Assembly (NCBI RefSeq): GCF_045037415.1
Contig: NZ_CP173438.1
Length of the DNA stretch: 64,000 nucleotides
Strand: one strand, 5' to 3'
From: Escherichia coli
GTDB lineage: Bacteria > Pseudomonadota > Gammaproteobacteria > Enterobacterales > Enterobacteriaceae
Notes under the pieces: generated by a model
What the model saw: the letters and a program-made list of their open reading frames with translations, nothing else
Told to the model about the DNA's origin: nothing
The model's database searches: none
In this document: positions 1 through 64,000 of the stretch, piece after piece
Layout: each line of letters opens with the position of its first letter
Position numbering within the stretch: the first letter of the stretch is position 1
Made by a program: the position numbers and the translations under genes

Positions 1-494
1 AAGGAGTAACAGATTGTGGTACCGACAAACTTAAAACCACGTTTTTTTAGTGCCTTAGATAGGGCGTCGGAGGCGGGTGTAGATGTGGGGATTTCGCTCA
101 ACGTTGTGGCTTGTGTCACCTGTGGTTGATGATTGACAAACGACCAGACAAAGTCGGCAAACGGTTCGCCGTTCTGTTCCATTTGCAGGTACGCCCGCGC
201 ATTACCAATAATTGCCTGAATTTTCCCACGATGGCGGATAATCCCGGCGTCCTGTACCAGTCTTTCGACATCCTCTTCCTGCATTGCGGCAACTTTCACC
301 GGATCGAACTGATGAAAGCATGCGCGATAGTTTTCGCGTTTTTTGAGGACGGTGATCCACGATAACCCAGCCTGCTGCCCTTCCAGGCAGATCATTTCGA
401 ACAGTTTTTTACTGTCAGTTTCAGGCACGCCCCATTCATTATCATGGTAGGCAATATAAAGCGGGTCCTGACTCACCCAGCCGCAACGTTCCAT
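1..494 (-). CDS. tag: DNA-3-methyladenine glycosylase I (partial; 3' end runs off window start)
   Basis: Minus-strand translation from ATG near 494 reads MERCGWVSQDPLYIAYHDNEWGVPETDSKKLFEMICLEGQQAGLSWITVLKKRENY..., matching Tag. Absent from the ORF track because the frame runs off the window edge. Confidence 0.8.
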   Translation of the reverse strand, partial: MERCGWVSQDPLYIAYHDNEWGVPETDSKKLFEMICLEGQQAGLSWITVLKKRENYRACFHQFDPVKVAAMQEEDVERLVQDAGIIRHRGKIQAIIGNARAYLQMEQNGEPFADFVWSFVNHQPQVTQATTLSEIPTSTPASDALSKALKKRGFKFVGTTICYS

Positions 495-651
495 ACTTTC
501 CCTCGCTATGTACCCGATCGTAAAAATTTCAGCCGCTTTTCTTGACGCATCGGTGAAAAAGTCAATATTTAATACAGGGCTACTATGCCCGATATCCTTC
601 ATACAATGACAATAATATTGCCGAATTCGGCTCTTCCCTGGAGTCGTGTTA

Positions 652-1350
652 ATGATCATAAAAAAAAGCGGTGGTCGCTGGCAGCTAAGCCTGCTTGCGA
701 GCGTGGTAATCAGTGCCTTTTTTCTCAACACAGCTTACGCCTGGCAACAAGAATATATCGTTGATACGCAACCCGGACATTCCACAGAGCGTTACACCTG
801 GGATAGCGATCATCAACCTGATTACAACGATATTTTGTCGCAACGTATTCAAAGTAGCCAAAGGGCGCTGGGACTGGAAGTCAATCTGGCGGAAGAAACC
901 CCTGTGGATGTGACCAGCAGTATGAGTATGGGCTGGAATTTTCCTTTATATGAGCAGGTTACAACCGGCCCGGTCGCGGCATTACATTACGATGGCACAA
1001 CCACCTCGATGTATAACGAGTTTGGCGACAGTACTACCACGCTGGCCGATCCGTTATGGCATGCCAGCGTGAGTACCTTAGGCTGGCGTGTTGACTCCCG
1101 GCTTGGCGATCTCCGACCCTGGGCGCAAATCAGCTATAACCAGCAATTTGGCGAGAATATCTGGAAGGCGCAATCAGGCCTGAGCCGGATGACGGCGACA
1201 AACCAGAACGGCAACTGGCTGGATGTCACCGTAGGCGCTGATATGTTGCTCAATCAAAATATTGCTGCCTATGCTGCGCTATCTCAGGCAGAAAATACCA
1301 CTAACAATAGCGACTATCTGTATACGATGGGGGTTAGTGCCAGATTTTAA
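652..1350 (+). CDS. yhjY: YhjY, autotransporter beta-domain-like outer membrane protein
   Basis: ORF 646..1350 (GTG start in track); ATG at codon 3 gives 232 aa with a signal-peptide-like N-terminus, matching YhjY. Divergent from tag. Confidence 0.8.
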   Translation: MIIKKSGGRWQLSLLASVVISAFFLNTAYAWQQEYIVDTQPGHSTERYTWDSDHQPDYNDILSQRIQSSQRALGLEVNLAEETPVDVTSSMSMGWNFPLYEQVTTGPVAALHYDGTTTSMYNEFGDSTTTLADPLWHASVSTLGWRVDSRLGDLRPWAQISYNQQFGENIWKAQSGLSRMTATNQNGNWLDVTVGADMLLNQNIAAYAALSQAENTTNNSDYLYTMGVSARF

Positions 1351-1464
1351 CGTTATAGATACAATTGAAACCCATAAATAACAACTAATGTGGCGATAGT
1401 GGGGACTAACTTACTAAATAATAAATTTGGCGAATAATTGTCGAGTCATTCATTCCTGAACTAA

Positions 1465-1496
1465 TGCATTTCATTCCGTTCTGATGGCATTTCATG
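1465..1496 (+). promoter_or_regulatory. Direct repeat (GCATTTCAT, about 12-nt spacer, GCATTTCAT) upstream of yhjX; candidate YpdB response-regulator site
   Basis: Two copies of GCATTTCAT about 21 bp apart (start to start), roughly 85-115 bp upstream of the yhjX ATG. As I recall it, the published YpdB motif in the yhjX promoter is GGCATTTCAT-N11-GGCATTTCAT. Confidence 0.4.
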
Positions 1497-1578
1497 CCGT
1501 TTTTCCCCAGGCATAAAGCGCACTTCGTTATGGTTGTCAGCAGAGATTTTTCCTTTTTATTACTGCAGGAATACTGCC

Positions 1579-2787
1579 ATGACACCTTCAAATTATCAGC
1601 GTACTCGCTGGCTGACACTCATCGGTACTATCATTACCCAGTTTGCTCTGGGGTCGGTTTATACCTGGAGTCTGTTTAACGGTGCGCTTTCTGCCAAGCT
1701 GGGGGCTCCTGTAAGCCAGGTTGCTTTCTCTTTCGGCTTGTTAAGTCTGGGGCTGGCAATTTCGTCTTCTGTTGCGGGCAAATTGCAGGAACGTTTTGGT
1801 GTTAAACGCGTCACTATGGCTTCCGGCATTTTGCTGGGATTAGGTTTCTTCCTGACAGCACATTCCAACAACCTGATGATGCTGTGGTTAAGCGCCGGTG
1901 TGTTGGTTGGTCTGGCGGATGGTGCGGGTTACCTGTTGACGCTCTCTAACTGCGTGAAGTGGTTTCCGGAGCGTAAGGGACTTATCTCTGCTTTTGCTAT
2001 CGGTTCTTATGGTCTGGGCAGCCTGGGTTTTAAATTTATCGACACGCACCTGCTCGAAACGGTGGGTCTGGAAAAAACCTTTGTTATTTGGGGCGCGATT
2101 GTACTGGTGATGATTGTCTTTGGCGCAACGTTAATGAAAGATGCGCCGAAGCAGGAAGTGAAAACCAGCAATGGTGTGGTGGAGAAGGACTACACCCTGG
2201 CAGAGTCGATGCGTAAACCGCAGTACTGGATGTTAGCGGTTATGTTCCTGACTGCGTGCATGAGTGGTCTGTATGTGATTGGTGTAGCGAAAGATATCGC
2301 TCAAAGTCTGGCGCATCTTGATGCAATTTCCGCAGCCAATGCTGTGACGGTTATTTCCATCGCCAACCTTTCTGGTCGTCTGGTGCTGGGCATTCTGTCT
2401 GACAAAATCGCCCGTATCCGTGTTATCACCATTGGTCAGGTGATTGCGCTGGTGGGTATGGCGGCCCTGCTGTTTGCACCATTGAATGCAGTGACGTTCT
2501 TTGCAGCGATTGCCTGTGTGGCATTTAACTTTGGTGGCACGATTACGGTGTTCCCGTCACTGGTCAGTGAGTTCTTCGGCCTCAATAACCTGGCGAAAAA
2601 CTACGGCGTCATTTACCTCGGTTTCGGTATCGGCAGCATTTGTGGTTCGATTATCGCTTCACTGTTTGGCGGATTCTATGTGACTTTCTACGTGATTTTC
2701 GCCCTGCTGATTCTGTCACTGGCGCTTTCTACGACCATTCGCCAGCCAGAGCAGAAAATGTTGCGTGAGGCGCATGGCTCCCTTTAA
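1579..2787 (+). CDS. yhjX: MFS transporter YhjX (pyruvate-inducible)
   Basis: ORF 1534..2787 trimmed to ATG at 1579 (MTPSNYQRTRWLTL...), 402 aa, multi-TM MFS-like. Confidence 0.9.
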   Translation: MTPSNYQRTRWLTLIGTIITQFALGSVYTWSLFNGALSAKLGAPVSQVAFSFGLLSLGLAISSSVAGKLQERFGVKRVTMASGILLGLGFFLTAHSNNLMMLWLSAGVLVGLADGAGYLLTLSNCVKWFPERKGLISAFAIGSYGLGSLGFKFIDTHLLETVGLEKTFVIWGAIVLVMIVFGATLMKDAPKQEVKTSNGVVEKDYTLAESMRKPQYWMLAVMFLTACMSGLYVIGVAKDIAQSLAHLDAISAANAVTVISIANLSGRLVLGILSDKIARIRVITIGQVIALVGMAALLFAPLNAVTFFAAIACVAFNFGGTITVFPSLVSEFFGLNNLAKNYGVIYLGFGIGSICGSIIASLFGGFYVTFYVIFALLILSLALSTTIRQPEQKMLREAHGSL

Positions 2788-2871
2788 TGCTCAGCCGTGA
2801 GCTACTGGGCTTCAGCTTCAGTGTGCATCAAACGCATCAACGAAATGTATAAACAATAACGCGTAAAATTT

Positions 2872-2895
2872 GGGCCAGTTAACTGGCCCTTTTTA
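2872..2895 (+). terminator. Rho-independent terminator downstream of yhjX
   Basis: GGGCCAGTT/AACTGGCCC inverted repeat followed by a T-run. Confidence 0.5.
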
Positions 2896-3110
2896 CTGCT
2901 TTTTGTAACGCTAAAGTCTCTTTTCAAACTTGCATTTTTGTAAATTTGTGCTTCGTGCACACTCTTTCCCCACACTTTTTCCCTTTGCTGTGGTCTACTT
3001 ATTCGCGCGTGTAGATTTTACTTATCTGACTACCTCCGCACTTTTCCCCTGCCTGGCCTGAAAAGCCACTAAGCAGGGTGTTATCACCTGTTTGTCCAGG
3101 GTTTGTTTGC

Positions 3111-4802
3111 ATGAGATACATCAAATCGATTACACAGCAGAAGCTGAGCTTTTTGCTTGCAATCTATATTGGCCTTTTTATGAATGGCGCGGTTTTTTAC
3201 CGCCGCTTTGGCAGCTATGCGCACGATTTTACCGTCTGGAAAGGCATTTCTGCTGTTGTTGAACTGGCCGCCACCGTACTGGTGACCTTCTTTTTACTGC
3301 GTCTGCTTTCGCTGTTTGGCCGCCGCAGCTGGCGTATTCTGGCATCGCTGGTGGTGCTCTTTTCTGCAGGTGCCAGCTATTACATGACCTTCCTTAATGT
3401 AGTCATTGGTTATGGCATCATCGCATCCGTCATGACCACCGATATCGACCTGTCAAAAGAAGTTGTTGGTCTGAACTTTATTCTCTGGTTAATCGCCGTA
3501 AGCGCGTTGCCTCTTATCCTTATCTGGAATAACCGCTGTCGTTACACCTTGCTCCGACAACTGCGAACCCCAGGGCAACGTATTCGCAGCCTGGCGGTCG
3601 TCGTACTGGCAGGTATTATGGTTTGGGCACCGATTCGTTTGCTGGATATCCAGCAGAAGAAAGTGGAGAGGGCGACAGGTGTTGATTTGCCGAGTTATGG
3701 CGGCGTCGTCGCGAACTCTTATCTGCCATCAAACTGGCTTTCGGCATTAGGTCTTTATGCCTGGGCGCGGGTCGATGAATCTTCCGATAACAATTCTCTC
3801 CTTAACCCTGCGAAGAAGTTTACGTACCAGGCTCCACAAAACGTTGATGATACATATGTCGTTTTCATTATTGGTGAAACCACGCGCTGGGATCATATGG
3901 GCATTTTCGGCTATGAACGCAATACCACACCGAAACTGGCTCAGGAGAAAAATCTGGCGGCGTTCCGTGGTTACTCCTGTGATACTGCAACCAAACTCTC
4001 ACTGCGTTGCATGTTTGTACGTCAGGGTGGAGCAGAAGATAATCCGCAGCGCACATTAAAAGAACAGAACATTTTCGCGGTATTGAAGCAGTTAGGATTC
4101 AGTTCTGATCTCTACGCTATGCAAAGCGAAATGTGGTTCTACAGCAATACGATGGCGGACAACATTGCTTATCGTGAGCAGATTGGTGCGGAGCCACGTA
4201 ACCGTGGCAAACCGGTAGATGATATGTTGCTGGTAGACGAAATGCAGCAATCGCTGGGGCGCAACCCGGATGGTAAGCATCTGATCATTCTGCATACCAA
4301 AGGCTCACACTTTAACTACACCCAGCGTTACCCGCGCAGCTTTGCGCAGTGGAAGCCGGAATGTATTGGTGTTGATAGCGGCTGTACCAAAGCGCAGATG
4401 ATCAACTCATACGACAACTCGGTGACCTATGTGGATCACTTTATTTCCAGCGTGATTGATCAGGTTCGCGATAAGAAAGCGATTGTGTTCTATGCAGCTG
4501 ACCACGGTGAGTCAATTAATGAACGCGAGCACCTGCACGGCACGCCGCGTGAACTGGCACCGCCGGAACAGTTCCGTGTGCCGATGATGGTCTGGATGTC
4601 GGATAAATATCTGGAAAATCCGGTCAATGCGCAGGCATTTGCGCAGCTGAAAAAAGAAGCCGACATGAAAGTGCCACGCCGTCATGTAGAGCTGTACGAC
4701 ACCATCATGGGTTGTCTTGGCTATACTTCACCGGATGGTGGAATTAACGAAAACAACAACTGGTGCCACATCCCGCAGGCAAGAGAGGCGGCGGCTAACT
4801 AA
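3111..4802 (+). CDS. eptB: Kdo2-lipid A phosphoethanolamine transferase EptB
   Basis: ORF 3078..4802 trimmed to ATG at 3111 ([17 protein letters not shown]...), 563 aa; N-terminal TM region plus sulfatase-like domain. Confidence 0.9.
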
Positions 4803-4852
4803 GAGGCCTGCTGACTTTCTCGCCGATCAAAAGGCATTTTGCTATTAAGGGA

Positions 4853-4881
4853 TTGACGAGGGCGTATCTGCGCAGTAAGAT
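4853..4881 (+). promoter_or_regulatory. Candidate sigma70 promoter of proK
   Basis: TTGACG (-35), 17-bp spacer, TAAGAT (-10), then a GC-rich discriminator (GCGCCCCGC) immediately before the tRNA start, typical of stringently controlled tRNA promoters. Confidence 0.5.
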
Positions 4882-4893
4882 GCGCCCCGCATT

Positions 4894-4970
<77 letters not shown>

Positions 4971-4976
4971 AATTCG

Positions 4977-5006
4977 AAAAGCCTGCTCAACGAGCAGGCT
5001 TTTTTG
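4977..5006 (+). terminator. Rho-independent terminator of proK
   Basis: GCCTGCTC-AACG-GAGCAGGC hairpin followed by TTTTTTG directly after the tRNA. Confidence 0.7.
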
Positions 5007-5054
5007 CATCTGTAACTCATGAGGAAGAGAACCCCCGGGGGCGGGGAGGTTCGA

Positions 5055-5140
5055 CTCGACGTAGGCCTGATAAGACGCACCAGCGTCGCATCAGGCAAAT
5101 GTACCGGCCCATTGTCGGATGCGGCGCGACCGCCTTATCC
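5055..5140. repeat. REP (repetitive extragenic palindromic) elements
   Basis: GCCTGATAAGACGCACCAGCGTCGCATCAGGC and CGGATGCGGCGCGACCGCCTTATCCGA imperfect palindromes, typical REP sequence family. Confidence 0.5.
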
Positions 5141-5713
5141 GATCTACACACCACACATTTCCCTGTCAAATTTGCGCCCCATATCTCACTATCCATTAAC
5201 GGATTTGTGACAGAAACCATTGTCTTTTTTTATATTTGCTTAAATCTTTTTTTGCGTTACTTATGGCTGGCGCTGGCATTTTCCGCTGTGCGTTTTAGCG
5301 TTCATGGTATTAATCGCTCAGATATCCACCTTTACCTCAGATTTTTTTCATTAAATGCATAAAACTTAATCACCAAATGTTGCTAAATATTAAGCTGATT
5401 GTTCTGGTTGTGTTGGCGTAGCACAAATTTCTCTGCTGCAAATAGCTGTTTGAAGTTTTTTTAATCTTTGTTTGTGGATTCTCACCGTTGGTGTAAATCC
5501 CGGTTGGCTGTATTGACGTTTTCACATTCTGTTGACAGATTGTAGGTCACGAGGGGCATTTTATGGAGGATCCGCACTGTTACACTGATGTTAATTAGTA
5601 CGGCATCCCCACCTCATAACGTTGACCCGACCGGGCAAAAAACAAAAAAGGTCAGGCAGCGACAACCCACTGCAAAGGGTTAAAACAACAAACATCACAA
5701 TTGGAGCAGAATA

Positions 5714-7321
5714 ATGCGTATTTCCTTGAAAAAGTCAGGGATGCTGAAGCTTGGTCTCAGCCTGGTGGCTATGACCGTCGCAGCAAGTGTTCAGGCTAAA
5801 ACTCTGGTTTATTGCTCAGAAGGATCTCCGGAAGGGTTTAACCCGCAGCTGTTTACCTCCGGCACCACCTATGACGCCTCTTCCGTACCGCTTTATAACC
5901 GTCTGGTTGAATTTAAAATCGGCACCACTGAAGTCATCCCGGGCCTCGCTGAAAAGTGGGAAGTCAGTGAAGACGGTAAAACCTATACCTTCCATCTGCG
6001 TAAAGGTGTGAAGTGGCACGACAATAAAGAATTCAAACCGACGCGCGAACTGAATGCCGATGATGTAGTGTTCTCGTTCGATCGTCAGAAAAACGCGCAA
6101 AACCCGTACCATAAAGTCTCTGGCGGCAGCTACGAATACTTCGAAGGCATGGGCTTGCCAGAGCTGATCAGCGAAGTGAAAAAGGTGGACGATAACACCG
6201 TTCAGTTTGTGCTGACTCGCCCGGAAGCGCCGTTCCTCGCTGACCTGGCAATGGACTTCGCCTCTATTCTGTCAAAAGAATATGCTGACGCGATGATGAA
6301 AGCCGGTACACCGGAAAAACTGGACCTCAACCCAATCGGTACCGGCCCGTTCCAGTTACAGCAGTACCAGAAAGATTCCCGTATTCGCTATAAAGCGTTT
6401 GATGGCTACTGGGGCACCAAACCGAAGATCGATACGCTGGTCTTCTCTATTACTCCTGACGCTTCCGTGCGTTACGCGAAATTGCAGAAGAACGAATGCC
6501 AGGTGATGCCGTACCCGAACCCGGCAGATATCGCCCGCATGAAGCAGGATAAATCCATCAACCTGATGGAAATGCCGGGGCTGAACGTCGGTTATCTCTC
6601 GTATAACGTGCAGAAAAAACCACTGGATGACGTGAAAGTTCGCCAGGCTCTGACCTACGCGGTGAACAAAGACGCCATCATCAAAGCGGTTTATCAGGGC
6701 GCGGGCGTATCAGCGAAAAACCTGATCCCGCCAACCATGTGGGGCTATAACGACGACGTTCAGGACTACACTTACGATCCTGAAAAAGCGAAAGCCTTGC
6801 TGAAAGAAGCGGGTCTGGAAAAAGGTTTCTCCATCGACCTGTGGGCAATGCCGGTACAACGTCCGTATAACCCGAATGCTCGCCGCATGGCGGAGATGAT
6901 TCAGGCAGACTGGGCGAAAGTGGGCGTGCAGGCCAAAATCGTCACCTACGAATGGGGTGAGTACCTCAAGCGTGCGAAAGATGGCGAGCATCAGACGGTA
7001 ATGATGGGCTGGACTGGCGATAACGGGGATCCGGATAACTTCTTCGCCACCCTGTTCAGCTGCGCCGCCTCTGAACAAGGCTCCAACTACTCAAAATGGT
7101 GCTACAAACCGTTTGAAGATCTGATTCAACCGGCGCGTGCTACCGACGACCACAATAAACGTGTTGAACTGTACAAACAAGCACAGGTCGTGATGCACGA
7201 TCAGGCTCCGGCACTGATCATCGCTCACTCCACCGTGTTTGAACCGGTACGCAAAGAAGTTAAAGGCTATGTGGTTGATCCATTAGGCAAACATCACTTC
7301 GAAAATGTCTCTATCGAATAA
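5714..7321 (+). CDS. dppA: Dipeptide ABC transporter periplasmic binding protein DppA
   Basis: 535 aa with signal peptide (MRISLKKSGMLKLGLSLVAMTVAASVQA), recognised as DppA. Long upstream leader region. Confidence 0.95.
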   Translation: MRISLKKSGMLKLGLSLVAMTVAASVQAKTLVYCSEGSPEGFNPQLFTSGTTYDASSVPLYNRLVEFKIGTTEVIPGLAEKWEVSEDGKTYTFHLRKGVKWHDNKEFKPTRELNADDVVFSFDRQKNAQNPYHKVSGGSYEYFEGMGLPELISEVKKVDDNTVQFVLTRPEAPFLADLAMDFASILSKEYADAMMKAGTPEKLDLNPIGTGPFQLQQYQKDSRIRYKAFDGYWGTKPKIDTLVFSITPDASVRYAKLQKNECQVMPYPNPADIARMKQDKSINLMEMPGLNVGYLSYNVQKKPLDDVKVRQALTYAVNKDAIIKAVYQGAGVSAKNLIPPTMWGYNDDVQDYTYDPEKAKALLKEAGLEKGFSIDLWAMPVQRPYNPNARRMAEMIQADWAKVGVQAKIVTYEWGEYLKRAKDGEHQTVMMGWTGDNGDPDNFFATLFSCAASEQGSNYSKWCYKPFEDLIQPARATDDHNKRVELYKQAQVVMHDQAPALIIAHSTVFEPVRKEVKGYVVDPLGKHHFENVSIE

Positions 7322-7354
7322 TTAAAGCCATACAAGACTGATGGCAAAGGCAAA

Positions 7355-7535
7355 ACTGCCTGATGCGCTCCGCTTATCAGGCCTACGAAAACTCTGCAAT
7401 GTATTGAGTTTGCACGATTTTGTAGGTCGGATAAGGCGTTTGCGCCGCATCCGGCATAAACAAAGCGCTCTTTGTCAACAATCTGCATACCCGGTGGCGC
7501 TGTGCCTCTGCGTGCAGCGCCATCCGGCAGCAATA
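7355..7535. repeat. Cluster of REP elements (BIME-like) in the dppA-dppB intergenic region
   Basis: Several GCCTGATGCGC.../GCCGCATCCGGCA... palindromic units. ORF-track entry 7294..7740(-) lies over these repeats and is likely spurious. Confidence 0.5.
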
Positions 7536-7627
7536 CTTCATTCCCTGTCCCACAAGGGCGGGAATTGATTTGTGAGCAATACAGACACGCAGTTCCAGGC
7601 TGCGGGTCACTATAGAGAATCCGGGTT

Positions 7628-8647
7628 ATGTTGCAGTTTATTCTCCGACGTTTGGGACTCGTCATCCCCACGTTTATCGGTATTACCCTTCTCACATTTG
7701 CCTTTGTCCACATGATCCCGGGCGATCCGGTGATGATCATGGCGGGCGAACGTGGGATCTCCCCAGAGCGTCACGCGCAATTGCTGGCTGAACTCGGCTT
7801 AGATAAACCGATGTGGCAGCAGTATCTCCATTACATTTGGGGCGTAATGCACGGTGATTTAGGCATTTCCATGAAAAGCCGAATTCCGGTATGGGAAGAG
7901 TTCGTGCCGCGCTTTCAGGCCACGCTGGAACTTGGCGTCTGCGCGATGATTTTTGCGACCGCAGTCGGGATTCCGGTTGGTGTGCTGGCTGCGGTTAAAC
8001 GTGGTTCCATTTTCGATCACACAGCGGTTGGCCTGGCGCTGACCGGCTACTCGATGCCAATTTTCTGGTGGGGCATGATGTTGATCATGCTGGTTTCGGT
8101 GCACTGGAACCTGACGCCTGTCTCCGGTCGCGTGAGCGACATGGTGTTCCTCGATGATTCCAATCCGTTAACCGGTTTTATGCTGATCGACACCGCCATC
8201 TGGGGTGAAGACGGTAACTTTATCGATGCCGTCGCCCATATGATCCTGCCCGCCATTGTGCTGGGTACTATTCCGCTGGCGGTCATTGTGCGTATGACGC
8301 GCTCCTCGATGCTGGAAGTGCTGGGCGAAGATTATATCCGCACCGCGCGTGCCAAAGGTCTTACCCGGATGCGGGTGATTATCGTCCATGCGCTGCGTAA
8401 CGCGATGCTGCCGGTGGTGACCGTTATCGGCCTGCAGGTGGGAACATTGCTGGCGGGGGCGATTCTGACTGAAACCATCTTCTCGTGGCCGGGTCTGGGG
8501 CGCTGGTTGATTGACGCACTGCAACGCCGCGATTATCCGGTAGTGCAGGGCGGCGTATTGCTGGTGGCGACGATGATTATCCTCGTCAACCTGCTGGTCG
8601 ATCTGCTGTACGGCGTGGTGAACCCGCGTATTCGTCATAAGAAGTAA
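7628..8647 (+). CDS. dppB: Dipeptide ABC transporter permease DppB
   Basis: 339 aa, multi-TM ABC permease; position in dpp operon. Confidence 0.95.
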   Translation: MLQFILRRLGLVIPTFIGITLLTFAFVHMIPGDPVMIMAGERGISPERHAQLLAELGLDKPMWQQYLHYIWGVMHGDLGISMKSRIPVWEEFVPRFQATLELGVCAMIFATAVGIPVGVLAAVKRGSIFDHTAVGLALTGYSMPIFWWGMMLIMLVSVHWNLTPVSGRVSDMVFLDDSNPLTGFMLIDTAIWGEDGNFIDAVAHMILPAIVLGTIPLAVIVRMTRSSMLEVLGEDYIRTARAKGLTRMRVIIVHALRNAMLPVVTVIGLQVGTLLAGAILTETIFSWPGLGRWLIDALQRRDYPVVQGGVLLVATMIILVNLLVDLLYGVVNPRIRHKK

Positions 8648-8656
8648 GGGGGCATC

Positions 8657-9559
8657 ATGTCACAGGTTACTGAAAATAAAGTGATTAGCGCACCGGTGCC
8701 GATGACCCCGTTACAGGAGTTCTGGCACTATTTTAAACGCAACAAAGGCGCGGTTGTCGGGCTGGTTTACGTCGTCATCGTGCTGTTTATCGCGATCTTT
8801 GCCAACTGGATTGCACCCTATAACCCAGCGGAACAGTTCCGCGATGCACTGCTTGCCCCGCCTGCCTGGCAGGAAGGCGGCAGCATGGCGCACTTGCTGG
8901 GCACTGATGACGTGGGGCGTGATGTGCTGTCGCGGCTGATGTACGGCGCGCGCTTGTCGCTGCTGGTTGGCTGTCTGGTAGTGGTGTTATCGCTGATTAT
9001 GGGCGTTATTCTCGGCCTGATCGCTGGTTACTTTGGCGGTCTGGTCGATAACATCATCATGCGCGTGGTCGATATCATGCTGGCGCTGCCAAGTCTACTG
9101 CTGGCACTGGTGCTGGTGGCGATTTTCGGCCCGTCGATTGGTAACGCCGCGCTGGCGCTAACCTTCGTTGCGCTGCCGCATTATGTGCGCTTAACCCGCG
9201 CCGCCGTGCTGGTGGAAGTTAACCGCGATTACGTCACCGCGTCTCGCGTGGCGGGTGCCGGGGCAATGCGCCAGATGTTTATTAACATCTTCCCGAACTG
9301 CCTTGCGCCGCTGATTGTTCAGGCGTCGCTCGGTTTCTCTAACGCCATTCTCGATATGGCTGCTCTTGGTTTCCTCGGCATGGGCGCGCAGCCGCCAACG
9401 CCGGAGTGGGGCACCATGCTCTCTGACGTGTTGCAGTTCGCGCAAAGCGCCTGGTGGGTCGTGACCTTCCCGGGTCTGGCGATCCTGCTGACGGTGCTGG
9501 CATTTAACCTGATGGGTGACGGTCTGCGTGACGCGCTCGATCCCAAACTGAAGCAGTAA
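8657..9559 (+). CDS. dppC: Dipeptide ABC transporter permease DppC
   Basis: 300 aa, multi-TM ABC permease; operon context. Confidence 0.95.
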
Positions 9560-9569
9560 GAGGTTCGAG

Positions 9570-10553
9570 ATGGCGTTATTAAATGTAGATAAATTATCGG
9601 TGCATTTCGGCGACGAAAGCGCACCGTTCCGCGCTGTAGACCGCATCAGCTACAGCGTAAAACAGGGTGAAGTGGTCGGGATTGTGGGTGAGTCCGGCTC
9701 TGGTAAATCGGTCAGTTCGCTGGCGATTATGGGGCTGATTGATTATCCGGGCCGCGTAATGGCGGAAAAGCTGGAGTTTAACGGTCAGGATTTGCAGCGT
9801 ATCTCAGAAAAAGAGCGCCGCAACCTGGTGGGTGCCGAAGTGGCAATGATCTTCCAGGACCCGATGACCAGCCTTAACCCGTGCTACACCGTGGGTTTCC
9901 AGATTATGGAAGCGATTAAGGTGCATCAAGGCGGCAACAAAAGTACCCGCCGTCAGCGAGCGATTGACCTGCTGAATCTGGTCGGTATTCCCGATCCGGC
10001 ATCGCGTCTGGATGTTTACCCGCATCAGCTTTCCGGCGGCATGAGCCAGCGCGTGATGATCGCCATGGCGATTGCCTGTCGGCCAAAACTGCTGATTGCC
10101 GATGAACCAACCACTGCGCTGGACGTGACCATTCAGGCGCAAATTATCGAACTGCTGCTGGAGCTACAGCAGAAAGAGAACATGGCGCTGGTGTTAATTA
10201 CCCATGACCTGGCGCTGGTGGCGGAAGCGGCACATAAAATTATCGTGATGTATGCAGGCCAGGTAGTAGAAACGGGCGATGCGCACGCTATCTTCCATGC
10301 GCCGCGTCACCCGTATACTCAGGCATTGCTGCGTGCGCTGCCGGAATTTGCTCAGGACAAAGAACGTCTGGCGTCGTTGCCAGGTGTCGTTCCCGGCAAG
10401 TACGACCGCCCGAACGGCTGCCTGCTTAACCCGCGCTGCCCCTACGCCACTGACAAATGCCGTGCTGAAGAACCGGCGCTGAATATGCTCGCTGACGGGC
10501 GTCAGTCCAAATGCCATTACCCACTTGATGATGCCGGGAGGCCGACACTATGA
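9570..10553 (+). CDS. dppD: Dipeptide ABC transporter ATP-binding protein DppD
   Basis: 327 aa, Walker [12 protein letters not shown] signature LSGGMSQR; 4-bp overlap with dppF. Confidence 0.95.
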
Positions 10554-11554
10554 GTACGCATGAGGCCACCCCGCAACAACCGCTGTTGCAGGCTATCGAC
10601 CTGAAAAAACATTATCCGGTGAAGAAAGGCATGTTCGCGCCGGAACGTCTGGTGAAGGCGCTGGATGGCGTTTCGTTTAACCTTGAACGTGGCAAAACGC
10701 TGGCAGTAGTAGGTGAATCTGGCTGCGGTAAATCGACCCTAGGTCGGTTGCTGACGATGATTGAAACGCCCACCGGCGGCGAACTGTATTACCAGGGGCA
10801 GGATCTGCTCAAGCACGATCCGCAGGCGCAGAAGCTACGTCGGCAGAAAATCCAGATTGTCTTCCAGAACCCTTACGGTTCGCTGAATCCGCGTAAAAAA
10901 GTTGGGCAGATTCTCGAAGAGCCGCTGCTGATCAACACCAGCTTAAGCAAAGAACAGCGTCGGGAAAAAGCCCTGTCGATGATGGCGAAAGTCGGCCTGA
11001 AAACCGAGCATTATGACCGCTATCCGCATATGTTCTCCGGCGGTCAGCGTCAGCGTATCGCCATTGCCCGAGGTCTGATGCTCGACCCGGATGTGGTGAT
11101 TGCCGATGAGCCGGTTTCCGCGCTGGACGTCTCAGTGCGTGCGCAGGTGCTGAATCTGATGATGGATTTGCAGCAGGAACTGGGGCTATCTTATGTCTTT
11201 ATCTCGCACGATCTGTCGGTGGTGGAGCACATTGCTGATGAAGTGATGGTGATGTACCTGGGCCGCTGCGTGGAGAAGGGGACGAAGGACCAAATCTTCA
11301 ATAACCCGCGCCACCCGTACACTCAGGCGCTGCTCTCCGCGACACCACGCCTGAACCCGGACGATCGTCGCGAACGCATCAAACTTACCGGTGAACTGCC
11401 AAGCCCGCTGAATCCACCGCCAGGCTGCGCCTTCAACGCCCGCTGTCGTCGGCGCTTCGGCCCCTGCATCCAGTTGCAGCCGCAGCTAAAAGACTACGGC
11501 GGTCAACTGGTAGCTTGTTTTGCCGTTGATCAGGATGAAAATCCGCAGCGTTAA
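10550..11554 (+). CDS. dppF: Dipeptide ABC transporter ATP-binding protein DppF
   Basis: 334 aa, Walker [13 protein letters not shown] signature FSGGQRQR. Confidence 0.95.
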
Positions 11555-11583
11555 CTCACAAAACCGGGGCCATGCGCTCCGGT

Positions 11584-12855
11584 TTACTCAATCAACTTCA
11601 ACAGTGGCGACAAGCATAACAAAATGCCGTACAGCAGAATCATCCAGGCTTTAAACCCGCGAAGTTTTTCCAGTTGTGAGACTTTATAGATCAGGAAAAA
11701 CGGAATGAGGCACGACACAATGCCATATAACGGGCTTCCCAACTGAAAGAACACCAGTACCGATACACGAAACGAAACCCAAATCGTCAACGTAATGACG
11801 ATAAAAGTGCAGATCGCCAGAGTCAGCACGCGTGAGTTAATTTTCCTGGTATCAATAATTCGGCTTAACAGATTGAGAATAATGCCTTTAATGGCCTCGT
11901 GGAAACCGAGATAAATGCCAAAGAATGCAGTCAGTACGGCAAAGATATTCAGCACCGTAGAGGTGATATGAATGATATGCCCAGGGATCACCTGCGCGGC
12001 CAGTGCCAGTGCCGAGATATTTTGTTCAAAGGCAGAAACGGCTTCTTCGTGGCTAATTGAGAAGGTAAACGAAAAGGCAAAAAACAGGATCACCGCGATG
12101 AGCGTGACATAACTAATTCGGTGGGTACGCAGCGCGAGCCGGGTTGCCAGTACTTTATCCGCTTCCCGTTTACGATAGGCAATATTCATTGGGTTAAGTA
12201 CCTGAATAAATACCGCGGAAAAGAAGCAAAATGGAATAGTAAGCAGGACATCGCGGAAAAAGTCGGAGGCTTGCGGGAAGGCGGTTATATTGGCGAAATT
12301 CCAGTGCGGGATCATCGCAAAACCGAACACGACAATAATCCCTACTTTGACCACCACCATTGGTCCGGAAATCTTAAACAGTAATCGTTCACCACCAGAC
12401 GCAATCGCCACCAGTACGGCGAAAATGGCGACTTTATAAAATAGAGATTGAGAAAGATCGGCATCGGTTAAACCGAAGGTTTTCAGGTACGAGGCGCTGT
12501 CGAAAACCACGGAGAGAGAGTAGATAAAAATCCCGTGGATAATCATCAAAAAGTAGATAACCCCGAGGAAAATTCCCCAGTTCTTCCCCAGGTAATGACT
12601 GATAATATCGGTGTAGTCATTACAGGAATCGCTTTCAGAAAGGGTTTTTAAATAAATGTCCTGTACTACCCAGGTGGCAGGATAAGCAATGATCGCTGCG
12701 GTAATAAATACCCAAATTCCCTTCAAGCCAATTTGTACTGGCATCAGCACGGTTCCGGCACCAATCGCCATGCCTATGCATAATAAAACCCAGCCGAAGT
12801 CGTAGCGTGTAAACGGCAATTTCTGATCGTGTTTCGGTAGTGTGTTGTGCTGCAT
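11584..12855 (-). CDS. yhjV: Putative amino acid (HAAAP family) transporter YhjV
   Basis: ORF 11584..12918 trimmed to ATG at 12855 ([15 protein letters not shown]...), 423 aa, multi-TM. Confidence 0.85.
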
Positions 12856-13211
12856 AAAGTCCTGTCCAGAAAGAAGTCGGCCTCGCAAAAATGAATAAAC
12901 CCAGTTTCTCTTGCGCAACAGGTGGAGAAGTCGAATACGCAGTATGTAAAAAATGAGGCAACAGATTCACTGGGGAGGTCGCGAGGAGGCGCAATTCTAC
13001 AAAATTGCGCATTTCACTACTAGTCTGGAGTCAGCCCGGATATGAGCTGCAACTATTGCAAATAAAGAAATTAAGCTGGAAGGCATCACGCAATGAGGAA
13101 GATTGCCGGGTGCTGACGGCAAAAAGCAATCGTAAAATCAGCGGCAAGCCGGAAGGGTTCCGGTGAGGCGCAATGTTGCGGGGGCTTTATCCCTGGTGGC
13201 ATTGGTTGCTG

Positions 13212-13278
13212 GAGAGAGAAAACCCCCGCACGTTGCAGGTATGCACCTGACAACATCACGGGGGCCATTCTTGCATCT
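13212..13278 (-). ncRNA. rdlD: Rdl-type antisense RNA (type I antitoxin), copy 1, approximate bounds
   Basis: Minus-strand segment overlapping the ldr leader about 55-120 nt upstream of the ldr ATG, ending in a GC stem plus U-run (plus-strand GAGAGAGAAAACCCCCG); resembles rdlD as I recall it. Ends not determinable from sequence alone. Confidence 0.4.
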
Positions 13279-13330
13279 AGACCATTCAAGAATAGCCGCG
13301 AAACGTTGTCATTACAACACAGGCGGCTAT

Positions 13331-13438
13331 ATGACGCTCGCAGAGCTGGGCATGGCCTTCTGGCATGATTTAGCGGCTCCGGTCATTGCTGGCATTCTTG
13401 CCAGTATGATCGTGAACTGGCTGAACAAGCGGAAGTAA
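13331..13438 (+). CDS. ldrD: Ldr-family type I toxin peptide (35 aa), copy 1
   Basis: MTLAELGMAFWHDLAAPVIAGILASMIVNWLNKRK, the last 35 codons of ORF-track entry 13163..13438; LdrD-like small hydrophobic peptide. Confidence 0.85.
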   Translation: MTLAELGMAFWHDLAAPVIAGILASMIVNWLNKRK

Positions 13439-13488
13439 CGTGTCATGCGGGCGTCAGGCTGCCGTAATGGCAATTTGCGCCCGGACCA

Positions 13489-13522
13489 GGCCGCAGAGGT
13501 GAAACTCTGCGGCCTTTTTCGT
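13489..13522 (+). terminator. Rho-independent terminator after ldr copy 1
   Basis: GGCCGCAGAG-GTGAAA-CTCTGCGGCC hairpin followed by TTTTT. Confidence 0.6.
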
Positions 13523-13694
13523 AAGAAAAATGCAACGGTTGCAAGCGGATAATATTCTGCGGAATGCGCAGCACAGAGTGAAGAAGTGATAGATTCCGGA
13601 ACAGAAAAACAGTCGTAGAATCAGCGTCAAGCCGGAAGGGTTCCGGTGAGGCGCAATGTTGCGGGGGCTTAATCCCTGGTGGCATTGGTTGCTG

Positions 13695-13761
13695 GAGAGA
13701 GAAAACCCCCGCACGTTGCAGGTATGCACCTGACAACATCACGGGGGCTAATCTTGAACCT
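13695..13761 (-). ncRNA. rdlD: Rdl-type antisense RNA, copy 2, approximate bounds
   Basis: Same position within repeat unit 2 (+483 bp from copy 1). Confidence 0.4.
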
Positions 13762-13813
13762 GAACAACTCAAGAATAGCCGCGAAACGTTGTCATTACAA
13801 CACAGGCGGCTAT

Positions 13814-13921
13814 ATGACGCTCGCAGAGCTGGGCATGGCCTTCTGGCATGATTTAGCGGCTCCGGTCATTGCTGGCATTCTTGCCAGTATGATCGTGAGC
13901 TGGCTGAACAAGCGGAAGTAA
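13814..13921 (+). CDS. ldrD: Ldr-family type I toxin peptide (35 aa), copy 2 (N29S variant)
   Basis: MTLAELGMAFWHDLAAPVIAGILASMIVSWLNKRK, the last 35 codons of ORF 13679..13921. Confidence 0.85.
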   Translation: MTLAELGMAFWHDLAAPVIAGILASMIVSWLNKRK

Positions 13922-13971
13922 CGTGTCATGCGGGCGTCAGGCTGCCGTAATGGCAATTTGCGCCCGGACCA

Positions 13972-14005
13972 GGCCGCAGAGGTGAAACTCTGCGGCCTTT
14001 TTCGT
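13972..14005 (+). terminator. Rho-independent terminator after ldr copy 2
   Basis: Same hairpin plus T-run as after copy 1. Confidence 0.6.
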
Positions 14006-14177
14006 AAGAAAAATGCAACGGTTGCAAGCGGATAATATTCTGCGGAATGCGCAGCACAGAGTGAAGAAGTGACGGATTCCGGAGCAGAAAAACAGTCGTA
14101 GAATCAGCGGCAAGCCGGAAAGGTTCCGGTGAGGCGCAATGTTGCGGGGGCTTTATCCCTGGTGGCATTGGTTGCTG

Positions 14178-14244
14178 GAGAGAGAAAACCCCCGTACGTT
14201 GCAGGTATGCACCTGACAACATCACGGGGGCTAATCTTGAACCT
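14178..14244 (-). ncRNA. rdlD: Rdl-type antisense RNA, copy 3, approximate bounds
   Basis: Same position within repeat unit 3; one substitution in the GC stem relative to copies 1 and 2 (CCCCCGTACG versus CCCCCGCACG). Confidence 0.35.
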
Positions 14245-14296
14245 TAACAACTCAAGAATAGCCGCGAAACGTTGTCATTACAACACAGGCGGCTAT

Positions 14297-14404
14297 ATGA
14301 CGCTCGCAGAGCTGGGCATGGCCTTCTGGCATGATTTAGCGGCTCCGGTCATTGCTGGCATTCTTGCCAGTATGATCGTGAACTGGCTGAACAAGCGGAA
14401 GTAA
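14297..14404 (+). CDS. ldrD: Ldr-family type I toxin peptide (35 aa), copy 3
   Basis: MTLAELGMAFWHDLAAPVIAGILASMIVNWLNKRK, the last 35 codons of ORF 14129..14404; identical to copy 1. Confidence 0.85.
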   Translation: MTLAELGMAFWHDLAAPVIAGILASMIVNWLNKRK

Positions 14405-14454
14405 CGTGTCATGCGGGCGTCAGGCTGCCGTAATGGCAATTTGCGCCCGGACCA

Positions 14455-14488
14455 GGCCGCAGGGGGAAACTCTGCGGCCTTTTTCGTT
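14455..14488. terminator. Hairpin between convergent ldr copy 3 and bcsG (candidate bidirectional terminator)
   Basis: GGCCGCAG...CTGCGGCC stem with altered loop, T-run on plus strand, immediately adjacent to the bcsG stop. Confidence 0.45.
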
Positions 14489-14489
14489 C

Positions 14490-16169
14490 TTACTGCGGGT
14501 AAGGCACCCAGTCGCCGCCGTTCAGGCGAACGTACGGTTTATCCTGGTATTGAATAACTACTGCATTTGAGTTCTCGGAGACCGGTGCTGTTTGTGGTAA
14601 CCCACTGGTGAGTTTTTTCCAGTCAACATTGTCTTCGGTGAAAATCTTGCCATCAAGAACGCGAACCACCAGATCGGAGATAGCCAGGAAGCTGCTCGGT
14701 TGGTCGATGACAATCGGAGCCCCCTGATGTGGTGCCTTCATGCCGAAGAATTTCACCCCAACGGGGACGTCTGTGATAGACGGGCTAGGGATATCACGTA
14801 GACCAGATACCTGCATTCTGTCGCCCTTCAGCGCGCCGCCGTGTTCCGGCACCACGACCACCATCACTTTACGACCCGATTTCTCCAGTTCAGTAAAGAA
14901 GGCGTCCAGTTCATCAAAGAATTTTTGCGCCCGCGCTTTGTAATCCGCTGTTTTGCTGACGCCCGGATAATGGTTGCCGTCATGCAGTGGAAGCGTGTTG
15001 TAGAACGTGGCACTACGGCTGTTTTTATCTTTTTCGGTAACGTCCAGCCAACGGTTAAGCACGGCGGTATCGTCATAAACCGGCGAACCATCAAAGCCCA
15101 GCAAAATAACCGGCAGATTTGTTTGATCCATCAATTCGCTCTGCATGCCGCCATTTTCGCGAACTTCCTTCAAAAAACCACCGAACTGGCCGTTATGTCC
15201 CATCATCAGGTGCTGGGTAAAGCCCAGTTTCGACAGGTTATCAAACAGATAGCAGTCGTTATTTGCCGGTTGATACAGATTAGTGTGCGAAGTCTGCCCG
15301 CAGCTGGCGCGCAGTAAACGGATCGCCGCCGGGCCACTGTAGGAGGTGGCGGAGTTAAAGTTCTTGAACTCAATATCGAAATGCGACCACAGTGGATGCG
15401 ACATCAATCCGGCGGCTTCAATATCCGACCAGGAAAGCGAACAGATATTAATCACCAGTAGTTCAAATGGCTGAGCATCAGCGGGCAGCGAAGACGGGAA
15501 GATCGATTTACGTTTCGCCTCCGCGTTATAGAAATTATTCAGCCAGGCGTTAAGGTTTGCTGTTGTTGGCGGTGCAGTTTGTGCGGGCATATCACCCACT
15601 ATCGGTGCGCCACCCGTCGCCGCAACGGTTGCCGCTGCGTTACCACCCGTCGTTGTTACAGTGGTCGTTGGTTGACCGGCTGGCCACAAGGAGAAACTTG
15701 GTCCCGCCAGGGTAAGTACGTTCAGCCATAGCAGAATGGCAACCACAAAAACGGTAATGCGAATCCATTGTGACAGGAATAACCAGGCCACGAATAAAAC
15801 AAAAATGGCCCCAATCATCTGCCAGTTAATAAAGCGTGTGACAAGATCGATTAAATAATCGGTACTGAACCCCGCCACCTGCGAACCCTGGCTCATTATG
15901 CTTTCCGGACCAGGCAACCAGGTGTCATGCCAGAACAAAGCAAAGCCGATCGGCAGGGCAATCCAGTGGCGCAAGCGATGCAGGCTATAGTGCGGAATGG
16001 GCATCAGTAGAAACGCGGCAAACACCAAATTGAGGAGCGGATGGAAGTTAAGATATCCCGCCCACAACAGGCCGAACTTAACCAGAAAATAGAAGTTCCA
16101 GCCGGAAAGGCCGCGCCAGTATTGCCAGAGGGAAGAAGGCATGGCGGTATTTTGCGTAAATTGAGTCAT
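14490..16169 (-). CDS. bcsG: Cellulose biosynthesis protein BcsG
   Basis: 559 aa with N-terminal TM segments, recognised as BcsG (YhjU); operon bcsEFG. Confidence 0.9.
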
Positions 16170-16357
16170 TTTTTGGTTGCCCTGGCTTTTTCCGTGCGGC
16201 GTAACGTCCCGGCCGGTTTAACATAACGAGGTTTAGCAAAGAACAAACGTAAGGTGTCGCGAATGCGTCGCAAAGAGTGCCGCGCCAGATAGCCCAGCGG
16301 GAAAAATATCAGTGCGCAAACGACAATAATTTCAATGATATCGCTGATGGTCATCAT
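16166..16357 (-). CDS. bcsF: Cellulose biosynthesis small membrane protein BcsF
   Basis: 63 aa ([31 protein letters not shown]...), single TM; 4-bp overlaps with bcsE and bcsG. Confidence 0.85.
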
Positions 16358-17925
16358 GATGAGCGCTCCACAGCATCATCTAACAGTCGCATTGGTTCTG
16401 GTATTCGTCGCCAGTGGCGACCATCATGCTCGGCATTGATGACCGGTTTAGAACTTTGCGCTAAAGGCAGCGGCATGCCCCATTGTTCTGGGGCAAGCAG
16501 GCGCATCTGCACCAGCTCGGCACTGATTTGATCATCTTCAAACCAGACCATTCGGTTTGAGAAAATGTCGCCAGTAGGCAATGGGAAAATATGATTCAAC
16601 GCGGTATCCAGATCGTTAATCCGACAGAATGAGAGAAACAGCACCAGCCGATTACCGCCAATGGTCATGATATCGCCGGTACGGTTAGGGCGACATAGCG
16701 TCAGGGCTTGCTCAACGCGGATACCCGGTACCGGACGTAGGGCAACCAGAACGCCTTTACCGTGGGCAGGTAATAGAGGGTTATTCATCATGTTGTTGAC
16801 GGCATTACAGAACACATCCCACTTCTGGAAACCACGCAGTTTGAGCGGCTGGGTCATTGACAGCAAGGTAGTGATATCTTCCGGCACATAGCGACTAAAC
16901 TTCTGCCCTTGCACGCTTTCGATCATCGTCAGACAGCGGGAGAGTGGCGCATTCCACGGGATAACCATATTTGCACCGCAGGCCAATAATAAACGTTCAT
17001 CGGTGGCGCGCAGGCTGGCGGTATTTTCCCGTACGAGGATTTTCATCGCACTACCGCGCTGGCGACGCAGAGTATGAATGCTGCGGGCCAGTGGCTCGAT
17101 TTGCGCATTTTGCTGTAAAGAAAAGACCACCGTCGCCGCCTGAGCGGTACGGGCTTCATTGAACAGGACTTCGTTATTGTTGAACAGTTGCCAGTGTTCC
17201 GATAGCGGCGGCGCACCTTCCAGTACAGCAACATTACTCAGAATGCGTTTTTCGTCGCTGCGTGGTTGGATTTCCGCCTCTTGGTGTTGAACTAATGTCC
17301 AGCAACCATTTTGTTGCTGAACGCTAAGTTGCTGACGGGCGCTGACCCCTTTTTCGTTGCACCAGAAAGCAATATCCAGCAAATGTTGGTCGCCCTGAAA
17401 ACGCAAACTGGCAAGACCAAAAAGTGACCGATATTCCTCAAGTAACAATGAAAATTGTTTATCGTTATTATTTCCGGAATTAATTACCAAAAGCGAACAA
17501 TGGTTTAGCCGGCTCCATTTATTCATTTTATCCAACCATGAGCGAAGCCGCTCGGCAGGAATGTTTTGCCATGCATTATTTGCGCAAACAAGAATAAAAA
17601 GGTAATTATGGGGATCAATAGAACACTGCAAATCACGGGCCAAATAGTATAGACCTTTTTCATGATTTAGCATCGAAAATAATGTTATTTTTTCCGGCCC
17701 TTGAGAATCATCTAATTGAAAGATTTTCGCTGGATCGCTGTCCATGCTAATGACCGCGACGTGTGCGGTTTCAGCCTGGGATGCAATTGTTTGATTCGCC
17801 AGACTGATAGCATCTTCATGGCGATCGACGTTAAACCACCAGACGCCGCCTGCTGGCATATGTCGCAGCTCATCCCATAATGATGAGATACCGATAGAGA
17901 ATACAGGGTCCACAATGTCCCTCAT
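16354..17925 (-). CDS. bcsE: Cellulose biosynthesis c-di-GMP-binding protein BcsE
   Basis: 523 aa, recognised as BcsE (YhjS); first gene of bcsEFG, divergent from bcsR. Confidence 0.9.
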
Positions 17926-18197
17926 GTCAACATTTTGTCTGATTATCAGTTTACTAGCGAAAGCTAAGAAATAAACCTACCATTGAAATTAAAACTTATC
18001 AGATTTAGCATGTGAATCAATTTAGCAGGTCACAAGACATGTGATTTTAGTCTTTTCGTTTTTAACTTTTTCTGTTGCATAACGGAAAGTCAAAAAGTGA
18101 GCACATTCCCGTCTCGCCGTAAACAATAAACCGACGAAATGCTCACAGTTAGAATTGTCTCATGAACGGTACGGTTATTTCATAGGGATCAAGAAAA

Positions 18198-18386
18198 ATG
18201 AATAACAATGAACCAGATACTCTGCCTGATCCCGCGATAGGCTATATCTTCCAGAATGATATTTTGGCGTTAAAGCAGGCATTTTCACTGCCTGATATTG
18301 ATTATGCCGATATTTCCCAACGCGAACAGTTGGCCGCGGCATTAAAACGCTGGCCGTTGCTGGCAGAGTTTGCGCAACAAAAGTAG
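18198..18386 (+). CDS. bcsR: Cellulose biosynthesis protein BcsR
   Basis: 62 aa (MNNNEPDTLPDPAIGYIFQNDILALKQAF...), first gene of bcsRQABZC. Confidence 0.85.
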   Translation: MNNNEPDTLPDPAIGYIFQNDILALKQAFSLPDIDYADISQREQLAAALKRWPLLAEFAQQK

Positions 18387-18397
18387 GGGATTGGTGA

Positions 18398-19150
18398 ATG
18401 GCCGTACTGGGATTGCAGGGGGTTCGGGGAGGCGTGGGGACAACAACCATCACCGCCGCATTAGCCTGGTCATTACAAATGTTGGGAGAAAATGTCCTGG
18501 TGGTCGATGCCAGCCCGGACAACTTGTTGCGCCTGTCATTTAACGTTGATTTTACCCACCGTCAGGGTTGGGCCAGAGCTATGCTGGATGGCCAGGACTG
18601 GCGTGACGCCGGGTTGCGCTATACCTCGCAGCTCGATTTGCTGCCTTTTGGTCAGTTATCGATTGAAGAACAAGAAAATCCACAGCACTGGCAAACCCGG
18701 CTGAGCGATATTTGCTCCGGCTTACAGCAACTAAAAGCCAGCGGGCGTTACCAGTGGATTTTAATTGACTTACCGCGTGATGCCTCGCAGATAACCCACC
18801 AGCTGCTGAGTTTGTGCGATCACTCGCTGGCAATCGTCAATGTGGATGCCAACTGCCATATCCGACTGCATCAGCAAGCGCTGCCGGATGGTGCACATAT
18901 TTTGATTAATGACTTCCGTATTGGCAGCCAGGTTCAGGACGATATTTACCAGCTTTGGTTGCAAAGCCAGCGCCGATTGCTGCCGATGCTCATTCATCGT
19001 GATGAAGCGATGGCTGAATGTCTGGCAGCTAAGCAACCAGTCGGTGAATATCGCAGTGATGCGCTGGCGGCTGAAGAGATACTGACGCTGGCGAACTGGT
19101 GCCTGTTGAATTATTCCGGGCTGAAAACGCCAGTCGGGAGTGCATCATGA
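18398..19150 (+). CDS. bcsQ: Cellulose biosynthesis protein BcsQ (ParA/MinD-like ATPase), intact reading frame
   Basis: 250 aa uninterrupted (MAVLGLQGVRGGVGTTTITAALAWSL...); codon 6 is Leu (TTG), where K-12 carries a stop. Confidence 0.9.
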   Translation: MAVLGLQGVRGGVGTTTITAALAWSLQMLGENVLVVDASPDNLLRLSFNVDFTHRQGWARAMLDGQDWRDAGLRYTSQLDLLPFGQLSIEEQENPQHWQTRLSDICSGLQQLKASGRYQWILIDLPRDASQITHQLLSLCDHSLAIVNVDANCHIRLHQQALPDGAHILINDFRIGSQVQDDIYQLWLQSQRRLLPMLIHRDEAMAECLAAKQPVGEYRSDALAAEEILTLANWCLLNYSGLKTPVGSAS

Positions 19151-21765
19151 GTATCCTGACCCGGTGGTTGCTTATCCCGCCGGTCAACGCACGGCTTATT
19201 GGGCGTTATCGCGATTATCGTCGTCACGGCGCGTCGGCTTTCAGCGCGACGCTCGGCTGTTTCTGGATGATCCTGGCCTGGATTTTTATTCCGCTGGAGC
19301 ACCCGCGCTGGCAGCGTATTCGCGCAGAACATAAAAACCTGTATCCGCATATCAACGCCTCGCGTCCGCGTCCGCTGGACCCGGTCCGTTATCTTATTCA
19401 AACATGCTGGTTACTGATCGGTGCATCGCGCAAAGAAACGCCGAAACCGCGCAGGCGGGCATTTTCAGGTCTACAAAATATTCGTGGACGTTACCATCAA
19501 TGGATGAATGAGCTGCCTGAGCGCGTTAGCCATAAAACACAGCATCTTGATGAGAAAAAAGAGCTCGGTCATTTGAGTGCCGGGACGCGGCGGTTGATCC
19601 TCGGTATCATCGTCACCTTCTCGCTGATTCTGGCGTTAATCTGCGTTACTCAGCCGTTTAACCCGCTAGCGCAGTTTATCTTCCTGATGCTGCTGTGGGG
19701 GGTAGCGCTGATCGTACGGCGGATGCCGGGGCGCTTCTCGGCGCTGATGCTGATTGTGCTGTCGCTGACCGTTTCTTGCCGTTATATCTGGTGGCGTTAC
19801 ACCTCGACGTTAAACTGGGACGATCCGGTCAGCCTGGTGTGCGGGCTTATTCTGCTCTTCGCTGAAACGTACGCGTGGATTGTGCTGGTGCTCGGCTATT
19901 TCCAGGTCGTATGGCCGCTGAATCGTCAGCCGGTGCCATTGCCGAAAGATATGTCGCTGTGGCCGTCGGTGGATATCTTTGTCCCGACTTACAACGAAGA
20001 TCTCAACGTGGTGAAAAATACCATTTACGCTTCGCTGGGTATCGACTGGCCGAAAGACAAGCTGAACATCTGGATCCTCGATGACGGCGGCAGGGAAGAG
20101 TTTCGCCAGTTTGCGCAAAACGTGGGGGTGAAATATATCGCCCGTACCACTCATGAACATGCGAAAGCGGGCAACATCAACAATGCGCTGAAATATGCCA
20201 AAGGCGAGTTCGTGTCGATATTCGACTGCGACCACGTACCAACGCGATCGTTCCTGCAAATGACCATGGGCTGGTTCCTGAAAGAGAAACAGCTGGCGAT
20301 GATGCAGACGCCGCACCACTTCTTCTCGCCGGATCCGTTTGAACGCAACCTGGGGCGTTTTCGTAAAACGCCGAACGAAGGCACGCTGTTTTATGGTCTG
20401 GTGCAGGACGGCAATGATATGTGGGATGCCACTTTCTTCTGCGGTTCATGTGCGGTGATTCGCCGTAAGCCGCTGGATGAGATTGGCGGTATTGCTGTCG
20501 AAACGGTAACCGAAGATGCGCACACTTCTCTGCGTCTGCACCGTCGTGGCTACACCTCAGCGTATATGCGTATTCCGCAGGCAGCGGGGCTGGCGACCGA
20601 AAGTCTCTCGGCGCATATCGGTCAGCGTATTCGCTGGGCGCGCGGGATGGTGCAAATCTTCCGTCTCGATAACCCGCTCACCGGTAAAGGGCTGAAGTTT
20701 GCTCAGCGGCTGTGCTATGTCAACGCCATGTTCCACTTCTTGTCGGGCATTCCACGACTGATCTTCCTGACTGCGCCGCTGGCGTTCCTGCTGTTTCATG
20801 CCTACATCATCTACGCGCCAGCGTTGATGATCGCCCTGTTCGTGCTACCGCATATGATCCATGCCAGCCTGACTAACTCGAAGATCCAGGGCAAATATCG
20901 CCACTCTTTCTGGAGTGAAATCTACGAAACGGTGCTGGCGTGGTATATCGCACCACCGACGCTGGTGGCGCTGATTAACCCGCACAAAGGCAAATTTAAC
21001 GTCACCGCCAAAGGTGGACTGGTGGAAGAAGAGTACGTCGACTGGGTGATCTCGCGGCCCTACATCTTCCTTGTTCTGCTCAACCTGGTGGGCGTAGCGG
21101 TTGGGATCTGGCGCTACATCTATGGTCCGCCAACCGAGATGCTCACCGTGGTCGTCAGTATGGTGTGGGTATTCTACAACCTGATTATTCTCGGCGGCGC
21201 AGTCGCAGTATCGGTAGAAAGCAAACAGGTACGCCGATCGCACCGCGTGGAGATGACGATGCCCGCAGCAATTGCCCGCGAAGATGGTCACCTCTTCTCG
21301 TGTACCGTTCAGGATTTCTCCGACGGTGGTTTGGGGATCAAGATCAACGGTCAGGCGCAGATTCTGGAAGGGCAGAAAGTGAATCTGTTGCTTAAACGCG
21401 GTCAGCAGGAATACGTCTTCCCGGCTCAGGTGGCGCGCGTGATGGGTAATGAAGTTGGGCTGAAATTAATGCCGCTCACTACCCAGCAACATATCGATTT
21501 TGTGCAGTGTACGTTTGCCCGTGCGGATACATGGGCGCTCTGGCAGGACAGCTACCCGGAAGATAAGCCGCTGGAAAGTCTGCTGGATATTCTGAAGCTC
21601 GGCTTCCGTGGCTACCGCCATCTGGCGGAATTTGCGCCTTCTTCGGTGAAGGGCATATTCCGTGTGCTGACTTCTCTGGTTTCCTGGGTTGTATCGTTTA
21701 TTCCGCGCCGCCCGGAGCGGAGCGAAACGGCACAACCATCGGATCAGGCTTTGGCTCAACAATGA
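19147..21765 (+). CDS. bcsA: Cellulose synthase catalytic subunit BcsA
   Basis: ORF 19099..21765 trimmed to ATG at 19147 (MSILTRWLLIPPVNARLIGRY...), 872 aa; glycosyltransferase core (QTPH, QRIRW) and C-terminal PilZ-like region; ATGA overlap with bcsQ stop. Confidence 0.95.
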   Translation: MSILTRWLLIPPVNARLIGRYRDYRRHGASAFSATLGCFWMILAWIFIPLEHPRWQRIRAEHKNLYPHINASRPRPLDPVRYLIQTCWLLIGASRKETPKPRRRAFSGLQNIRGRYHQWMNELPERVSHKTQHLDEKKELGHLSAGTRRLILGIIVTFSLILALICVTQPFNPLAQFIFLMLLWGVALIVRRMPGRFSALMLIVLSLTVSCRYIWWRYTSTLNWDDPVSLVCGLILLFAETYAWIVLVLGYFQVVWPLNRQPVPLPKDMSLWPSVDIFVPTYNEDLNVVKNTIYASLGIDWPKDKLNIWILDDGGREEFRQFAQNVGVKYIARTTHEHAKAGNINNALKYAKGEFVSIFDCDHVPTRSFLQMTMGWFLKEKQLAMMQTPHHFFSPDPFERNLGRFRKTPNEGTLFYGLVQDGNDMWDATFFCGSCAVIRRKPLDEIGGIAVETVTEDAHTSLRLHRRGYTSAYMRIPQAAGLATESLSAHIGQRIRWARGMVQIFRLDNPLTGKGLKFAQRLCYVNAMFHFLSGIPRLIFLTAPLAFLLFHAYIIYAPALMIALFVLPHMIHASLTNSKIQGKYRHSFWSEIYETVLAWYIAPPTLVALINPHKGKFNVTAKGGLVEEEYVDWVISRPYIFLVLLNLVGVAVGIWRYIYGPPTEMLTVVVSMVWVFYNLIILGGAVAVSVESKQVRRSHRVEMTMPAAIAREDGHLFSCTVQDFSDGGLGIKINGQAQILEGQKVNLLLKRGQQEYVFPAQVARVMGNEVGLKLMPLTTQQHIDFVQCTFARADTWALWQDSYPEDKPLESLLDILKLGFRGYRHLAEFAPSSVKGIFRVLTSLVSWVVSFIPRRPERSETAQPSDQALAQQ

Positions 21766-21775
21766 TGATAACGCG

Positions 21776-24115
21776 ATGAAAAGAAAAATATTCTGGATTT
21801 GTGCAGTGGCTCTGGGGATGAGTGCGTTCCCCTCTTTCATGACGCAGGCGACGCCAGCAACGCAACCACTGATCAATGCTGAGCCAGCTGTAGCCGCCCA
21901 GGCGGAGCAAAATCCGCAGGTGGGGCAAGTGATGCCGGGCGTGCAGGGCGCAGATGCGCCAGTCGTGGCGCAGAACGGTCCTTCCCGTGATGTGAAGCTG
22001 ACCTTTGCGCAAATTGCGCCGCCGCCGGGCAGCATGGTGCTACGTGGCATTAACCCGAACGGCAGCATTGAGTTTGGTATGCGCAGCGATGAAGTGGTGA
22101 CGAAGGCGATGCTCAACCTCGAATACACGCCATCGCCATCATTACTGCCTGTCCAGTCGCAGTTAAAGGTTTATCTCAATGATGAACTGATGGGCGTGCT
22201 GCCAGTGACCAAAGAACAGTTGGGTAAAAAAACGCTGGCACAAATGCCCATTAACCCGCTGTTTATTACTGATTTCAACCGTGTGCGGCTGGAGTTTGTC
22301 GGCCATTATCAGGACGTGTGCGAAAACCCGGCCAGCACCACGCTTTGGCTGGATGTTGGGCGGAGCAGTGGACTGGATCTGACCTATCAGACCCTGAATG
22401 TGAAGAATGACCTGTCACACTTCCCGGTGCCATTCTTTGACCCGCGTGATAACCGCACCAACACCTTGCCGATGGTCTTTGCGGGTGCGCCGGATGTTGA
22501 GCTGCAACAAGCATCTGCCATTGTCGCCTCGTGGTTTGGTTCGCGTTCTGGCTGGCGTGGGCAGAACTTCCCGGTGCTCTATAACCAACTGCCGGATCGC
22601 AATGCCATTGTCTTTGCCACCAATGACAAACGCCCGGACTTCCTGCGCGATCATCCGGCGGTAAAAGCCCCGGTGATTGAGATGATTAACCATCCGCAGA
22701 ATCCTTACGTCAAACTGCTGGTGGTGTTTGGTCGTGACGACAAAGACCTGTTGCAGGCAGCGAAAGGTATCGCTCAGGGTAACATTCTGTTCCGTGGTGA
22801 AAGTGTGGTAGTGAATGAAGTGAAACCGCTGCTACCGCGTAAACCGTACGATGCGCCGAACTGGGTGCGTACCGATCGTCCTGTCACCTTTGGTGAACTG
22901 AAAACCTATGAAGAACAATTACAATCCAGCGGTCTTGAGCCAGCAGCGATTAACGTTTCGCTAAACCTGCCGCCGGATCTCTACCTGATGCGCAGTACCG
23001 GCATTGATATGGATATTAATTACCGCTACACCATGCCGCCGGTGAAAGACAGTTCGCGGATGGATATCAGCCTGAATAACCAGTTCCTGCAATCCTTCAA
23101 CCTGAGCAGCAAACAGGAGGCGAACCGCCTGCTGCTGCGTATTCCGGTATTACAAGGTTTGCTGGATGGCAAAACGGATGTCTCTATTCCGGCGCTGAAA
23201 CTGGGCGCGACCAACCAGTTGCGGTTCGACTTTGAGTATATGAACCCGATGCCGGGCGGTTCGGTGGATAACTGTATTACCTTCCAGCCGGTGCAGAATC
23301 ATGTGGTGATTGGTGACGACTCCACCATCGACTTCTCGAAGTATTACCACTTCATCCCGATGCCGGATCTACGCGCCTTTGCTAACGCGGGCTTCCCGTT
23401 CAGCCGGATGGCGGATTTGTCGCAAACCATCACCGTGATGCCGAAAACGCCAAACGAAGCACAGATGGAAACCTTGCTGAATACCGTTGGCTTTATCGGT
23501 GCGCAGACGGGCTTCCCGGCGATTAACCTGACGGTGACCGATGATGGCAGCACCATTCAGGGCAAAGATGCCGACATCATGATCGTCGGTGGTATCCCGG
23601 ACAAACTGAAAGACGATAAGCAGATCGACCTGTTGGTGCAGGCGACCGAAAGCTGGGTGAAAACGCCGATGCGCCAGACCCCGTTCCCCGGTATTGTGCC
23701 GGACGAGAGCGATCGCGCGGCAGAAACCCAGTCAACGCTGACCTCTTCCGGTGCGATGGCGGCGGTGATTGGCTTCCAGTCGCCGTATAACGACCAGCGC
23801 AGCGTGATTGCGCTGCTGGCAGATAGCCCACGCGGTTATGAAATGCTTAACGATGCGGTGAACGATAGCGGCAAACGCGCCACCATGTTCGGTTCGGTCG
23901 CGGTGATCCGCGAGTCCGGTATCAACAGCCTACGTGTTGGCGATGTTTATTACGTAGGTCATCTGCCGTGGTTCGAGCGCTTGTGGTATGCGCTGGCAAA
24001 CCATCCGATTCTGCTGGCGGTGCTGGCGGCTATCAGTGTGATATTGCTGGCGTGGGTACTGTGGCGTCTGCTGCGTATTATTAGTCGTCGTCGTCTTAAC
24101 CCGGATAACGAGTAA
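21776..24115 (+). CDS. bcsB: Cellulose synthase periplasmic subunit BcsB
   Basis: ORF 21689..24115 trimmed to ATG at 21776 (MKRKIFWICAVALGMSAFPSF...), 779 aa with signal peptide and C-terminal TM anchor. Confidence 0.95.
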   Translation: MKRKIFWICAVALGMSAFPSFMTQATPATQPLINAEPAVAAQAEQNPQVGQVMPGVQGADAPVVAQNGPSRDVKLTFAQIAPPPGSMVLRGINPNGSIEFGMRSDEVVTKAMLNLEYTPSPSLLPVQSQLKVYLNDELMGVLPVTKEQLGKKTLAQMPINPLFITDFNRVRLEFVGHYQDVCENPASTTLWLDVGRSSGLDLTYQTLNVKNDLSHFPVPFFDPRDNRTNTLPMVFAGAPDVELQQASAIVASWFGSRSGWRGQNFPVLYNQLPDRNAIVFATNDKRPDFLRDHPAVKAPVIEMINHPQNPYVKLLVVFGRDDKDLLQAAKGIAQGNILFRGESVVVNEVKPLLPRKPYDAPNWVRTDRPVTFGELKTYEEQLQSSGLEPAAINVSLNLPPDLYLMRSTGIDMDINYRYTMPPVKDSSRMDISLNNQFLQSFNLSSKQEANRLLLRIPVLQGLLDGKTDVSIPALKLGATNQLRFDFEYMNPMPGGSVDNCITFQPVQNHVVIGDDSTIDFSKYYHFIPMPDLRAFANAGFPFSRMADLSQTITVMPKTPNEAQMETLLNTVGFIGAQTGFPAINLTVTDDGSTIQGKDADIMIVGGIPDKLKDDKQIDLLVQATESWVKTPMRQTPFPGIVPDESDRAAETQSTLTSSGAMAAVIGFQSPYNDQRSVIALLADSPRGYEMLNDAVNDSGKRATMFGSVAVIRESGINSLRVGDVYYVGHLPWFERLWYALANHPILLAVLAAISVILLAWVLWRLLRIISRRRLNPDNE

Positions 24116-24121
24116 TTGAAG

Positions 24122-25228
24122 ATGAATGTGTTGCGTAGTGGACTCGTGACGATGCTGCTGCTGGCTGCCTTTAGTGTTCAGGCAGCCTGTACCTGGCCTG
24201 CCTGGGAGCAGTTTAAAAAGGATTACATCAGTCAGGAAGGGCGCGTCATCGACCCCAGCGACGCGCGCAAAATCACCACCTCCGAAGGGCAAAGTTACGG
24301 CATGTTCTTTGCCCTGGCGGCTAACGACCGTGCAGCTTTCGATAATCTTCTCGACTGGACGCAGAACAATCTCGCTCAGGGTTCTTTAAAAGAAAATTTG
24401 CCCGCCTGGCTGTGGGGCAAGAAAGAGAACAGTAAGTGGGAAGTGCTGGACAGCAATTCGGCCTCCGATGGTGATGTCTGGATGGCCTGGTCGTTGCTGG
24501 AGGCGGGGCGTTTGTGGAAAGAGCAGCGTTATACCGACATCGGCAGCGCATTGCTAAAACGTATCGCGCGGGAGGAAGTGGTGACGGTGCCTGGGCTGGG
24601 CTCCATGTTGTTACCGGGCAAAGTGGGTTTTGCTGAGGATAACAGCTGGCGTTTTAACCCCAGCTACCTGCCGCCGACGCTGGCGCAGTATTTCACCCGC
24701 TTTGGCGCGCCGTGGACCACGCTGCGCGAAACCAATCAACGTTTATTGCTGGAAACCGCCCCGAAAGGCTTTTCGCCAGACTGGGTGCGCTATGAGAAAG
24801 ACAAAGGCTGGCAGCTAAAAGCCGAAAAAACGTTGATCAGCAGCTACGACGCTATCCGCGTTTACATGTGGGTAGGCATGATGCCTGACAGCGATCCGCA
24901 AAAAGCGCGGATGCTCAACCGGTTTAAACCGATGGCGACATTCACTGAGAAAAACGGTTATCCGCCGGAAAAAGTGGATGTGGCTACGGGGAAAGCGCAG
25001 GGTAAAGGACCGGTCGGTTTTTCTGCCGCCATGCTGCCCTTTTTACAAAACCGCGATGCGCAGGCCGTTCAGCGCCAGCGCGTGGCCGATAACTTTCCCG
25101 GCAGCGATGCCTATTACAACTATGTGCTGACCCTGTTTGGACAAGGCTGGGATCAACACCGTTTCCGCTTCTCGACAAAAGGTGAGTTATTACCTGACTG
25201 GGGCCAGGAATGCGCAAATTCACACTAA
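24122..25228 (+). CDS. bcsZ: Endo-1,4-beta-glucanase BcsZ (GH8)
   Basis: ORF 24116..25228 trimmed to ATG at codon 3 ([21 protein letters not shown]...), 368 aa, signal peptide. Confidence 0.9.
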
Positions 25229-28200
25229 ACATATTCACGCTTTCCCTCGGTCTGGCCGTCATGCCGATGGTCGAGGCAGCACCAACCGCTCAGCAACAGT
25301 TGCTGGAGCAAGTTCGGTTAGGCGAAGCGACCCATCGTGAAGACCTGGTGCAACAGTCGTTGTATCGGCTGGAACTTATTGATCCGAATAACCCGGATGT
25401 GATTGCTGCCCGTTTTCGTTCTCTGTTACGTCAGGGCGATATTGATGGCGCACAAAAACAGCTCGATCGGCTGTCGCAGTTAGCGCCGAGTTCAAATGCG
25501 TATAAATCGTCGCGGACTACGATGCTGCTTTCCACGCCGGATGGTCGTCAGGCACTGCAACAGGCAAGATTGCAGGCAACTACCGGTCATGCGGAAGAAG
25601 CTGTGGCGAGTTACAACAAACTGTTCAACGGTGCGCCGCCGGAAGGTGACATTGCTGTCGAGTACTGGAGTACGGTGGCGAAAATTCCGGCTCGCCGTGG
25701 CGAAGCGATTAATCAGCTAAAGCGCATTAATGCGGATACGCCGGGCAACACGGGCCTGCAAAACAATCTGGCGCTATTGCTGTTTAGTAGCGATCGCCGT
25801 GACGAAGGCTTTGCCGTCCTGGAACAAATGGCGAAATCGAACGCCGGGCGCGAAGGGGCCTCTAAAATCTGGTACGGGCAGATTAAAGACATGCCCGTCA
25901 GCGATGCCAGCGTGCAGGCACTGAAAAAATATCTCTCGATCTTTAGCGATGGCGATAGCGTGGCTGCTGCGCAATCGCAACTGGCAGAACAGCAAAAACA
26001 GCTGGCCGATCCTGCTTTCCGCGCTCGTGCGCAAGGTTTAGCGGCGGTGGACTCTGGCATGGCGGGTAAAGCCATTCCCGAACTACAACAGGCGGTGCGG
26101 GCGAACCCGAAAGACAGTGAGGCTCTGGGGGCGCTGGGCCAGGCGTATTCCCAGAAAGGTGATCGCGCCAATGCAGTGGCGAATCTGGAAAAAGCCCTCG
26201 CGCTGGATCCGCACAACAGCAATAACGACAAATGGAACAGTCTGCTGAAAGTAAACCGCTACTGGCTGGCGATCCAGCAGGGCGATGCCGCGCTGAAAGC
26301 CAATAATCCTGACCGGGCAGAACGGCTGTTCCAGCAGGCACGTAATGTCGATAACACCGACAGCTATGCAGTGCTTGGGCTGGGCGATGTGGCGATGGCG
26401 CGCAAAGATTATCCCGCCGCCGAACGCTATTACCAGCAGACCTTGCGTATGGACAGCGGCAACACTAACGCCGTGCGCGGGCTGGCGAATATTTACCGCC
26501 AGCAGTCGCCAGAAAAAGCCGAAGCGTATATCGCATCGCTCTCTGCCAGCCAGCGGCGCAGCATTGATGATATCGAACGCAGCCTGCAAAACGACCGTCT
26601 GGCACAGCAGGCAGAGGCACTGGAAAACCAGGGGAAATGGGCGCAGGCGGCAGCACTTCAGCGGCAACGACTGGCGCTGGACCCCGGCAGTGTATGGATT
26701 ACTTACCGACTTTCGCAGGATCTCTGGCAAGCCGGACAACGCAGCCAGGCCGATACGTTAATGCGCAATCTGGCGCAGCAGAAGCCGAACGACCCGGAGC
26801 AGGTTTACGCTTACGGGCTGTATCTCTCCGGTCACGACCAGGACAGAGCGGCGCTGGCGCATATCAACAGCCTGCCGCGCGCGCAGTGGAACAGCAATAT
26901 TCAGGAGCTGGTTAATCGACTGCAAAACGATCAGGTGCTGGAAACCGCTAATCGCCTGCGAGAAAACGGTAAAGAGGCAGAAGCGGAAGCGCTGCTGCGC
27001 CAGCAACCGCCTTCCTCGCGTATTGACCTCACGCTGGCTGACTGGGCGCAGCAGCGACGTGATTACACCGCCGCCCGCGCGGCTTATCAGAACGTTTTGA
27101 CGCGCGAGCCCACTAACGCCGATGCCATTCTTGGTCTGACGGAAGTGGATATTGCTGCCGGTGACAAAGCGGCGGCACGTAGCCAGCTGGCGAAACTGCC
27201 TGCCACTGATAACGCCTCGCTGAACACACAGCGGCGCGTGGCGCTGGCACAGGCGCAGCTTGGCGATACCGCAGCGGCGCAGCAGACATTTAATAAGTTG
27301 ATCCCGCAGGCAAAATCTCAGCCACCGTCGATGGAAAGCGCGATGGTACTGCGTGATGGTGCGAAGTTTGAAGCGCAGGCGGGCGATCCAATGCAGGCGC
27401 TGGAAACCTACAAAGACGCCATGGTTGCATCCGGTGTGACCACGACGCGTCCGCAGGATAACGACACCTTTACCCGGCTGACCCGTAACGACGAGAAAGA
27501 TGACTGGCTGAAACGCGGCGTGCGCAGCGATGCGGCGGACCTCTATCGCCAGCAGGATCTTAACGTCACTCTCGAGCACGATTACTGGGGTTCGAGCGGC
27601 ACCGGTGGTTACTCCGATCTGAAAGCGCACACCACTATGTTGCAGGTGGACGCGCCCTATTCTGACGGGCGGATGTTCTTTCGCAGTGATTTCGTCAATA
27701 TGAACGTCGGCAGTTTCTCCACTAATGCCGATGGCAAATGGGATGACAACTGGGGCACCTGTACATTACAGGACTGTAGCGGCAACCGCAGCCAGTCGGA
27801 TTCCGGTGCCAGCGTGGCGGTCGGCTGGCGAAATGACGTCTGGAGCTGGGATATCGGTACCACGCCGATGGGCTTCAACGTGGTGGATGTGGTCGGCGGC
27901 ATCAGTTACAGCGATGATATCGGGCCGCTGGGTTACACCGTTAACGCCCACCGTCGGCCTATCTCCAGTTCTTTGCTGGCCTTTGGTGGGCAAAAAGACT
28001 CTCCGAGCAATACCGGGAAAAAATGGGGCGGCGTGCGTGCCGACGGCGTGGGGCTAAGTCTGAGCTACGATAAAGGTGAAGCAAACGGCGTCTGGGCATC
28101 GCTTAGCGGTGATCAGTTAACCGGTAAAAATGTCGAAGATAACTGGCGCGTGCGCTGGATGACGGGCTATTACTATAAGGTCATCAACCAGAACAATCGC

Positions 28201-28683
28201 CGCGTCACAATCGGCCTGAACAACATGATCTGGCATTACGACAAAGACCTGAGTGGCTACTCACTCGGTCAGGGCGGTTACTACAGTCCGCAGGAATACC
28301 TGTCGTTTGCCATACCGGTGATGTGGCGGGAGCGCACGGAAAACTGGTCGTGGGAGCTGGGGGCGTCTGGCTCGTGGTCGCATTCACGCACCAAAACCAT
28401 GCCGCGTTATCCGCTGATGAATCTGATCCCGACCGACTGGCAGGAAGAAGCTGCGCGGCAATCCAACGATGGCGGCAGCAGTCAGGGCTTTGGCTACACG
28501 GCGCGGGCATTACTTGAACGACGTGTTACTTCCAACTGGTTTGTCGGCACGGCAATTGATATCCAGCAGGCAAAAGATTACGCACCCAGCCATTTCCTGC
28601 TCTACGTACGTTATTCCGCCGCCGGATGGCAGGGTGACATGGATTTACCACCGCAGCCGCTGATACCTTACGCCGACTGGTAA
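25210..28683 (+). CDS. bcsC: Cellulose synthase outer-membrane subunit BcsC (TPR domains plus beta-barrel)
   Basis: 1157 aa, signal peptide, TPR-like repeats, C-terminal beta-barrel-like region; 19-bp overlap with bcsZ. Confidence 0.95.
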
Positions 28684-28764
28684 GTTTTCAGATAGCGCCT
28701 CTCTTAATGCCGCTGCGATCGGGTATACTCGGGCGGCAATCTGGGATTTCCGGGGGGAGACAAT

Positions 28765-30753
28765 TTGCGCGTAAGTCGCTCGTTAACAATCAAGCAGATG
28801 GCAATGGTGGCAGCCGTTGTCCTGGTGTTCGTTTTTATTTTTTGCACCGTTTTGCTGTTCCATCTGGTCCAGCAGAATCGCTATAACACGGCTACGCAAC
28901 TGGAAAGCATTGCTCGCTCTGTCCGCGAACCCTTATCTTCTGCCATTTTGAAAGGCGATATTCCCGAAGCGGAAGCTATTCTTGCCAGCATTAAACCGGC
29001 AGGCGTGGTCAGCCGTGCCGATGTAGTGCTGCCCAACCAGTTCCAGGCGCTGCGTAAAAGTTTTATTCCAGAGCGTCCGGTGCCGGTAATGGTTACTCGC
29101 CTGTTTGAGCTACCGGTGCAAATCTCGCTGGGCGTTTACTCGCTGGAACGTCCGGCAAACCCGCAGCCAATTGCCTATCTGGTGCTACAGGCGGATTCCT
29201 TCCGCATGTATAAGTTCGTGATGAGCACCCTCTCAACGTTAGTGACCATTTACTTACTTTTGTCGTTAATATTGACTGTGGCGATTAGCTGGTGCATTAA
29301 CCGCCTGATTTTGCATCCATTACGCAATATTGCTCGCGAACTTAACGCCATCCCACCCCAGGATCTTGTTGGTCACCAACTGGCATTACCGCGTCTGCAT
29401 CAGGACGATGAAATCGGTATGTTGGTGCGCAGTTACAACCTCAACCAGCAATTGCTGCAGCGCCATTATGAAGAACAGAACGAAAATGCGATGCGCTTCC
29501 CGGTGTCGGATTTGCCGAACAAAGCCTTGCTGATGGAGATGCTGGAGCAGGTGGTGGCGCGTAAACAAACCACCGCGCTGATGATCATCACCTGTGAAAC
29601 CCTGCGTGATACTGCGGGTGTGCTGAAAGAGGCGCAACGAGAAATTCTGCTGCTGACGCTGGTGGAAAAACTCAAATCGGTACTGTCGCCACGCATGATC
29701 CTCGCGCAGATTAGCGGTTATGACTTTGCTGTCATTGCCAACGGTGTACAGGAACCGTGGCACGCTATCACATTAGGTCAGCAAGTGCTCACTATCATGA
29801 GCGAGCGCCTGCCGATTGAACGTATTCAACTCCGTCCGCACTGTAGCATTGGCGTGGCGATGTTCTACGGCGATCTCACCGCCGAACAGCTTTACAGTCG
29901 CGCTATTTCTGCGGCATTTACCGCTCGCCATAAAGGCAAAAATCAGATTCAGTTCTTTGATCCGCAGCAGATGGAAGCCGCCCAGAAGCGGTTGACGGAA
30001 GAGAGCGATATCCTTAATGCACTGGAAAATCATCAGTTTGCGATTTGGTTACAGCCACAGGTCGAGATGACCAGCGGTAAACTGGTCAGTGCGGAAGTGT
30101 TACTGCGTATCCAGCAACCGGATGGCAGTTGGGACCTGCCGGATGGCTTAATCGATCGCATTGAGTGCTGTGGGCTGATGGTTACCGTCGGTCACTGGGT
30201 GCTGGAAGAGTCCTGTCGATTGCTTGCTGCCTGGCAAGAGCGCGGCATTATGCTGCCCTTGTCGGTAAACCTCTCAGCGCTGCAACTGATGCATCCAAAT
30301 ATGGTGGCGGATATGCTGGAACTGTTAACCCGCTATCGCATTCAGCCGGGAACACTGATTCTGGAAGTGACAGAAAGCCGACGTATTGACGATCCTCATG
30401 CTGCGGTGGCAATCCTCCGTCCGCTGCGCAATGCCGGAGTTCGGGTGGCGCTGGATGATTTCGGCATGGGCTACGCAGGGCTGCGTCAGCTGCAGCATAT
30501 GAAATCGTTGCCAATCGACGTACTGAAAATCGACAAAATGTTTGTTGAAGGTTTGCCGGAAGATAGCAGCATGATTGCTGCAATTATCATGCTGGCGCAG
30601 AGCCTGAACCTACAAATGATTGCCGAAGGCGTGGAGACTGAAGCACAACGCGACTGGCTGGCAAAAGCGGGCGTTGGTATTGCCCAGGGCTTCCTTTTTG
30701 CTCGCCCACTCCCTATTGAAATCTTCGAAGAGAGTTACCTGGAAGAAAAATAG
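28765..30753 (+). CDS. pdeK: c-di-GMP phosphodiesterase PdeK (HAMP-GGDEF-EAL membrane protein)
   Basis: 662 aa from the track's TTG start ([15 protein letters not shown]...); N-terminal TM, degenerate GGDEF and EAL-type C-terminal domain. The true start could instead be a downstream ATG (codon 12 or 14). Confidence 0.85.
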
Positions 30754-30899
30754 CTACCCCAAACTGATTACAAAACTTTAAAAAGTGCTGGTTTGTGCGA
30801 GCCAGCTCAAACTTTTTAACCTTTTTGTTTCAATTATGATCCAGGTACATTTCTGTGATGTTGTCTGGGTGTTATTTTAAGGCCGCAGGTACCCCATAA

Positions 30900-32222
<1,323 letters not shown>

Positions 32223-32441
32223 TCTCACCACTTATGCCCGCACTCCCTTCCCCGAGTGCGGGTGTTTGCGCATAATTGACCCCTGTGCCTGAACTTACCA
32301 CCTGGGTGAGTTCAGGTTTATTTCACTTCTTCCGTGACATTTTCATGTTCTTGCGGTCTAACACGAAGTGTTTTTAACGTCATTTAGACTGACCGACAAC
32401 GGGCAGTTTTTTATTACCAGGATAGTTGATCAGGGGTTCAC

Positions 32442-33938
32442 ATGCAGGGCACAAAAATTCGACTTTTAGCGGGCGGTTTGCTGATGATGGCCACTGCTGG
32501 CTATGTGCAGGCAGATGCGCTCCAGCCTGATCCAGCATGGCAACAGGGGACGCTTTCCAACGGTTTACAGTGGCAAGTGCTGACTACACCCCAGCGTCCC
32601 AGCGATCGTGTTGAAATTCGCCTGCTGGTTAATACCGGTTCGCTCGCCGAAAGTACACAACAGAGCGGTTACAGTCACGCCATCCCTCGTATTGCGCTAA
32701 CGCAAAGCGGTGGCCTTGACGCAGCGCAGGCGCGTTCATTGTGGCAGCAGGGGATCGACCCTAAACGCCCGATGCCGCCGGTAATTGTCTCTTATGACAC
32801 CACGCTGTTTAATCTGAGTTTGCCCAATAACCGTAACGACTTGCTGAAAGAGGCGCTCTCTTATCTGGCAAATGCCACTGGCAAACTGACTATCACGCCA
32901 GAAACCATCAACCATGCGTTGCAAAGTCAGGACATGGTGGCAACCTGGCCTGCCGATACTAAAGAGGGCTGGTGGCGTTATCGTCTGAAAGGATCAACCT
33001 TGTTAGGTCACGATCCTGCCGATCCGCTGAAACAACCCGTTGAAGCGGAAAAGATTAAAGATTTCTATCAGAAATGGTACACCCCGGATGCAATGACGCT
33101 GCTGGTGGTGGGAAACGTGGATGCGCGCTCGGTCGTCGACCAAATCAATAAAACGTTTGGCGAACTGAAAGGCAAACGTGAAACACCGGCTCCGGTGCCG
33201 ACGCTTTCTCCGCTGCGTGCGGAAGCGGTGAGTATTATGACCGACGCGGTGCGTCAGGACCGGTTATCTATCATGTGGGATACGCCGTGGCAGCCGATTC
33301 GTGAATCAGCCGCACTGCTGCGCTACTGGCGTGCGGACCTGGCCCGTGAGGCGCTGTTCTGGCATGTTCAGCAAGCGTTAAGCGCCAGTAACAGTAAAGA
33401 CATCGGTCTTGGATTTGACTGTCGTGTGCTGTATCTGCGTGCGCAGTGTGCCATCAACATCGAATCACCAAACGACAAGCTGAACAGCAACCTTAATCTG
33501 GTGGCGCGTGAACTGGCGAAGGTTCGCGATAAAGGTCTGCCGGAAGAAGAGTTCAATGCGTTAGTGGCGCAAAAGAAACTGGAGCTGCAGAAGCTGTTTG
33601 CCGCCTATGCGCGAGCTGATACCGATATTCTGATGGGGCAGCGGATGCGTTCGTTGCAAAATCAGGTTGTCGATATCGCGCCGGAGCAATATCAGAAACT
33701 GCGTCAGGATTTCCTTAACAGCCTGACGGTGGAGATGTTAAATCAGGATCTGCGTCAGCAGTTGTCGAATGATATGGCGTTAATACTGCTGCAGCCGAAA
33801 GGCGAGCCGGAATTTAACATGAAAGCGTTGCAGGCGGCCTGGGATCAAATCATGGCCCCATCGACTGCGGCTGCCGCCACATCTGTCGCCACGGATGACG
33901 TACATCCTGAAGTGACGGATATTCCACCTGCACAGTAA
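32442..33938 (+). CDS. yhjJ: Putative periplasmic M16-family peptidase-like protein YhjJ
   Basis: 498 aa with signal peptide, recognised as YhjJ. Confidence 0.85.
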   Translation: MQGTKIRLLAGGLLMMATAGYVQADALQPDPAWQQGTLSNGLQWQVLTTPQRPSDRVEIRLLVNTGSLAESTQQSGYSHAIPRIALTQSGGLDAAQARSLWQQGIDPKRPMPPVIVSYDTTLFNLSLPNNRNDLLKEALSYLANATGKLTITPETINHALQSQDMVATWPADTKEGWWRYRLKGSTLLGHDPADPLKQPVEAEKIKDFYQKWYTPDAMTLLVVGNVDARSVVDQINKTFGELKGKRETPAPVPTLSPLRAEAVSIMTDAVRQDRLSIMWDTPWQPIRESAALLRYWRADLAREALFWHVQQALSASNSKDIGLGFDCRVLYLRAQCAINIESPNDKLNSNLNLVARELAKVRDKGLPEEEFNALVAQKKLELQKLFAAYARADTDILMGQRMRSLQNQVVDIAPEQYQKLRQDFLNSLTVEMLNQDLRQQLSNDMALILLQPKGEPEFNMKALQAAWDQIMAPSTAAAATSVATDDVHPEVTDIPPAQ

Positions 33939-34033
33939 TGCCTGATGGTGATGAGTTAGCACAACCATCAGGTATTTATGGATGAGCTGGATAGGGGGGT
34001 AACACTCTATCCAGCCTTTTGCATATGCTGCTT

Positions 34034-34963
34034 TTACGCTGGCATCGCTTCACGCGGGATAATCGCGCCGCGATACTGAATAACGGTACTTGCGGTCAGG
34101 TGCCCGCGTTTCGCTGCGTCTTCCGCACTGCCGCCCGTCAAACGTACCGCCAGATAACCGGCACTGAAAGAGTCGCCAGCTGCGGTGGTATCGATCACTT
34201 TTTCTTTCGGCAGTTTTACCGCCGGAACATCCACTAACCCTTCACCAGCAATGGACACCAGGCAAGAATCCGCCCCGCGTTTCACCACCACTTCTTTCAC
34301 GCCCGCGTTATGGGTGCGCGCAATGACGTCTTCCACCGGCTGTTGACCCCACAGCGCGTCTTCATCGTCCAGCGTCAGGAAGGCGATATCCGTGCATTCC
34401 AGCATTTGTTGGTACACCTGCTGTGTCTCTTCTTTGCTGGCCCACAGGCGCGGACGATAGTTATTGTCGAAAATCACTTTTCCGCCGTTGGCGCGGCATT
34501 CGCGCAGCAGGGAAAGCAGCTTTTCGCGGCTGGTCGGGCTTAAGATCGCCAGGCTAATCCCGCTCAGGTAGAGATAATCGAAATTCGCCAGCTCTTCGCA
34601 AATCGTCGCGGATTGCTCACTCTCCAGCCAGAATTTGGCGGCGGCTTCGTTACGCCAGTAGTAGAACGTACGTTCGCCGGTGCTGTCGGTTTCAATGTAG
34701 TAAAGGCCCGGCAGACGGTTTTCCATCCGTTGGGTCAGGGAAGTATCAACGTTCTCGCCGCGCCAGGCGTCCAGCATCTGCTGGCTAAAACTGTCCGTTC
34801 CCAGCGCCGTTACGTAATGAACGGTTAATGCCGCAGGATCGACCTGACGGGCGATATAGACGGAAGTGTTCAGGGTATCGCCCCCGAAACCGCGCTTAAC
34901 GTCCGCGCCTTTCTCGGAAAGCTCAATCATGCATTCGCCAATCACGGCAATCTTTTTGGACAT
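34034..34963 (-). CDS. kdgK: 2-dehydro-3-deoxygluconokinase KdgK
   Basis: ORF 34034..35311 trimmed to ATG at 34963 (MSKKIAVIGECMIELSEKGADVKRGFGGDTLNTSVYIARQ...), 309 aa, PfkB-family sugar kinase. The 116-codon N-terminal extension in the track is not supported. Confidence 0.9.
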   Translation of the reverse strand: MSKKIAVIGECMIELSEKGADVKRGFGGDTLNTSVYIARQVDPAALTVHYVTALGTDSFSQQMLDAWRGENVDTSLTQRMENRLPGLYYIETDSTGERTFYYWRNEAAAKFWLESEQSATICEELANFDYLYLSGISLAILSPTSREKLLSLLRECRANGGKVIFDNNYRPRLWASKEETQQVYQQMLECTDIAFLTLDDEDALWGQQPVEDVIARTHNAGVKEVVVKRGADSCLVSIAGEGLVDVPAVKLPKEKVIDTTAAGDSFSAGYLAVRLTGGSAEDAAKRGHLTASTVIQYRGAIIPREAMPA

Positions 34964-35194
34964 AGTTGTGAACCTGATCTGTAAAAAATTAGCGTTAGTT
35001 TGCGCTGTGGTGGTTTGCTGGTCAACCATATTAAAACAGTGTTCCATTATTTTTTTGAGCCAGAACGTATTCCTGAAAGATTCCGTTGTGGAGTGGGGAA
35101 ATTTACCCCGGCCAGGCGGTAAAGTTCTGCCTTTGCGCGCCGATAATCTTTGTCGAGTCCGGGCAGCATCACTTTTAAACACAGGACATCTTTG

Positions 35195-35962
35195 ATGATA
35201 AGGCAGGTTATCCAGCGAATAAGCAACCCTGAAGCAAGCATCGAGAGCTTGCAGGAACGGCGTTTTTGGTTGCAGTGTGAGCGTGCTTACACCTGGCAGC
35301 CGATCTATCAAACATGCGGGCGGTTAATGGCCGTGGAGCTATTAACGGTGGTCACGCATCCCTTGAACCCTTCGCAACGCCTGCCGCCGGATCGCTATTT
35401 TACTGAAATCACCGTTAGCCATCGGATGGAGGTTGTGAAAGAGCAGATTGATTTGCTGGCGCAAAAAGCCGACTTCTTTGTAGAGCACGGCCTGCTGGCA
35501 TCGGTCAATATTGATGGCCCTACGCTCATCGCCCTGCGTCAGCAACCAAAAATCCTGCGCCAGATTGAGGAGCTTCCCTGGCTGCGTTTCGAACTGGTGG
35601 AACACATCCGCCTGCCGAAAGATTCAACCTTTGCCTCGATGTGTGAATTTGGCCCGCTGTGGCTGGATGATTTTGGTACCGGGATGGCAAATTTCTCTGC
35701 ACTAAGTGAAGTGCGTTATGACTACATCAAAATCGCGCGAGAACTGTTTGTGATGCTGCGTCAGTCACCGGAAGGACGCACACTCTTTTCTCAGCTTTTA
35801 CATCTAATGAATCGCTATTGTCGCGGGGTGATTGTCGAGGGCGTAGAAACACCAGAAGAGTGGCGTGATGTTCAGAACTCGCCCGCATTCGCCGCACAAG
35901 GCTGGTTTCTTTCACGCCCGGCACCGATAGAAACGCTGAATACGGCGGTTCTGGCGCTATAA
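35195..35962 (+). CDS. pdeH: c-di-GMP phosphodiesterase PdeH (EAL domain)
   Basis: ORF 35150..35962 trimmed to ATG at 35195 (MIRQVIQRISNPEASIESLQERRFWLQCERAY...), 255 aa, EAL-only protein. Confidence 0.9.
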   Translation: MIRQVIQRISNPEASIESLQERRFWLQCERAYTWQPIYQTCGRLMAVELLTVVTHPLNPSQRLPPDRYFTEITVSHRMEVVKEQIDLLAQKADFFVEHGLLASVNIDGPTLIALRQQPKILRQIEELPWLRFELVEHIRLPKDSTFASMCEFGPLWLDDFGTGMANFSALSEVRYDYIKIARELFVMLRQSPEGRTLFSQLLHLMNRYCRGVIVEGVETPEEWRDVQNSPAFAAQGWFLSRPAPIETLNTAVLAL

Positions 35963-36031
35963 GCTGCCTCATTTTCCGCCTGGCTGGACTATCTTTAGGA
36001 CTGGCACAGAAAGAATATGAGGAAGCGAACG

Positions 36032-38092
36032 ATGAGCAAGGCAGGCAAAATAACCGCTGCGATTTCAGGGGCTTTCTTGTTGTTGATTGTCGTGGCGATC
36101 ATTTTGATTGCAACTTTTGACTGGAATCGACTCAAACCGACCATCAACCAGAAAGTCTCTGCGGAGTTGAATCGTCCGTTCGCTATCCGTGGCGATCTGG
36201 GCGTGGTGTGGGAGCGGCAAAAACAAGAAACTGGCTGGCGCAGCTGGGTGCCGTGGCCCCATGTACACGCGGAAGACATCATTCTTGGCAATCCACCGGA
36301 TATTCCCGAAGTCACAATGGTGCATTTGCCGCGAGTAGAAGCGACGCTGGCCCCGCTGGCGCTGCTGACCAAAACGGTCTGGTTGCCGTGGATCAAGCTC
36401 GAAAAGCCCGACGCGCGCCTGATTCGCCTCTCCGAAAAGAACAATAACTGGACGTTTAATCTCGCCAACGATGACAACAAAGACGCGAATGCAAAGCCGT
36501 CGGCGTGGTCGTTTCGGCTGGATAATATTCTGTTCGATCAAGGGCGGATCGCCATTGATGACAAAGTAAGCAAAGCGGATCTGGAAATTTTTGTCGATCC
36601 GTTAGGCAAGCCGCTGTCGTTCAGCGAAGTTACCGGATCGAAAGGTAAAGCGGATAAAGAAAAGGTGGGCGATTACGTTTTTGGCCTGAAGGCGCAGGGA
36701 CGTTATAACGGTGAACCGCTCACTGGTACGGGAAAAATAGGCGGTATGCTGGCGCTGCGTGGCGAAGGAACGCCGTTTCCGGTACAGGCTGATTTCCGCT
36801 CTGGTAACACCCGTGTTGCTTTTGATGGCGTTGTGAATGACCCAATGAAGATGGGGGGTGTCGATTTACGGCTTAAATTTTCTGGCGATTCGCTGGGTGA
36901 TCTCTATGAACTGACGGGCGTTCTGCTGCCCGATACACCGCCGTTTGAAACGGATGGTCGGCTGGTAGCGAAAATCGATACTGAAAAATCGTCGGTCTTT
37001 GATTATCGCGGTTTTAATGGGCGCATTGGCGATAGCGATATCCACGGTTCTCTGATCTACACCACCGGCAAGCCACGACCAAAACTGGAAGGTGATGTCG
37101 AGTCGCGGCAATTGCGGCTGGCGGACCTGGGACCGTTGATTGGCGTTGATTCCGGGAAAGGGGCAGAAAAGTCGAAACGGTCTGAACAGAAGAAGGGCGA
37201 AAAAAGCGTTCAGCCTGCGGGCAAAGTGCTGCCTTATGACCGCTTCGAAACCGATAAATGGGACGTTATGGATGCCGATGTTCGCTTCAAAGGGCGGCGC
37301 ATTGAGCATGGCAGCAGCCTGCCGATTAGCGATCTTTCTACTCATATCATCCTCAAAAATGCTGACCTGCGCCTGCAACCGCTGAAATTTGGCATAGCGG
37401 GCGGCAGCATTGCGGCGAATATTCATCTGGAAGGCGATAAAAAGCCGATGCAGGGGCGGGCAGATATTCAGGCTCGTCGACTGAAACTGAAAGAACTGAT
37501 GCCCGATGTAGAACTGATGCAGAAGACGCTGGGGGAAATGAACGGTGACGCGGAACTGCGCGGTAGCGGTAACTCGGTGGCGGCGCTTTTAGGCAACAGT
37601 AACGGCAACCTGAAACTGTTGATGAATGACGGGCTGGTGAGCCGCAACCTGATGGAGATTGTTGGGCTGAATGTCGGCAACTACATTGTCGGTGCGATAT
37701 TTGGTGATGATGAGGTGCGGGTGAACTGCGCGGCGGCGAATCTGGATATTGCCAACGGCGTGGCGCGCCCGCAGATTTTTGCTTTCGATACTGAGAACGC
37801 GTTGATTAACGTTACCGGTACGGCAAGTTTTGCTTCGGAACAGCTGGATTTGACTATTGATCCGGAGAGTAAAGGGATTCGGATTATCACATTGCGTTCG
37901 CCGCTGTATGTACGTGGGACGTTTAAAAATCCGCAGGCTGGGGTGAAAGCCGGGCCGTTGATTGCTCGCGGAGCCGTTGCGGCGGCACTGGCAACGCTGG
38001 TAACACCGGCGGCGGCGTTACTGGCGCTGATCTCACCTTCCGAAGGGGAGGCTAATCAGTGCAGGACAATTTTGTCGCAGATGAAGAAGTGA
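36032..38092 (+). CDS. yhjG: AsmA-family membrane protein YhjG
   Basis: ORF 36017..38092; preferred start is ATG at 36032 (MSKAGKITAAISGAFLLLIVVAI..., 686 aa), preceded by GAGGA. The ATG at 36017 is an alternative. Confidence 0.85.
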   Translation: MSKAGKITAAISGAFLLLIVVAIILIATFDWNRLKPTINQKVSAELNRPFAIRGDLGVVWERQKQETGWRSWVPWPHVHAEDIILGNPPDIPEVTMVHLPRVEATLAPLALLTKTVWLPWIKLEKPDARLIRLSEKNNNWTFNLANDDNKDANAKPSAWSFRLDNILFDQGRIAIDDKVSKADLEIFVDPLGKPLSFSEVTGSKGKADKEKVGDYVFGLKAQGRYNGEPLTGTGKIGGMLALRGEGTPFPVQADFRSGNTRVAFDGVVNDPMKMGGVDLRLKFSGDSLGDLYELTGVLLPDTPPFETDGRLVAKIDTEKSSVFDYRGFNGRIGDSDIHGSLIYTTGKPRPKLEGDVESRQLRLADLGPLIGVDSGKGAEKSKRSEQKKGEKSVQPAGKVLPYDRFETDKWDVMDADVRFKGRRIEHGSSLPISDLSTHIILKNADLRLQPLKFGIAGGSIAANIHLEGDKKPMQGRADIQARRLKLKELMPDVELMQKTLGEMNGDAELRGSGNSVAALLGNSNGNLKLLMNDGLVSRNLMEIVGLNVGNYIVGAIFGDDEVRVNCAAANLDIANGVARPQIFAFDTENALINVTGTASFASEQLDLTIDPESKGIRIITLRSPLYVRGTFKNPQAGVKAGPLIARGAVAAALATLVTPAAALLALISPSEGEANQCRTILSQMKK

Positions 38093-38099
38093 TGATAAT

Positions 38100-38262
38100 T
38101 GCCGGATGTCTGACATCCGGCAATTAAACAGATTTAGATTGTTGGCAAAGTGTGCTTTGTTCATGCCGGATGCGGCGTGAACGCCTCCGGCTTACAAATC
38201 CTTGCGAATTCAATATATTGTATGGAAATTCTGGCCTGATAAGCGTAGCGCATCAGGCTTTT
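38100..38262. repeat. REP elements in the yhjG-yhjE intergenic region
   Basis: GCCGGATGTCTGACATCCGGC, TGCCGGATGCGGCGTGAACGCCTCCGGC and GCCTGATAAGCGTAGCGCATCAGGC palindromic units. Confidence 0.5.
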
Positions 38263-38270
38263 CACTCTTA

Positions 38271-39593
38271 TTACAACGACTGATGTCGCGTCTCATGGGT
38301 CAGCAGCAGGGCGATTAACGTCAAGCCAGCCATCGCCGCCAGATATAGCCCCACCGCACCTAACCCGTAGTTAGTCTGCAACCAGGCTGCGATATACGGC
38401 GCAACGGAAGCCCCGAGAATCGACGATACGTTGTAAGAGAACGATGCTCCGGTGTAACGCACTTCTGTCGGGAACAGCTCTGGTAACAGCGCGCCCATCG
38501 GACCGAAGGTCAGCCCCATCAGACTTAACCCCAGCAGCAGAAAGGCAAAAACCAGAATCGGGTTGCCAGAACCGAGCAAAGGGGTAAAGGCGAATAGCGC
38601 GAACAGGATGATCAGCGTGGTGATGATCACCATGCTTTTACGGCGACCAAAGGCATCAGCCAGTAATCCGGCGACTGGCACCATCACGCCAAAACCAATA
38701 ACTGCCATCATCAGCATCCACAACACTTCGTTACGCGGCAGGCCAAGCCCAACTGGCGCGGCGGCGGTACTAAAGGTCATAGAGTAGACCGTCATGATGT
38801 AAAACAGCGTATAGGTTGCCAGCATAATGAACGTACCCAGTACGGTTACGCGAACATGTTTGGTCAGCAGCGTACCCAGCGGGATCTTCACCTGTTTTTT
38901 CGCTTTAGCGACTTTCTCAAACACCGGCGACTCATGCAGCGACACGCGAACATACAGGCCGATAATGACCAGCACCGCCGAGAAGATAAATGGCACACGC
39001 CAGCCCCAGCTCATAAACTGCTCGTCGGTCAGTAGCCAGGAAAGCAGCAAGAAAGTGCCGTTGGCAAAGAAGAAGCCAATCGGTGCGCCCAGCTGCGGGA
39101 AGGAGCCGTACAATGCACGTTTGCGCGGTGGGGCGTTTTCAGTCGCCAGCAGCGCCGCGCCGCCCCATTCACCACCTAAGCCCAGACCCTGACCAAATCG
39201 AGCCAGCGCCAGCAGCAGCGGGGCGAAAATACCAATCGTGGCATAGCCTGGCAGCAGACCAATCACCACGGTCGAAATCCCCATCGTTAGCAACGAGGCG
39301 ACCAGCGTCGCTTTACGCCCAACGCGATCGCCAAAATGACCAAAAACGGCAGAGCCAATGGGGCGCGCGACGAAGGCGATGGCGAAGGTGGCGAGCGACT
39401 GTAGCGTTGCTGCCGTTGGATCGCCCTGCGGGAAGAAGATATGCGGAAACACAATAACGGCCGCAGTGGCGTAAATGTAAAAGTCGAAGAACTCAATGGC
39501 CGTGCCAATGAGAGAGGCGACAAGGACTTTATTACGCGAGTTGATCGGCGTGTATTCTTGCTCGTGGTCGAGTGTTGTGGCTGTTGCTTGCAT
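38271..39593 (-). CDS. yhjE: MFS-family metabolite:H+ symporter YhjE
   Basis: 440 aa multi-TM transporter (MQATATTLDHEQEYTPINSRNKVLVASLIGTAIEFFDFY...). Confidence 0.9.
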   Translation of the reverse strand: MQATATTLDHEQEYTPINSRNKVLVASLIGTAIEFFDFYIYATAAVIVFPHIFFPQGDPTAATLQSLATFAIAFVARPIGSAVFGHFGDRVGRKATLVASLLTMGISTVVIGLLPGYATIGIFAPLLLALARFGQGLGLGGEWGGAALLATENAPPRKRALYGSFPQLGAPIGFFFANGTFLLLSWLLTDEQFMSWGWRVPFIFSAVLVIIGLYVRVSLHESPVFEKVAKAKKQVKIPLGTLLTKHVRVTVLGTFIMLATYTLFYIMTVYSMTFSTAAAPVGLGLPRNEVLWMLMMAVIGFGVMVPVAGLLADAFGRRKSMVIITTLIILFALFAFTPLLGSGNPILVFAFLLLGLSLMGLTFGPMGALLPELFPTEVRYTGASFSYNVSSILGASVAPYIAAWLQTNYGLGAVGLYLAAMAGLTLIALLLTHETRHQSL

Positions 39594-39894
39594 AATCTTT
39601 TCTTATTTTTTGGCTAACGAATAGCCATATTACGCACAGCAAAAGTGATATTTCAATGTGTAACAAATCGCGGAAATGGTCAAAAATCAGGCAAAAAGGG
39701 AATAATGTTTAGGCCAGTGATTTTTCTTCTATGAAATGCTTCACATAATTTTATAAATGGTGGATTAAACTGGTTTTAGGTTAAATAAAAGTTACCAACT
39801 GGATTTATATGCTGGGGTTATGAGTTGGAATGAAATTGTTTGCTCCTGAATAGATGGCTAAAGAGGCTCTGGGAAAGAGTTTCAAGAGGTTATG

Positions 39895-39990
39895 TGCGCA
39901 TTATAGCCGGATGCGATGCTGGCGCATCTTATCCGGCCTACGGGGAGCCAGGCCGGATAAATTCGTACGCCGCATCCGGCCTATTTTAAG
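39895..39990. repeat. REP elements in the yhjE-yhjD intergenic region
   Basis: GCCGGATGCGATGCTGGCGCATCTTATCCGGCCTAC and GCCGGATAAATTCGTACGCCGCATCCGGCC palindromic units. Confidence 0.5.
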
Positions 39991-40999
39991 GCTGTGTTTT
40001 CCCCGGCATTCGCGGGTCGTCTTTATATTCGGCGGTGGCAATCCACGCCGCGCAAAACAGCGTCAAACGGGCGAAGAAGTAGAAAAATGCCATCAGCCCC
40101 AGCACGGAACCAAATGCTGCGCCAGAGGGTGATTTCATCAACGATGGCAGGGTGTAGGTCATCACGATTTTAATCACTTCAAAACCAATAGCAGCCAGAA
40201 ATGTTCCGCGGATCAGGGCTTTTTTGCGCGGACGGTGGCGCGGCAACCGCCAGAAGATCCAGAAGAAAAGCAGATAGTTGGCGAAGATGGAAATCGCCAC
40301 GCCAATCAACCGCCATGTCGGTTTCAGCCACTCAATGCTGTTCAGGTGCAGGGCGCTAATAATCATTTGCTGCGCAGAACCGGCAACCGAGGTGATAGAA
40401 AGCGTCACAATCAGCGCAATCAACAAACCAATCAGCGAAATAAAATCACGCAGATATTTTACCCAGAACTTCTCCTGATCTTGCGGCGAGCGTTCCCAGA
40501 CATCGCGTGACTGGGCGCGAATCGCTTCACGCAGGTTACCCATCCAGTTGATGCCGGAATAAAGTGCCACTGCCAGACCGACAAGCCCTACAGTCGTACG
40601 CTGCTGAACGGCGGTGTTGATGGTGTTTTTCAATGTGGCGGCTAGCGTCGGATCGCTGATGTTTTGCAGAATTTTGTCGAAGATATCCTGTAGCAACATC
40701 GGATGGGAGGCGAGCACAAAGCCCCCTGCGGCAAACGACACCATCAAAATGGGGATCATCGACAAAAATGAGAAATAGGTGATAGCCGCACCAAACTGGT
40801 TACCCAGCCGATCGTTAAAGCGTTCTGTCGCGCGAATCAGGTGCGCAATAACCGGTTGGCGTTGGACTTTCTCGGCAGTGGTGGTGACGGTTTCCAGCGC
40901 CTGGCTAACTTTGCCGCCTTTCTCGCTATTATCCAACTGCTTAATCGGCTCGTGCTCCAGATCCTGGGTGGGACGTTTGATCTCGTTTTCCTGCGTCAT
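39986..40999 (-). CDS. yhjD: Inner membrane protein YhjD (YihY/virulence-factor BrkB family)
   Basis: ORF 39986..41083 trimmed to ATG at 40999 (MTQENEIKRPTQDLEHEPIKQLDNSEKGG...), 337 aa, multi-TM. Confidence 0.85.
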   Translation of the reverse strand: MTQENEIKRPTQDLEHEPIKQLDNSEKGGKVSQALETVTTTAEKVQRQPVIAHLIRATERFNDRLGNQFGAAITYFSFLSMIPILMVSFAAGGFVLASHPMLLQDIFDKILQNISDPTLAATLKNTINTAVQQRTTVGLVGLAVALYSGINWMGNLREAIRAQSRDVWERSPQDQEKFWVKYLRDFISLIGLLIALIVTLSITSVAGSAQQMIISALHLNSIEWLKPTWRLIGVAISIFANYLLFFWIFWRLPRHRPRKKALIRGTFLAAIGFEVIKIVMTYTLPSLMKSPSGAAFGSVLGLMAFFYFFARLTLFCAAWIATAEYKDDPRMPGKTQP

Positions 41000-41046
41000 C
41001 CGCTCTTTTGTCCTTCTGTCGTGGTCATTCTTAAAAGTATAGTCGG

Positions 41047-41946
41047 TCAGTCCAGGTACTCTTTCATTACGCCAGCCAGCCACTGCATAAACAGGTTTAC
41101 ACGCCGGGAAAGCTCCCGACGCTGCGGATAAACCAGTGAAAGGGACAGCGGCTCGGCACGGTAGCCAGGCAACACTTCAATAAGCCGCCCGGCACGCAGG
41201 GCTTCGCGCACGGCAATGCGCGGGATCTGAATAATCCCCAGACCGGCAAGACCGGCGGCGAGATAGTTTTCGCTACTGTTTACCGTCAACATGCTGCCAG
41301 ACTTAAACCACTGGACGCCATTAACGCTGGCAACCTCAAAACCTAACGGATGTACACCCAGGTGCGGTGTATAACGCACTATTGCGTGTGAAGTCAGATC
41401 ATCGGGGCTTTGCGGATAACCAAAGCGCGTCAGATAGTGCGGACTGGCACAGTTGACCATGGTCAGTTTACCGAGGGGACGGGCGATAACGCCATCTTCC
41501 GGTAATGCGCCAGTGCGTATCACGCAATCAAAACCATCATGAAGAATATCTACCGGACGGTCATGGCTACTCAGTTCCAGCTCAATTCCCGGATGCAGAT
41601 AGAGAAATTCCGACAAGCGCGGCAGTAACAGGCTTTTCGCGATTCCTGACGGGATGTCGATGCGTAATTTACCGCTGATACTGGTGGCATCCTGTTGAAA
41701 CAGACCGTCCAGTTCGCTGAGATTACTCAACACATCTTTTGCTCGTTGATAATAGGTCATGCCTTCTGGCGTGAGTTTGACCCGTCGCGTGGTGCGCTGG
41801 AGAAGCTGGGTGCCAAGTTGATGTTCCAGTGCCTGTATCTGGCGCGAAACACTTCCCTTTGGCAAAGCAAAGAAATCCGCCGCGCGGGAAAAACTTTCCA
41901 GCTCCGCGACTTTGATGAACAACTGCATTGCGTGAATTTTATCCAT
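41047..41946 (-). CDS. yhjC: LysR-family transcriptional regulator YhjC
   Basis: ORF 41047..42018 trimmed to ATG at 41946 (MDKIHAMQLFIKVAELESFSRAADFFALPKGSVSRQIQALE...), 299 aa, N-terminal HTH. Confidence 0.85.
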   Translation of the reverse strand: MDKIHAMQLFIKVAELESFSRAADFFALPKGSVSRQIQALEHQLGTQLLQRTTRRVKLTPEGMTYYQRAKDVLSNLSELDGLFQQDATSISGKLRIDIPSGIAKSLLLPRLSEFLYLHPGIELELSSHDRPVDILHDGFDCVIRTGALPEDGVIARPLGKLTMVNCASPHYLTRFGYPQSPDDLTSHAIVRYTPHLGVHPLGFEVASVNGVQWFKSGSMLTVNSSENYLAAGLAGLGIIQIPRIAVREALRAGRLIEVLPGYRAEPLSLSLVYPQRRELSRRVNLFMQWLAGVMKEYLD

Positions 41947-42465
41947 TTCTTTGACCGATTGTTGTTCACAACGAAACAGTAGCGTGCATATCGCATTGTT
42001 TATTGTTTTTTCTAACATCTAATGCCGGGTTTCACAATGTTGTCATGATGAATGTGGCGATTTCTCAGCAGGAAAAGGGAGGAATAGCTTTATGAGAAAG
42101 GTAAATTCCCTTAAACAGAGCGTATTTTTCAGCGATTCCCTTTAAAGTGAATAGAAGATGTATTGGCTATTTGTGCTTATTTTTATCTCATTGCCGTTTG
42201 TTATTTTTGTTTATGGTCGCGGAATTTCATTTTTAATTGCATGCGTACTAACTACCGATATAAGGAAATCCTCAAAAATGTTTTAAATAGTGCCCTCGAC
42301 ATGTAATTTCAGGCGTTTAGCTGTAACTATTTATATCGGTAACTATTTTCTACGTGTCATCTCTGTAGAATGGCCACCGCCAAATGGCGAATTCTTATTT
42401 TTTCTCGCGGGTAATACCCTTCCACTACTTAAGTCTTTTTAACGTATTCAGGTGGAGATTCAGTT

Positions 42466-43068
42466 ATGCAAATAGTCATGTTTGACAGGCAGTCAATATT
42501 TATTCATGGAATGAAAATCAGTTTACAGCATCGTATTCCAGGAGTGAGTATTCAGGGGGCCAGTCAGGCAGACGAGTTATGGCAAAAGCTGGAAAGTTAC
42601 CCTGAAGCCTTAGTGATGCTCGATGGCGATCAGGATGGTGAGTTTTGCTACTGGTTGCTGCAAAAAACTGTGGTGCAATTTCCTGAGGTTAAGGTGTTAA
42701 TTACGGCGACGGATTGCAACAAACGGTGGTTACAGGAAGTTATTCATTTTAATGTGCTGGCCATTGTGCCTCGTGATTCAACCGTCGAGACATTTGCGTT
42801 GGCGGTAAATAGTGCGGCGATGGGGATGATGTTTCTGCCTGGAGACTGGCGAACGACGCCGGAAAAGGACATTAAAGATCTCAAATCGTTAAGCGCCCGC
42901 CAGCGGGAGATTTTAACCATGTTAGCGGCGGGCGAATCAAATAAAGAGATCGGCAGGGCGCTGAATATCAGTACCGGAACGGTAAAAGCGCATCTGGAAT
43001 CACTGTATCGCCGTCTGGAAGTCAAAAATCGCACCCAGGCGGCAATGATGTTAAATATCTCCTCCTGA
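42466..43068 (+). CDS. yhjB: LuxR/FixJ-family response-regulator-like transcription factor YhjB
   Basis: 200 aa with C-terminal LuxR-type HTH (LSARQREILTMLAAGESNKEIGRALNISTGTVKAHL). Confidence 0.85.
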   Translation: MQIVMFDRQSIFIHGMKISLQHRIPGVSIQGASQADELWQKLESYPEALVMLDGDQDGEFCYWLLQKTVVQFPEVKVLITATDCNKRWLQEVIHFNVLAIVPRDSTVETFALAVNSAAMGMMFLPGDWRTTPEKDIKDLKSLSARQREILTMLAAGESNKEIGRALNISTGTVKAHLESLYRRLEVKNRTQAAMMLNISS

Positions 43069-43118
43069 AGAGGATAATTTTACAGCCAGCAGGAAGTTAG
43101 CGGCTGGCTGTAAAAATA

Positions 43119-44798
<1,680 letters not shown>

Positions 44799-45051
44799 TT
44801 ATCGGGCTTTTCTTTAAGGGTAGTCATTCGCTCCGCCTGGTGGGCGACAAAGCGTGCGGTGGATCACGTTTATTAACCTGCCAAAAAATATAACGCACTA
44901 ATATCAATGGAATTTATAAAAATACGGATTTCGTGTTGTTTTTCATTTTCAGAACATTCAATCCTGCTCTCGCCGCAATCATGATATGCCATTCCTGATC
45001 TGGGTAATAGGCACTGGCTATCTTATTGATAGTTTATATTCATGTAATTGA

Positions 45052-45065
45052 TTGATTCCTATCAA
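45052..45065 (+). promoter_or_regulatory. Candidate FNR binding site (TTGAT-TCCT-ATCAA) upstream of ccp
   Basis: Perfect match to the FNR consensus TTGAT-N4-ATCAA about 110 bp upstream of the ccp start; ccp (yhjA) is known to be FNR- and OxyR-dependent. Confidence 0.5.
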
Positions 45066-45172
45066 AAAGCATATCTCCCTGTTTTTTATGATGGCTTTGT
45101 CTCGCAGAGACGTTTGCAGCATTCTGGAAAATTTTCTGGGTCACAATAACTCACTACCGTGAGGGAAGAATA

Positions 45173-46570
45173 ATGAAAATGGTCTCACGTATTACCGCGA
45201 TCGGCCTGGCTGGCGTCGCGATTTGCTATTTAGGGTTATCTGGTTATGTGTGGTACCACGATAATAAACGCAGTAAACAGGCCGATGTTCAGGCATCTGC
45301 TGTCAGTGAAAATAATAAGGTTTTAGGCTTTCTCCGCGAAAAAGGATGCGATTATTGCCATACGCCTTCGGCAGAATTACCCGCCTATTATTATATTCCC
45401 GGCGCGAAACAGTTGATGGATTACGACATAAAGCTTGGATATAAATCTTTTAACCTCGAGGCCGTGCGTGCGGCTCTGCTGGCTAATAAACCCGTTTCGC
45501 AAAGCGATCTGAATAAGATTGAATGGGTGATGCAGTATGAAACTATGCCGCCAACGCGTTATACCGCGCTACACTGGGCGGGTAAGGTGAGTGATGAAGA
45601 GCGGGCGGAAATACTGGCCTGGATTGCAAAACAGCGCGCGGAATATTACGCCAGCAATGATACTGCTCCGGAGCATCGCAATGAACCGGTGCAGCCCATC
45701 CCGCAAAAACTGCCTACCGATGCGCAAAAAGTGGCGTTGGGTTTTGCGCTGTATCACGATCCCCGTTTATCGGCGGATAGCACCATTTCATGCGCTCATT
45801 GCCATGCGTTGAATGCGGGGGGCGTCGATGGCAGAAAAACATCGATTGGTGTTGGTGGCGCAGTTGGGCCGATTAACGCGCCGACGGTATTTAACTCAGT
45901 ATTTAACGTTGAGCAGTTCTGGGATGGTCGTGCGGCAACATTGCAGGATCAGGCTGGTGGACCGCCGTTGAACCCGATTGAAATGGCGTCGAAATCCTGG
46001 GACGAAATTATTGCTAAGCTGGAAAAAGATCCGCAGCTTAAAGCGCAGTTCCTCGAAGTCTATCCGCAAGGTTTCAGTGGCGAAAATATTACTGATGCCA
46101 TTGCTGAATTTGAGAAAACATTAATTACGCCGGATTCCCCATTTGATAAATGGTTGCGTGGAGATGAGAATGCTCTGACGGCGCAACAGAAAAAAGGCTA
46201 TCAATTATTTAAAGATAATAAATGTGCAACTTGTCATGGTGGTATTATTCTCGGCGGACGTTCCTTTGAACCGTTGGGGCTGAAAAAAGACTTTAACTTT
46301 GGTGAAATTACGGCGGCGGATATTGGTCGTATGAATGTTACTAAAGAAGAGCGTGATAAATTGCGTCAGAAAGTACCCGGTTTACGTAACGTTGCTTTAA
46401 CGGCACCGTACTTCCATCGCGGTGACGTGCCGACGCTGGACGGGGCAGTGAAACTGATGCTGCGCTATCAGGTAGGCAAAGAGCTGCCGCAGGAGGATGT
46501 GGATGATATCGTAGCTTTCCTGCACAGTCTGAACGGGGTTTACATGCCGTATATGCAGGATAAACAATAA
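45173..46570 (+). CDS. ccp: Di-heme cytochrome c peroxidase
   Basis: 465 aa with N-terminal TM and CxxCH heme-binding motifs (CDYCH, CAHCH, CATCH); recognised as YhjA/Ccp. Confidence 0.9.
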   Translation: MKMVSRITAIGLAGVAICYLGLSGYVWYHDNKRSKQADVQASAVSENNKVLGFLREKGCDYCHTPSAELPAYYYIPGAKQLMDYDIKLGYKSFNLEAVRAALLANKPVSQSDLNKIEWVMQYETMPPTRYTALHWAGKVSDEERAEILAWIAKQRAEYYASNDTAPEHRNEPVQPIPQKLPTDAQKVALGFALYHDPRLSADSTISCAHCHALNAGGVDGRKTSIGVGGAVGPINAPTVFNSVFNVEQFWDGRAATLQDQAGGPPLNPIEMASKSWDEIIAKLEKDPQLKAQFLEVYPQGFSGENITDAIAEFEKTLITPDSPFDKWLRGDENALTAQQKKGYQLFKDNKCATCHGGIILGGRSFEPLGLKKDFNFGEITAADIGRMNVTKEERDKLRQKVPGLRNVALTAPYFHRGDVPTLDGAVKLMLRYQVGKELPQEDVDDIVAFLHSLNGVYMPYMQDKQ

Positions 46571-46681
46571 TTAATTTGATCGCCCGAACAGGAGTGTTTG
46601 GGCGATTTTTATTACGATAATAAAGTCTGTTTTTAATATTATCATATTAAATGTTTATATTATAAAAGGTCGTTTTTCTGC

Positions 46682-46701
46682 TTAGGATTTTGTTATTTAA
46701 A
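46682..46701 (+). promoter_or_regulatory. GAD box (GadE-dependent activation site) upstream of gadA
   Basis: Exact 20-bp TTAGGATTTTGTTATTTAAA about 80 bp upstream of the gadA ATG, matching the described GAD box of gadA/gadBC promoters. Confidence 0.6.
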
Positions 46702-46780
46702 TTAAGCCTGTAATGCCTTGCTTCCATTGCGGATAAATCCTACTTTTTTATTGCCTTCAAATAAATTTAAGGAGTTCGAA

Positions 46781-48181
46781 ATGGACCAGAAGCTGTTAAC
46801 GGATTTCCGCTCAGAACTACTCGATTCACGTTTTGGTGCAAAGGCCATTTCTACTATCGCGGAGTCAAAACGATTTCCGCTGCACGAAATGCGCGATGAT
46901 GTTGCATTTCAGATTATCAATGATGAATTATATCTTGATGGCAACGCTCGTCAGAACCTGGCCACTTTCTGCCAGACCTGGGACGACGAAAACGTCCATA
47001 AATTGATGGATTTGTCGATCAATAAAAACTGGATCGACAAAGAAGAATATCCGCAATCTGCAGCAATCGACCTGCGTTGCGTAAACATGGTTGCCGATCT
47101 GTGGCATGCGCCTGCACCGAAAAATGGTCAGGCCGTTGGCACCAACACCATTGGCTCTTCCGAGGCCTGTATGCTCGGCGGGATGGCGATGAAATGGCGT
47201 TGGCGCAAGCGTATGGAAGCCGCAGGCAAACCCACGGATAAACCAAACCTGGTGTGCGGTCCGGTACAAATCTGCTGGCATAAATTCGCCCGCTACTGGG
47301 ATGTGGAGTTGCGTGAGATCCCTATGCGCCCCGGTCAGTTGTTTATGGACCCGAAACGCATGATTGAAGCCTGCGACGAAAACACCATCGGCGTGGTGCC
47401 GACTTTCGGCGTGACCTACACCGGTAACTATGAGTTCCCGCAGCCGCTGCACGATGCGCTGGATAAATTCCAGGCCGACACCGGTATCGACATCGACATG
47501 CACATCGACGCCGCCAGCGGTGGCTTCCTGGCACCGTTCGTCGCCCCGGATATCGTCTGGGACTTCCGCCTGCCGCGTGTGAAATCGATCAGTGCTTCAG
47601 GCCATAAATTCGGTCTGGCTCCGCTGGGCTGCGGCTGGGTTATCTGGCGTGATGAAGAAGCGCTGCCGCAGGAACTGGTGTTCAACGTTGACTACCTCGG
47701 CGGTCAGATTGGTACTTTCGCCATCAACTTCTCCCGCCCGGCGGGTCAGGTGATTGCACAGTACTATGAATTCCTGCGCCTCGGTCGTGAAGGCTATACC
47801 AAAGTACAGAACGCTTCCTACCAGGTTGCCGCTTATCTGGCGGATGAAATCGCCAAACTGGGGCCGTATGAGTTCATCTGTACCGGTCGCCCGGACGAAG
47901 GCATCCCGGCGGTTTGCTTCAAACTGAAAGATGGTGAAGATCCAGGATACACCCTGTACGACCTCTCTGAACGTCTGCGTCTGCGCGGCTGGCAGGTTCC
48001 GGCCTTCACTCTCGGCGGTGAAGCCACCGACATCGTGGTGATGCGCATTATGTGTCGTCGCGGCTTCGAAATGGACTTTGCTGAACTGTTGCTGGAAGAC
48101 TACAAAGCCTCCCTGAAATATCTCAGCGACCACCCGAAACTGCAGGGTATTGCCCAGCAGAACAGCTTTAAACACACCTGA
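46781..48181 (+). CDS. gadA: Glutamate decarboxylase alpha
   Basis: ORF 46718..48181 trimmed to ATG at 46781 ([40 protein letters not shown]...), 466 aa, preceded by AAGGAG. Called gadA rather than gadB from the gadX/gadW context. Confidence 0.95.
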
Positions 48182-48199
48182 TAACATCACGTTGTAAAA

Positions 48200-48245
48200 A
48201 CCGAATGCCCAACCTTTAAAAACAGGTGGGTATTCGGCTACTTAT
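48200..48245 (+). terminator. Rho-independent terminator downstream of gadA
   Basis: CCGAATGCCCA...TGGGTATTCGG inverted repeat followed by a T-containing tract. Confidence 0.45.
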
Positions 48246-48548
48246 TAATTGCAATAATATATTACCTGTCTATTCATCGTGTTGATAAGATATATGTTAT
48301 ATGAATGTTATGGAGCATAGCGATACTGCTTAATATTACGATGATGAATTATTTGCTTACTATTAATTCCTCTGCGTTCTTAAGTCCCCTTTTTATATAA
48401 TAAATCCAGTCATCCAGCCCGAGTATCATCGCTCATTATCATCCTGTTTTCCCGCTTCGTTTAAATTTATTTATCAATCAATTTGACTTAAGAGGGCGGC
48501 GTGCTACATTAATAAACAGTAATATGTTTATGTAATATTAAGTCAACT

Positions 48549-49373
48549 ATGCAACCACTACATGGTAATTGTCTAATTGCGTACGCAAGACATAAATATA
48601 TTCTCACCATGGTTAATGGTGAATATCGCTATTTTAATGGCGGTGATCTGGTTTTTGCGGATGCAAGCCAAATTCAAGTAGATAAGTGTGTTGAGAATTT
48701 CGTATTAGTTTCAAGAGACACGCTTTCATTATTTCTCCCGATGCTCAAGGAGGAGGCATTAAAACTTCATGTACATAAAAAAGTTCCTTCATTACTCGTT
48801 CATCACTGTACCAGAGATATTCCTGTTTTTCAGGAAGTTGCGCAACTATCGCAGAATAAGAATCTTCGCTATGCAGAAATGCTACGTAAAAGGGCATTAA
48901 TCTTTGCGTTGTTATCTGTTTTTCTTGAGGATACGCAGTTTATACCGTTACTTCTGAACGTGTTGCAACCGAATATGCGAACACGAGTTTGTACGGTCAT
49001 CAATAATAATATCGCCCATGAGTGGACATTAGCCCGAATTGCTAGCGAATTGTTGATGAGTCCAAGCCTGTTAAAGAAAAAATTGCGCGAAGAAGGTACG
49101 TCATATTCACAGTTGCTTACTGAGTGTAGGATGCAGCGTGCTTTACAACTTATTGTTATATATGGGGTTTCAATTAAGCGAGTTGCAGTATCCTGTGGAT
49201 ATCACAGCGTGTCGTATTTCATTTACGTTTTTCGAAATTATTATGGGATGACGCCCACAGAGTATCAGGAGCGATCGGCGCAGGAATTACCGAACTGTGG
49301 CTCGGCGGCAAGTATGGCTGCGCAAGGGATTTTTTACGGCACTGACCGTTCTGCGGAAGGAATAAGATTATAG
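48549..49373 (+). CDS. gadX: AraC-family acid resistance regulator GadX
   Basis: 274 aa (MQPLHGNCLIAYARHKYILTMVNGEYRYFNGGDLVFADASQIQ...), C-terminal AraC HTH. Confidence 0.95.
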   Translation: MQPLHGNCLIAYARHKYILTMVNGEYRYFNGGDLVFADASQIQVDKCVENFVLVSRDTLSLFLPMLKEEALKLHVHKKVPSLLVHHCTRDIPVFQEVAQLSQNKNLRYAEMLRKRALIFALLSVFLEDTQFIPLLLNVLQPNMRTRVCTVINNNIAHEWTLARIASELLMSPSLLKKKLREEGTSYSQLLTECRMQRALQLIVIYGVSIKRVAVSCGYHSVSYFIYVFRNYYGMTPTEYQERSAQELPNCGSAASMAAQGIFYGTDRSAEGIRL

Positions 49374-49389
49374 AGTTTTACTCAGACAT

Positions 49390-49495
49390 AAAAAAAACCC
49401 GGCATAGGGGACCGGGAAGAGGATAGTCTGCCGTCTCCAGACTAATAAACCGTTATAACACTCCCTGTTGGCACGGGAAACTTTGTGCTCTCAGT
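49390..49495 (-). ncRNA. gadY: GadY small RNA (antisense to gadX 3' UTR)
   Basis: Minus-strand sequence ACTGAGAGCACAAAGTTTCCCGTGCCAACAGGGAGTGTTATAACGGTTTATTAGTCTGGAGACGGCAGACTATCCTCTTCCCGGTCCCCTATGCCGGGTTTTTTTT matches GadY as I recall it, ending in a GC hairpin plus U-run. Confidence 0.8.
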
Positions 49496-49741
49496 AAGTT
49501 AAATATAACTTTTACTGGAAATAAGATCAGCCATTTTTTTATAAACATAAGCTATACGCTGTGTGAAAATATAATCGTGTTGCATTTACTTATTATCAAT
49601 TAACTGTTATGCAAAACTACTTTGTGGATAAAATTTGGTCCTACCAAATATGGCAGTTTTTGCACACAGAAACAGTCTGGCGTCATTTCATTAGTATACT
49701 GACATTGAAATAATCGCAGTAATGAAATATAAGGGATAGTC

Positions 49742-50470
49742 ATGGCTCATGTCTGCTCGGTGATCCTCGTTCGTCGTTCATTCGATATTCATCATGAACA
49801 GCAAAAAATATCGTTGCATAACGAGAGTATCCTGCTGCTGGATAAAAATTTGGCAGACGATTTTGCGTTTTGTTCACTGGATACGCGACGGCTGGATATC
49901 GAAGAGCTGACAGTTTGCCATTACTTACAAAATATTCGTCAGTTGCCACGCAATTTAGGATTGCATAGCAAAGACCGTTTGTTAATTAACCAGTCACCCC
50001 CCATACAGCTGGTGACGGCGATTTTTGATAGTTTCAATGACCCCCGGGTCAATTCGCCGATACTGAGCAAAATGCTCTATCTTTCCTGTTTATCAATGTT
50101 TTCTCATAAGAAAGAACTGATCCCCTTACTTTTCAATAGTATCAGTACTGTTTCAGGAAAAGTTGAACGCCTTATTAGCTTTGATATCGCTAAACGTTGG
50201 TATCTACGCGATATCGCAGAAAGAATGTACACCAGCGAGAGTCTCATCAAAAAAAAGTTGCAGGATGAAAATACCTGTTTCAGTAAAATATTACTCGCCT
50301 CCAGGATGTCGATGGCCAGACGATTACTCGAGTTACGTCAAATACCTCTGCATACTATTGCGGAAAAATGTGGCTATAGCAGTACGTCATACTTTATAAA
50401 TACATTTAGACAATATTATGGTGTAACGCCACATCAGTTTTCGCAACATTCGCCGGGTACCTTTTCCTGA
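49742..50470 (+). CDS. gadW: AraC-family acid resistance regulator GadW
   Basis: 242 aa (MAHVCSVILVRRSFDIHHEQQKISLHNESILLLDKN...), C-terminal AraC HTH. Confidence 0.95.
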   Translation: MAHVCSVILVRRSFDIHHEQQKISLHNESILLLDKNLADDFAFCSLDTRRLDIEELTVCHYLQNIRQLPRNLGLHSKDRLLINQSPPIQLVTAIFDSFNDPRVNSPILSKMLYLSCLSMFSHKKELIPLLFNSISTVSGKVERLISFDIAKRWYLRDIAERMYTSESLIKKKLQDENTCFSKILLASRMSMARRLLELRQIPLHTIAEKCGYSSTSYFINTFRQYYGVTPHQFSQHSPGTFS

Positions 50471-50832
50471 CATATTTCGCATTTGAATATTGGTCAGGAT
50501 CTCACGTCTGCTTCATGTGAAACTCTTTCCTGATGATTTCTGCCGGGCTACCGGCTAGTTCTCTTTCGCAGTTTGCCAGGCGGTATAGGTATTTTCAGGA
50601 GGAAAAGACTCGGCATGTTTGGGATTATTAAGCTAACAATTCATACGATTACGGGAATGTGGGTCAGTATTGTGCTGTTCAAATTGATGACGAATGGCTG
50701 GAGTGGTTTCTACTTTCAGTGCTGTGTACTAAGCCTGGTATTCCTGACGGTTAGCTGGTTGTTGAGTGGTGAATGGTTAGCAGGAAAGAGTAAGGCTGAA
50801 CCCTCACGTTCAACCTTACTCTCATTTACACG

Positions 50833-53800
50833 TTACGCTTTTTTAAAGCGGGCAAAGAGATGTTCCACTACAACGAAAAAGACCGGAACGAAGTAAATTG
50901 CCAGCACTGTTGCGGCAAACATCCCGCCCATTACGCCGGTACCTACCGCGTTTTGCGCGCCAGAGCCGGCACCATGACTGATAACCAGCGGCAGCACGCC
51001 GAGAATAAAGGCCAGAGAAGTCATCAGGATTGGGCGTAAACGCATACGCGCTGCTTCGATGATTGCCTCTACCGGTGTTTTCCCTTCTTTCTGCATCATC
51101 TCAACGGCAAATTCGACAATCAGGATGGCGTTCTTGGCGGAAAGCCCGATGGTGGTCAGCAAACCAACCTGGAAGTAAACGTCATTACTTAAGCCGCGCA
51201 GATCGGTGGCCAGTAATGCGCCAACGACGCCTAACGGAACAACCAACATCACCGAGAACGGAATTGACCAGCTTTCATAAAGTGCGGCGAGGGCGAGGAA
51301 CACCACGACCAGTGAAATGGCATATAGCGCGGGAGCCTGATTTGAGGATAACGCTTCCTGATACGACAGTCCGGTCCATGAGTAGCCGACGCCTGCCGGA
51401 AGTTTTGCGACCAGGTCTGCCATAAATTTCATGGCGTCACCGGTACTTTTCCCGGCAGCCGCTTCACCTAAAATCTCCATTGACGGGATGCCGTTGTAGC
51501 GTTCCAGTCGCGGTGAACCATAGGTCCATTCGGTAGACGAATAGGCAGAAAGCGGTGCCATCGTGCCAGAGGCGTTGCGTACATACCATTGGTTGATGTT
51601 ATCCGGCAACATACGGAACGGCGTGCCTGCCTGGACATACACTTTTTTCACCCGCCCCTGGTTGAGGAAGTCGTTCACGTAGCTGCTGCCGAAGGCGGTG
51701 GAAATTGTCTGGTTGATATCAGACAGCGCCACACCCATAGCCTCGGCTTTCGCAGCGTTGACGTTCACTTTGAACATCGGCGTATCTTCCAGGCCGTTCG
51801 GGCGTACCCCGATGACCTGATTCGGTGATTGCGCTGCCAGTGATAACAGCTCGTTTCGCGCCTGGGTCAGTTTTTCGTGCCCCAGATTGCCGTTGTCCAG
51901 CAGTTCCATATCAAAACCTGACGCGGTACCCAGTTCAGCCACCGCGGGTAAGTTGAACGGGAAGACGACGGCTTTATTGATACTGCTTAGCGCAATCATT
52001 GCCCGCTGAATAATCGCGGTAACCGAGTTTTCCTCGCCGACACGTTCAGACCACGGCTTGAGGCTGATAAACGCCAGACCGTTGTTTTGCCCCTGACCAC
52101 TGAAGCCAAAGCCACCAACGGTAAACACCGACTGAACATTATTTTTCTCTTTTGTCAGATAATAATCCGTCACCTGTTGTAGCACTTTCGTGGTGTTAAC
52201 CATGGTTGCACCGGAAGGTAACTGCGCGGTGGTCATAAATACCCCCTGATCCTCTTCTGGTAAGAAAGAGGTCGGCGTACGCAGGAACAGCACCGCCATC
52301 CCGGCGCAAATCAGTAGGTAGACCACCATGTAGCGACCGGTACAACGCAACAGCGAGCGGGTGCTGTCGGTATAGTGCTGAGTTGATTTTTCAAACAGCG
52401 TGTTGAAGCGTGCGAACAGGGCGTTAGGTTTGTGACCGCCCTCCGGCGCGGCTTTCAGAATGGTGGCGCACAGGGCAGGGGTCAGGCTCATTGCTACAAA
52501 TACTGAAAGCAGCATGGAGGAGATCAGCGTGATGGAGAACTGGCGGTAGATCTCCCCGGTCGCACCGCTCATAAAGGCCATCGGCATAAACACTGCGGAA
52601 AGAACAACGGCAATCCCGACCAGCGCACGTTGGATCTGCCCCATCGATTTATGCGTCGCTTCCTTCGGCGGTAGCTTATCTTCCGCAATGACACGCTCGA
52701 CGTTCTCCACCACCACGATGGCGTCATCCACCAGTAACCCTATCGCCAGCACCATCCCGAACATAGTTAACGTGTTGATGGTGAAACCAACTGCCGACAA
52801 GATCGCAAACGTCCCGAGAATAACCACCGGTACGGCAATCGTCGGGATGATTGTGGCGCGGAAATTCTGCAAAAACAGATACATGACCAGGAAGACGAGG
52901 ATGATAGCCTCAACCAGCGTTTTGAAAACTTCCTGAATAGAAATTTTGATAAACGGTGTGGTGTCGTAAGGATAAACCGTCTTCAGGCTTGCAGGGAAAT
53001 AAGCCGATAAACGGTTCAGCTCCTCTTTCACCGCTCGCGAGGTATCCAGGGCGTTTGCTCCGGTAGCCAGTTTGATGGCGATCCCGGCGGCAGGTTTGCC
53101 GTTATAGCGCGCCACGGTGGAATAATCTTCCGCCCCAAGTTCGACGCGGGCGACATCACGCAGCAGCACTTGCGAACCATCTTGCTGAACTTTCAACAGG
53201 ATTTTGCCAAATTCTTCCGGCGTTTGCAGACGCGTCTGCACAATGATCGAGGCGTTCAGTTGCTGGTCTGCCGCCTGTGGCATGCCACCCAGTTGACCAC
53301 CAGAAATCTGGTTGTTTTGCACCTTAATCTGGGAAATAACATCGGAAGGTACCAGGTTATATTTATTGAGTTTTTGCGGGTCCAGCCAGATACGCATGGC
53401 GTACTCGGAACCAAAGAGCTGTACGCTACCAACGCCCGCGGTACGGCTTAGCGGGTCTTTGATATTAGACGCTACATAGTCCGCGATATCGTACTGGTTG
53501 AGGCTGCCGTTATCAGAAATAAATGCCGCTACCATCAGGATATTACTGCTCGACTTATCGACGCTAATCCCCTGCTGCTGCACCGCTTCAGGTAATGAAG
53601 GCATAGCGAGTTGCAGTTTATTTTGCACCTGAACCTGTGCGATATCAGGCGATGTCCCCGTCTCGAAGGTCAGAGTGATGGAGGCATTACCTGCCGCATC
53701 GCTGGTTGAAGACATGTACATCAGGCCATCAAGCCCATTCATATTTTGCTCAATCACCTGAGTGACCGAGTCTTCTACCGTTTGCGCATCGGCACCCGGA

Positions 53801-53946
53801 TAGGTTGCGCTGACGGTAATGGTCGGTGGCGCAATCTGCGGATACTGCGCAACCGGTAAGTTCATGATCGCCAGACCGCCTGCAAGCATCATAATAATGG
53901 CAAGTACCCAGGCAAAAACCGGGCGATCAATAAAATAGTTAGCCAT
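50833..53946 (-). CDS. mdtF: RND multidrug efflux pump inner-membrane transporter MdtF
   Basis: 1037 aa AcrB-like RND transporter ([41 protein letters not shown]...). Confidence 0.95.
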
Positions 53947-53970
53947 GAAAGTCCCCTTAAGCCTGCAACG

Positions 53971-55128
53971 TTATTGTTTCGATTCGGTGCTGGCGTTTTC
54001 CTGGCTGGAGGAAATTGCTCGTGCTTTGATACCCGGACGAATGCGTTGCAAGCCGGAAACGATCACCCGATCGCCAGCCTGCAAGCCAGAGGTGACAACC
54101 CACTGGTCGCCGATGGCTTTGCTGGCTTCGATTTCGCGTAGCTGCACGACATCGTCTTTATCCAGAATGAGTGCCGTTGCTTTACCCTGGGCGTTGTGGG
54201 TGACGCCTTCCTGCGGCACCAGTAATACATTCTGGCGGCTACCTTCATCCACTAATGCCGTAACATACATGCCAGGCAGCAAGTCACCATTTGGGTTGGG
54301 GAAAATCGCCCGTAACGTCACGGAGCCCGTGGTTTCATCCACCGTCGGGTCGGAGAATTTCAGCGTGCCGGTCTGGCCGTAACGTTTACCATTTTCCAGA
54401 TTGAGCTGTACTGGCGTACTGCCCTGAACCTGTTTGATTTGCCCACTGGCGACCTCTTCTTTCATGCGCAAGAAATCCTGCACCGACTGCGTGAGATCGA
54501 CATAAATCGGGTCCAGACGTTGTACGGTAACCAGCGAATCTGCCTGATTAGCGGTAACGAGTGCGCCGACGGTCACCGACGATTTCCCGCTGACGCCCGT
54601 AATCGGCGAGGTGACATTCGCGTATTGCAGATTGATCGTCGCCTGTTCAACAGCCGCTTTGGCGACGGTGACATTGGCTTCTGCTTCATTCAACTGGGTG
54701 CGCGCGGTGTCGTAATCCTGACGGCTAACATAGTTGGTCTTCAGCAACGATGCCTGGCGGTTAAAGGTGATGCGGGCATTGCTGGCGGTAGAGAGCGCTT
54801 TCGCCAGCGAGCCTTTGGCGGAGTTCAGCTCTGCCTGTAAAGGCGCAGGATCAATCTGATACAGCGAATCGCCCTGGTTCACTTTATCGCCTTCGATAAA
54901 GTTGCGTTTAATGATAATTCCGCCCACCTGGGGACGTATCTCGGCAACTTCATAAGGAACGGTTCTACCGGGCAATTCGCTCAACACATTGACCGAACCG
55001 GGGGAGAGTGTGACGACACCGACCTCAGGCGTCATGGCGGCGGCGTTTTCCGCCGATTTGTCATCGCAGGCGGTGAGCATCGCGCCGCAGAATAACAACG
55101 GTATTAACAGTTTTCTTCTTCTGTTCAT
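53971..55128 (-). CDS. mdtE: RND efflux membrane fusion protein MdtE
   Basis: 385 aa with lipoprotein signal (MNRRRKLLIPLLFCGAMLTAC), AcrA-like. Confidence 0.95.
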   Translation of the reverse strand: MNRRRKLLIPLLFCGAMLTACDDKSAENAAAMTPEVGVVTLSPGSVNVLSELPGRTVPYEVAEIRPQVGGIIIKRNFIEGDKVNQGDSLYQIDPAPLQAELNSAKGSLAKALSTASNARITFNRQASLLKTNYVSRQDYDTARTQLNEAEANVTVAKAAVEQATINLQYANVTSPITGVSGKSSVTVGALVTANQADSLVTVQRLDPIYVDLTQSVQDFLRMKEEVASGQIKQVQGSTPVQLNLENGKRYGQTGTLKFSDPTVDETTGSVTLRAIFPNPNGDLLPGMYVTALVDEGSRQNVLLVPQEGVTHNAQGKATALILDKDDVVQLREIEASKAIGDQWVVTSGLQAGDRVIVSGLQRIRPGIKARAISSSQENASTESKQ

Positions 55129-55466
55129 TTTAGTCCCTGAAAATTCTTGAGAAATAACGGTTCTTTAAATTGCGCGCGAGGAGAGATATGAGGGATTTAC
55201 AGACCAGCGGCATAGTGGGGTTGTCAGCCAGTAAGATGGGATGCAAGCACAGTGATCGACATGGTGAGGTCAACGACAAAAAAAATGTTGCCGTTCTGCC
55301 AACAGTTTCTGCCAGCATTCGGGCAACGAAGGGTTCTACTGGTGGATACACATACCAGGGGAATAAAGTCGTTTTCGTCTCTCCTTCAATAATCACCGGG
55401 GGTATTGAAATCAGCATCTGCATCCCTCGTCATGCCAGCCATCAATTTCAGTTGCTTATGTCCTTA

Positions 55467-55994
55467 CTAAAAATAAGATGTGATACCCAGGGTGACGATG
55501 TCGCTCATACGTCTTAATTTCAGCTTGTACATAATGTTGAATTTCTGAATCTTTAATGTTTGTTGCGAAATGTTGAGCGTTGACGTGATATTGCTTTCAT
55601 TTTTGTTTTTCAGAATCAGTTGCATAATTTTGAACTGATTATGTGAAAAACATAGTTGTGAATTCTTATGGGGCAAGTGTTTACCATAAGTAATCTCAAG
55701 AAGATTTTTGATACTTTCTTTACGGCTGACAAAATAAATAGGCGCTTTAGCTTTTAGTTTACTGATGTGATAAGGTGCCAAAACAATAATTCTCTCGGCA
55801 TCTAATTTCTCCAGGAATTTAATCGCTTCTTCATCAAGGATATGGTTGTGATAGGTGTCAATGATCACCTTGAAGGGTTTATTGCCTACTTTTTTGATCT
55901 CTGACAGGGAATTGATTTTTATCATTTCGTGATTATCTTTCAACTGCCAAAAGCCCTGTAAAAGAAAAGAATCTTTCGTCATGAGAAAAATCAT
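55467..55994 (-). CDS. gadE: LuxR-family acid resistance master regulator GadE
   Basis: ORF 55467..56072 trimmed to ATG at 55994 (MIFLMTKDSFLLQGFWQLKDNHEMIKINSLSEIKK...), 175 aa. Confidence 0.9.
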   Translation of the reverse strand: MIFLMTKDSFLLQGFWQLKDNHEMIKINSLSEIKKVGNKPFKVIIDTYHNHILDEEAIKFLEKLDAERIIVLAPYHISKLKAKAPIYFVSRKESIKNLLEITYGKHLPHKNSQLCFSHNQFKIMQLILKNKNESNITSTLNISQQTLKIQKFNIMYKLKLRRMSDIVTLGITSYF

Positions 55995-56792
55995 AACTTG
56001 CTCCTTAGCCGTTATCGTTTCGAACATGTCATCCTTTTCATTATTTACATCCTTGTCCGAATCGTTGTTCAATATAGTAAACGCCTATAAGAACTTTGCC
56101 CTTCGTGAACTAATACGTCTATTAACACTAATCAATACTTCAGATTTATCCATCACGCACTCCATATATTGGTCCTAAGTAAGATTCCTGGTTGTTATCA
56201 GTTTGTAACTAGTAAACAAAAGGTTAACTTTTGCGGATTACTGCCCAAGAATAAGTTATCAATAACCAGTTTGTGATCTCTGAAGAATATTACTAAAGTT
56301 AAAATGTAATCCGATTTAAATATCGAGTCTCCTTGTTTCGACTTAGGCTGGCAATTGGATTGCCAGCTTTCTTTTAACGCATTGAAATTACCTGATTAAA
56401 TAACTCATTCATGTCTTCAGGTTTTTATATAGCGTCTGGAGACACGGATATTTATGCAATGTAATCAACGCCAGTTGCAAAAAAATGAACCCGGATTACT
56501 TATTTAACCGCCCATAGCATCAACGCTTACGGAACTCTTTGTTCACTTTCCCACAGCACTTTTAAAACATTAAACCTGACCACGGAAAATATCAGCCATG
56601 ATAATGTTTGAAATGGCTAATTTGCCATGGAACGAAAAAAATCAGATTAAATTCAGTAGGTTGAAATAATCAACAGCAGGCAATTGTTTCAATGATAGTG
56701 CGTAATTGAACTGAAACACTGTATAGCTAAGAGAGTATTAACTGGATCATAGTCACTTAATGTGACTATGATCCAGGTGGAAATAGGGATAA

Positions 56793-57365
56793 TTATTGCT
56801 TTTTAACGAACAAACTGGCGAAGCTGAACAGACTGGCGGCGCTAAATATCAGTTCAATTCCCACCAGTGTGGAAACCAGCGTTACCGACACCATCGGCGT
56901 AGCACCAAGGAATATCCAGGCAATGACGATATCCAGCACACCAATAACGAGCTGTAGCCAACTGCCTTTCATTGAACGCTGACGATACCAACTCATCAGG
57001 CGAATAACCCCTGCCACACAGAACAAACCGGCAATAAATGCCGCAATGGCAAAAATGCCCAGCTCTGGTGCGCGGATGAAGAAATAGCCGATCAATAAAT
57101 AGGCGACTGCGACGAGGAAACCGGATAATACCGGCCAGAAATTATGACTGCGGTTGCTGAATAGCCCGACAATAAGCGCAATGCCCGAGCAGATTAATAA
57201 TGCACCCACTACTGTGCTTAAAATGTCGCCAGAGACGAACGGAAAACTGATACACAGCAACCCGACGATAAACAGCAGCACGGCAATAAACTGGATTGCT
57301 CTGCGATGTTTTTTAAGCATCTCCAGATCAAACTTCAAAATTGTTGCCTTATCTATATATAACAT
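56793..57365 (-). CDS. hdeD: Acid resistance membrane protein HdeD
   Basis: 190 aa multi-TM (MLYIDKATILKFDLEMLKKHRRAIQFIAVLLFIVGL...). Confidence 0.9.
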   Translation of the reverse strand: MLYIDKATILKFDLEMLKKHRRAIQFIAVLLFIVGLLCISFPFVSGDILSTVVGALLICSGIALIVGLFSNRSHNFWPVLSGFLVAVAYLLIGYFFIRAPELGIFAIAAFIAGLFCVAGVIRLMSWYRQRSMKGSWLQLVIGVLDIVIAWIFLGATPMVSVTLVSTLVGIELIFSAASLFSFASLFVKKQ

Positions 57366-57619
57366 AGAACCACCCTATAAAATTAAGAAGAAAATCCCCT
57401 GCTATCAATCTATGCCAAAAACGCGTCTAAGAATGCAGTCGATTTAATAAAAATTTCCTAATTACAGTATCTGATGCATCTGTAACTCATTGTATTGAAA
57501 TAAAAATATCTGATTTTGATATTTTCCATCAACATGACATATACAGAAAACCAGGTTATAACCTCAGTGTCGAAATTGATTCGTGACGGCTCTTTCACTT
57601 TATAGTTGAGGATATTACG

Positions 57620-57952
57620 ATGAAAAAAGTATTAGGCGTTATTCTTGGTGGTCTGCTTCTTCTGCCAGTAGTGAGCAATGCAGCGGATGCACAAAAAGCA
57701 GCTGATAACAAAAAACCGGTCAACTCCTGGACCTGTGAAGATTTCCTGGCTGTGGACGAATCCTTCCAGCCAACTGCAGTTGGTTTTGCTGAAGCACTGA
57801 ACAACAAAGATAAACCAGAAGATGCGGTTTTAGATGTTCAGGGTATTGCAACCGTAACCCCAGCTATCGTTCAGGCTTGTACTCAGGATAAAAAAGCCAG
57901 CTTTAAAGATAAAGTTAAAGGCGAATGGGACAAAATTAAGAAAGATATGTAA
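57620..57952 (+). CDS. hdeA: Periplasmic acid stress chaperone HdeA
   Basis: 110 aa with signal peptide (MKKVLGVILGGLLLLPVVSNAADAQKAADNKKPVNSWTCEDFLAV...). Confidence 0.95.
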   Translation: MKKVLGVILGGLLLLPVVSNAADAQKAADNKKPVNSWTCEDFLAVDESFQPTAVGFAEALNNKDKPEDAVLDVQGIATVTPAIVQACTQDKKASFKDKVKGEWDKIKKDM

Positions 57953-58067
57953 TTCCGGGAATGCGTTACATCGTATTTCCTTGCATATTGAACAGGCCGG
58001 AATATCTTCTTTAAAAGCAGCTATTCCTCCTGTTTGTATATAATCTCTATATTGAATGGGTTACAAA

Positions 58068-58394
58068 ATGAACATTTCATCTCTCCGTAAAGCGTTTATT
58101 TTTATGGGCGCTGTAGCGGCTTTGTCACTGGTGAACGCACAATCTGCGCTGGCAGCCAATGAATCCGCTAAAGATATGACCTGCCAGGAATTTATTGATC
58201 TGAATCCAAAAGCAATGACACCAGTTGCGTGGTGGATGCTGCATGAAGAAACAGTATATAAAGGTGGCGATACCGTTACTTTAAATGAAACCGATCTCAC
58301 TCAAATTCCTAAAGTGATCGAATACTGCAAGAAAAACCCGCAGAAAAATTTGTATACCTTCAAAAATCAAGCATCTAATGACTTGCCGAATTAA
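58068..58394 (+). CDS. hdeB: Periplasmic acid stress chaperone HdeB
   Basis: ORF 58056..58394 trimmed to ATG at 58068 (MNISSLRKAFIFMGAVAALSLVNAQSALA...), 108 aa. Confidence 0.9.
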   Translation: MNISSLRKAFIFMGAVAALSLVNAQSALAANESAKDMTCQEFIDLNPKAMTPVAWWMLHEETVYKGGDTVTLNETDLTQIPKVIEYCKKNPQKNLYTFKNQASNDLPN

Positions 58395-58457
58395 TGAGGT
58401 ACAAGTAAAAAGGAGTAGCAAGTTGAGCCATCTTGCTGCTCCTTTTTGCATTTTTAT

Positions 58458-59105
58458 ATGACAGCAGAATTTATTATACGACTTATACTTGCGGTAATTG
58501 CCTGTGGCGCTATTGGCATGGAAAGACAAATGCGCGGCAAAGGAGCAGGGTTACGCACACATGTATTAATTGGCATGGGAAGCGCCCTGTTTATGATTGT
58601 TTCGAAATATGGTTTTGCTGACGTGCTGTCTTTAGGTCACGTCGGACTAGACCCCAGCCGTATTGCTGCTCAGGTTGTGACGGGCGTCGGGTTTATCGGT
58701 GCAGGTAACATTCTCGTTCGTAACCAAAATATTGTAGGTCTGACGACGGCAGCGGATATCTGGGTGACCGCCGCCATTGGTATGGTTATTGGCAGCGGTA
58801 TGTACGAACTGGGTATTTATGGTTCAGTGATGACCTTGCTGGTGCTGGAAGTCTTCCATCAATTAACCTTCCGCCTGATGAACAAAAATTACCATTTACA
58901 GCTGACATTAGTGAACGGTAATACGGTATCAATGCTCGACTGGTTTAAGCAGCAAAAAATAAAAACGGATTTAGTTTCGTTGCAGGAAAATGAAGATCAT
59001 GAAGTGGTCGCCATTGATATCCAGCTTCATGCCACGACGTCGATAGAAGATCTGTTGCGATTATTAAAAGGTATGGCAGGGGTGAAAGGCGTTTCAATTA
59101 GCTAA
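58458..59105 (+). CDS. yhiD: MgtC-family inner membrane protein YhiD
   Basis: ORF 58446..59105 trimmed to ATG at 58458 (MTAEFIIRLILAVIACGAIGMERQMRGKGAGLRTHVLIG...), 215 aa. Confidence 0.9.
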   Translation: MTAEFIIRLILAVIACGAIGMERQMRGKGAGLRTHVLIGMGSALFMIVSKYGFADVLSLGHVGLDPSRIAAQVVTGVGFIGAGNILVRNQNIVGLTTAADIWVTAAIGMVIGSGMYELGIYGSVMTLLVLEVFHQLTFRLMNKNYHLQLTLVNGNTVSMLDWFKQQKIKTDLVSLQENEDHEVVAIDIQLHATTSIEDLLRLLKGMAGVKGVSIS

Positions 59106-59125
59106 TCTGTATAGTTATTTATTCG

Positions 59126-59150
59126 CAGGAGTACCAGTGCGGTACTCCTG
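59126..59150. terminator. Hairpin between convergent yhiD and chuV (candidate bidirectional terminator)
   Basis: CAGGAGTACC-AGTGC-GGTACTCCTG perfect inverted repeat in the 51-bp gap between the two stop codons. Confidence 0.5.
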
Positions 59151-59156
59151 TTGGTT

Positions 59157-59927
59157 TTAATGATCGAGGACGATCAGTGGTGAATGGTTGGCAGGATCTT
59201 TAAGTACGGTAATATCCGCGCCGTAGAGCATTGTCAGCGCCTGCTGTGTCAATACGTCCTGCGGCTTACCATTTGCGATAACCTTTCCTTTTTGCATTAA
59301 TACAACACGGTCTGCATAACGCGCGGCAAGATTTAGATCGTGCAATACGCAGCAAACATTGAACTGCCGTTCGTGAACTAACTGGCGTAATAAACGAAAC
59401 AAGTGCTGCTGATGGTGAATATCCAGCGCCGAAGTTGGTTCATCAAGAAATAACCATTTCGGTGAGGGAGTAGGTTCCCAGAGTTGCACCAGCAGGCGCG
59501 CTAATTGCACGCGCTGTTGTTCACCACCGGATAATTGCCGATAGTCGCGGTTTGCTAACGCCTGACAGTCACATAACGCCATTATTTGTGCTGTTTCATT
59601 ATCCTGATTACCAGTACGATGCGGATGCCGCCCCATCTGGATAACTTCTTGTACGCTGAATGGAAACGCCATGTGGCTATTTTGACGCATCACGGCCCGG
59701 TGTTTCGCCAGTTCAGTAATCGACCATTCATTTAATGGCTTATTAAACAACCGACATTCGCCGCTATCAGGTTGAAGATAGCCGGTTAGCTGGCGAAGCA
59801 GCGTAGATTTTCCCGCACCATTAGGGCCGAGGATGGCAACAATTTCCCCACCGGGAAAAGTCAGCGAGACATTATCAGTCAGACGCCGCCCCTGAAGGCT
59901 ATAAACCAGATTCTGGGCGCTGATCAT
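59157..59927 (-). CDS. chuV: Hemin ABC transporter ATP-binding protein ChuV/HmuV
   Basis: ORF 59157..60080 trimmed to ATG at 59927 ([42 protein letters not shown]...), 256 aa, Walker A and LSGGEQQR; ATGA overlap with chuU stop. Confidence 0.9.
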
Positions 59928-60916
59928 GTGATCCTCCGGTTGCGCAGAATCAACCACATAAAATAAGGGCCACCAAGCAGGCTGGTTAATAATCCCACGG
60001 GCATTTCTGCTGGCTGTACCAGCGTGCGGGCAAGCGTGTCTGCCATCAGCAATAAACAGGCTCCGGCGAGGGCGGAACAAGGGATTAGCCAGCGGTGATT
60101 TGCCCCGGTAGTCATGCGAATCAGATGCGGGATCACCAGGCCAATAAAGCCGATAATACCGCTTACCGATACGGCAGCACCAACGAGCAGTGAGCTCACT
60201 AACAGTAATTGCTGGCGTTTACGCTTAACGTTCACGCCGAGGTAGTGGGCTTCTTCATCACCGAGCTGCAGTAAATTCAGCGTTCCGGCGAGACAAGTTG
60301 TTGCGATAATGGCCGGTAGGATGAATGAACTGGCAACCAATAACGTCGGCCATTGCGCCTGTCCAAGATTGCCCATCATCCACAATGTGAGTTGTCGTAG
60401 CTGCTGCTCATCGCCGATATAGCTCAGGATGCCGATCGCTGCGCCGCACAGGGCATTGATGGCGATACCGGCGAGTAATAATTGCATCATGCTGCCATCG
60501 CGATGGCGCTGCGTGATGAGAAAAATGATGGTGCAGACCACTAAACTTCCGGCAATGGCAAACACCATTTGCTCATAGAGCACCAGCACCACTGGGAAGG
60601 AGAAGGGCAGCACAATAGCAACGCCAACCATTAATGCAGAACCGCTACTGACGCCAAGTAATCCAGGGTCAGCCATTGGGTTGCGAAAAAGCCCTTGCAT
60701 AATTACCCCTGCGGTTGCCAACGCTGCACCTACCAGCACCGCCAGCAAAACCCGTGGTAGACGAATATTGAGCCAGATATCGCGGTATTCCTCATCAAAA
60801 AGGGCATCAAAACTGATCTTTAACGCTCCCTGACTGGCACCAAACAGCACCAGAGCTAGCAATAATAGTGATAGCCCCATAAAGACCCTGGCGGAAGAGA
60901 GTGAATCCTTGAGCAC
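59924..60916 (-). CDS. chuU: Hemin ABC transporter permease ChuU/HmuU
   Basis: 330 aa multi-TM FecCD-family permease. Confidence 0.9.
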
Positions 60917-60964
60917 GCAAAACTCCGTTACGACATTACGGCGCGGACATGCCGCGCCGGGGGA

Positions 60965-61588
60965 TCACGCCGGTTTCAGGTCCGGTTCAATCAGACTGTA
61001 GACCTGCTGGTTAAGTGCTGGCGCATTTGCCAGTTCATGGATATGTGCGGCGACATCAGCACGGTTAACAAAACCATGACACTCCTGATTTTGTATCCGT
61101 TGTGCTTTGCCCGTTGCCGCACCATCAAGCAGACCGCCAGGGCGGAGAATGGCATAATCAAGCTGGCTGGTTTGCAACCAGCTTTCCGCCAGCGTTTTTT
61201 CCCGTACCGCCTGACCAAACGCAGCCTTTGCCCGCTCTGATAAAAACGGCCAGCTATCGCCGCATCCCAAAGAGGTCACCAGAATCATGCGACTGATGCC
61301 AGCCTTCTCGGCCTCATCAATCACTGTTCTGTGCGCCAGATAATCCTGAGCTCCGCCCATTGTTGAGATGATAAGCGCATCCGGGCCAGCTGCGCGGCAA
61401 GCAGCCGCGACTACGCTGGCATCACAGGCGTCGCCTGTAAAAACCTGTACGCCTTGTTGCGCCAGTTTCGTGGCGGCATCGGCATGACGAATGACAGCAA
61501 CGACCGGACGTTGTTCCGCCAGCGCCAGTTCAAGCGTTCTGGCACCCACACCTTTTCCGCCCGCACCAAAGAGTAGCCACGGTGTCAT
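60965..61588 (-). CDS. chuY: NAD(P)H-dependent reductase ChuY (anaerobilin reductase)
   Basis: 207 aa with Rossmann-type N-terminus (MTPWLLFGAGGKGVGARTLELA...); position in chu operon. Confidence 0.8.
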   Translation of the reverse strand: MTPWLLFGAGGKGVGARTLELALAEQRPVVAVIRHADAATKLAQQGVQVFTGDACDASVVAAACRAAGPDALIISTMGGAQDYLAHRTVIDEAEKAGISRMILVTSLGCGDSWPFLSERAKAAFGQAVREKTLAESWLQTSQLDYAILRPGGLLDGAATGKAQRIQNQECHGFVNRADVAAHIHELANAPALNQQVYSLIEPDLKPA

Positions 61589-62082
61589 CAGGCGTGTTCC
61601 TTTAACGATGCTGCCAGAGCATGGAAGGCGCTGACTTGTTCGCTCAGGAGCTGACGATGATCATCCCTACCGAGGAAGATTTTCAGCATTGCGCTGCCTT
61701 CCTTATTGAAAAAGAGAATAGAGGCGGTGTCCATGCCCATAAATTTACGTTCGATCAAGGCAATATGCGTGCAGTTTTCTGCTTTGATATGCCCGGACAT
61801 GCCGTGCTTTCCGCGTAGGTTGAAATAGCCGTGGCGATGGAAACCCGAAGGCAGTTCGCCGCTAAATTCGAGTATTACATCGGTAGTATGTACTAACGTG
61901 GTGACGTTGCCCCATTCGCAGACGGTATCCCAGACAGTATCGAATTTATCACCTGACACAACAGTCGGAGAGGGCAGATTTTTCACTACCTCCAGCAGCG
62001 TGGTGTTGTATTGTTCGGCGATCGCCTCCAGCGTACCGTCTGGCTCCGTTTTCAAAAATTCCTGTAACGAGACATGGCTCAT
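61588..62082 (-). CDS. chuX: Heme utilisation carrier protein ChuX (HutX family)
   Basis: 164 aa (MSHVSLQEFLKTEPDGTLEAIAEQYNTTLLEVVKNLP...); position between chuW and chuY. Confidence 0.8.
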   Translation of the reverse strand: MSHVSLQEFLKTEPDGTLEAIAEQYNTTLLEVVKNLPSPTVVSGDKFDTVWDTVCEWGNVTTLVHTTDVILEFSGELPSGFHRHGYFNLRGKHGMSGHIKAENCTHIALIERKFMGMDTASILFFNKEGSAMLKIFLGRDDHRQLLSEQVSAFHALAASLKEHA

Positions 62083-62094
62083 AAATCACTCCTG

Positions 62095-63432
62095 TTATGG
62101 TTTTTCAAGCGCAATTGCTGGCGCATTAAGTACCTGAATCAGTTCATTAAGAGACTGCAAAATGTTGCTTGCCCAGAAACGACCTTCATTGGTCAACCGC
62201 AGACACGTTGACGCATCGCGGCTTAAGCCTTTTTGGTGCCACTGGGCCAGTAACGGCGCGAGTTTTTCGGCATGTGGCGTAAGTTCGTCCAGCGGTACAC
62301 GCGCCGTTTCAATGCCCGACTGCAAGGTATGACGCCACTGCGCGTTACGTTCGGCGTTACGCATGATCATCATCAGCGGTTTTTTGCCTGCTGCGACGGA
62401 TTCATGCCAGGTCTGAAGATTGCGTTCGTTCATCCAGGAGTAACCATTAATCGAACCGCCGGCTCCGGAACCAAAGGCCAGACAATCGGCACCTTGTTTA
62501 ATCAGCAGGTTATAGAGATTGCGTTCGCGTGTGGTACGGCCCCAGTGGCTGTTACTGATGCAGCGCCAACCGGCATCGTCCATAAAATCACACCCTTGCA
62601 GGTAAAGATCGCGACGTTCTGCCGGAGAGGGCACGGTAGTACGCCCATTTTCCACGGCTTTGCCCAGCGGTGTATTGGGCAGGACATTGAGCGCATAGAG
62701 ATCGACGCCGTCGAGACCGATATCGCGGGCAATAGCCAGATCTTCTCCCCAGGTTTGCGCATCCTGACCCGGCAGACCAAACAGCAGGTCACAGACCACC
62801 GCGGCACGGTCGCGTTTGACCAGGCTTTCCATAAACGCAATAGCGGTTGGGCCATCCGAGGTGCGGGCCATTTTCTTGCGGATTTTGCTGTTAAACGACT
62901 GAATACCAATTGAGAAGCGGTTTGCTCCAGCATCAAGGCAAGCATCGATTCGCTCAGCGTCAAAATTCAGTACCCGGCCTTCGATAGTGATTTCACAATC
63001 AGGGGCCAGTGGCAACTTTTCTCGTAATGTGGTGATGATTCTGGCCAAATCGTGTGCTGAAAGCGCGGAAGGCGTACCGCCACCGAAATAGACCGCGTGG
63101 ATGGGGCCCGACTGATGCAATACGCTGTCTGCTTCCAGTTCTATTTCACGAATCAGGGCGTCGGTATAATGAGCACACACATCTTCATTAAAACGGTTCT
63201 GATAAAAACCACAAAATGTGCAGTGTGTCGCACAAAAAGGAATGTGTAGGTAAACCAGTCGCTTACGTGGTGATACCGTTTGATTGATCATCTCTTGCCA
63301 GGTCTGTACCAGTTGCTCTTTGGCAACCGGAATGGCCCCACGAAACGGCATCATGGCGCGCCTGTCTTTAAAGGGCTGATCACCGTCTAAAGCAAAATGT
63401 GGCGTGAGATCCAGGGTGTTATTTGTGTTCAT
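62095..63432 (-). CDS. chuW: Radical SAM heme-degrading methyltransferase ChuW (HemN-like)
   Basis: 445 aa with radical SAM cysteine motif CATHCTFC (CxxxCxxC). Confidence 0.85.
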   Translation of the reverse strand: MNTNNTLDLTPHFALDGDQPFKDRRAMMPFRGAIPVAKEQLVQTWQEMINQTVSPRKRLVYLHIPFCATHCTFCGFYQNRFNEDVCAHYTDALIREIELEADSVLHQSGPIHAVYFGGGTPSALSAHDLARIITTLREKLPLAPDCEITIEGRVLNFDAERIDACLDAGANRFSIGIQSFNSKIRKKMARTSDGPTAIAFMESLVKRDRAAVVCDLLFGLPGQDAQTWGEDLAIARDIGLDGVDLYALNVLPNTPLGKAVENGRTTVPSPAERRDLYLQGCDFMDDAGWRCISNSHWGRTTRERNLYNLLIKQGADCLAFGSGAGGSINGYSWMNERNLQTWHESVAAGKKPLMMIMRNAERNAQWRHTLQSGIETARVPLDELTPHAEKLAPLLAQWHQKGLSRDASTCLRLTNEGRFWASNILQSLNELIQVLNAPAIALEKP

Positions 63433-63451
63433 TCGTCTGATTTAAATCCAT

Positions 63452-64000
63452 TTATTGCGGCCAAAGCTGCTGGTGTAAAGACTCAACGACATCAGCAATA
63501 CGCGGACCCATTCCCAGAATCAGGTTTTGATCAACGGTGATAATGCGCTGGTTTTTCCATGCGGCAGTGTGGGTAATTCCGGCAATAGAACGTAGCCGAT
63601 TAATATCGCCATCGACCATTTGTGAGGTGACGACAATCACTTCAGGGTTAGCCGCAATCAGCGATTCCGCGCTGTAGCTTTTGTACTGCTGGTGGGTAGC
63701 GACGTTTTCTGCTCCGGCAAGCGAAAGAATGGCGTCCGCGACGCTGCCTTTACCGGCAACCTGTGGCGCACTTCCGCCTGCGGAGAGAATAAACATGGCT
63801 TTAACCGGGGCTTTTTTGGCCGCCACGTTTTGCTGTACTCGCTCCAGGCGTTGGTTGATCTGTGTCACCAGCGCCTCGCCTTGTTCAGGAACCTGTAACG
63901 TTTTTGCCAGTTGGCGAATGTTGGCGTACATCTGCTCAAGGGTGGCTGGTACACGCGGCAGAGTGACGACGTTGACTTTTTGCGCCCGCAGTTGGTCGAG
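63452..64000 (-). CDS. chuT: Periplasmic hemin-binding protein ChuT (partial; 5' end beyond window)
   Basis: The minus-strand frame is open from the stop at 63452 to the window end; C-terminal region ...VTSQMVDGDINRLRSIAGITHTAAWKNQRIITVDQNLILGMGPRIADVVESLHQQLWPQ. The track's start at 63931 is an internal Met. Confidence 0.8.
   Translation of the reverse strand, partial: LDQLRAQKVNVVTLPRVPATLEQMYANIRQLAKTLQVPEQGEALVTQINQRLERVQQNVAAKKAPVKAMFILSAGGSAPQVAGKGSVADAILSLAGAENVATHQQYKSYSAESLIAANPEVIVVTSQMVDGDINRLRSIAGITHTAAWKNQRIITVDQNLILGMGPRIADVVESLHQQLWPQ

Follow-up and report, generated by a model that had tools for sequence, protein, structure and literature searches.

The intergenic region in front of yhjX raises the question whether a short direct repeat lying in it is the operator at which the YpdA/YpdB system acts, and whether this control is conserved in the Escherichia coli strain from which the DNA originates. 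Both had been suggested in a preliminary description made from the nucleotide letters. The DNA analysed comprised 64,000 nucleotides of contig NZ_CP173438.1, and this whole stretch is referred to as the window. The K-12 annotation and recent publications now call the YpdA/YpdB pair PyrS/PyrR.

Arrangement of the direct repeat upstream of yhjX

A motif search of the window disclosed exact copies of GCATTTCAT on the + strand at positions 1466-1474 and 1487-1495, at distances of 113 nt and 92 nt, respectively, from the yhjX start codon (1579). Both copies reside within the 228-nt intergenic region between yhjY and yhjX. Thus, the two-copy direct repeat that had been described upstream of yhjX was borne out, as the sequence is exact at both sites. 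The spacing had been given as approximately one and a half helical turns, which is wrong. The copies are separated by 21 bp from start to start (a gap of 12 nt between the 9-mers), which equals two turns of B-DNA and places both sites on the same face of the helix. The repeat extends beyond 9 nt, since 14 out of 15 positions match in GCATTTCAT[T/G]CCGTT, and the repeat unit amounts to 12 nt if the conserved extensions are counted. The elements of the region are as follows:

652..1350, + strand: yhjY, upstream neighbour bounding the intergenic region (annotation of an identical genome)
1445..1456, + strand: box 0, a third, degenerate repeat, GTCATTCATTCC, 9/12 match to GCATTTCATKCC
1465..1477, + strand: YpdB site A, located upstream and acting as the priming site; its 10-mer as published (1465-1474) reads TGCATTTCAT here, GGCATTTCAT in K-12; conserved core plus extension 1466-1477 (+ strand), GCATTTCATTCC
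1486..1503, + strand: YpdB site B, promoter-proximal and of lower affinity; 10-mer 1486-1495, GGCATTTCAT; conserved extension GCC (1496-1498) and TTTT (1500-1503)
1510..1521, - strand: degenerate inverted box, GGCATAAAGCGC, 9/12 match to GGMATGAAATGC
1529..1534, + strand: predicted -10 hexamer TATGGT, proposed from conservation
1565..1578, + strand: 5' UTR element GCAGGAATACTGCC, directly before the AUG, containing the Shine-Dalgarno sequence AGGA (1567-1570)
1579..2787, + strand: yhjX, the regulated gene, an MFS transporter of 402 aa (PF07690; WP_000189046.1)

A genome identical over the first 25 kb of the window is annotated with yhjY and yhjX at these coordinates, which confirms them.

By themselves, the repeat statistics are weak and do not establish significance. 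Counting exact direct repeats of 9 nt or more with a spacing of 10-32 nt gave 10 in the window and 2-9 in dinucleotide shuffles, and 2% of the shuffles of the intergenic region yielded an exact direct repeat of this kind. With up to three mismatches allowed, the paired pattern is expected 0.14 times per window. Besides the operator pair, the window contains only two copies of GCATTTCAT, one antisense within bcsB (23838-23846) and one in an AT-rich stretch lacking a partner site (39731-39739), both of which were regarded as chance occurrences. We took the feature as real because of its conservation and the published binding data, not because of the improbability of the repeat.

Correspondence to the published YpdB sites

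In the yhjX promoter of K-12, the YpdB sites A and B have been described as GGCATTTCAT, occurring twice with an 11-bp spacer (PMC4847170). The 58-nt fragment used in that study for surface plasmon resonance (SPR) corresponds to window positions 1442-1499, and the published sites coincide with positions 1465-1474 (A) and 1486-1495 (B). Hence, the comparison with the published YpdB site led to exactly the same place and not elsewhere. Site B matches the 10-mer at all ten positions, site A at nine out of ten (T at position 1), and the two 10-mers are separated by the same 11-bp spacer.

An alignment with K-12 MG1655 demonstrated that the motif is present at the corresponding position there. The operator lies at the orthologous position within the gene order tag-yhjY-yhjX-eptB, as in K-12, and locus, orientation, 21-bp period and flanks are the same, with site B being identical. 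Of the operator fragment, 57 out of 58 bases from 1443 on are shared with K-12, noted differences aside. The window differs from K-12 at 1465 (T; G in K-12) and at 1444 (A; C in K-12), and two more single-base differences are located downstream at 1519 and 1539. Thus, three differences (1465, 1519, 1539) fall within the 137 nt from box 0 to the ATG (1445 on), and 15 differences were counted in the 94 nt upstream of 1445.

The binding data obtained by SPR refer to these bases. The intact fragment gave two binding events (1.2 nM and 21 nM), the fragment with a mutated site B still bound YpdB in one event (KD 23 nM), and mutation of site A abolished all YpdB binding; flanking nucleotides are stated to influence expression in vivo (PMC4847170). 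In K-12, YpdA (PyrS) is the kinase that is activated by external pyruvate and in turn activates YpdB. One YpdB binds to site A with high affinity, which is required for the binding of a second YpdB to site B, upon which yhjX is transcribed. According to the 'AB-BA' model, clearance after yhjX transcription is rapid from B and slower from A (PMC4847170). Judged from the coincidence of the bases, it is very probable that the repeats are the published YpdB (PyrR) operator of yhjX, and that the regulation can be expected to be kept in this strain. The operator as such is already known, and what the window contains is an ordinary regulatory site in the form of a common natural one-base variant.

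Presence of the regulator genes

Many ST131 genomes, among them JJ1887, JJ2434 and O25b:H4, match the first 25 kb of the window with 100% identity. None of ypdA, ypdB and ypdC was found by tblastn within the 64-kb window. The suggestion that ypdAB should be located elsewhere in the genome was followed up in NZ_CP015085.1 (ST131 O25b:H4), which agrees with window positions 1-25000, the yhjX region included, at 100% identity. There, ypdA-ypdB-ypdC is intact, and from this identical relative we infer the presence of the genes in the strain under study. Compared with K-12, the products in NZ_CP015085.1 differ only by R232C (YpdB) and I246M (YpdA). Matches to ypdA and ypdB were obtained in 5422 out of 5426 complete E. 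coli genomes. As the published SPR sites are these very bases and ypdAB is intact in the identical relative, the proposal that YpdB control of yhjX is conserved was supported.

The only tblastn matches in the window resembled YpdC and were located between 48987 and 50458, but they showed only AraC-type similarity and were rejected as ypd genes. They comprise two AraC-type coding regions (48987-49274 and 50231-50458) with 30-32% identity to YpdC, which are probably unrelated AraC-family regulators of the chromosomal region. At window positions 13331-14404, the annotation of the identical genome shows three type I toxin genes of the Ldr family in tandem.

Conservation among Enterobacteriaceae

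One genome per species was scanned for the exact paired pattern, which yielded at least 120 loci. In at least 27 other genomes of the Enterobacteriaceae, the paired box is located approximately 113 nt before a YhjX homologue (82-99% identity). As both 9-mers were fixed by the search, only the other columns of this comparison are informative, and it does not describe the tolerance inside the 9-mers. Among the matches listed, 29 yhjX promoters were compared. In all 29, the TCC following site A (1475-1477), which was not constrained by the search, is invariant, as are positions 1496-1498 and 1500-1503 following site B. These data refine the conserved core to GCATTTCAT(T/G)CC, preceded by a G/T base. 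Of the 120 pattern matches listed, about 80 had neither a yhjX homologue nor an adjacent LytTR regulator nearby, and many of them lay inside open reading frames; these matches were set aside as chance or unrelated.

Predicted core promoter and 5' untranslated region

Within the hexamer TATGGT at 1529-1534, the first two bases (TA) are invariant in a MAFFT alignment of the 29 promoters among the matches listed, and we regard this hexamer as the putative -10 element. The presumptive -35 position (1506-1511) reads CCCAGG and is without consensus. A consensus scan of positions 1300-1650 for sigma-70 promoters and terminators revealed no sigma-70 site at this hexamer and no terminator; its sole match, a weak promoter-like site at 1337-1365, is unrelated. 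The lack of both a -35 consensus and a consensus promoter fits an activator-dependent promoter. Transcription of yhjX is predicted to start near 1541, in which case the centres of sites B and A would fall near -48 and -69, respectively. A distance of 33 nt separates the end of site B, just upstream of the predicted -35 position, from TATGGT. In such an arrangement, YpdB would occupy two sites offset by 21 bp on one side of the DNA, and the bound protein would recruit RNA polymerase from the position centred near -48.

Between the predicted start and the gene, the element GCAGGAATACTGCC (1565-1578) shows hardly any variation, and a 4-bp hairpin could form in it. Folding of the 5' UTR revealed no covariation for this hairpin, and no structure is proposed. 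In such a hairpin, the sequence GCAGGA-N3-CUGCC right before the yhjX AUG would display GGA over the Shine-Dalgarno sequence, in resemblance to a CsrA-type site.

Occurrence beyond the Enterobacteriaceae and related systems

Among the matches listed, the same 30-nt pattern was found directly after ypdA-ypdB homologues in several other groups. Thus, the identical GCATTTCAT-N12-GCATTTCAT occurs beside LytS/LytTR pairs in Firmicutes, in a spirochaete and in Chromobacterium. The loci, with the similarity of the encoded proteins to YpdA and YpdB of E. coli and the element following the motif, are:

Five Paenibacillus species (L022, L024, L028, L074, L112): YpdA 56-63%, YpdB 58-61%; next, an MFS protein 46-48% identical to YhjX
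Romboutsia (L063): YpdA and YpdB approximately 52%; next, a CstA-family transporter
Spirochaeta MAG (L047): YpdA and YpdB approximately 35%; next, a CstA-family transporter
Two Limosilactobacillus species (L016, L083): YpdA 32%, YpdB 35%; next, an LrgA-family protein
Chromobacterium (L106): YpdA 56%, YpdB 60%; the locus stops 186 bp downstream of the motif
Clostridium arbusti (L013): YpdA 59%, YpdB 57%; no ORF of at least 60 aa after the motif
Clostridiales UMGS1958: no ypdA-ypdB pair upstream; next, a LytTR response regulator gene

One operator hence serves three unrelated transporter families (MFS, CstA and LrgA). At most of the loci (Paenibacillus, Spirochaeta, Romboutsia, Chromobacterium, Blautia and Clostridiales), a TATAAT-like hexamer is located 31-33 nt after site B, as in E. 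coli. The constancy of this distance across phyla supports the assignment of the -10 element and a fixed geometry of activation.

E. coli itself possesses a paralogous pyruvate-sensing LytS/LytTR system, whose response regulator BtsR (YehT) acts on btsT/yjiY, likewise by a direct-repeat operator and with a single transporter gene as target. The recognition sequence of BtsR differs from that of YpdB, as it reads ACC[G/T]CT[C/T]A with a 13-bp spacer. In Bacillus subtilis, LytT binds at pftAB (ysbAB) to two direct boxes with a period of 21 bp (13 nt + 8 nt), both of which are required, and the LytS/LytTR pair of this species also responds to pyruvate and controls a pyruvate transporter (PMC5626966). 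The B. subtilis target is of the LrgA/LrgB type and not an MFS protein, and its site was compared with the YpdB site by the layout of the boxes. Furthermore, the regulator genes of B. subtilis adjoin their target, whereas ypdAB of E. coli lies approximately 1.2 Mb from yhjX. Charbonnier et al. 2017 (PMC5626966) had previously pointed out the similarity of the YpdB site to the LytT box, and the conservation across phyla is therefore only partly new. With exact 9-nt repeats and a 12-nt gap, the yhjX operator shows the LytTR architecture of two 9-11-nt repeats lying 11-13 nt apart, which is shared by the AgrA sites at P2/P3 of Staphylococcus aureus (PMC4847170). Those sites adjoin the -35 region and the DNA bends on binding (PMC4847170). 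Sequence, signal and regulon of AgrA are unrelated to those of YpdB.

The base at position 1465

The T at 1465, where K-12 has G, occupies position 1 of the published 10-mer of site A and had not been remarked in the preliminary description. By use of an exact 60-mer covering the operator, the T allele was detected in 1626 and the G allele in 3606 complete E. coli genomes; with at most about one mismatch, the 60-mer matched 5413 out of 5426 genomes. Among the matches listed, the 29 promoters of the Enterobacteriaceae have G (20 promoters) or T (nine promoters) at 1465, and T (19) or G (10) at the equivalent base before site B (1486). In Paenibacillus, this position is also G or T. Since the position is naturally occupied by either base, regulation of yhjX is expected to be retained with the T allele, and the T is probably equivalent to G in function. 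As read from these alignments, the 9-mer of the preliminary description captures the conserved core more accurately than the published 10-mer.

The intergenic region of the strain UTI89 is identical to that of the window at all 231 aligned columns, and the YhjX protein of both has the accession WP_000189046.1. In UTI89, the surge of the chromosomal yhjX transcript, determined by RT-qPCR, was lost in a btsS ypdB double mutant, in which the contribution of YpdB was not isolated (PMC9765748). Though obtained with a double deletion, this result is the nearest to direct evidence for this exact allele. A divergent case was noticed in E. coli DX6 (NZ_CP126345.1, approximately 179345-179392, corresponding to window 1446-1493), where the match to the operator ends inside site B and a longer query from the intergenic region hit the record at two separate places. 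This suggests that in DX6 alone the operator may be disrupted by an insertion or a rearrangement.

Additional boxes around the operator

Two further elements resemble the repeat unit. In all 29 promoters among the matches listed, box 0 precedes site A by exactly 21 bp, with 8-10 matches out of 12. It contains seven invariant columns, the spacers on either side are variable, and it was unconstrained by the search. It is also included in the published SPR fragment. Box 0 might function as an auxiliary YpdB contact or as a flanking determinant, and it may represent the flanking nucleotides that were said to matter in Fried et al. 2013. The inverted box is situated between the presumptive -35 and -10 positions. 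Among the matches listed, it is a perfect GGCATGAAATGC in seven species and matches at 10 out of 12 positions in K-12, where the base at 1519 within this box differs from that of the window (9/12). In approximately ten species, no match of eight or more was found at the same offset among the matches listed.

Alternative explanations

It is extremely improbable that the repeat arose by chance or has no regulatory role, or that it serves a regulator different from YpdB. Exact 9-nt direct repeats at such a spacing are indeed not rare in this DNA, as seen in the comparison with shuffled sequences, and the large share of pattern matches without a yhjX homologue or LytTR neighbour points in the same direction; yet this reading is contradicted by the direct binding of YpdB to these bases in the SPR experiments, by the conserved distance from yhjX in the other Enterobacteriaceae and by the co-location with ypdAB homologues in other phyla. 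The idea that the operator is functionally altered deserves somewhat more attention. The T at 1465 might weaken site A or change the binding kinetics, resulting in a pyruvate threshold or a pulse shape different from K-12. The change lies inside the published 10-mer of the site on which all binding depends, the T is a fixed allele shared by 1626 genomes, ST131 and UTI89 among them, and not a sporadic mutation, and further differences from K-12 reside in the core, one in the inverted box (1519) and one near the predicted start (1539). However, with G and T alternating at both sites across the Enterobacteriaceae, and in Paenibacillus as well, the base seems degenerate and not specifically contacted, and native yhjX is strongly induced in UTI89. 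We consider such an alteration rather unlikely and retain the view that the sites form a working YpdB operator.

It is less clear how far this operator extends. The functional unit could be larger than sites A and B and consist of a phased array of three direct boxes (starting at 1445, 1466 and 1487), possibly together with the inverted box at 1510-1521 over the core promoter. The strict 21-bp phase of box 0 with its invariant columns beside variable spacers, the perfect inverted box in seven species and the in vivo influence of flanking nucleotides (PMC4847170) are consistent with such an array. On the other hand, the SPR fragment containing box 0 and site B but a mutated site A did not bind YpdB, only two binding events were resolved by this method, and two boxes suffice for LytT of B. 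subtilis. In addition, the inverted box is missing in approximately ten species and degenerate in E. coli, and the conservation of box 0 could reflect another factor or a requirement for DNA shape. We therefore regard a larger operator as possible but doubtful. It is a still more speculative thought, which we judge unlikely, that the phased array and the T allele of ST131 and UTI89 could together adjust the pulse-like yhjX induction of extraintestinal pathogenic E. coli in a way that differs from K-12.

Meaning of the yhjX operator

For this ST131-like strain, the data indicate that the textbook link from pyruvate via YpdA/YpdB to yhjX is intact, which matters little in itself. The additions are useful mainly for work on LytTR regulators, namely a third phased box that is as conserved as the two known sites, and a fixed distance between operator and -10 hexamer across phyla.

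What the first reader, a model, noticed from the sequence alone, without database searches (positions are those of the whole stretch)
13130..14488. Three tandem ldr/rdl type I toxin-antitoxin units between yhjV and bcsG
The sequence holds three near-identical 483-bp units, each with a 35-codon Ldr ORF (ATGs at 13331, 13814, 13814+483), an antisense Rdl-like region with its own hairpin plus U-run, and a strong terminator. In K-12 this position (LDR-D) carries a single unit, while a triplicated array (LDR-A/B/C) sits at a different locus. The copies have begun to diverge: copy 2 encodes N29S, copy 1 has a different leader segment (CCATTCTTGCATCTAGACCATTC versus CTAATCTTGAACCTGAACAACTC), and copy 3 has a substitution in the Rdl terminator stem. 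This could alter the toxin-to-antitoxin ratio per copy.
Basis: partly seen in the sequence, partly recalled or inferred. Interest (0 to 1): 0.6.

Follow-up and report, generated by a model that had tools for sequence, protein, structure and literature searches.

The report
Common triple ldrD/rdlD toxin-antitoxin array
The window really does hold three tandem copies of the well-known LdrD toxin / RdlD antisense-RNA module between yhjV and bcsG, but this is an ordinary, already annotated arrangement: about 61% of complete E. coli genomes have two to five copies here, and lab strain K-12, with one copy, is among the 39% that lack a tandem array.

Summary
There are three 483-bp units at 13122-14487, each with an intact 35-codon Ldr ORF (Pfam Ldr_toxin, E 1e-26), an rdlD antisense RNA on the minus strand (Rfam RF01813, 83-88 bits against a gathering score of 50) and a strong terminator. 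All three units are LDR-D type: 95-97.5% identical to K-12 LDR-D and 77-79% to LDR-A/B/C.

The implied rarity is not supported. The inter-unit spacer occurs in 3304 of 5426 complete E. coli genomes (61%), with a median of two spacers, meaning three copies. Arrays of 1 to 5 copies were seen directly. 551 records carry a 3-unit array at least 99% identical to this one, and RefSeq already annotates the genes. Two other Escherichia species also have two copies at this locus.

One side observation is mildly interesting. The "different leader segment" lies in the 5' tail of Rdl. This 27-nt patch is about 5-9 times more diverse than the rest of the unit. It occurs as discrete alleles that are identical across strains and species, and units within one array almost always carry different alleles. 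That suggests the units are orthogonal antitoxin/toxin pairs, which is untested.

The parts
13122..14487 (+). Tandem array of three LDR-D-type units: unit 1 at 13122-13604, unit 2 at 13605-14087, and unit 3 at 14088-14487 without the trailing spacer
   Evidence: TRF period 483, 2.8 copies, 97% matches, score 2578; alignment A1; 95-97.5% identity to K-12 LDR-D and 77-79% to LDR-A/B/C
13331..13438 (+). ldr toxin ORF of unit 1, 35 aa, identical to RefSeq WP_001295224.1
   Evidence: Pfam PF13940 Ldr_toxin E 1e-26 over residues 1-35; annotation of the identical SK1144 locus
13814..13921 (+). ldr toxin ORF of unit 2, 35 aa, N29S variant, identical to RefSeq WP_000170745.1
14297..14404 (+). ldr toxin ORF of unit 3, 35 aa, identical to the unit 1 peptide
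13217..13282 (-). rdl antisense antitoxin RNA of unit 1: a single-stranded 5' tail, a long hairpin and a U run
   Evidence: Rfam RF01813 rdlD 82.9 bits (gathering score 50), E 5.6e-17; fold -32.3 kcal/mol, z -4.5; aligns end to end with the annotated K-12 rdlD
13700..13765 (-). rdl antisense RNA of unit 2
   Evidence: RF01813 88.3 bits, E 2.1e-18; fold -31.7 kcal/mol, z -6.3
14183..14248 (-). rdl antisense RNA of unit 3, with G->A in the hairpin changing G.U to A-U
   Evidence: RF01813 86.3 bits, E 7e-18; fold -31.7 kcal/mol, z -5.5
13488..13520 (+). intrinsic terminator of the ldr mRNA of unit 1; the same element lies at 13971-14003 and 14454-14485
   Evidence: 11-bp stem with 8 G-C pairs, followed by TTTTT
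13261..13287 (.). Hypervariable patch covering the Rdl 5' tail, its transcription start and the matching stretch of the ldr leader; the equivalent columns are 13744-13770 and 14227-14253
   Evidence: pi 0.176-0.178 against 0.02-0.034 elsewhere; 10 discrete alleles among 55 units; units 1 and 2 differ at 8 of 27 patch positions but only 2 of 351 elsewhere
13173..13250 (+). Conserved 25-codon upstream ORF in the ldr leader (MLRGLYPWWHWLLERENPRTLQVCT), a candidate for the proposed leader ORF ldrX; also at 13656-13733 and 14139-14216
   Evidence: the stretch is almost invariant between the LDR-D and LDR-A/B/C groups; the ldrX hypothesis is described in PMC4147584. That this ORF is ldrX is my inference
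13523..13604 (+). Inter-unit spacer, repeated at 14006-14087, present only where two units abut; it probably carries the -35 region of the next unit's ldr promoter, whose -10 candidates are TAAAAT 13133-13138, TAGAAT 13616-13621 and TAGAAT 14099-14104
   Evidence: alignment A1; used as the copy-number probe. The promoter assignment is read by eye; the consensus scan found no site at its threshold
11584..12855 (-). Left flank: yhjV (aromatic amino acid transport family protein)
   Evidence: annotation of the identical SK1144 locus
14490..16169 (-). Right flank: bcsG (cellulose biosynthesis protein), intact at 559 aa

Best explanation
The region is a tandem array of three complete LDR-D-type type I toxin-antitoxin modules at the conserved yhjV-bcsG locus of E. 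coli. Each unit makes a structured ldr mRNA of about 375 nt that encodes a 35-residue hydrophobic membrane toxin. Each unit also makes, from the opposite strand, a roughly 66-nt unstable antisense RNA (Rdl) complementary to the ldr 5' leader, ending 49 nt upstream of the ldr start codon. Rdl pairing blocks toxin translation indirectly. This probably works as in hok/sok, through a leader ORF and/or remodelling of the leader structure, because Rdl does not cover the ldr ribosome-binding site. The array is a normal polymorphic feature of the species: 1 to 5 copies, with three the commonest multi-copy state. It is shaped by unequal crossing-over between units, and K-12's single copy is one end of that range. 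Shown here: anatomy, family membership, locus, and population frequency. Inferred from the literature on K-12 ldrD/rdlD: toxicity, translational repression, and the RNA half-lives.
For: Array and ORFs. Toxin family: Pfam Ldr_toxin E 1e-26. The peptide has the PXXXG motif (P17-G21), W30 and a KRK C-terminus, which are the signature described in PMC7472228. Antitoxin: three full-length rdlD hits at 83-88 bits, with stable hairpins that align with the annotated K-12 rdlD. Terminators. LDR-D type. Frequency: the spacer is found in 3304 of 5426 genomes, at 6995 places, median 2 and maximum 4 (one search agrees). In the spread sample, 12 records had one spacer, 33 had two and 15 had three. 551 records are at least 99% identical over the whole 1701-nt query. 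Direct annotation checks: 5 copies, 4 copies, 3 copies, 2 copies, 1 copy. Other Escherichia species: 2, 1 and 2 copies at the same locus. Mechanism from the literature: PMC4147584, PMC2943612, PMC8594479. Lineage-specific duplications within an LdrD group are described in PMC2887945. The predicted fold of the full-length mRNA is -179.9 kcal/mol, z -7.6. In it the leader-ORF start and the ldr start region are paired with the 3' UTR.
Against: No expression or toxicity data exist for this strain. The promoter scan found no sigma-70 consensus site at its threshold, so the transcript starts are inferred from K-12 and from -10-like hexamers. NCBIfam gave no hit for the 35-aa peptides; I take that as a limit of the library or filters for very short peptides, since Pfam matches strongly. 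The copy-number shares are estimates from evenly spaced samples of 40 and 60 records plus totals, not a full census. The RefSeq genome set is also biased towards K-12 derivatives, O157:H7 and clinical lineages.
Confidence: 0.95

Rival explanations
1. The triplication is a recent, strain-specific expansion of a single ancestral LDR-D unit, and the copies have only just started to diverge.
For: K-12, O157:H7 and E. whittamii have a single unit. In this window units 1 and 2 differ at only 2 of 351 positions outside the patch, so some recent homogenisation did occur.
Against: Units 1 and 2 differ at 8 of 27 positions in the patch. Each window patch allele recurs in other strains: allele a in UTI89, SF-166, A25, E686, 54214, ETEC1701, 100248 and 24A16, and alleles b and c in UTI89 and SF-166. 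Allele a also occurs in the diverged Escherichia genome SCPM-O-B-8794. 61% of genomes have at least two units.
Confidence: 0.03
2. The three copies are an assembly artefact, meaning an expansion or mis-join of a repeat.
For: Tandem 483-bp repeats at 97% identity are hard to resolve with short reads. No read data are available here.
Against: The three units differ at diagnostic positions, so they are not a simple duplicated consensus. The same 1701-nt stretch is 100% identical in independent complete genomes (SK1144, Z22-2, OZ039827), and 551 records are at least 99% identical.
Confidence: 0.01
3. The units are decaying, non-functional relics with no present role.
For: No phenotype has been found for deleting any Fst/Ldr system (PMC7472228). 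One unit in O104:H4 is frameshifted. Copy number varies freely from 1 to 5.
Against: In the window all three ORFs, Rdl hairpins and terminators are intact. Diversity outside the patch is low, at pi about 0.02-0.03, across strains and species. The leader is nearly invariant even between the LDR-D and LDR-A/B/C groups.
Confidence: 0.04

Closest known systems
[quoted passage not shown] 2002, as cited in PMC4147584)
   Same: It sits at the same locus (yhjV-bcsG) and is 95-97.5% identical at the nucleotide level. The 35-aa toxin differs only at L3F, and additionally at N29S in unit 2. The Rdl hairpin and the terminator are the same.
   Different: There are three units instead of one. Each unit carries an Rdl 5'-tail allele different from the K-12 allele.
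LDR-A/B/C triplet of K-12 (ldrA-C/rdlA-C between kdsA and chaA)
   Same: It has the same architecture of tandem units, each with ldr, rdl and a terminator. The 5' leader is nearly identical. Its units also differ mainly in the Rdl 5' tail.
   Different: It is a different locus and a different subgroup: 77-79% nucleotide identity and about 60% peptide identity. The period is about 535 bp against 483 bp.
hok/sok (plasmid R1 and chromosomal copies)
   Same: The antisense RNA targets the long 5' leader and not the toxin's ribosome-binding site. A leader ORF is proposed (mok there, ldrX here). The full-length mRNA is highly structured with predicted 5'-3' closure.
   Different: The toxin family is unrelated. 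The coupling mechanism for ldr has not been demonstrated. The Rfam sok model gives only sub-threshold hits here, at 29-31 bits against a gathering score of 59.
Ibs/Sib multi-copy type I systems
   Same: These are multiple near-identical copies whose antisense RNAs repress only their cognate mRNA, through short variable recognition regions (PMC2943612). This is the best analogy for the hypervariable Rdl tail.
   Different: Sib overlaps the whole ibs coding region. Discrimination has been shown experimentally for Sib and has not been tested for Rdl.

Membership tests
Ldr/Rdl type I toxin-antitoxin family | 35-residue hydrophobic Ldr peptide matching the Ldr_toxin profile | tested here: met
   Pfam PF13940, E 1e-26, model positions 1-35 of 35. 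All three ORFs are intact.
Ldr/Rdl type I toxin-antitoxin family | Fst/Ldr superfamily signature: transmembrane helix with a PXXXG motif, a conserved Trp, and a charged C-terminus | tested here: met
   P17-V-I-A-G21, W30 and a C-terminal NKRK, read directly from the sequence. The signature is as described in PMC7472228.
Ldr/Rdl type I toxin-antitoxin family | cis-encoded antisense Rdl RNA of about 60-66 nt that overlaps the ldr 5' UTR but not its start region | tested here: met
   Three full-length RF01813 hits at 82.9-88.3 bits against a gathering score of 50. Each ends 49 nt upstream of its ldr ATG. Hairpin plus U run in the folds. Collinear with the annotated K-12 rdlD.
Ldr/Rdl type I toxin-antitoxin family | ldr mRNA of about 370 nt with a long leader and an intrinsic terminator | tested here: inconclusive
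   The terminators are found. The length of about 376 nt rests on -10-like hexamers read by eye, because the consensus promoter scan found nothing. The predicted fold is unusually stable, z -7.6.
Ldr/Rdl type I toxin-antitoxin family | Overproduced Ldr kills or arrests cells, and cognate Rdl relieves this | not testable with these tools
   Known for K-12 LdrD/RdlD from the literature (PMC4147584). The peptides here differ from K-12 LdrD by 1-2 residues.
LDR-D subgroup (LdrD group of Fozo et al. 2010) | Closer to K-12 LDR-D than to LDR-A/B/C, and located between yhjV and bcsG | tested here: met
   95.1-97.5% against 76.7-79.2% nucleotide identity; flanking genes.
NCBIfam Ldr model | Hit to a curated NCBIfam family | tested here: inconclusive
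   No family at E <= 0.01 for either peptide. RefSeq nevertheless names the identical proteins 'type I toxin-antitoxin system toxin Ldr family protein'.

The most novel reading that the evidence does not exclude
The tandem LDR-D units are not redundant copies. They are a set of mutually orthogonal toxin/antitoxin pairs. The first ~17 nt of Rdl (most variably nt 3-9), with the matching stretch of the ldr leader, form a specificity patch that exists as a small number of ancient alleles. These alleles are conserved base for base across E. coli phylogroups and other Escherisia-level relatives (other Escherichia species), while the rest of the unit is homogenised by gene conversion. Unequal crossing-over shuffles them into arrays in which neighbours almost never share an allele. 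If true, each unit would need its own Rdl, and copy number would set the number of independent switches rather than the dose.
Probability: 0.4. Interest if true: 0.4.

Novelty: already known. Interest (0 to 1): 0.12.

Why it matters
As stated, the finding does not matter much. It is a correct recognition of a textbook type I toxin-antitoxin module in an arrangement that a majority of sequenced E. coli share and that RefSeq already annotates. Its practical value is a reminder that K-12 is a poor reference for the copy number of small repeat-borne genes. The patch-allele pattern could be worth a short study. It offers a simple, testable case of how tandem paralogous antisense regulators avoid cross-talk, and a natural marker for reconstructing unequal crossing-over in the array.

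Tried and rejected
1. NCBIfam scan of the two Ldr peptides and the 25-aa leader ORF gave no hits. Pfam was used instead.

2. The consensus promoter scan found no site, so the promoters are only inferred.

3. The first junction probe (13470-13650) included shared unit sequence, and partial hits could have inflated the counts. It was repeated with 13500-13604, which gave nearly identical numbers. That probe still contains 21 nt of the terminator, which is too short to seed a separate hit.

4. My first unit-extraction script used an exact anchor and a wrong frame offset. It was redone with fuzzy matching.

5. BL21(RP) shows the array in a scrambled context of IS1, RHS and tuf fragments. I treated that record as unreliable and excluded it from the diversity analysis.

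6. The genome-contig scan with a 20-nt exact pattern returned only 7 stretches. E. albertii, E. fergusonii and Salmonella did not match exactly, so the ancestral state could be addressed with only three non-E. coli Escherichia genomes.

7. The Rfam 'sok (CssrC)' hits on the plus strand are far below the gathering score and were not pursued.

8. The Fisher test on the number of variable columns in the patch against the core is only weakly significant (P 0.03). The signal lies in per-site diversity and allele structure, not in the count of variable sites.

Full report
**1. The observation**

The sequence between 13122 and 14487 is a head-to-tail array with a 483-bp period, 2.8 copies, 97% matches and no indels (TRF score 2578; the repeat finder; alignment A1).

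- Each unit holds a 35-codon ORF, at 13331-13438, 13814-13921 and 14297-14404.
- Units 1 and 3 encode MTLAELGMAFWHDLAAPVIAGILASMIVNWLNKRK. Unit 2 has N29S.
- On the minus strand each unit gives a full-length match to Rfam rdlD (RF01813). The hits lie at 13217-13282, 13700-13765 and 14183-14248, at 82.9-88.3 bits against a gathering score of 50, with E-values of 6e-17 to 2e-18.
- These RNAs fold into a single-stranded 5' tail, a long hairpin and a U run, at -31.7 to -32.3 kcal/mol and z -4.5 to -6.3.
- Each ldr ORF is followed by an 11-bp, 8-G-C stem plus T5.
- The third unit lacks the 82-nt spacer because the array ends against the 3' end of bcsG.

One qualification applies. The substitution in the Rdl hairpin of unit 3 converts a G.U pair into A-U and leaves the predicted stability unchanged.

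**2. What it is**

- The peptide matches Pfam Ldr_toxin over its whole length (E 1e-26).
- It shows the PXXXG motif, the Trp and the basic C-terminus that define the Fst/Ldr superfamily (PMC7472228).
- The units are 95.1-97.5% identical to K-12 LDR-D and only 76.7-79.2% identical to K-12 LDR-A/B/C.
- The flanks are yhjV (11584-12855, minus strand) and bcsG (14490-16169, minus strand), as in K-12.
- The window Rdl copies align end to end with the annotated K-12 rdlD.

These are therefore three complete ldrD/rdlD-type type I toxin-antitoxin modules.

**3. How common it is**

- A 1701-nt query spanning the array and both flanks matched 5425 of 5426 complete E. coli genomes. 551 records were at least 99% identical, and several were 100% identical (SK1144, Z22-2, OZ039827).
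- RefSeq annotates the three ORFs in those genomes as "type I toxin-antitoxin system toxin Ldr family protein", with accessions WP_001295224.1 and WP_000170745.1.
- The inter-unit spacer exists only where two units abut. It is present in 3304 of 5426 genomes (61%), at 6995 places, with a median of 2 and a maximum of 4 per genome. A longer probe gave the same picture.
- In an evenly spaced sample of 60 spacer-positive records, 12 had one spacer, 33 had two and 15 had three.
- In an evenly spaced sample of 39 chromosomes, 15 had exactly three copies with both flanks. Seven ended before the bcsG flank; three of those seven were fetched and had 4 or 5 copies. Two had two copies and 15 had one.

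| Copies at the locus | Rough share of genomes |
|---|---|
| 1 (or none) | about 39% |
| 2 | 5-12% |
| 3 | 33-38% |
| 4 | 15-18% |
| 5 | rare |

Direct inspection of annotations confirmed each class:

| Copies | Strains |
|---|---|
| 5 | 100248, 24A16CRGN010 |
| 4 | 2009C_3996, O104:H4, 2014C-3057 |
| 3 | W, UTI89, E686, 54214, ETEC1701, SF-166, SK1144 |
| 2 | EcN_Sk, A25 |
| 1 | K-12, O157:H7, WB61 |

A scan of species-representative genomes found the same locus in three other Escherichia genomes:

- Two copies in the diverged genome SCPM-O-B-8794, whose YhjV is 95% identical.
- One copy in E. whittamii.
- Two copies in Escherichia sp. E1V33.

Fozo et al. 2010 had already described an LdrD group and an LdrB group with lineage-specific duplications and losses, for example 10 Ldr genes in Shigella sonnei (PMC2887945).

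The "common" part is met. The "ancestral" part is supported but not proven.

**4. How it most likely works**

From the literature on K-12:

- Overproduced LdrD is toxic and condenses the nucleoid.
- RdlD relieves that toxicity.
- RdlD overlaps the long 5' UTR but not the ribosome-binding site.
- Gerdes and Wagner proposed translational coupling to a leader ORF, ldrX, as with mok in hok/sok (PMC4147584; PMC2943612; PMC8594479).

The window units have the matching anatomy:

- Rdl ends 49 nt upstream of the ldr ATG.
- A 25-codon ORF with a GGTGAGG Shine-Dalgarno sequence lies at 13173-13250 and ends inside the Rdl-complementary stretch.
- This leader is the most conserved part of all LDRs, even between the D and A/B/C groups.
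- A fold of the putative 376-nt mRNA is very stable, at -179.9 kcal/mol and z -7.6. It pairs both the leader-ORF start and the ldr start region with the 3' UTR, which is reminiscent of the inert full-length hok mRNA.

These last points are predictions. The promoter positions are read by eye, because the consensus scan found none.

**5. The divergence between copies**

The "different leader segment" of unit 1 is the 5' single-stranded tail of Rdl, its start site and the matching part of the ldr leader (13261-13287).

- Among 36 units from 14 strains, this patch has pi 0.178 against about 0.02 for every other segment.
- Among 55 units from 17 E. coli strains and three other Escherichia genomes, it has pi 0.176 against 0.034.
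- It occurs as 10 discrete alleles.
- Pairs of units with different alleles differ at 20% of patch sites but only 3.1% of sites elsewhere.
- Units with the same allele have identical patches even between E. coli and the outgroup genomes. None of the 6.15 differences expected at the core rate was seen (Poisson P 0.002).
- Thirteen of 14 multi-copy arrays contain only different alleles.

The order of alleles varies between strains:

| Strain(s) | Allele order |
|---|---|
| window | a-b-c |
| UTI89, SF-166 | b-a-c |
| W | e-f-g |
| O104:H4 | e-f-g-h |
| 100248 | e-f-a-j-h |
| E686 | f-a-d |
| K-12 | d |
| O157:H7 | e |

That pattern fits unequal crossing-over in the conserved leader upstream of the patch.

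In the window, Rdl-1 has 6-7 mismatches to the leaders of units 2 and 3, all in or next to the tail. Rdl-2 and Rdl-3 differ from each other's targets at 2 positions.

By analogy with Sib/Ibs, where short variable regions confer cognate-only repression (PMC2943612), and with the 5' tail of Sok as the nucleation site (my knowledge of the hok/sok literature), I read this as insulation between paralogous pairs. No paper found here tests Rdl cross-talk.

The sample is small and phylogenetically non-independent. This is a lead, not a result.

**6. Verdict**

The feature is real and correctly named, and it is already known. It is not an assembly artefact, because independent complete genomes carry the identical array and the units have diagnostic differences. 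It is not a strain-specific novelty either. I rate interest low for the finding as given. The only part that might repay work is the allele structure of the Rdl tail.

Noticed in passing
window 13261-13287, 13744-13770, 14227-14253; loci L001-L027: The Rdl 5' tail and the matching ldr-leader patch are 5-9 times more diverse than the rest of the unit. The patch occurs as 10 discrete alleles that are identical across strains and across Escherichia species. Units within one array almost always carry different alleles, and the allele order differs between strains (window a-b-c, UTI89 b-a-c).
   Followed up: yes
window 13173-13250, 13656-13733, 14139-14216 (+): A 25-codon ORF (MLRGLYPWWHWLLERENPRTLQVCT) with a GGTGAGG Shine-Dalgarno sequence lies in the ldr leader and ends inside the Rdl-complementary region. 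This stretch is almost invariant even between the LDR-D and LDR-A/B/C groups. The single difference in the ORF's shared part before the divergent C-terminal codons is a synonymous GAG/GAA. It is a candidate for the proposed leader ORF ldrX.
   Followed up: partly
window 13163-13438 and 14129-14404 (+); 13679-13921 in unit 2: There is no stop codon in the ldr frame for 80-91 codons upstream of the stop. An in-frame ATG at 13241 sits in the loop of the Rdl hairpin sequence. It is listed mechanically by the ORF listing, and that ATG is absent from the LDR-A/B/C leaders.
   Followed up: no
window 13145-13520 (+): The predicted fold of the putative full-length ldr mRNA (z -7.6) closes the 5' leader (GGCGCAA, at the leader-ORF start) onto the 3' UTR. 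It also buries the ldr start region in a long helix with the 3' UTR, which resembles fold-back inhibition in hok mRNA.
   Followed up: partly
window 13180-13333, 13663-13816, 14146-14299 (+): The ldr leaders give sub-threshold Rfam hits to 'sok (CssrC)' RF01794, at 28.7-30.8 bits against a gathering score of 59.
   Followed up: no
L004 1880-1986 (O104:H4 2009EL-2071): The first of the four ldr ORFs is frameshifted and annotated as a pseudogene, while its Rdl patch is intact. Individual toxin genes in an array can therefore decay.
   Followed up: no
L013, L014, L015 (ETEC1701, SF-166, WB61), right of the array: bcsG next to the array is truncated or fused to bcsC or bcsA fragments in several strains. 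In WB61 a partial spacer runs into a bcsG that carries an internal stop. Deletions in the cellulose operon seem to start at or near the array. In the window bcsG is intact.
   Followed up: no
hit H40 (NZ_CP195449.1, 195-kb plasmid) and 28 other plasmid places: Ldr-family units about 82% identical to the window units occur on some E. coli plasmids.
   Followed up: no
L019, L020 (records titled Bacillus subtilis DE0224 and Bacillus sp. EB106-08-02-XG196): Both Bacillus-labelled records contain an exact 20-nt match to the LDR pattern. The 503-nt contig L020 also encodes an LdrD-like ORF (MPFAELGMAF...), which suggests E. coli contamination. tblastn found no Ldr ORF in L019, so its match is unexplained.
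   Followed up: no
L011 1-168 (strain A25): A HipA-family type II toxin gene lies where dppF normally sits upstream of yhjV.
   Followed up: no

Follow-up and report, generated by a model that had tools for sequence, protein, structure and literature searches.

The bcsQ gene at 18398-19150 of the window, the whole 64-kb stretch of Escherichia coli DNA analysed here, is intact; this observation is real and is confirmed by what follows. The gene is very probably a wild-type bcsQ within a complete type II cellulose locus, made up of bcsRQABZC and the divergent bcsEFG, on an ST131 chromosome of phylogroup B2 that has the capacity to make pEtN-cellulose. This capacity is predicted from nine intact genes, from the catalytic and ligand motifs of their products, and from identity to strain 81009, whose csgD, adrA/dgcC, and rpoS are annotated as intact. 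Regulation from beyond the window decides whether the strain produces cellulose, at what time, and in what amount. The preliminary description, which had taken the open bcsQ frame as a sign of a functional cellulose operon, is supported at sequence level.

The bcsQ frame and its junction with the following gene are defined by two features:

18398-19150, plus strand: bcsQ, 250 codons, encoding a MinD/ParA-like ATPase of the SIMIBI class; TTG stands at codon 6 (18413-18415) and AGC (Ser) at codon 39.
19147-19150, plus strand: ATGA overlap of the bcsQ stop codon (TGA) and the bcsA start codon (ATG); the K-12 junction is the same.

The frame starts with ATG, runs through 250 sense codons, and ends with TGA, whereas the random chance of an open frame of 250 codons is about 6e-6, i.e. 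(61/64)^250. In the alignment with MG1655, the TTG of codon 6 faces a TAG; the region reads ATGGCCGTACTGGGATTGCAG in the window and ATGGCCGTACTGGGATAGCAG in K-12. The K-12-type null allele, TAG at codon 6, is absent from the window. Hence, the uninterrupted 250-codon frame, the TTG at codon 6, the ATGA overlap, and the premature K-12 stop, all of them put forward in the preliminary description, are found as described. The overlap suggests that translation of bcsA is coupled to that of bcsQ. One claim has to be qualified: the K-12 stop had been said to abolish cellulose production through polarity on bcsA. The stop is there, and polarity is one of two published explanations, since loss of BcsQ and possible polarity on bcsA were both left open (PMC5944007) and secretion cannot proceed without BcsQ (PMC7840130). 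Neither defect applies to the window, because ribosomes can read through bcsQ to the ATGA.

The identity of the gene as bcsQ is borne out by an end-to-end match of its product to the NCBIfam model NF007460 (1-250/250, E = 2.4e-163, 541.5 bits for a cutoff of 399). TIGR03371 is also matched (296 bits, cutoff 158), and BcsQ is an equivalog member, full-length and above cutoff. The residues to be looked for were taken from the published study of the protein (PMC7840130). In that study, Thr15 replaces the cis Lys in the P-loop, R10 pairs with D150, N152 and R156 are trans-acting, and N171 touches the adenine (PMC7840130). The window protein has R10, T15, T16, T17, S39, D41, D150, N152, R156, and N171. 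The full signature is thereby present, with the deviant P-loop, the R10-D150 pair, N152/R156, N171, and a residue 39 that is either Cys or Ser (here Ser), and every residue named as important in PMC7840130 is kept.

The gene lies within the following set:

14490-16169, minus strand: bcsG, 559 codons, cellulose phosphoethanolamine transferase; TIGR03368, 817 bits; C243, S278, H396, E442, and H443 present.
16166-16357, minus strand: bcsF, 63 codons, membrane polypeptide; TIGR03493, 116 bits; identical to K-12 and UTI89.
16354-17925, minus strand: bcsE, 523 codons, c-di-GMP-binding regulator, first gene of the divergent bcsEFG; NF011619, 1-523/523, 1186 bits.
17926-18197, no strand: bcsE/bcsR intergenic region, 272 bp, divergent regulatory region; length as in K-12 (8 SNPs) and UTI89 (1 SNP), no indel.
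18198-18386, plus strand: bcsR (yhjR), 62 codons, first gene of bcsRQABZC; NF040717, 75.8 bits (cutoff 46).
19147-21765, plus strand: bcsA, 872 codons, c-di-GMP-activated cellulose synthase catalytic subunit; NF008558, 1-872/872, 1791 bits (cutoff 992).
21776-24115, plus strand: bcsB, 779 codons, periplasmic co-polymerase subunit; NF008325, 1386 bits, full length; no internal stops.
24122-25228, plus strand: bcsZ, 368 codons, periplasmic endoglucanase; NF008305, 594 bits; E55 and D243 present.
25210-28683, plus strand: bcsC, 1157 codons, TPR and outer-membrane channel; NF008520, 1-1157/1157, 2199 bits (cutoff 858); no internal stops.
28765-30753, plus strand: pdeK (annotated hmsP), c-di-GMP phosphodiesterase adjoining the operon directly downstream of bcsC; full length, no stops.

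All of bcsG, F, E, R, Q, A, B, Z, and C are exactly as long as in K-12, begin and end with standard codons, and are free of internal stops, and the nine products (9/9) match NCBIfam equivalog models over their full length, above the curated cutoffs. The claim of eight further full-length bcs genes therefore holds. The nine genes and the divergent arrangement of bcsRQABZC and bcsEFG are those of a type II Bcs locus, with order and lengths equal to those of K-12 and UTI89. BcsR differs from K-12 by one amino acid and from UTI89 by none. In BcsA, the motifs HAKAGN (338), DCD (360), FFCG (430), TED (455), QRIRW (493), and FNVTAK (617) are found, followed by RRSHR (696) and DFSDGG (723) in the PilZ domain. 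We take the motif definitions to be DxD, TED, and QxxRW for the glycosyltransferase-2 domain, FxVTxK for the gating loop, and RxxxR and DxSxxG for c-di-GMP binding by PilZ. The glycosyltransferase-2, gating-loop, and PilZ motifs expected of a type II BcsA are present. So are the BcsG residues C243, S278, H396, E442, and H443, presumably the pEtN-transferase active site, and the acids E55 and D243 of BcsZ, presumably catalytic; this is a weaker test than the others. A scan of 17800-19300 for consensus promoters and terminators gave nothing above shuffled expectation and is therefore uninformative on expression.

How such a locus would work can be proposed from published studies of E. coli 1094, K-12 AR3110, and UTI89. 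By analogy with these strains, BcsQ and BcsR would form ATP-bound “sandwich” dimers that dock, jointly with BcsE and BcsF, on the BcsA PilZ domain; the accumulation of BcsA and secretion would depend on them. Indeed, BcsR and BcsQ are absolutely required for secretion of E. coli-type cellulose, and BcsQ, isolated with BcsR as a sandwich dimer holding ATP, binds BcsE, contacts the BcsA PilZ domain, and influences how much BcsA is present in the membrane (PMC7840130). Ribosomes traversing the entire bcsQ to the ATGA junction would keep up the translation of bcsA. BcsA and BcsB would then polymerise UDP-glucose once PilZ has bound c-di-GMP, of which DgcC, controlled by CsgD/RpoS, would be the local source. 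Synthesis has been described as dependent on c-di-GMP, which DgcC provides locally and which PdeK, the local sink for the cellulose synthase, takes away (PMC7397504). Finally, BcsG would add phosphoethanolamine, and BcsZ and BcsC would serve periplasmic passage and export.

The source lineage of the window can be specified. The whole 64 kb are identical to positions 750425-814424 of NZ_CP021179.1 from E. coli 81009, a representative of the ST131 C1-M27 clade (PMC5823992), and at least 25 complete genomes, each assembled independently, share the 22-kb bcs region at 100% identity. Outside the window, two genes of strain 81009 are disrupted: torS is annotated as frameshifted (extracted locus L007, 49593-50000), and a type VI secretion gene of the ImcF family is split by ISEc12 (extracted locus L010, 1716-7634). 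The gene order in the window is tag, yhjY, eptB, dpp, yhjV, three ldr/rdlD modules, bcs, pdeK, dctA, pdeH, the gad/hde acid island, and the chu heme genes. Features around the bcs locus are the following:

4894-4967, plus strand: tRNA-Pro.
5064-5144, minus strand: naRNA4, Rfam match above gathering score.
7379-7421, minus strand: ES036, Rfam match above gathering score.
13217-13282, 13700-13765, and 14183-14248, minus strand: rdlD antisense RNAs.
13331-13438, 13814-13921, and 14297-14404, plus strand: ldr toxin coding sequences.
35195-35962: pdeH, c-di-GMP phosphodiesterase, full length.
49385-49498, minus strand: GadY, Rfam match above gathering score.
55278-55349, minus strand: ES205, Rfam match above gathering score.

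The Rfam matches and the tRNA-Pro are those that one expects in this part of the E. coli genome. The ldr and rdlD genes form three tandem type I toxin-antitoxin modules (13217-14404) between yhjV and bcsG. At 59157-64000, after yhiD and the end of the acid-fitness island, stand chu/shu heme-uptake genes (an ATP-binding subunit, shuU, chuY, hutX, hutW, and chuT). The chu/shu heme genes mark phylogroups B2, D, E, and F, and their presence would fit an ST131 origin.

The frequency of the intact allele was assessed by exact searches with 63-mers centred on bcsQ codon 6 in 5,426 complete E. coli genomes, about 5,245 of which have the locus. The TAG 63-mer of K-12 occurs in 348 genomes, the TTG + GTG 63-mer in 3,552, and the TTG + GTT 63-mer, which is the haplotype of the window, in 1,082; by exact 63-mers, at least 4,634 of the roughly 5,245 genomes have TTG at codon 6. 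Among the 60 TAG matches listed, essentially all are K-12 laboratory derivatives (MG1655, DH5alpha, DH1, C600, J53, HMS174, RV308). Within E. coli, the uninterrupted bcsQ is both the ancestral form and the most frequent one, and it is no special trait of the source strain. The reading of the window gene is thus correct but ordinary, because the intact form is the species norm. Loss of function at some point in bcsRQABZC-bcsEFG is frequent in many sequence types, reaching 100% of the sampled strains in ST11, ST1193, and ST167, 94% in ST405, 74% in ST69, and 68% in ST95; ST131 is absent from the list of those with more than 25% of bcs-disrupted strains (PMC10881479). In SK1144, a close relative of the window, a single G>A in bcsE (nt 1382, window position about 16544) creates W461*, and the gene is annotated as a pseudogene (extracted locus 10205-11776). 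This is a sporadic bcs loss in the lineage of the window, where bcsE is intact.

The preliminary description had gone on to predict a cellulose-proficient strain. This stands as a statement of genetic capacity, since the locus is intact, but not as a reading of phenotype: genotype does not give phenotype, and “cellulose-proficient” therefore means “has the machinery”. That description had also pointed to csgD and dgcC elsewhere in the genome. In strain 81009, which carries the identical 64 kb, csgD (216 aa), csgBAC, and csgEFG are annotated intact, as are adrA/dgcC (371 aa) and rpoS (330 aa), both full length. Even so, the locus may be intact but silent in the standard assays (Congo red or calcofluor at 28 °C and low salt), with CsgD, RpoS, or c-di-GMP signalling set low in the lineage. 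We give this reading, which contests the prediction of phenotype and not the annotation of the gene, a little less than an even chance. Among 39 O25b:H4 ST131 isolates, the rdar morphotype (curli and cellulose) was seen in 9/19 of clade B and in only 2/20 (10%) of clade C (PMC7671891). Chronic-wound “Bone” isolates of ST131 develop rdar late or not at all, yet a wound isolate has a high rdar biofilm capacity when AdrA is over-expressed. In pandemic lineages, cellulose and curli output followed the transcript levels of csgD and adrA and not the bcs sequence (PMC4794485), and BL21 and H10407 are calcofluor-negative though free of nonsense mutations in bcs (PMC5944007). Both negative regulators in the window, pdeK and pdeH, are intact. 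On the other side stand the intact annotations of csgD, adrA, and rpoS in 81009, and the fact that rdar mixes curli with cellulose, so that an rdar-negative isolate is not a proven cellulose-negative one; moreover, part of the ST131 isolates do show rdar, a morphotype that needs cellulose (PMC7671891).

Two further readings would place a defect within the locus itself. An error of sequencing or assembly that masks a lesion behind an open frame has next to no probability: nothing was found in its favour, and it is ruled out by the identity of the 22-kb segment in at least 25 independent assemblies and of the 64 kb to strain 81009. It is improbable that missense changes have silently abolished or weakened function while leaving the frames open. 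Such an effect would involve three codons at which the window differs from K-12, 1094, and UTI89:

18512-18514: BcsQ codon 39, Ser in the window and Cys in the other three.
19585-19587: BcsA codon 147, Thr in the window and Ala in the other three.
21118-21120: BcsA codon 658, Ile in the window and Phe in the other three.

By exact 63-mer search, S39 is present in 550 genomes, T147 in 546, and I658 in 566, so that each allele is confined to about 10% of complete genomes, a frequency consistent with markers of a single abundant lineage. Canonical SIMIBI ATPases have their water-activating aspartate at the position equivalent to residue 39, and a change of this residue to Asp (C39D) alters cellulose output by stimulating secretion (PMC7840130); missense changes have also been proposed as the cause of the cellulose-negative BL21 and H10407 (PMC5944007). 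However, S39 may be regarded as benign, because enterobacterial BcsQ naturally has either Cys or Ser at this position and the double mutant C39A-D41A does not lower calcofluor binding (PMC7840130). The two BcsA changes, A147T and F658I, are conservative and lie outside the catalytic and PilZ motifs, and all three alleles are fixed in a very successful lineage, some isolates of which are rdar-positive (PMC7671891). A wild-type locus whose output is set by regulation remains our preferred reading.

An intact bcsQ in ST131 is already known biology: the allele is the ordinary wild type, the locus is well characterised, and the clone is well sequenced. The only non-trivial novelty would be a modulation of cellulose output by the ST131 missense alleles, which is unlikely; that the three ST131-fixed substitutions jointly tune secretion in a quantitative manner is, in our view, very improbable. 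If they did, they could contribute to the rarity of the rdar morphotype in the pandemic clone and would represent a missense route to the “cellulose attenuation” reached by nonsense mutations in other ExPEC clones. The practical value of the result is one of annotation: this ST131 segment keeps the complete pEtN-cellulose machinery, in contrast to ST95, ST1193, ST69, ST405, and ST11, which often or always carry bcs loss-of-function (PMC10881479). It may be of use to studies of why certain invasive lineages have given up cellulose while others retain it.

Among known systems, BcsQ of the window is close to that of E. coli 1094, known from crystal structures (PDB 6YAR, 6YAY, 6YB3, 6YB5, 6YBU) and cryo-EM (9FNN, 9FP0, 9FP2). 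The 1094 protein also has 250 residues, 247 of them identical to the window, and its gene likewise sits between bcsR and bcsA. The functional, crystallised protein (6YBU/6YAR) thus differs at 3/250 positions, with C39, N172, and K249 in 1094 vs. S39, D172, and A249 in the window. Both share T15 in place of the Walker A Lys, the R10-D150 pair, the trans-acting N152 and R156, and N171. From this 98.8% identity, window BcsQ would be expected to dimerise with BcsR in an ATP-dependent manner and to be needed for cellulose secretion.

In K-12 (b3534; MG1655, W3110), bcsQ has the same locus, the same 753-nt length, and the same ATGA junction, with 18 nucleotide differences. It is a pseudogene, annotated as such in NC_000913.3, with TAG at codon 6 and C39 where the window has TTG and S39. 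The nonsense codon has reportedly been known since 2013. In one K-12 record, NZ_CP014225.1 (extracted locus 12273-13001), RefSeq PGAP calls bcsQ as a 242-aa coding sequence that restarts past the TAG at the GTG of codon 9; this codon is GTT in the window (18422-18424). Changing codon 6 from TAG to TTG turns W3110 into the cellulose-proficient strain AR3110 (PMC7397504, PMC5944007, PMC4287979), and it is to this repaired K-12 strain that bcsQ of the window functionally corresponds (PMC7397504).

UTI89 (ST95, phylogroup B2) has the same bcs gene order as the window, including three ldr/rdlD modules adjoining bcsG, where K-12 has a single one (ldrD/rdlD) between yhjV and bcsG. BcsR and BcsF are identical in the two strains and the other Bcs proteins are 1-7 residues apart; UTI89 has C39, T107, and M244 in BcsQ and A147 and F658 in BcsA, all positions at which the window differs. 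The phosphodiesterases PdeH and PdeK, both negative inputs to matrix production, show one and two amino-acid differences, respectively. UTI89 is, we assume, a producer of pEtN-cellulose.

Follow-up and report, generated by a model that had tools for sequence, protein, structure and literature searches.

The 17-codon open reading frame (mini-ORF) that lies between the divergent regulators yhjC and yhjB is very probably a chance ORF in a fast-evolving, AT-rich and H-NS-bound spacer between two divergent promoter regions. Most likely, it is neither a leader peptide nor a conserved small-protein gene. An earlier, sequence-only reading of the window (by which we mean the whole analyzed stretch of 64,000 nucleotides) had offered the frame as a possible leader peptide or small protein and had remarked that it could equally be chance. 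It is this last remark that our analysis bears out: the frame is not conserved, it falls into the least-conserved bins of the intergenic region, and sites of this kind are no commoner in the window than in shuffled sequence.

The gene order in the window is yhjE-yhjD-yhjC-yhjB-treF-ccp, as in K-12. Earlier description and analysis agree on the locus in all points, namely the identities and strands of yhjC (LysR-type) and yhjB (LuxR-type), their divergent orientation, and the length (519 bp) and AT-rich composition (36.6% GC) of the spacer between them. Window coordinates (w) were converted to MG1655 coordinates (m) from the gene starts as m = 3714360 - w, the + strand of the window corresponding to the - strand of MG1655. 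The features of the locus are the following:

41047..41946, - strand: yhjC (= rcdB), LysR-family regulator, 299 aa, annotated start at 41946.
41947..42030, - strand: conserved block adjoining yhjC (rcdB), with 73-87% invariant columns in seven Escherichia lineages.
42030..42047, + strand: Pho-box-like site TTTCACAATGTTGTCATG, 30 nt upstream of the Shine-Dalgarno (SD) motif and pointing at the mini-ORF and yhjB.
42048..42254, no strand: fast-evolving central spacer with the mini-ORF and other strain-specific ORFs, 3-43% invariant columns per bin.
42077..42082, + strand: Shine-Dalgarno-like sequence GGGAGG, in which the A at 42081 is lineage-restricted and apparently derived.
42092..42145, + strand: mini-ORF, 17 sense codons MRKVNSLKQSVFFSDSL and then TAA, intact only in haplotypes of the window, CFT073 and SC455 type.
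42105..42145, no strand: direct repeat in the mini-ORF, ATTCCCTTAAA at 42105-42115 and ATTCCCTTTAA at 42135-42145.
42255..42465, + strand: conserved block adjoining yhjB, ~210 bp, non-coding, kept across genera.
42466..43068, + strand: yhjB, LuxR/GerE-type HTH regulator (PF00196), 200 aa.

Strain SK1144 is 100% identical to the window across 39920-45470. IS1397 adjoins yhjD in SK1144 and is absent from the window. A longer YhjC frame of 323 aa, beginning at an ATG at 42018 and adding 24 open codons 5' of the annotated start, would shorten the intergenic region. It was rejected in favor of the 299-aa start, since a 1-nt deletion in E69 and Salmonella breaks the extension. The block at 41947-42030 presumably holds the yhjC promoter and 5' UTR; on the aligned sequences, it is not an N-terminal extension of YhjC. 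On the other side of the spacer, a 211-aa YhjB variant is found on 221 E. coli contigs with 98% identity over only 83% of the query, which suggests a frameshifted or otherwise-terminated yhjB allele in some strains.

The mini-ORF had been described correctly to the last coordinate. GGGAGG is followed by the 9-nt spacer AATAGCTTT (42083-42091), the ATG at 42092-42094 and 17 codons that run into the TAA at 42143-42145. Start codon and ribosome-binding site, as expected of a bona fide small protein, are both present in the window sequence. A regulatory codon run is absent from the peptide.

The distribution of SD and start codon within E. coli was determined with 30-mer megablast queries (42072-42101) spanning both sites, against 5,426 complete RefSeq E. 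coli genomes. Because a match requires an exact word of 28 nt, both key positions must match in every genome counted. The following alleles were obtained:

GGGAGG with ATG: 987 of 5,426 genomes.
GGGCGG with CTG: 3,592 of 5,426 genomes.
GGGAGG with CTG: 26 of 5,426 genomes.
GGGCGG with ATG: 622 of 5,426 genomes.

Other variants at the SD or start account for ~200 of the 5,426 genomes. According to these counts, production of the 17-residue peptide from a good SD is possible in at most 18% of the sequenced genomes. The intergenic region of a K-12 derivative differs from that of the window at 23 positions in an alignment of 531 nt, and K-12 carries GGGCGG instead of GGGAGG (C at 42081) and CTG instead of ATG. 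Strains of O157:H7 are among the exact matches to this K-12-type allele, and BL21, C43, W3110 and O157:H7 fall within its identity band.

Intact copies of the ORF were found in the window, SC455, 2015C-4136CT1 and CFT073. The ATG is located at 274448 in CFT073 (NZ_CP158446.1) and at 214994 in SK1144 (NZ_AP018784.2). They differ at two sites, both synonymous (V4 GTA/GTG and S16 TCC/TCA), and two sites are too few for this pattern to show selection. In the types of K-12, 07-4299 and 2012C-4221, the start is CTG and the peptide carries S6P, in one case together with L7P; S6F is a further peptide change within the species. The type of 7/2, SCU-109 and 2022N21-074 combines ATG with GGGCGG and has a +1 T insertion, by which the C-terminal half becomes MRKVNFPKQSVFFQRFPLK. 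This frameshift was present in all three GGGCGG+ATG copies examined. Outside the carrier lineage, start, SD or frame is altered with no sign of constraint, and frame and peptide are not conserved. The proposal of a leader peptide or small protein does not withstand these data, with the start and SD changed in K-12 and most of the genomes and a third haplotype frameshifted.

Loci outside E. coli were collected in two ways. A YhjB scan with one genome per species covered E. albertii, E. whittamii, E1V33, SCPM-O-B-8794, E69 and MOD1-EC7003 and also returned Citrobacter amalonaticus and Salmonella enterica subsp. arizonae. Exact-protein look-ups gave seven loci, from E. fergusonii, Intestinirhabdus alba, C. 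rodentium, C. sedlakii, C. freundii, S. bongori and S. enterica. Neither the start codon nor an open frame was present in the five Escherichia lineages E. albertii, E. whittamii, E1V33, SCPM-O-B-8794 and E69. In the other Escherichia lineages the position of the ATG reads ACT, ACG, ACA, TAG or TCG, a stop is reached within 0-5 codons, and the position of the SD reads GGGCGT, TGGCTG, TGTCTG or AGGCGG. None of the other yhjB loci examined in Escherichia, Citrobacter and Salmonella has the frame either, and neither the ORF nor regulatory codons are conserved among the yhjB-bearing relatives. Conservation of the ORF and its SD across Enterobacteriaceae had been suggested as a check; with start or frame lost in close relatives, it argues against a function.

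The surroundings of yhjB vary as well. E. fergusonii has neither yhjC nor a homologous spacer, and yhjD lies directly upstream of yhjB. Citrobacter species, including C. sedlakii and C. freundii, have an SDR gene or an EAL-domain gene at this place, and in Escherichia sp. MOD1-EC7003 the yhjC side of the intergenic region is replaced by unrelated sequence. The divergent yhjC-yhjB pair is thus not universal, and the central spacer (42048-42254) is absent or replaced wherever yhjB has another upstream neighbor.

All alignable outgroups have C at 42081. By parsimony, whose polarity rests on an imperfect alignment of this fast-evolving stretch, C would be ancestral at this position and A derived. 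The T of the ATG would have arisen on the E. coli stem, when an ACG-like triplet changed to ATG in the E. coli ancestor. In the majority of E. coli lineages, K-12, BL21 and O157:H7 among them, CTG would later have taken the place of ATG. Separately, GGGCGG would have become GGGAGG in one lineage, that of CFT073 and the window, which would explain why the textbook arrangement of SD, spacer and ATG is found only there.

Conservation along the intergenic region was scored as the fraction of invariant columns per 30-nt bin in an alignment of seven Escherichia lineages. This fraction is 0.73-0.87 beside yhjC (41940-42029), falls from 0.43 down to 0.03 over 42030-42237 and is again 0.70-0.87 from 42268 to the yhjB start. 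The bins of the mini-ORF reach 0.17 and 0.27. The mini-ORF thus lies in the fastest-evolving part of the region, between two promoter-proximal conserved blocks. The functional information of the intergenic region would reside in these two blocks beside yhjC and yhjB, and the DNA of the mini-ORF is probably only spacer, a substrate of H-NS and weak PhoB-binding DNA.

The base rate of such sites was estimated for both strands of the 64-kb window, a site being defined as GGAGG followed after 5-10 nt by ATG and at least 10 open codons. Five sites were found. Three of them open long ORFs, of 334, 256 and 549 codons (the longest is treF). Each of the remaining two opens a 17-codon ORF: one is the mini-ORF, and the other lies at position 83 and is unrelated to it. 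When the window was shuffled with its dinucleotides preserved, 7.1 +/- 2.4 sites were obtained (5.3 with at least 17 codons). From these shuffle counts, one non-genic site per window of 64 kb is to be expected. When the 519-bp region alone was shuffled, 55 of 5,000 shuffles (1.1%) yielded a site with at least 17 codons. This local rate is mildly unusual yet unremarkable, given that many intergenic regions are scanned. It nevertheless counts against a chance origin, as do the canonical layout in the carriers (6-nt SD, 9-nt spacing, ATG) and the purely synonymous differences between intact copies.

A possible but rather doubtful reading is that the sequence matters as DNA: H-NS, PhoB and perhaps also RcdB or YhjB would bind here, upstream of the yhjC promoter, and the ORF would be incidental. 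This reading is compatible with the chance-ORF explanation. Binding sites upstream of their own divergent promoters are common among LysR-type regulators, and direct and inverted repeats are found in and around the mini-ORF. Taking the ATTCCCTT(T)AA repeats and the inverted AAAGGGA motifs as putative operator half-sites seems improbable, though not far-fetched. Two-copy repeats of 11 nt are often chance matches, and other Escherichia lineages do not share the repeats: the direct repeat of the mini-ORF does not extend beyond E. coli, and one copy is altered in K-12. A literature search for RcdB or YhjB binding data at the position of the mini-ORF found none. Binding by other proteins has been reported. 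The yhjC-yhjB region is marked as H-NS-bound, and Table 1 of Fitzgerald et al. lists a weak PhoB ChIP-seq peak (score 2) centered at MG1655 3672318, which is window position 42042 (PMC10294691). In Salmonella, a SoxS site was reported between yhjB and yhjC (PMC10268841). The Pho-box-like site is partly conserved in E. albertii.

The same Pho box bears on a second alternative. The mini-ORF could be a young, lineage-restricted proto-gene of the CFT073-like lineage that became translatable by the change from GGGCGG to GGGAGG, which we regard as very unlikely. A promoter just upstream, dependent on PhoB or silenced by H-NS, might drive such a gene. In its most specific form, a newborn small protein in this lineage, created by two point changes and induced by phosphate starvation or relief from H-NS, it would have only a slim chance of being correct. 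Several observations fit a proto-gene. The enabling mutations, including the SD-improving base, are derived relative to all outgroups, as far as the imperfect alignment of this stretch allows; SD and ATG are kept together in the 987 carrier genomes, and the full 79 nt of SD and ORF are identical in 547 of them; and the differences between intact copies are synonymous. However, identity inside a clonal lineage is expected from descent alone, and the sister haplotypes lost start or frame with no sign of constraint.

A condition-specific promoter for the mini-ORF may exist, because the PhoB-bound Pho box lies 30 nt upstream of the SD and, bound in vivo, faces the ORF. The phoA promoter geometry was taken as the canonical Pho-box spacing. 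With this spacing the transcription start site would fall ~5-8 nt upstream of the SD, and the -10 hexamer is expected at 42057-42062. The sequence at this position is GCGATT, a poor match. A scan of 41800-42600 on both strands found neither a sigma-70-like promoter nor an intrinsic terminator. The poor hexamer agrees with the 'transcriptionally inert' class of PhoB sites of Fitzgerald et al., and deletion of phoB left yhjB and yhjC RNA unchanged (252/397 vs 218/408), so that PhoB binding has no transcriptional effect on the neighbors in K-12 (PMC10294691). On both grounds, a PhoB-driven promoter for the mini-ORF was considered unlikely.

Translation of the mini-ORF would face a further obstacle. 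A 71-nt fold around the start (-12.6 kcal/mol) predicts the SD to pair with UUCCCUU at 42106-42112 in codons 5-7, with an unpaired probability of at most 0.06 at five of its six bases. The predicted partner is the first copy of the direct repeat (42105-42115). In any transcript across the mini-ORF, the SD would accordingly be sequestered in a hairpin, which also speaks against a proto-gene. No feature is annotated in the intergenic region of MG1655 (NC_000913.3), a K-12 derivative, SK1144, CFT073 and seven other RefSeq records, so that a small protein is missing here from the genome records. The curated MG1655 annotation does list small proteins of the class up to 50 aa. No usable study of ribosome profiling in a carrier strain (CFT073) came up in the literature search, and K-12 profiling data are uninformative for the mini-ORF because K-12 has CTG at the start. 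From the sequence features above, we infer that the ATG allele is not expressed in carrier strains.

The search for leader-type structures was negative. The 201-nt fold of 42060-42260 (-31.8 kcal/mol) is less stable than its shuffles (-39.9 +/- 4.3 kcal/mol, z = +1.9) and contains no attenuator-like structure 3' of the mini-ORF; an intrinsic terminator with antiterminator pairing, as a leader peptide would have it, was not found. In an Rfam scan of 41000-43200 (E <= 1), the sole hit was a CrcZ fragment of 14.5 bits, which carries no meaning. The mini-ORF ends 320 nt upstream of the yhjB start, ~110 bp upstream of the conserved block (which begins near 42255), and lies 220 nt upstream of a -10-like TAGAAT at 42366-42371. 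In an in-vitro run-off microarray, an intergenic probe 'upstream of yhjB' had a value of 1.58; it spans most of the intergenic region and is therefore not specific to the mini-ORF (PMC3141248). That the mini-ORF is a leader peptide controlling yhjB or yhjC by attenuation or translational coupling is scarcely credible: its position upstream of yhjB on the same strand, the strong SD in the window strain and the probe value would fit, but the ORF is not followed by a terminator-like hairpin or an alternative structure, a regulatory codon run is missing, the strand is wrong for yhjC, the distance to yhjB places the ORF outside the block conserved with yhjB across genera, and the ORF is absent in K-12 and most E. 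coli, where the yhjB-proximal region is identical.

The mini-ORF was compared with three kinds of known systems. Attenuation leader peptides of the trpL, pheL, ivbL and pyrL type have 14-32 codons. The mini-ORF shares with them its size, a good SD and the same-strand upstream position. Unlike these leaders, it is not conserved, lacks a regulatory codon run and has neither a terminator nor an antiterminator downstream; it also lies 320 nt from yhjB, outside the upstream block that is conserved with that gene. Weaver et al. (bioRxiv 10.1101/511675) and Stringer et al. (bioRxiv 10.1101/2021.07.02.450978) are said to have defined E. coli small proteins of up to 50 aa in K-12 by start-site ribosome profiling. 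Size class, intergenic location and an SD of its own are common to the mini-ORF and such validated small proteins. Unlike them, it has no start codon in K-12 and is missing from the curated MG1655 annotation. The mini-ORF also resembles the spurious sORFs of 'pervasive translation' and proto-genes, which are likewise very short, strain-restricted and located in H-NS-bound AT-rich DNA, and whose start and SD arise from single-base changes in an unconserved, unannotated frame. The difference from pervasively translated sORFs is that the mini-ORF is known here from sequence alone.

We regard the outcome as a clean negative, in which a textbook SD-ATG mini-ORF among regulators turns out strain-specific and free of constraint. 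We advise against carrying it forward as a candidate for either a leader peptide or a small protein. Natural 'off' alleles, with a CTG start, a weak SD or a frameshift, are segregating within E. coli. If the proto-gene reading were true, the four natural alleles, that is strong SD with ATG, weak SD with ATG and frameshift, strong SD with CTG, and weak SD with CTG, would offer a ready allelic series in which the birth of a gene could be followed inside a single species.

On the alignments, the real conserved element of the intergenic region is the yhjB-proximal block. Its conservation among E. coli, Salmonella, Citrobacter and Intestinirhabdus is striking, even though the YhjB proteins reach an identity of only 72-82%, and it accompanies yhjB whatever gene is upstream. 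Three runs are invariant in all 16 taxa, namely TTCTTATTT, GGTAATACCCTT and, after the TA(G/A)A of the -10-like hexamer, ATGGCC. An Rfam match for the block was not obtained, and RNAalifold on the yhjB 5' region gave no compensatory pairs. The block is probably an uncharacterised cis-regulatory module with promoter, operators and 5' UTR, and it is worth study in work on YhjB or RcdB. Within it we observed a palindrome TAAGGA-N2-TCCTTA near 42258-42275 and TGTAAT...TGTAAC repeats two helical turns apart. The -10-like hexamer at 42366-42371 has the form TA(G/A)AAT across the taxa.

A 14-codon frame in this block (MATAKWRILIFSRG, 42370-42414, + strand) was also considered as a leader peptide. Its length and stop are kept in 15 of 16 taxa. 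The frame was rejected as coding and its conservation assigned to the nucleotide level, because the variable columns number 8, 6 and 5 at codon positions 1, 2 and 3, codon 7 is an in-frame TGA in C. freundii, and the frame has no SD.

Two more short frames border the mini-ORF. The first is a + strand frame at 42003-42095 (…MMNVAISQQEKGGIAL) with an internal ATG at 42045, inside the Pho box, and without an SD. Its TGA overlaps the ATG of the mini-ORF as ATGA, which resembles a coupled stop-start. The second is a very hydrophobic 42-codon ORF (MYWLFVLIFISLPFVIFVYGRGISFLIACVLTTDIRKSSKMF) at 42158-42286 on the + strand, just 3' of the mini-ORF. On ~62 E. coli contigs, automated pipelines have annotated it as 'hypothetical' or as a 'putative membrane protein'. 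K-12 has ACG in place of its ATG, and other Escherichia lineages lack this ATG. This ORF is probably another strain-specific chance ORF, hydrophobic residues being the default coding of T-rich DNA.

What the first reader, a model, noticed from the sequence alone, without database searches (positions are those of the whole stretch)
50612..50896. Candidate unannotated small membrane protein ORF between gadW and mdtF
An ATG at about 50612 is preceded by a canonical AGGAGG Shine-Dalgarno (about 9-nt spacing) and opens a 94-codon frame encoding two strongly hydrophobic segments (MFGIIKLTIHTITGMWVSIVLFKLM and FYFQCCVLSLVFLTVSWLLSGEWLA). No gene is annotated in this intergenic region in K-12 as far as I recall. 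Caveats: the 3' third of the frame overlaps the mdtF stop region on the opposite strand and contains the mdtF terminator hairpin (about 50788-50823), so any real product may be shorter or the ORF may be fortuitous.
Basis: inference. Interest (0 to 1): 0.35.

Follow-up and report, generated by a model that had tools for sequence, protein, structure and literature searches.

The report
Unannotated small membrane protein gene sORF15
The open reading frame between gadW and mdtF is real and evolves like a true gene for a small two-helix inner-membrane protein made with the acid-resistance regulator GadW, but two ribosome-profiling papers have already reported it (XECs371 in 2017, sORF15 in 2023), so it is a confirmed, still-unannotated gene of unknown function, not a new discovery.

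Summary
The ORF exists: ATG 50615, TAA 50894-50896, 93 codons. AGGAGG lies at 50597-50602, 12 nt before the ATG, not 9. RefSeq annotates nothing there, in K-12 or elsewhere. It is not new. It equals sORF15 of Schumacher et al. 2023 (K-12 3663464-3663745, one residue different; Ribo-seq +4.2 log2 at pH 4.4; FLAG fusion detected) and XECs371 of Hücker et al. 2017 (O157:H7 Sakai).

My tests support a real gene. It is intact with no indel in six other Escherichia species-level genomes, K-12 and five divergent E. coli alleles. Codons 1-57 give pN/pS 0.18, against 0.8-2.4 in unrelated frames, and variable sites by codon position are 17/10/34. The SD block is invariant, while the upstream spacer has indels.

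E. fergusonii has a 54-aa orthologue in the same gadW-ORF-mdtF position that ends after helix 2. The functional unit is therefore the two-helix core with an invariant GWSGF..CC turn. The basic tail (codons 58-93) runs through the mdtF terminator hairpin and 64 nt of antisense mdtF, and those constraints explain its conservation.

No relatives were found outside Escherichia, and no known family matches. Function is unknown; the best guess is an acid-induced modulator of a larger membrane protein. Novelty: already known.

The parts
49742..50470 (+). gadW, the AraC-family acid-resistance activator. It is the upstream cistron of the presumed shared transcript.
   Evidence: the ORF listing; RefSeq annotation of the identical sequence.
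50597..50602 (+). Shine-Dalgarno AGGAGG, part of the invariant block TTTTCAGGAGGAAAA, 12 nt upstream of the ATG.
   Evidence: Sequence. The block is invariant in 8 Escherichia sequences, while the flanking spacer is 75-77% identical with indels in the four most divergent. The local RNA is less structured than 194 of 200 shuffles.
50615..50896 (+). The ORF itself (= sORF15 / XECs371): 93 codons plus TAA.
   Evidence: It is 99% identical to K-12 sORF15 in Table S7 of PMC10746267. It is intact with no indels in all orthologues.
50618..50692 (+). Codons 2-26: predicted transmembrane helix 1.
   Evidence: Hydropathy, AF2 helix 2-26 at pLDDT about 72-79, purifying selection.
50693..50725 (+). Codons 27-37: the turn and start of helix 2, NGWSGFYFQCC. 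This is the most conserved motif; G28 W29 S30 G31 F32 F34 C36 C37 are invariant, including in E. fergusonii.
   Evidence: Alignments A2 and A3.
50705..50782 (+). Codons 31-56: predicted transmembrane helix 2.
   Evidence: Hydropathy maximum 1.81; AF2 helix 31-56.
50783..50893 (+). Codons 57-93: basic C-terminal tail (residues 55-93: 11 K/R, net +10). It is a lineage-specific extension and is absent in E. fergusonii.
   Evidence: Charge count; the E. fergusonii orthologue stops after helix 2; rare frameshift alleles change only the tail; the overlap gives no independent selection signal.
50787..50822 (-). mdtF terminator-type hairpin, lying inside codons 58-70 of the ORF.
   Evidence: 16 continuous pairs and -26.1 kcal/mol on the minus strand, against -18.7 on the plus strand. 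L006 has a compensatory T-A to C-G change, and in L008 pairing survives only as a minus-strand G.U.
50833..50896 (-). The last 20 sense codons and stop of mdtF, plus part of a 21st codon, antisense to codons 73-93 of the ORF. Third codon positions of the two frames coincide.

Best explanation
This is a real, conserved protein-coding gene. It is the same gene already reported as sORF15 (E. coli K-12) and XECs371 (O157:H7 Sakai). It encodes a small inner-membrane helical hairpin: two transmembrane helices (about residues 2-26 and 31-56) joined by a very short, invariant turn (N/H)GWSGF(Y/F)F(Q/H)CC. By the positive-inside rule, both ends face the cytoplasm (inferred). It lies 144 nt downstream of gadW with no promoter-like site of its own. 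It is most likely translated from its own Shine-Dalgarno site as the distal cistron of gadW/gadXW mRNA, so it is made when the Gad regulon is induced (pH 4.4). The selected unit is the two-helix core. In E. coli and its close relatives the frame has no stop after helix 2, so it runs on through the mdtF terminator hairpin and 64 nt of antisense mdtF. This adds a 37-39-residue basic tail whose sequence is held in place by those other constraints. Shown here or in the cited papers: the ORF, translation, acid induction, purifying selection, and restriction to Escherichia. Inferred: topology and co-transcription. Speculative, roughly 0.3: it acts, like other bacterial small membrane proteins, by binding and tuning a larger membrane protein of the acid response, with the adjacent MdtEF pump or GadC as the obvious candidates.
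For: Identity with published ORFs: Table S7 of PMC10746267 gives sORF15 at NC_000913.3:3663464-3663745(-). Its sequence matches the window ORF except C65 in K-12 versus R65 here. XECs371 in PMC5597208 contains the same peptide. Translation, from those papers: Ribo-seq log2FC is +4.2 and RNA +4.0 at pH 4.4, with TE unchanged; GadW Ribo-seq is +3.0; a Western blot detected sORF15:3xFLAG. In Sakai, RIBOseq RPKM was 23 and 49 with RCV 1.2 and 1.5 in the first two conditions tabulated. Evolution, tested here: gadW-anchored loci from six Escherichia species-level genomes all carry 93 intact codons with 0 gap columns of 282, against 14 of 125 in the upstream spacer. For codons 1-57, pN/pS is 0.18 in frame, against 0.8-2.4 in unrelated frames. 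Variable sites by codon position are 17/10/34 (binomial p = 2.7e-4). Against E. albertii, dN is 0.055 and dS 1.09. The product is 83-89% identical where GadW is 74-76%. Five divergent E. coli alleles show 17 synonymous and 2 nonsynonymous differences. All 59 sampled genomes keep the exact length, and 5412 of 5414 genomes keep at least 80% of the ORF. The E. fergusonii 54-aa orthologue sits in the same gadW-ORF-mdtF-mdtE-gadE-hdeD synteny, with codon-position differences 24/11/38. The SD block is invariant and the RBS unstructured. No promoter-like site lies in 50300-51000. Hydropathy and AF2 agree on two TM helices.
Against: No protein from the native chromosomal locus has been shown; the Western blot used a pBAD plasmid. 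Stringer et al.'s start-site supplement does not list it. The SD-ATG spacing of 12 nt is longer than the usual optimum. E. fergusonii lacks the AGGAGG and the ATG, with GTG starts 19 nt after gadW, so the translation signals are not conserved genus-wide. The plus-strand hairpin (-18.7 kcal/mol) could terminate some transcripts before the stop codon. Nothing here or in the literature tests function, partner or topology. Synteny with mdtF is simply inherited within one genus and is not independent evidence of a functional link. AF2 confidence is modest (mean pLDDT 64).
Confidence: 0.85

Rival explanations
1. A real gene, but much of the product in cells is shorter than 93 residues. Transcripts that end at the hairpin (about 50822) lack the stop codon, so ribosomes would stall and the roughly 70-residue product would be tmRNA-tagged. 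Alternatively, only the roughly 56-residue core matters.
For: The hairpin lies inside codons 58-70 and still folds at -18.7 kcal/mol on the ORF strand. E. fergusonii's orthologue is 54 aa and ends before its terminator. A natural single-A deletion allele replaces the tail while gadW and mdtF stay intact. The E2593 allele shifts the tail. Tail conservation is explained by the hairpin and mdtF.
Against: [quoted passage not shown] The plus-strand hairpin has an internal C.A mismatch and is followed by CAUUUACACG, not a U-tract. The tail frame is intact in all 8 species-level sequences, and the single-A deletion is absent from 4939 complete genomes.
Confidence: 0.15
2. The peptide is irrelevant and the act of translation is what matters. 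Ribosomes on the ORF would shield the gadW 3' region from Rho and carry transcription or translation across the mdtF terminator into antisense mdtF, coupling gadW expression to mdtEF mRNA fate.
For: The ORF overlaps mdtF convergently by 64 nt and contains its terminator hairpin. Both transcripts belong to the same acid regulon (established knowledge).
Against: The amino-acid sequence of codons 1-57 is under strong purifying selection, with dN/dS 0.05-0.29 and an invariant GWSGF..CC motif. A purely cis-acting ORF does not need that. In E. fergusonii the ORF stops 41 nt before mdtF, with the terminator between them, so the overlap is not conserved.
Confidence: 0.06
3. A fortuitous ORF in a non-coding gadW 3' UTR, with the ribosome footprints being noise and the conservation due to RNA or DNA elements.
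For: The SD-spacer-ATG pattern alone is at chance frequency in the window. No annotation pipeline calls the ORF in E. coli. No known family matches.
Against: The frame-specific substitution pattern (pN/pS 0.18 against about 1 in other frames, 34 of 61 variable sites at third positions) cannot come from an RNA or DNA element. There are no indels over 282 nt across the genus, against 14 gap columns in the 125-column spacer. Only 1.6% of shuffles give such an ORF. Two independent Ribo-seq studies and a tagged product support translation.
Confidence: 0.03
4. The gene starts further upstream: at the TTG at 50573 (107 aa, as the ORF listing reports) or the 117-aa form given for XECs371.
For: The frame is open upstream of the ATG for at least 25 codons in all sequences. 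Hücker et al. list the longer form.
Against: The upstream translation is poorly conserved (SLPGGIGIF / SLQNSKRIF / SSQTGISIF). The TTG is lost in L005, and L004 has an 11-nt (frame-breaking) deletion upstream. A longer start would place the invariant AGGAGG inside the coding region. E. fergusonii's ORF begins 19 nt after gadW with the homologous (I/F)GIIKL. Schumacher's construct with only 15 nt upstream was translated.
Confidence: 0.03

Closest known systems
sORF15 of Schumacher et al. 2023 (mSystems 8:e01037-23; PMC10746267), E. coli K-12 MG1655 3663464-3663745 (-)
   Same: The same gene: same position in the gadW 3' region overlapping mdtF, same 93 codons, same ATG and SD, and 92 of 93 residues identical (C65 in K-12, R65 here). 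The paper already gives two predicted TM helices, an AF2 third helix, acid induction and a FLAG Western.
   Different: Only the strain differs. The paper did not report selection analysis, the short E. fergusonii orthologue, or the core/tail distinction. Its reported homologues in Vibrio, Klebsiella, Salmonella and Enterococcus were not reproduced in exhaustive searches.
XECs371 of Hücker et al. 2017 (PLoS One 12:e0184119; PMC5597208), E. coli O157:H7 Sakai 4405602-4405955 (-)
   Same: The same ORF, detected by RIBOseq, predicted to be inner membrane with 2 TM helices, and classed 'real' by their classifier.
   Different: It is listed with a 24-residue N-terminal extension that conservation does not support. 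It is one of 465 candidates and was not studied individually.
E. fergusonii ATCC 35469 'hypothetical protein; putative exported protein' (P0050, 54 aa; CU928158.2)
   Same: A positional orthologue between the GadW orthologue (62% identical) and mdtF. It is 49% identical over 41 residues, with two hydrophobic helices and the HGWSGFFFHCC turn.
   Different: It has no AGGAGG or ATG (GTG starts 19 nt after gadW) and no C-terminal tail. It does not overlap mdtF, and a separate GC-rich hairpin sits between the two stops.
AcrZ, the 49-aa accessory protein of the RND pump AcrB (a functional analogy only)
   Same: A small hydrophobic inner-membrane protein co-regulated with an RND efflux pump. MdtF is an AcrB paralogue and the ORF lies next to mdtF. 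AcrZ pull-downs also enrich MdtF, so MdtF may accept small-protein partners.
   Different: AcrZ has one TM helix, not two. There is no sequence similarity, since no Pfam family, AcrZ included, is hit at E<=1. AcrZ is encoded away from acrAB. No binding data exist for this ORF.

Membership tests
sORF15 / XECs371 orthologous group | Sequence identity to the published K-12 sORF15 nucleotide and peptide sequence | tested here: met
   92 of 93 residues are identical to Table S7; tblastn gives 98.9% identity to NC_000913.3.
sORF15 / XECs371 orthologous group | Position downstream of gadW, same strand, convergent with and overlapping the 3' end of mdtF | tested here: met
sORF15 / XECs371 orthologous group | Acid-induced ribosome occupancy in this strain | not testable with these tools
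   Known only for K-12 and, without acid stress, for Sakai.
Bona fide protein-coding gene | Frame-specific purifying selection (dN/dS well below 1, excess of third-position changes) | tested here: met
   pN/pS is 0.18 in frame against 0.8-2.4 in unrelated frames; sites 17/10/34, p = 2.7e-4; within E. coli, 17 synonymous against 2 nonsynonymous.
Bona fide protein-coding gene | Reading frame kept intact across related genomes | tested here: met
   There are 0 gap columns of 282 in 8 species-level sequences. All 59 sampled genomes have the exact length. None of 4939 carries the single-A deletion allele. Only 2 IS insertions were found in 5414 genomes.
Bona fide protein-coding gene | Protein detected from the native locus | not testable with these tools
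   Only a plasmid-borne 3xFLAG fusion has been reported.
Two-pass inner-membrane small protein | Two hydrophobic helices long enough to span the membrane | tested here: met
   Kyte-Doolittle maxima are 1.68 and 1.81. AF2 gives helices 2-26 and 31-56. Two prediction pipelines in the cited papers agree.
Two-pass inner-membrane small protein | Membrane localisation and N-in/C-in topology | not testable with these tools
   Inferred from the positive-inside rule: the tail is net +10 and the turn is only 4-5 residues.
AcrZ-like RND-pump accessory proteins | Sequence membership of the AcrZ family | tested here: not met
   No Pfam or NCBIfam family is hit at E<=1. No PDB chain matches beyond a chance hit at E = 2.2.
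AcrZ-like RND-pump accessory proteins | Single TM helix | tested here: not met
   Two TM helices are predicted.
AcrZ-like RND-pump accessory proteins | Physical binding to the RND permease | not testable with these tools
   No interaction data exist; adjacency to mdtF is the only hint.

The most novel reading that the evidence does not exclude
The two-helix core is a dedicated, acid-induced partner of a large membrane protein in the acid fitness island. The most attractive candidate is an accessory subunit that tunes the adjacent MdtEF-TolC efflux pump (an AcrZ-like role reached by an unrelated, Escherichia-specific protein); the alternative is the GadC antiporter. The invariant membrane-edge GWSGF..CC motif would be the contact or sensing site. 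A further twist the evidence leaves open: in E. coli, translation of the tail across the mdtF terminator adds a cis link between gadW and mdtEF expression.
Probability: 0.15. Interest if true: 0.6.

Novelty: already known. Interest (0 to 1): 0.25.

Why it matters
The acid fitness island is one of the most studied loci in E. coli, yet a conserved 93-codon gene inside it is still missing from the K-12 reference and from every RefSeq E. coli annotation sampled. The selection evidence here, added to two published Ribo-seq detections, is enough to justify annotating it. Knowing that the conserved unit is the roughly 56-residue two-helix core with a GWSGF..CC turn tells experimenters which part to mutate and which part (the tail) can be tagged or truncated. 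Any deletion or tagging of the mdtF 3' end or the gadW 3' UTR also alters this gene, which matters when interpreting existing mutants. The discovery itself is not new and the function remains unknown, so the value is confirmatory.

Tried and rejected
- **Known families:** Pfam, NCBIfam, PADLOC and PHROGs gave nothing apart from one chance-level PHROG at E = 0.09. A PDB sequence profile search gave only a chance hit at E = 2.2.
- **Remote homologues:** an exhaustive HMMER profile search of 1.84 billion representatives, plus a second word-indexed search with an alignment including E. fergusonii, found nothing outside Escherichia.
- **Rfam (48000-52000):** only GadY; no RNA family covers the ORF.
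- **Other start-site and 3'-end datasets:** the Stringer 2021 supplement has no entry. The Weaver 2019 preprint has no supplements held. The held Adams 2021 Term-seq supplements have nothing for this locus. Meydan 2019 is not held.
- **Follow-up papers on sORF15:** none found.
- **Independent selection on the tail in the mdtF overlap:** no power, because 80% of mdtF-synonymous changes (100% of transitions) are also synonymous in the ORF.
- **Apparent truncated alleles:** P0054 (46 aa) was rejected as assembly error, because the same contigs carry scattered indels and a fragmented mdtF.
- **Type I toxin-like peptide:** considered and not pursued. It has two TM helices, a canonical SD and no antisense RNA over the start, and the induced FLAG-tagged protein accumulated to a detectable level.
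- **AF2 of an MdtF-ORF fusion:** considered, but the tool returns no interface or PAE information, so the result could not be judged.
- **Fold search with the monomer model:** skipped, because a two-helix hairpin at mean pLDDT 64 gives uninformative matches.
Full report
**1. What is in the sequence**

The window carries the E. coli acid fitness island in the order:
- gadX, 48549-49373 (+)
- GadY, 49385-49498 (-), Rfam 150 bits
- gadW, 49742-50470 (+)
- mdtF, 50833-53946 (-), convergent with gadW

The stretch is 100% identical to strain SK1144 and about 98% to K-12, so the window is not K-12.

- The ATG is at 50615, not 50612.
- The stop TAA is at 50894-50896, giving 93 sense codons.
- AGGAGG is at 50597-50602, leaving a 12-nt spacer, not 9.

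The two hydrophobic segments score 1.68 and 1.81 on a 19-residue Kyte-Doolittle window. AlphaFold2 gives helices 2-26, 31-56 and 62-89. Mean pLDDT is 64, about 70-79 on the two membrane helices and low elsewhere.

The hairpin is at 50787-50822. It has 16 continuous pairs and -26.1 kcal/mol on the mdtF-sense strand. On the ORF-sense strand it has -18.7 kcal/mol and an internal mismatch. The ORF overlaps mdtF by 64 nt.

An ATG ORF this long arises in 31 of 2000 dinucleotide shuffles. The SD-spacer-ATG pattern by itself is at chance level, 3 found against 2.46 expected. The RBS region is less structured than 194 of 200 shuffles.

No CDS is annotated here in NC_000913.3 or in any of about 100 sampled RefSeq E. 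coli genomes.

**2. It is already in the literature, twice**

Schumacher et al. 2023 (PMC10746267) found 'sORF15' by inspecting the gadW 3' UTR in acid-stress Ribo-seq of MG1655.
- Their Table S7 places it at NC_000913.3:3663464-3663745(-). The nucleotide and peptide sequences match this ORF apart from C65 (K-12) versus R65 (window).
- At pH 4.4 versus 7.6, Ribo-seq log2FC is +4.2 and RNA +4.0, with translation efficiency unchanged. There is no induction at pH 5.8.
- They also report two TM helices by DeepTMHMM, an AF2 third helix, and a Western blot of a pBAD24 sORF15:3xFLAG construct carrying 15 nt of native leader.
- GadW itself is +3.0 log2.

Hücker et al. 2017 (PMC5597208) list the same peptide as XECs371 in O157:H7 Sakai, with a 24-residue N-terminal extension.
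- RIBOseq RPKM was 23 and 49, with ribosome coverage values 1.2 and 1.5, in the first two conditions tabulated.
- It was predicted 'inner membrane, 2 TM' and classed 'real'.

I found no follow-up study.

**3. Independent test: is it a real gene?**

To avoid bias towards intact ORFs, I collected orthologous loci with GadW as the anchor. These were three E. coli-like species-level genomes, Escherichia sp. E1V33, E. whittamii and E. albertii.

- **Frame integrity.** All carry the ORF at exactly 93 codons. There are 0 gap columns of 282, whereas the 125-column gadW-ORF spacer has 14 gap columns and is only 75-77% identical in the four most divergent genomes.
- **Shine-Dalgarno.** The block TTTTCAGGAGGAAAA is invariant.
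- **Selection in the clean region.** Codons 1-57 are free of both the hairpin and mdtF. There, Nei-Gojobori pN/pS summed over pairs is 0.18 in the ORF frame. It is 0.80, 1.31, 0.80 and 2.38 in four other frames. The antisense frame that shares wobble positions gives 0.27 but contains 24 stops.
- **Codon positions.** Variable sites fall 17/10/34 by codon position (binomial p = 2.7e-4).
- **Against E. albertii.** dN is 0.055 and dS 1.09.
- **Compared with GadW.** The product is 83-89% identical in species where GadW is only 74-76% identical.
- **Within E. coli.** Five of the most divergent alleles differ from the window by 17 synonymous and 2 nonsynonymous changes, and all are intact. All 59 full-length hits sampled across 5414 genomes span exactly the query length.
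- **Disruptions.** The only large ones are an IS66 and an IS3 insertion in two genomes.
- **Start codon.** The frame upstream of the ATG is open, but its translation is not conserved. The TTG is lost in one lineage, and an 11-nt deletion breaks the frame in another. The ATG at 50615 is therefore the start.

**4. Core versus tail**

An exhaustive HMMER profile search of 1.84 billion representatives returned 19 hits. All were E. coli-type sequences or fragments, except one 54-aa protein, P0050.

P0050 is encoded in E. fergusonii ATCC 35469 in the same synteny: GadW orthologue (62% identical), then the ORF, then convergent mdtF-mdtE-gadE-hdeD.
- It is 49% identical to the E. coli protein over 41 residues.
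- Differences by codon position are 24/11/38, with pN 0.33 against a saturated pS of 0.93.
- It keeps GIIKL and HGWSGFFFHCC.
- It stops right after helix 2, 41 nt short of mdtF, with its own GC-rich hairpin between the two stops.

In E. coli, codons 58-70 are the arms and loop of the mdtF terminator. That hairpin shows a compensatory T-A to C-G change in E1V33, both sides synonymous in the ORF. In E. albertii pairing is preserved only as a G.U on the minus strand.

Codons 73-93 are antisense to the last codons of mdtF, with third positions aligned. 80% of mdtF-synonymous changes, and all transitions, are also synonymous in the ORF. The five observed changes, all doubly synonymous, therefore say nothing about selection on the tail.

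Rare alleles alter only the tail:
- A single-A deletion at GGAAAGAG gives 76 aa. It occurs in Illumina assemblies with intact gadW and mdtF, but is absent from 4939 complete genomes.
- An extra T in the T6 run in Escherichia sp. E2593 also lengthens MdtF to 1043 aa.

I conclude that the selected unit is the two-helix core. The basic tail (residues 55-93, net +10) is a lineage-specific read-through held in place by other constraints. It would still reinforce a C-terminus-inside topology.

**5. How it most likely works**

- **Shown, here or in the cited papers:** translation, acid induction in parallel with gadW, purifying selection, and restriction to Escherichia.
- **Inferred:** an N-in/C-in hairpin in the inner membrane; expression as the distal cistron of gadW/gadXW mRNA from its own SD. 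No promoter-like site lies in 50300-51000. RNA and Ribo-seq rise together with TE unchanged.
- **Speculative (about 0.3):** it acts by binding a larger membrane protein of the acid response. MdtEF and GadC are the candidates Schumacher et al. also name. AcrZ pull-downs enrich MdtF, so MdtF may accept small partners, but nothing links this ORF to it beyond adjacency.

It matches no family in Pfam, NCBIfam or PADLOC and no solved structure; the only PHROGs and PDB hits are at chance level, E = 0.09 and 2.2.

**6. Rivals**

- **Fortuitous ORF:** excluded for practical purposes by the frame-specific substitution pattern.
- **Purely cis-acting translated ORF:** unlikely, because the peptide sequence is conserved and the overlap is absent in E. 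fergusonii.
- **Longer N-terminus:** not supported by conservation.
- **Shorter product:** a share of shorter, non-stop products caused by the internal hairpin remains possible (about 0.15) and needs 3'-end mapping and native tagging.

**7. Verdict**

Novelty is 'already known': it is published as XECs371 and sORF15, although still unannotated. This analysis adds:
- the selection evidence
- the E. fergusonii orthologue
- the core/tail distinction
- the finding that the reported homologues in other genera cannot be reproduced

Interest is low to moderate.

Noticed in passing
window 50517-50558 (+): sORF14 of Schumacher et al. 2023 (GTG..TAG, 13 aa) is not conserved. Its stop is lost (TAG to AAG) in five of the six other species-level sequences (all but L004), there are 1-nt indels, and L004 has an 11-nt deletion. 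It is probably not a gene.
   Followed up: partly
window 50542-50555 (+), with a T-rich tail to about 50570: A GCCGG-GCUA-CCGGC stem-loop followed by UAGUUCUCUUU looks like a terminator. The stem is kept across Escherichia species through G.U-compatible changes. It could be a leaky gadW terminator that sets how much transcript reaches the ORF. Its folding energy is not unusual (z = -0.6).
   Followed up: partly
window 50465-50499 (+): A 7-bp stem, UCCUGAC/GUCAGGA, spans the gadW stop codon. It is essentially invariant in all eight Escherichia sequences while its 21-nt loop varies. A C-to-U change in L005 keeps a G.U on the plus strand. Its function is unknown; it may be an RNA stability or processing element.
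   Followed up: no
window 50533-50631 (+): A 32-aa ORF in another frame equals XECs372 of Hücker et al. 2017, which had a higher ribosome coverage value (2.6-2.7) than XECs371. It covers the SD and start codon of the main ORF, so its signal is probably that ORF's initiation peak.
   Followed up: no
L010 (E. coli O121 strain 201805972) and L026 (strain SW070912): Natural knock-outs: an IS66 element and an IS3 element inserted in the ORF, the IS3 at about codon 41. These are the only two of 5414 matching complete genomes where less than 80% of the ORF aligns. They could serve as natural mutants.
   Followed up: partly
L020 (Escherichia sp. E2593), equivalent to window 50843-50848: An extra T in the T6 run shifts the ORF's tail and also changes the MdtF C-terminus (1043 aa, not 1037). 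It may be a real allele or a sequencing error.
   Followed up: no
literature: Published homologues of this ORF at over 80-100% identity in Klebsiella, Vibrio, Salmonella, Enterococcus and Staphylococcus epidermidis were not reproduced. Exhaustive searches found only Escherichia sequences, so those records are probably mislabelled or contaminated assemblies.
   Followed up: partly
window 50833-50896 versus 50897-50960 (mdtF): The 64 nt of mdtF that overlap the ORF have 5 variable sites among 8 sequences, against 11 in the next 64 nt. This hints at extra constraint on the overlap, but the numbers are too small to judge.
   Followed up: no

Follow-up and report, generated by a model that had tools for sequence, protein, structure and literature searches.

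The closest described counterpart of the locus analysed here is the region between hdeD and gadE in Escherichia coli K-12. PMC3708157, which summarises the work of Ma et al. 2004 and Sayed & Foster 2009, presents it as a 798-bp "sensory integration" region with multiple promoters and four reported transcript starts. In K-12, gadE is established as the master switch of glutamate-dependent resistance to acid, with which E. coli survives stomach acid, and its control region as the point of convergence of the signals acting on it. Control of gadE has been attributed to EvgA, YdeO, GadE, GadX, GadW, H-NS, ArcA, RpoS and CRP, among others (PMC3708157; PMC4222967). In particular, H-NS repression and autoactivation of the P1 promoter by GadE have been documented in K-12 (PMC3708157), YdeO has been reported to bind the p2 and p3 promoters of gadE through ATTTCA hexamers (PMC4222967), and ChIP-exo sites are available for GadE, GadW and GadX (PMC4918353). 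The K-12 region also encodes ArrS (b4704; Aiso et al. 2011, 2014), an antisense small RNA. Published accounts of ArrS describe it as dependent on RpoS (sigma-S) and GadE, with expression at low pH or during stationary phase, and as bound by Hfq, and tie it both to RNase III-dependent processing of gadE mRNA and to Hfq-dependent action in trans, for instance on cfa.

The window analysed here is a 64,000-nucleotide stretch of E. coli DNA (assembly GCF_045037415.1, contig NZ_CP173438.1). An earlier note, made from its sequence alone, had proposed that a stretch of about 800 bp upstream of gadE, unusually long and devoid of any credible ORF, is this known multi-promoter integration region, for which ArrS is reported in the K-12 gadE leader. 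The proposal is borne out. Exactly 798 bp separate the start codon of gadE from the stop codon of hdeD, both genes being encoded on the minus strand, and the limits of this spacer coincide with those given in the note.

55995..56792, minus strand: whole hdeD-gadE intergenic region, that is, the gadE-mdtEF regulatory region, 35.5% GC
55467..55994, minus strand: gadE, 175 codons, MIFLMTKD... (ORF map and RefSeq annotation)
56793..57365, minus strand: hdeD (ORF map and RefSeq annotation)
53971..55128, minus strand: mdtE (ORF map)

Beyond hdeD lie hdeA, hdeB and yhiD on the plus strand, and the resulting gene order, mdtE-gadE-(798 bp)-hdeD-hdeA-hdeB-yhiD, is that of K-12. The MG1655 spacer is equal in length (hdeD end at 3657567, gadE start at 3658366), and the alignment of the two upstream regions with the mapped K-12 starts, as suggested in the note, is gapless, with 40 substitutions (95.0% identity), only 12 of which fall in the 634 bp nearest to gadE (98.1% identity). 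Synteny and gapless alignment thus directly identify the spacer as the orthologue of the K-12 region. The window spacer is 100% identical to that of B2-phylogroup strains such as NC101. Over the 50 kb around it, assessed in the identical NC101 sequence, it ranks first in length among about 38 intergenic gaps, the second measuring 519 bp. The region was found in 5413 of 5426 complete E. coli genomes (99.8%), with a median of one copy, a maximum of two and no occurrence on plasmids. Its GC content of 35.5%, against 50.9% over the entire window, is in keeping with an H-NS target; repression by H-NS has been shown in K-12 only. Overall, we consider it almost certain that this spacer represents the B2-phylogroup allele of the non-coding, AT-rich region regulating gadE-mdtEF in E. 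coli, and no sequence evidence contradicts this explanation.

Since the alignment is gapless, a base at -n from the gadE ATG is found at 55994 + n in the window, and the published K-12 elements can be placed directly. ChIP-exo coordinates, given in U00096.2 numbering, were converted and the conversion was checked against the authors' distance-to-TSS columns.

56560, minus strand: T3 start (P3), -566, K-12 position from PMC3708157
56318 and 56311, minus strand: T2 starts (P2), -324 and -317, K-12 positions from PMC3708157
56118, minus strand: T1 start (P1), -124, K-12 position from PMC3708157
56015, minus strand: 5' end "T", -21, K-12 position from PMC3708157
56540..56648, unstranded: GadX/GadW site cluster over P3, K-12 ChIP-exo peaks at -654..-546 (Seo et al. 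2015, supplementary tables 2-3)
56156..56190, unstranded: GadE site (P1 autoactivation), K-12 ChIP-exo peak at -196..-162, centred 55 bp upstream of T1
56173..56178, minus strand: GAD-box core TTAGGA, within the mapped GadE site
56609..56614, minus strand: YdeO-box hexamer ATTTCA, invariant in eight lineages
56662..56667 and 56383..56388: further ATTTCA copies

All the published starts and ChIP-exo sites map to segments identical or nearly identical to K-12. The 55 nt flanking T3 differ by one base (at -587), as do the surroundings of the T2 starts (at -352), and the 45 nt upstream of T1 are identical. The GadX/GadW peaks straddle P3, and the single match to the GadX/W motif, with three mismatches (56580..56599, minus strand), lies within the ChIP-exo cluster. 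The most proximal 5' end, "T", was already doubtful in K-12, where the P fragment was inactive and digestion of longer transcripts was suggested (PMC3708157); the end at 56015 is probably a processing product. A consensus promoter scan returned four matches against 3.3 expected and no sigma-70-like hexamers at P1-P3. Because the scan finds nothing there, placement of these promoters depends on the K-12 mapping; its outcome is compatible with activator- or sigma-S-dependent promoters. By extension from the K-12 literature, promoter activity and regulator binding would be expected in this strain as well.

The search for GAD-box motifs, also suggested in the earlier note, turned out differently: the full 20-nt GAD box TTAGGATTTTGTTATTTAAA has no match in the region at three or fewer mismatches, and the sole match in the window is an exact copy upstream of gadA (46682..46701, plus strand). 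Of the GAD box, the mapped GadE site retains just the TTAGGA core. Immediately next to this core, a SNP at 56172 gives TTAGGAC in the window versus TTAGGAT in K-12 (GAD-box position 7, T to C), a position that is polymorphic among Escherichia species. The 15-nt GadE ChIP-exo motif yielded 29 matches in the window against 25 expected and is hence uninformative, and the three ATTTCA copies, against 0.95 expected (P ~0.06), are weak alone and only suggestive. By themselves, matches to the GAD box, the GadE motif and the YdeO box are about as frequent as expected by chance.

The MG1655-annotated ArrS gene, whose presence in the K-12 gadE leader the earlier note had mentioned, has a full-length match in the window that differs by one base, and both its intrinsic terminator and a candidate promoter element can be placed.

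56306..56375, plus strand: arrS, antisense small RNA gene (MG1655 b4704, 3657985..3658054, minus strand), mapped by gapless alignment, 69/70 identical
56345..56375, plus strand: ArrS intrinsic terminator, with an 11-bp stem (56345..56369), a 3-nt loop and a TTTCTTTT tail
56294..56299, plus strand: candidate ArrS -10 hexamer TAAAGT with C at -13, read from the sequence, at -12..-7 of the annotated 5' end

The 70-nt gene occupies -312..-381 and its transcript has a predicted fold of -19.9 kcal/mol (z = -3.4). The terminator, observed directly, is the only terminator-like site found in 55900..56900, and the single arrS SNP (56346, G for A) falls in its stem, where it converts an A-U into a G-U pair. 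The TAAAGT hexamer is canonically spaced from the +1 at 56306; it may constitute a sigma-S-type -10 element for ArrS, which would fit the reported sigma-S dependence. ArrS is complementary to the leader of the T3 transcript and lies wholly inside it, and the T2 starts overlap the arrS 5' end, head to head, by 6-13 nt, so that the overlap with T2 transcripts is at most 13 nt. This arrangement matches the literature, in which ArrS is complementary to the longest gadE transcript only. Expression and mechanism of ArrS in this strain are presumed to follow those reported for K-12. Since Rfam release 15 gave no match to ArrS, the RNA is not identifiable by that route and its membership derives from the RefSeq annotation. 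An Rfam search of 55000..58000 at a permissive threshold likewise identified no family inside the region. Its sole match, to ES205 (106.5 bits; 55278..55349, minus strand), lies in the gadE-mdtE spacer and represents GadF, a small RNA that the MG1655 annotation places downstream of gadE. In B2 strains, RefSeq additionally carries a "hypothetical protein" (WP_001205317.1, approximately 55188..55517, plus strand) antisense to the gadE 3' end and GadF, which is probably a spurious call.

The elements transferred from K-12 can be compared with an independent footprint of sequence conservation. Six further loci were obtained from species representatives (genome_contigs, one genome per species) using a degenerate pattern of the first ten gadE codons. 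They belong to E. albertii, E. whittamii, two Escherichia species and two records named E. coli, and hdeD lies upstream of gadE in all six, across a spacer that measures 720-798 bp. A Flavobacterium locus returned by the same scan was put aside as a presumed chance match. The resulting eight-lineage alignment, comprising the window, K-12, E. albertii, E. whittamii and four others, reveals seven spacer blocks in which 73-90% of columns are invariant, versus 55% of gadE third codon positions.

56551..56626: GadX/W sites, P3 and T3 start, 65/76 columns invariant
56299..56378: ArrS and T2 starts, 67/80 columns invariant
56244..56284: pair of short blocks between T2 and the GadE site
56160..56201: GadE site, 34/42 columns invariant
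56063..56144: P1 and T1 start, 75/83 columns invariant
55995..56058: leader and Shine-Dalgarno sequence, 56/64 columns invariant

With the exception of the pair of short blocks, the conserved blocks coincide with known elements. The stretch from P3 to ArrS (approximately -540..-385) is variable, and is partly deleted in other species. Purifying selection has therefore maintained the architecture of the region throughout the genus, and the footprint, observed element by element, lends independent support to the mapped features.

Taken together, these data are consistent with several separately controlled promoters arranged in series ahead of gadE. P3 (56560), under the GadX/GadW site cluster and a YdeO-type hexamer, would produce transcripts with a 566-nt leader. 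P2 (56318/56311) would operate head to head with the ArrS promoter, and P1 (56118) would be activated by GadE bound about 55 bp upstream (56156..56190), establishing positive feedback. ArrS would pair perfectly with the T3 leader only and, as reported, raise GadE output via RNase III-dependent processing, in addition to acting in trans with Hfq on targets such as cfa. The final 124 nt of the leader would supply the ribosome-binding site and GGA motifs fitting repression by CsrA. H-NS would silence the whole AT-rich region until overcome by its activators, namely the EvgA to YdeO cascade, GadX/W, ArcA and RpoS-dependent transcription. The GAD-box SNP and the five SNPs in the first GadX/W peak could make the quantitative behaviour of this allele differ from that of K-12.

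A salient feature of the comparison with K-12 is the uneven distribution of the substitutions, which concentrate in the 164 bp adjacent to hdeD. This segment also harbours a hairpin.

56629..56792, unstranded: fast-evolving distal spacer, -798..-635, with two haplotype classes in E. coli
56742..56776, minus strand: perfect hairpin, 17 nt after the hdeD stop codon, with 13-bp arms (15 bp in this allele) and a 5-nt loop

In this segment 28 of 164 sites (17.1%) differ from K-12, accounting for 28 of all 40 spacer differences, versus 25 of 441 four-fold degenerate sites (5.7%) in five surrounding genes (P = 2e-7). The spike in divergence is sharp and is bounded by the hdeD stop codon and the GadX/W block. 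Among 5412 genomes, identity of the distal segment to the window is at least 99% in 1279, 95-99% in 23 and 80-90% in 4110, and no genome falls between 90 and 95%. This defines two haplotype classes, 1302 window-like genomes versus 4110, without intermediates. The same segment is also the fastest-evolving part of the spacer between other lineages. The excess divergence could stem from recombination import, from a mutation hot spot or from selection. Outgroup segments show only 50-56% identity here, and neither a donor nor an ancestral state could be assigned from them.

The hairpin has a folding energy of -25.7 kcal/mol (z = -7.8). Across the eight Escherichia lineages 93.8% of its cells are paired and three pairs have changed on both sides, a covariation exceeding that of all 500 shuffles and of all slid controls. 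The arms are maintained as the loop and flanks vary, with compensatory changes across species from GGATC/GATCC to GCCTC/GAGGC. The hairpin lacks a U-tract on either strand and does not appear in the terminator scan output. Because the U-tract is absent, we infer no more than that it may mark or protect the 3' end of hdeD mRNA; a literature search on an hdeD terminator or 3' UTR retrieved nothing relevant.

These observations raise the possibility that the 164 bp constitute a separate module outside gadE control, namely an hdeD 3' UTR in which the hairpin sets or protects the 3' end, surrounded by a recombined or fast-evolving spacer. The threefold contrast with nearby four-fold sites, the sharp bounds of the spike, the two discrete haplotype classes and the compensatory maintenance of the hairpin arms all point in this direction, and the K-12 ChIP-exo tables list no binding sites upstream of -654. 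According to published promoter fusions, however, all 798 bp belong to the functional region, and the fragments containing P3 include the segment (PMC3708157). Furthermore, a YdeO-type hexamer lies inside it (56662..56667), the hairpin has no U-tract after it that would establish termination, a closer donor allele was not found in the six other lineages, and the covariation derives from eight sequences with essentially one event per pair. On balance we regard a separate module as a tentative alternative, appreciably less probable than not. It is unlikely, in turn, that the segment is a distinct and undescribed module in which the hairpin acts as an hdeD 3'-UTR RNA element or as a gate on GadE-activated read-through from hdeD into gadE P3, and in which the haplotypes set different acid-resistance feedback in B2 and in other E. 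coli. Within the integrated control region that we favour, the distal spacer and its conserved hairpin are the sole part that might repay follow-up.

At the opposite end of the spacer, the 124 nt that immediately precede gadE hardly vary, and the leader contains the ribosome-binding site together with two small reading features.

55995..56058, minus strand: proximal gadE leader, with Shine-Dalgarno AAGGAG at 56001..56006 and GGA motifs at 56002, 56032 and 56050
56012..56041, minus strand: uORF MKRMTCSKR*, 9 codons, with an AAGGA Shine-Dalgarno sequence 8 nt upstream
56025..56027, minus strand: in-frame ATG at -33, which would add MFETITAKEQV to GadE

The AAGGAG sequence lies 6 nt from the gadE ATG, and the three GGA motifs are invariant in the eight lineages. 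One of them, ACAAGGAUGU, is near the SELEX consensus for CsrA, and all three would fit CsrA binding. CsrA has been found to bind the gadE leader in vitro with a KD of 138 nM (PMC11210196). A predicted long-range pairing in the T1 leader that would sequester the Shine-Dalgarno sequence is not supported by statistics or covariation (z = -0.85, 0 compensatory pairs).

The conserved leader might also hold translated regulatory elements, in the form of the 9-codon uORF, the in-frame AUG at -33, or both. The uORF is intact in 8/8 Escherichia lineages and the -33 ATG is present in 7/8, including the window, K-12 having ATA instead. Among 5411 E. coli genomes, 3883 share an identical 61-nt leader segment around this ATG, conservation of the leader exceeds that of gadE third codon positions, and a comparable leader peptide, EvgL, is found upstream of evgA in the same regulatory circuit. 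Nevertheless, all of the 4-5 substitutions in the uORF alter the amino acid, and there is therefore no constraint at the peptide level. The -33 AUG lies 3-4 nt from a Shine-Dalgarno-like sequence, whereas the annotated start is preceded by AAGGAG with a 6-nt spacer, and a ribosome-profiling study of acid stress that reported 18 new small-ORF candidates placed none of them at this locus. CsrA sites and the Shine-Dalgarno sequence explain the conservation equally well, and the leader shows neither covariation nor significant structure, as the values for the predicted pairing indicate. Translated elements in the leader are thus quite improbable, and its small ORFs are low-probability leads as regulators. 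Further upstream, a 26-codon ORF (56085..56165, minus strand) runs across P1 and is intact in 8/8 lineages; counted from an internal ATG that follows GGAG, it has 22 codons. Its conservation is inseparable from that of the P1 promoter.

The absence of genes from the spacer, which the earlier note had asserted while naming a coding gene or mobile element detected by homology as the finding that would speak against it, is likewise directly observed. Few ORFs reach 20 aa. The longest encode 65, 35 and 30 aa on the plus strand, with a maximum of 26 aa on the minus strand, and the 65-aa ORF, antisense to the gadE start, is frameshifted in four Escherichia lineages, including E. albertii and E. whittamii. 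A Pfam scan of the intergenic ORFs returned nothing above cut-off (13.6 bits versus 27 and 14.7 versus 21.3), RefSeq annotates no CDS within the spacer in NC101 or MG1655, and no ORF in the 798 bp has Pfam support or cross-species conservation. Two short plus-strand ORFs with sub-threshold Pfam matches, one of them to a transposase family, and IS1 and Tn3 sequences at this locus in two other strains could be taken to suggest a concealed protein-coding gene or mobile element, but both matches fall under cut-off (E = 0.04-0.06), the longest ORF is disrupted in four lineages, RefSeq lists no CDS, the region is single-copy and chromosomal, absent from plasmids and present in 99.8% of complete E. 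coli genomes, and the window contains no IS1 and is unbroken across the target site at 56453..56461, which leaves this reading practically no chance and refutes it for the window sequence.

The two strains concerned carry disrupted alleles. In strain NR1430, an IS1 insertion with a 9-bp target duplication occupies the site corresponding to window positions 56453..56461, between P3 and ArrS, where conservation of the T3 leader is lowest. In strain 3059, the segment from gadA through gadE up to -232 is deleted beside a Tn3 transposase remnant. Both alleles show that the locus tolerates disruption.

The region is hence already known and has been experimentally dissected, and the window copy is an ordinary allele of it. 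The present analysis contributes a base-accurate transfer of the K-12 map to an allele of the B2 (extraintestinal pathogenic) type and a footprint of conservation across the genus in which the known elements stand out independently. It also adds a set of allele differences that could tune the circuit, comprising the GAD-box SNP, the SNPs in the first GadX/W site, the -33 ATG and the diverged distal spacer; these differences leave the classification unchanged.

Neighbouring regulators are also present in the window, namely gadX, gadW and the small RNA GadY, the latter matched at 49385..49498 (minus strand) between the two genes. The gadA ORF (46718..48181, plus strand) is intact in the window, whereas the otherwise identical NC101 record annotates gadA as frameshifted. 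Elsewhere in the window, three tandem matches to the rdlD antitoxin RNA (13217..14248, minus strand) outline an ldr/rdl type I toxin-antitoxin cluster.

Compared with known systems, the locus is closest to the K-12 hdeD-gadE region, with which it shares flanking genes, the 798-bp length and a gapless alignment. The two differ by the 40 SNPs described above, of which 28 lie in the hdeD-adjacent 164 bp; the GAD box has one and the first GadX/W peak five, and one window SNP restores the in-frame ATG at -33 that is missing in K-12. The window copy of ArrS likewise resembles K-12 ArrS in position, strand, length, terminator hairpin and -10 region, and differs from it by one stem base that changes A-U to G-U. 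A further parallel is provided by the gadX-gadW intergenic region with GadY, on the same island. It is also an AT-rich spacer of the acid fitness island bound by GadX and GadW, and in it an overlapping small RNA, GadY, stabilises the mRNA of a regulator. The two spacers differ in length, 368 bp for gadX-gadW versus 798 bp for hdeD-gadE, and in the placement of the small RNA, GadY overlapping the 3' end of gadX and ArrS the 5' leader of gadE.
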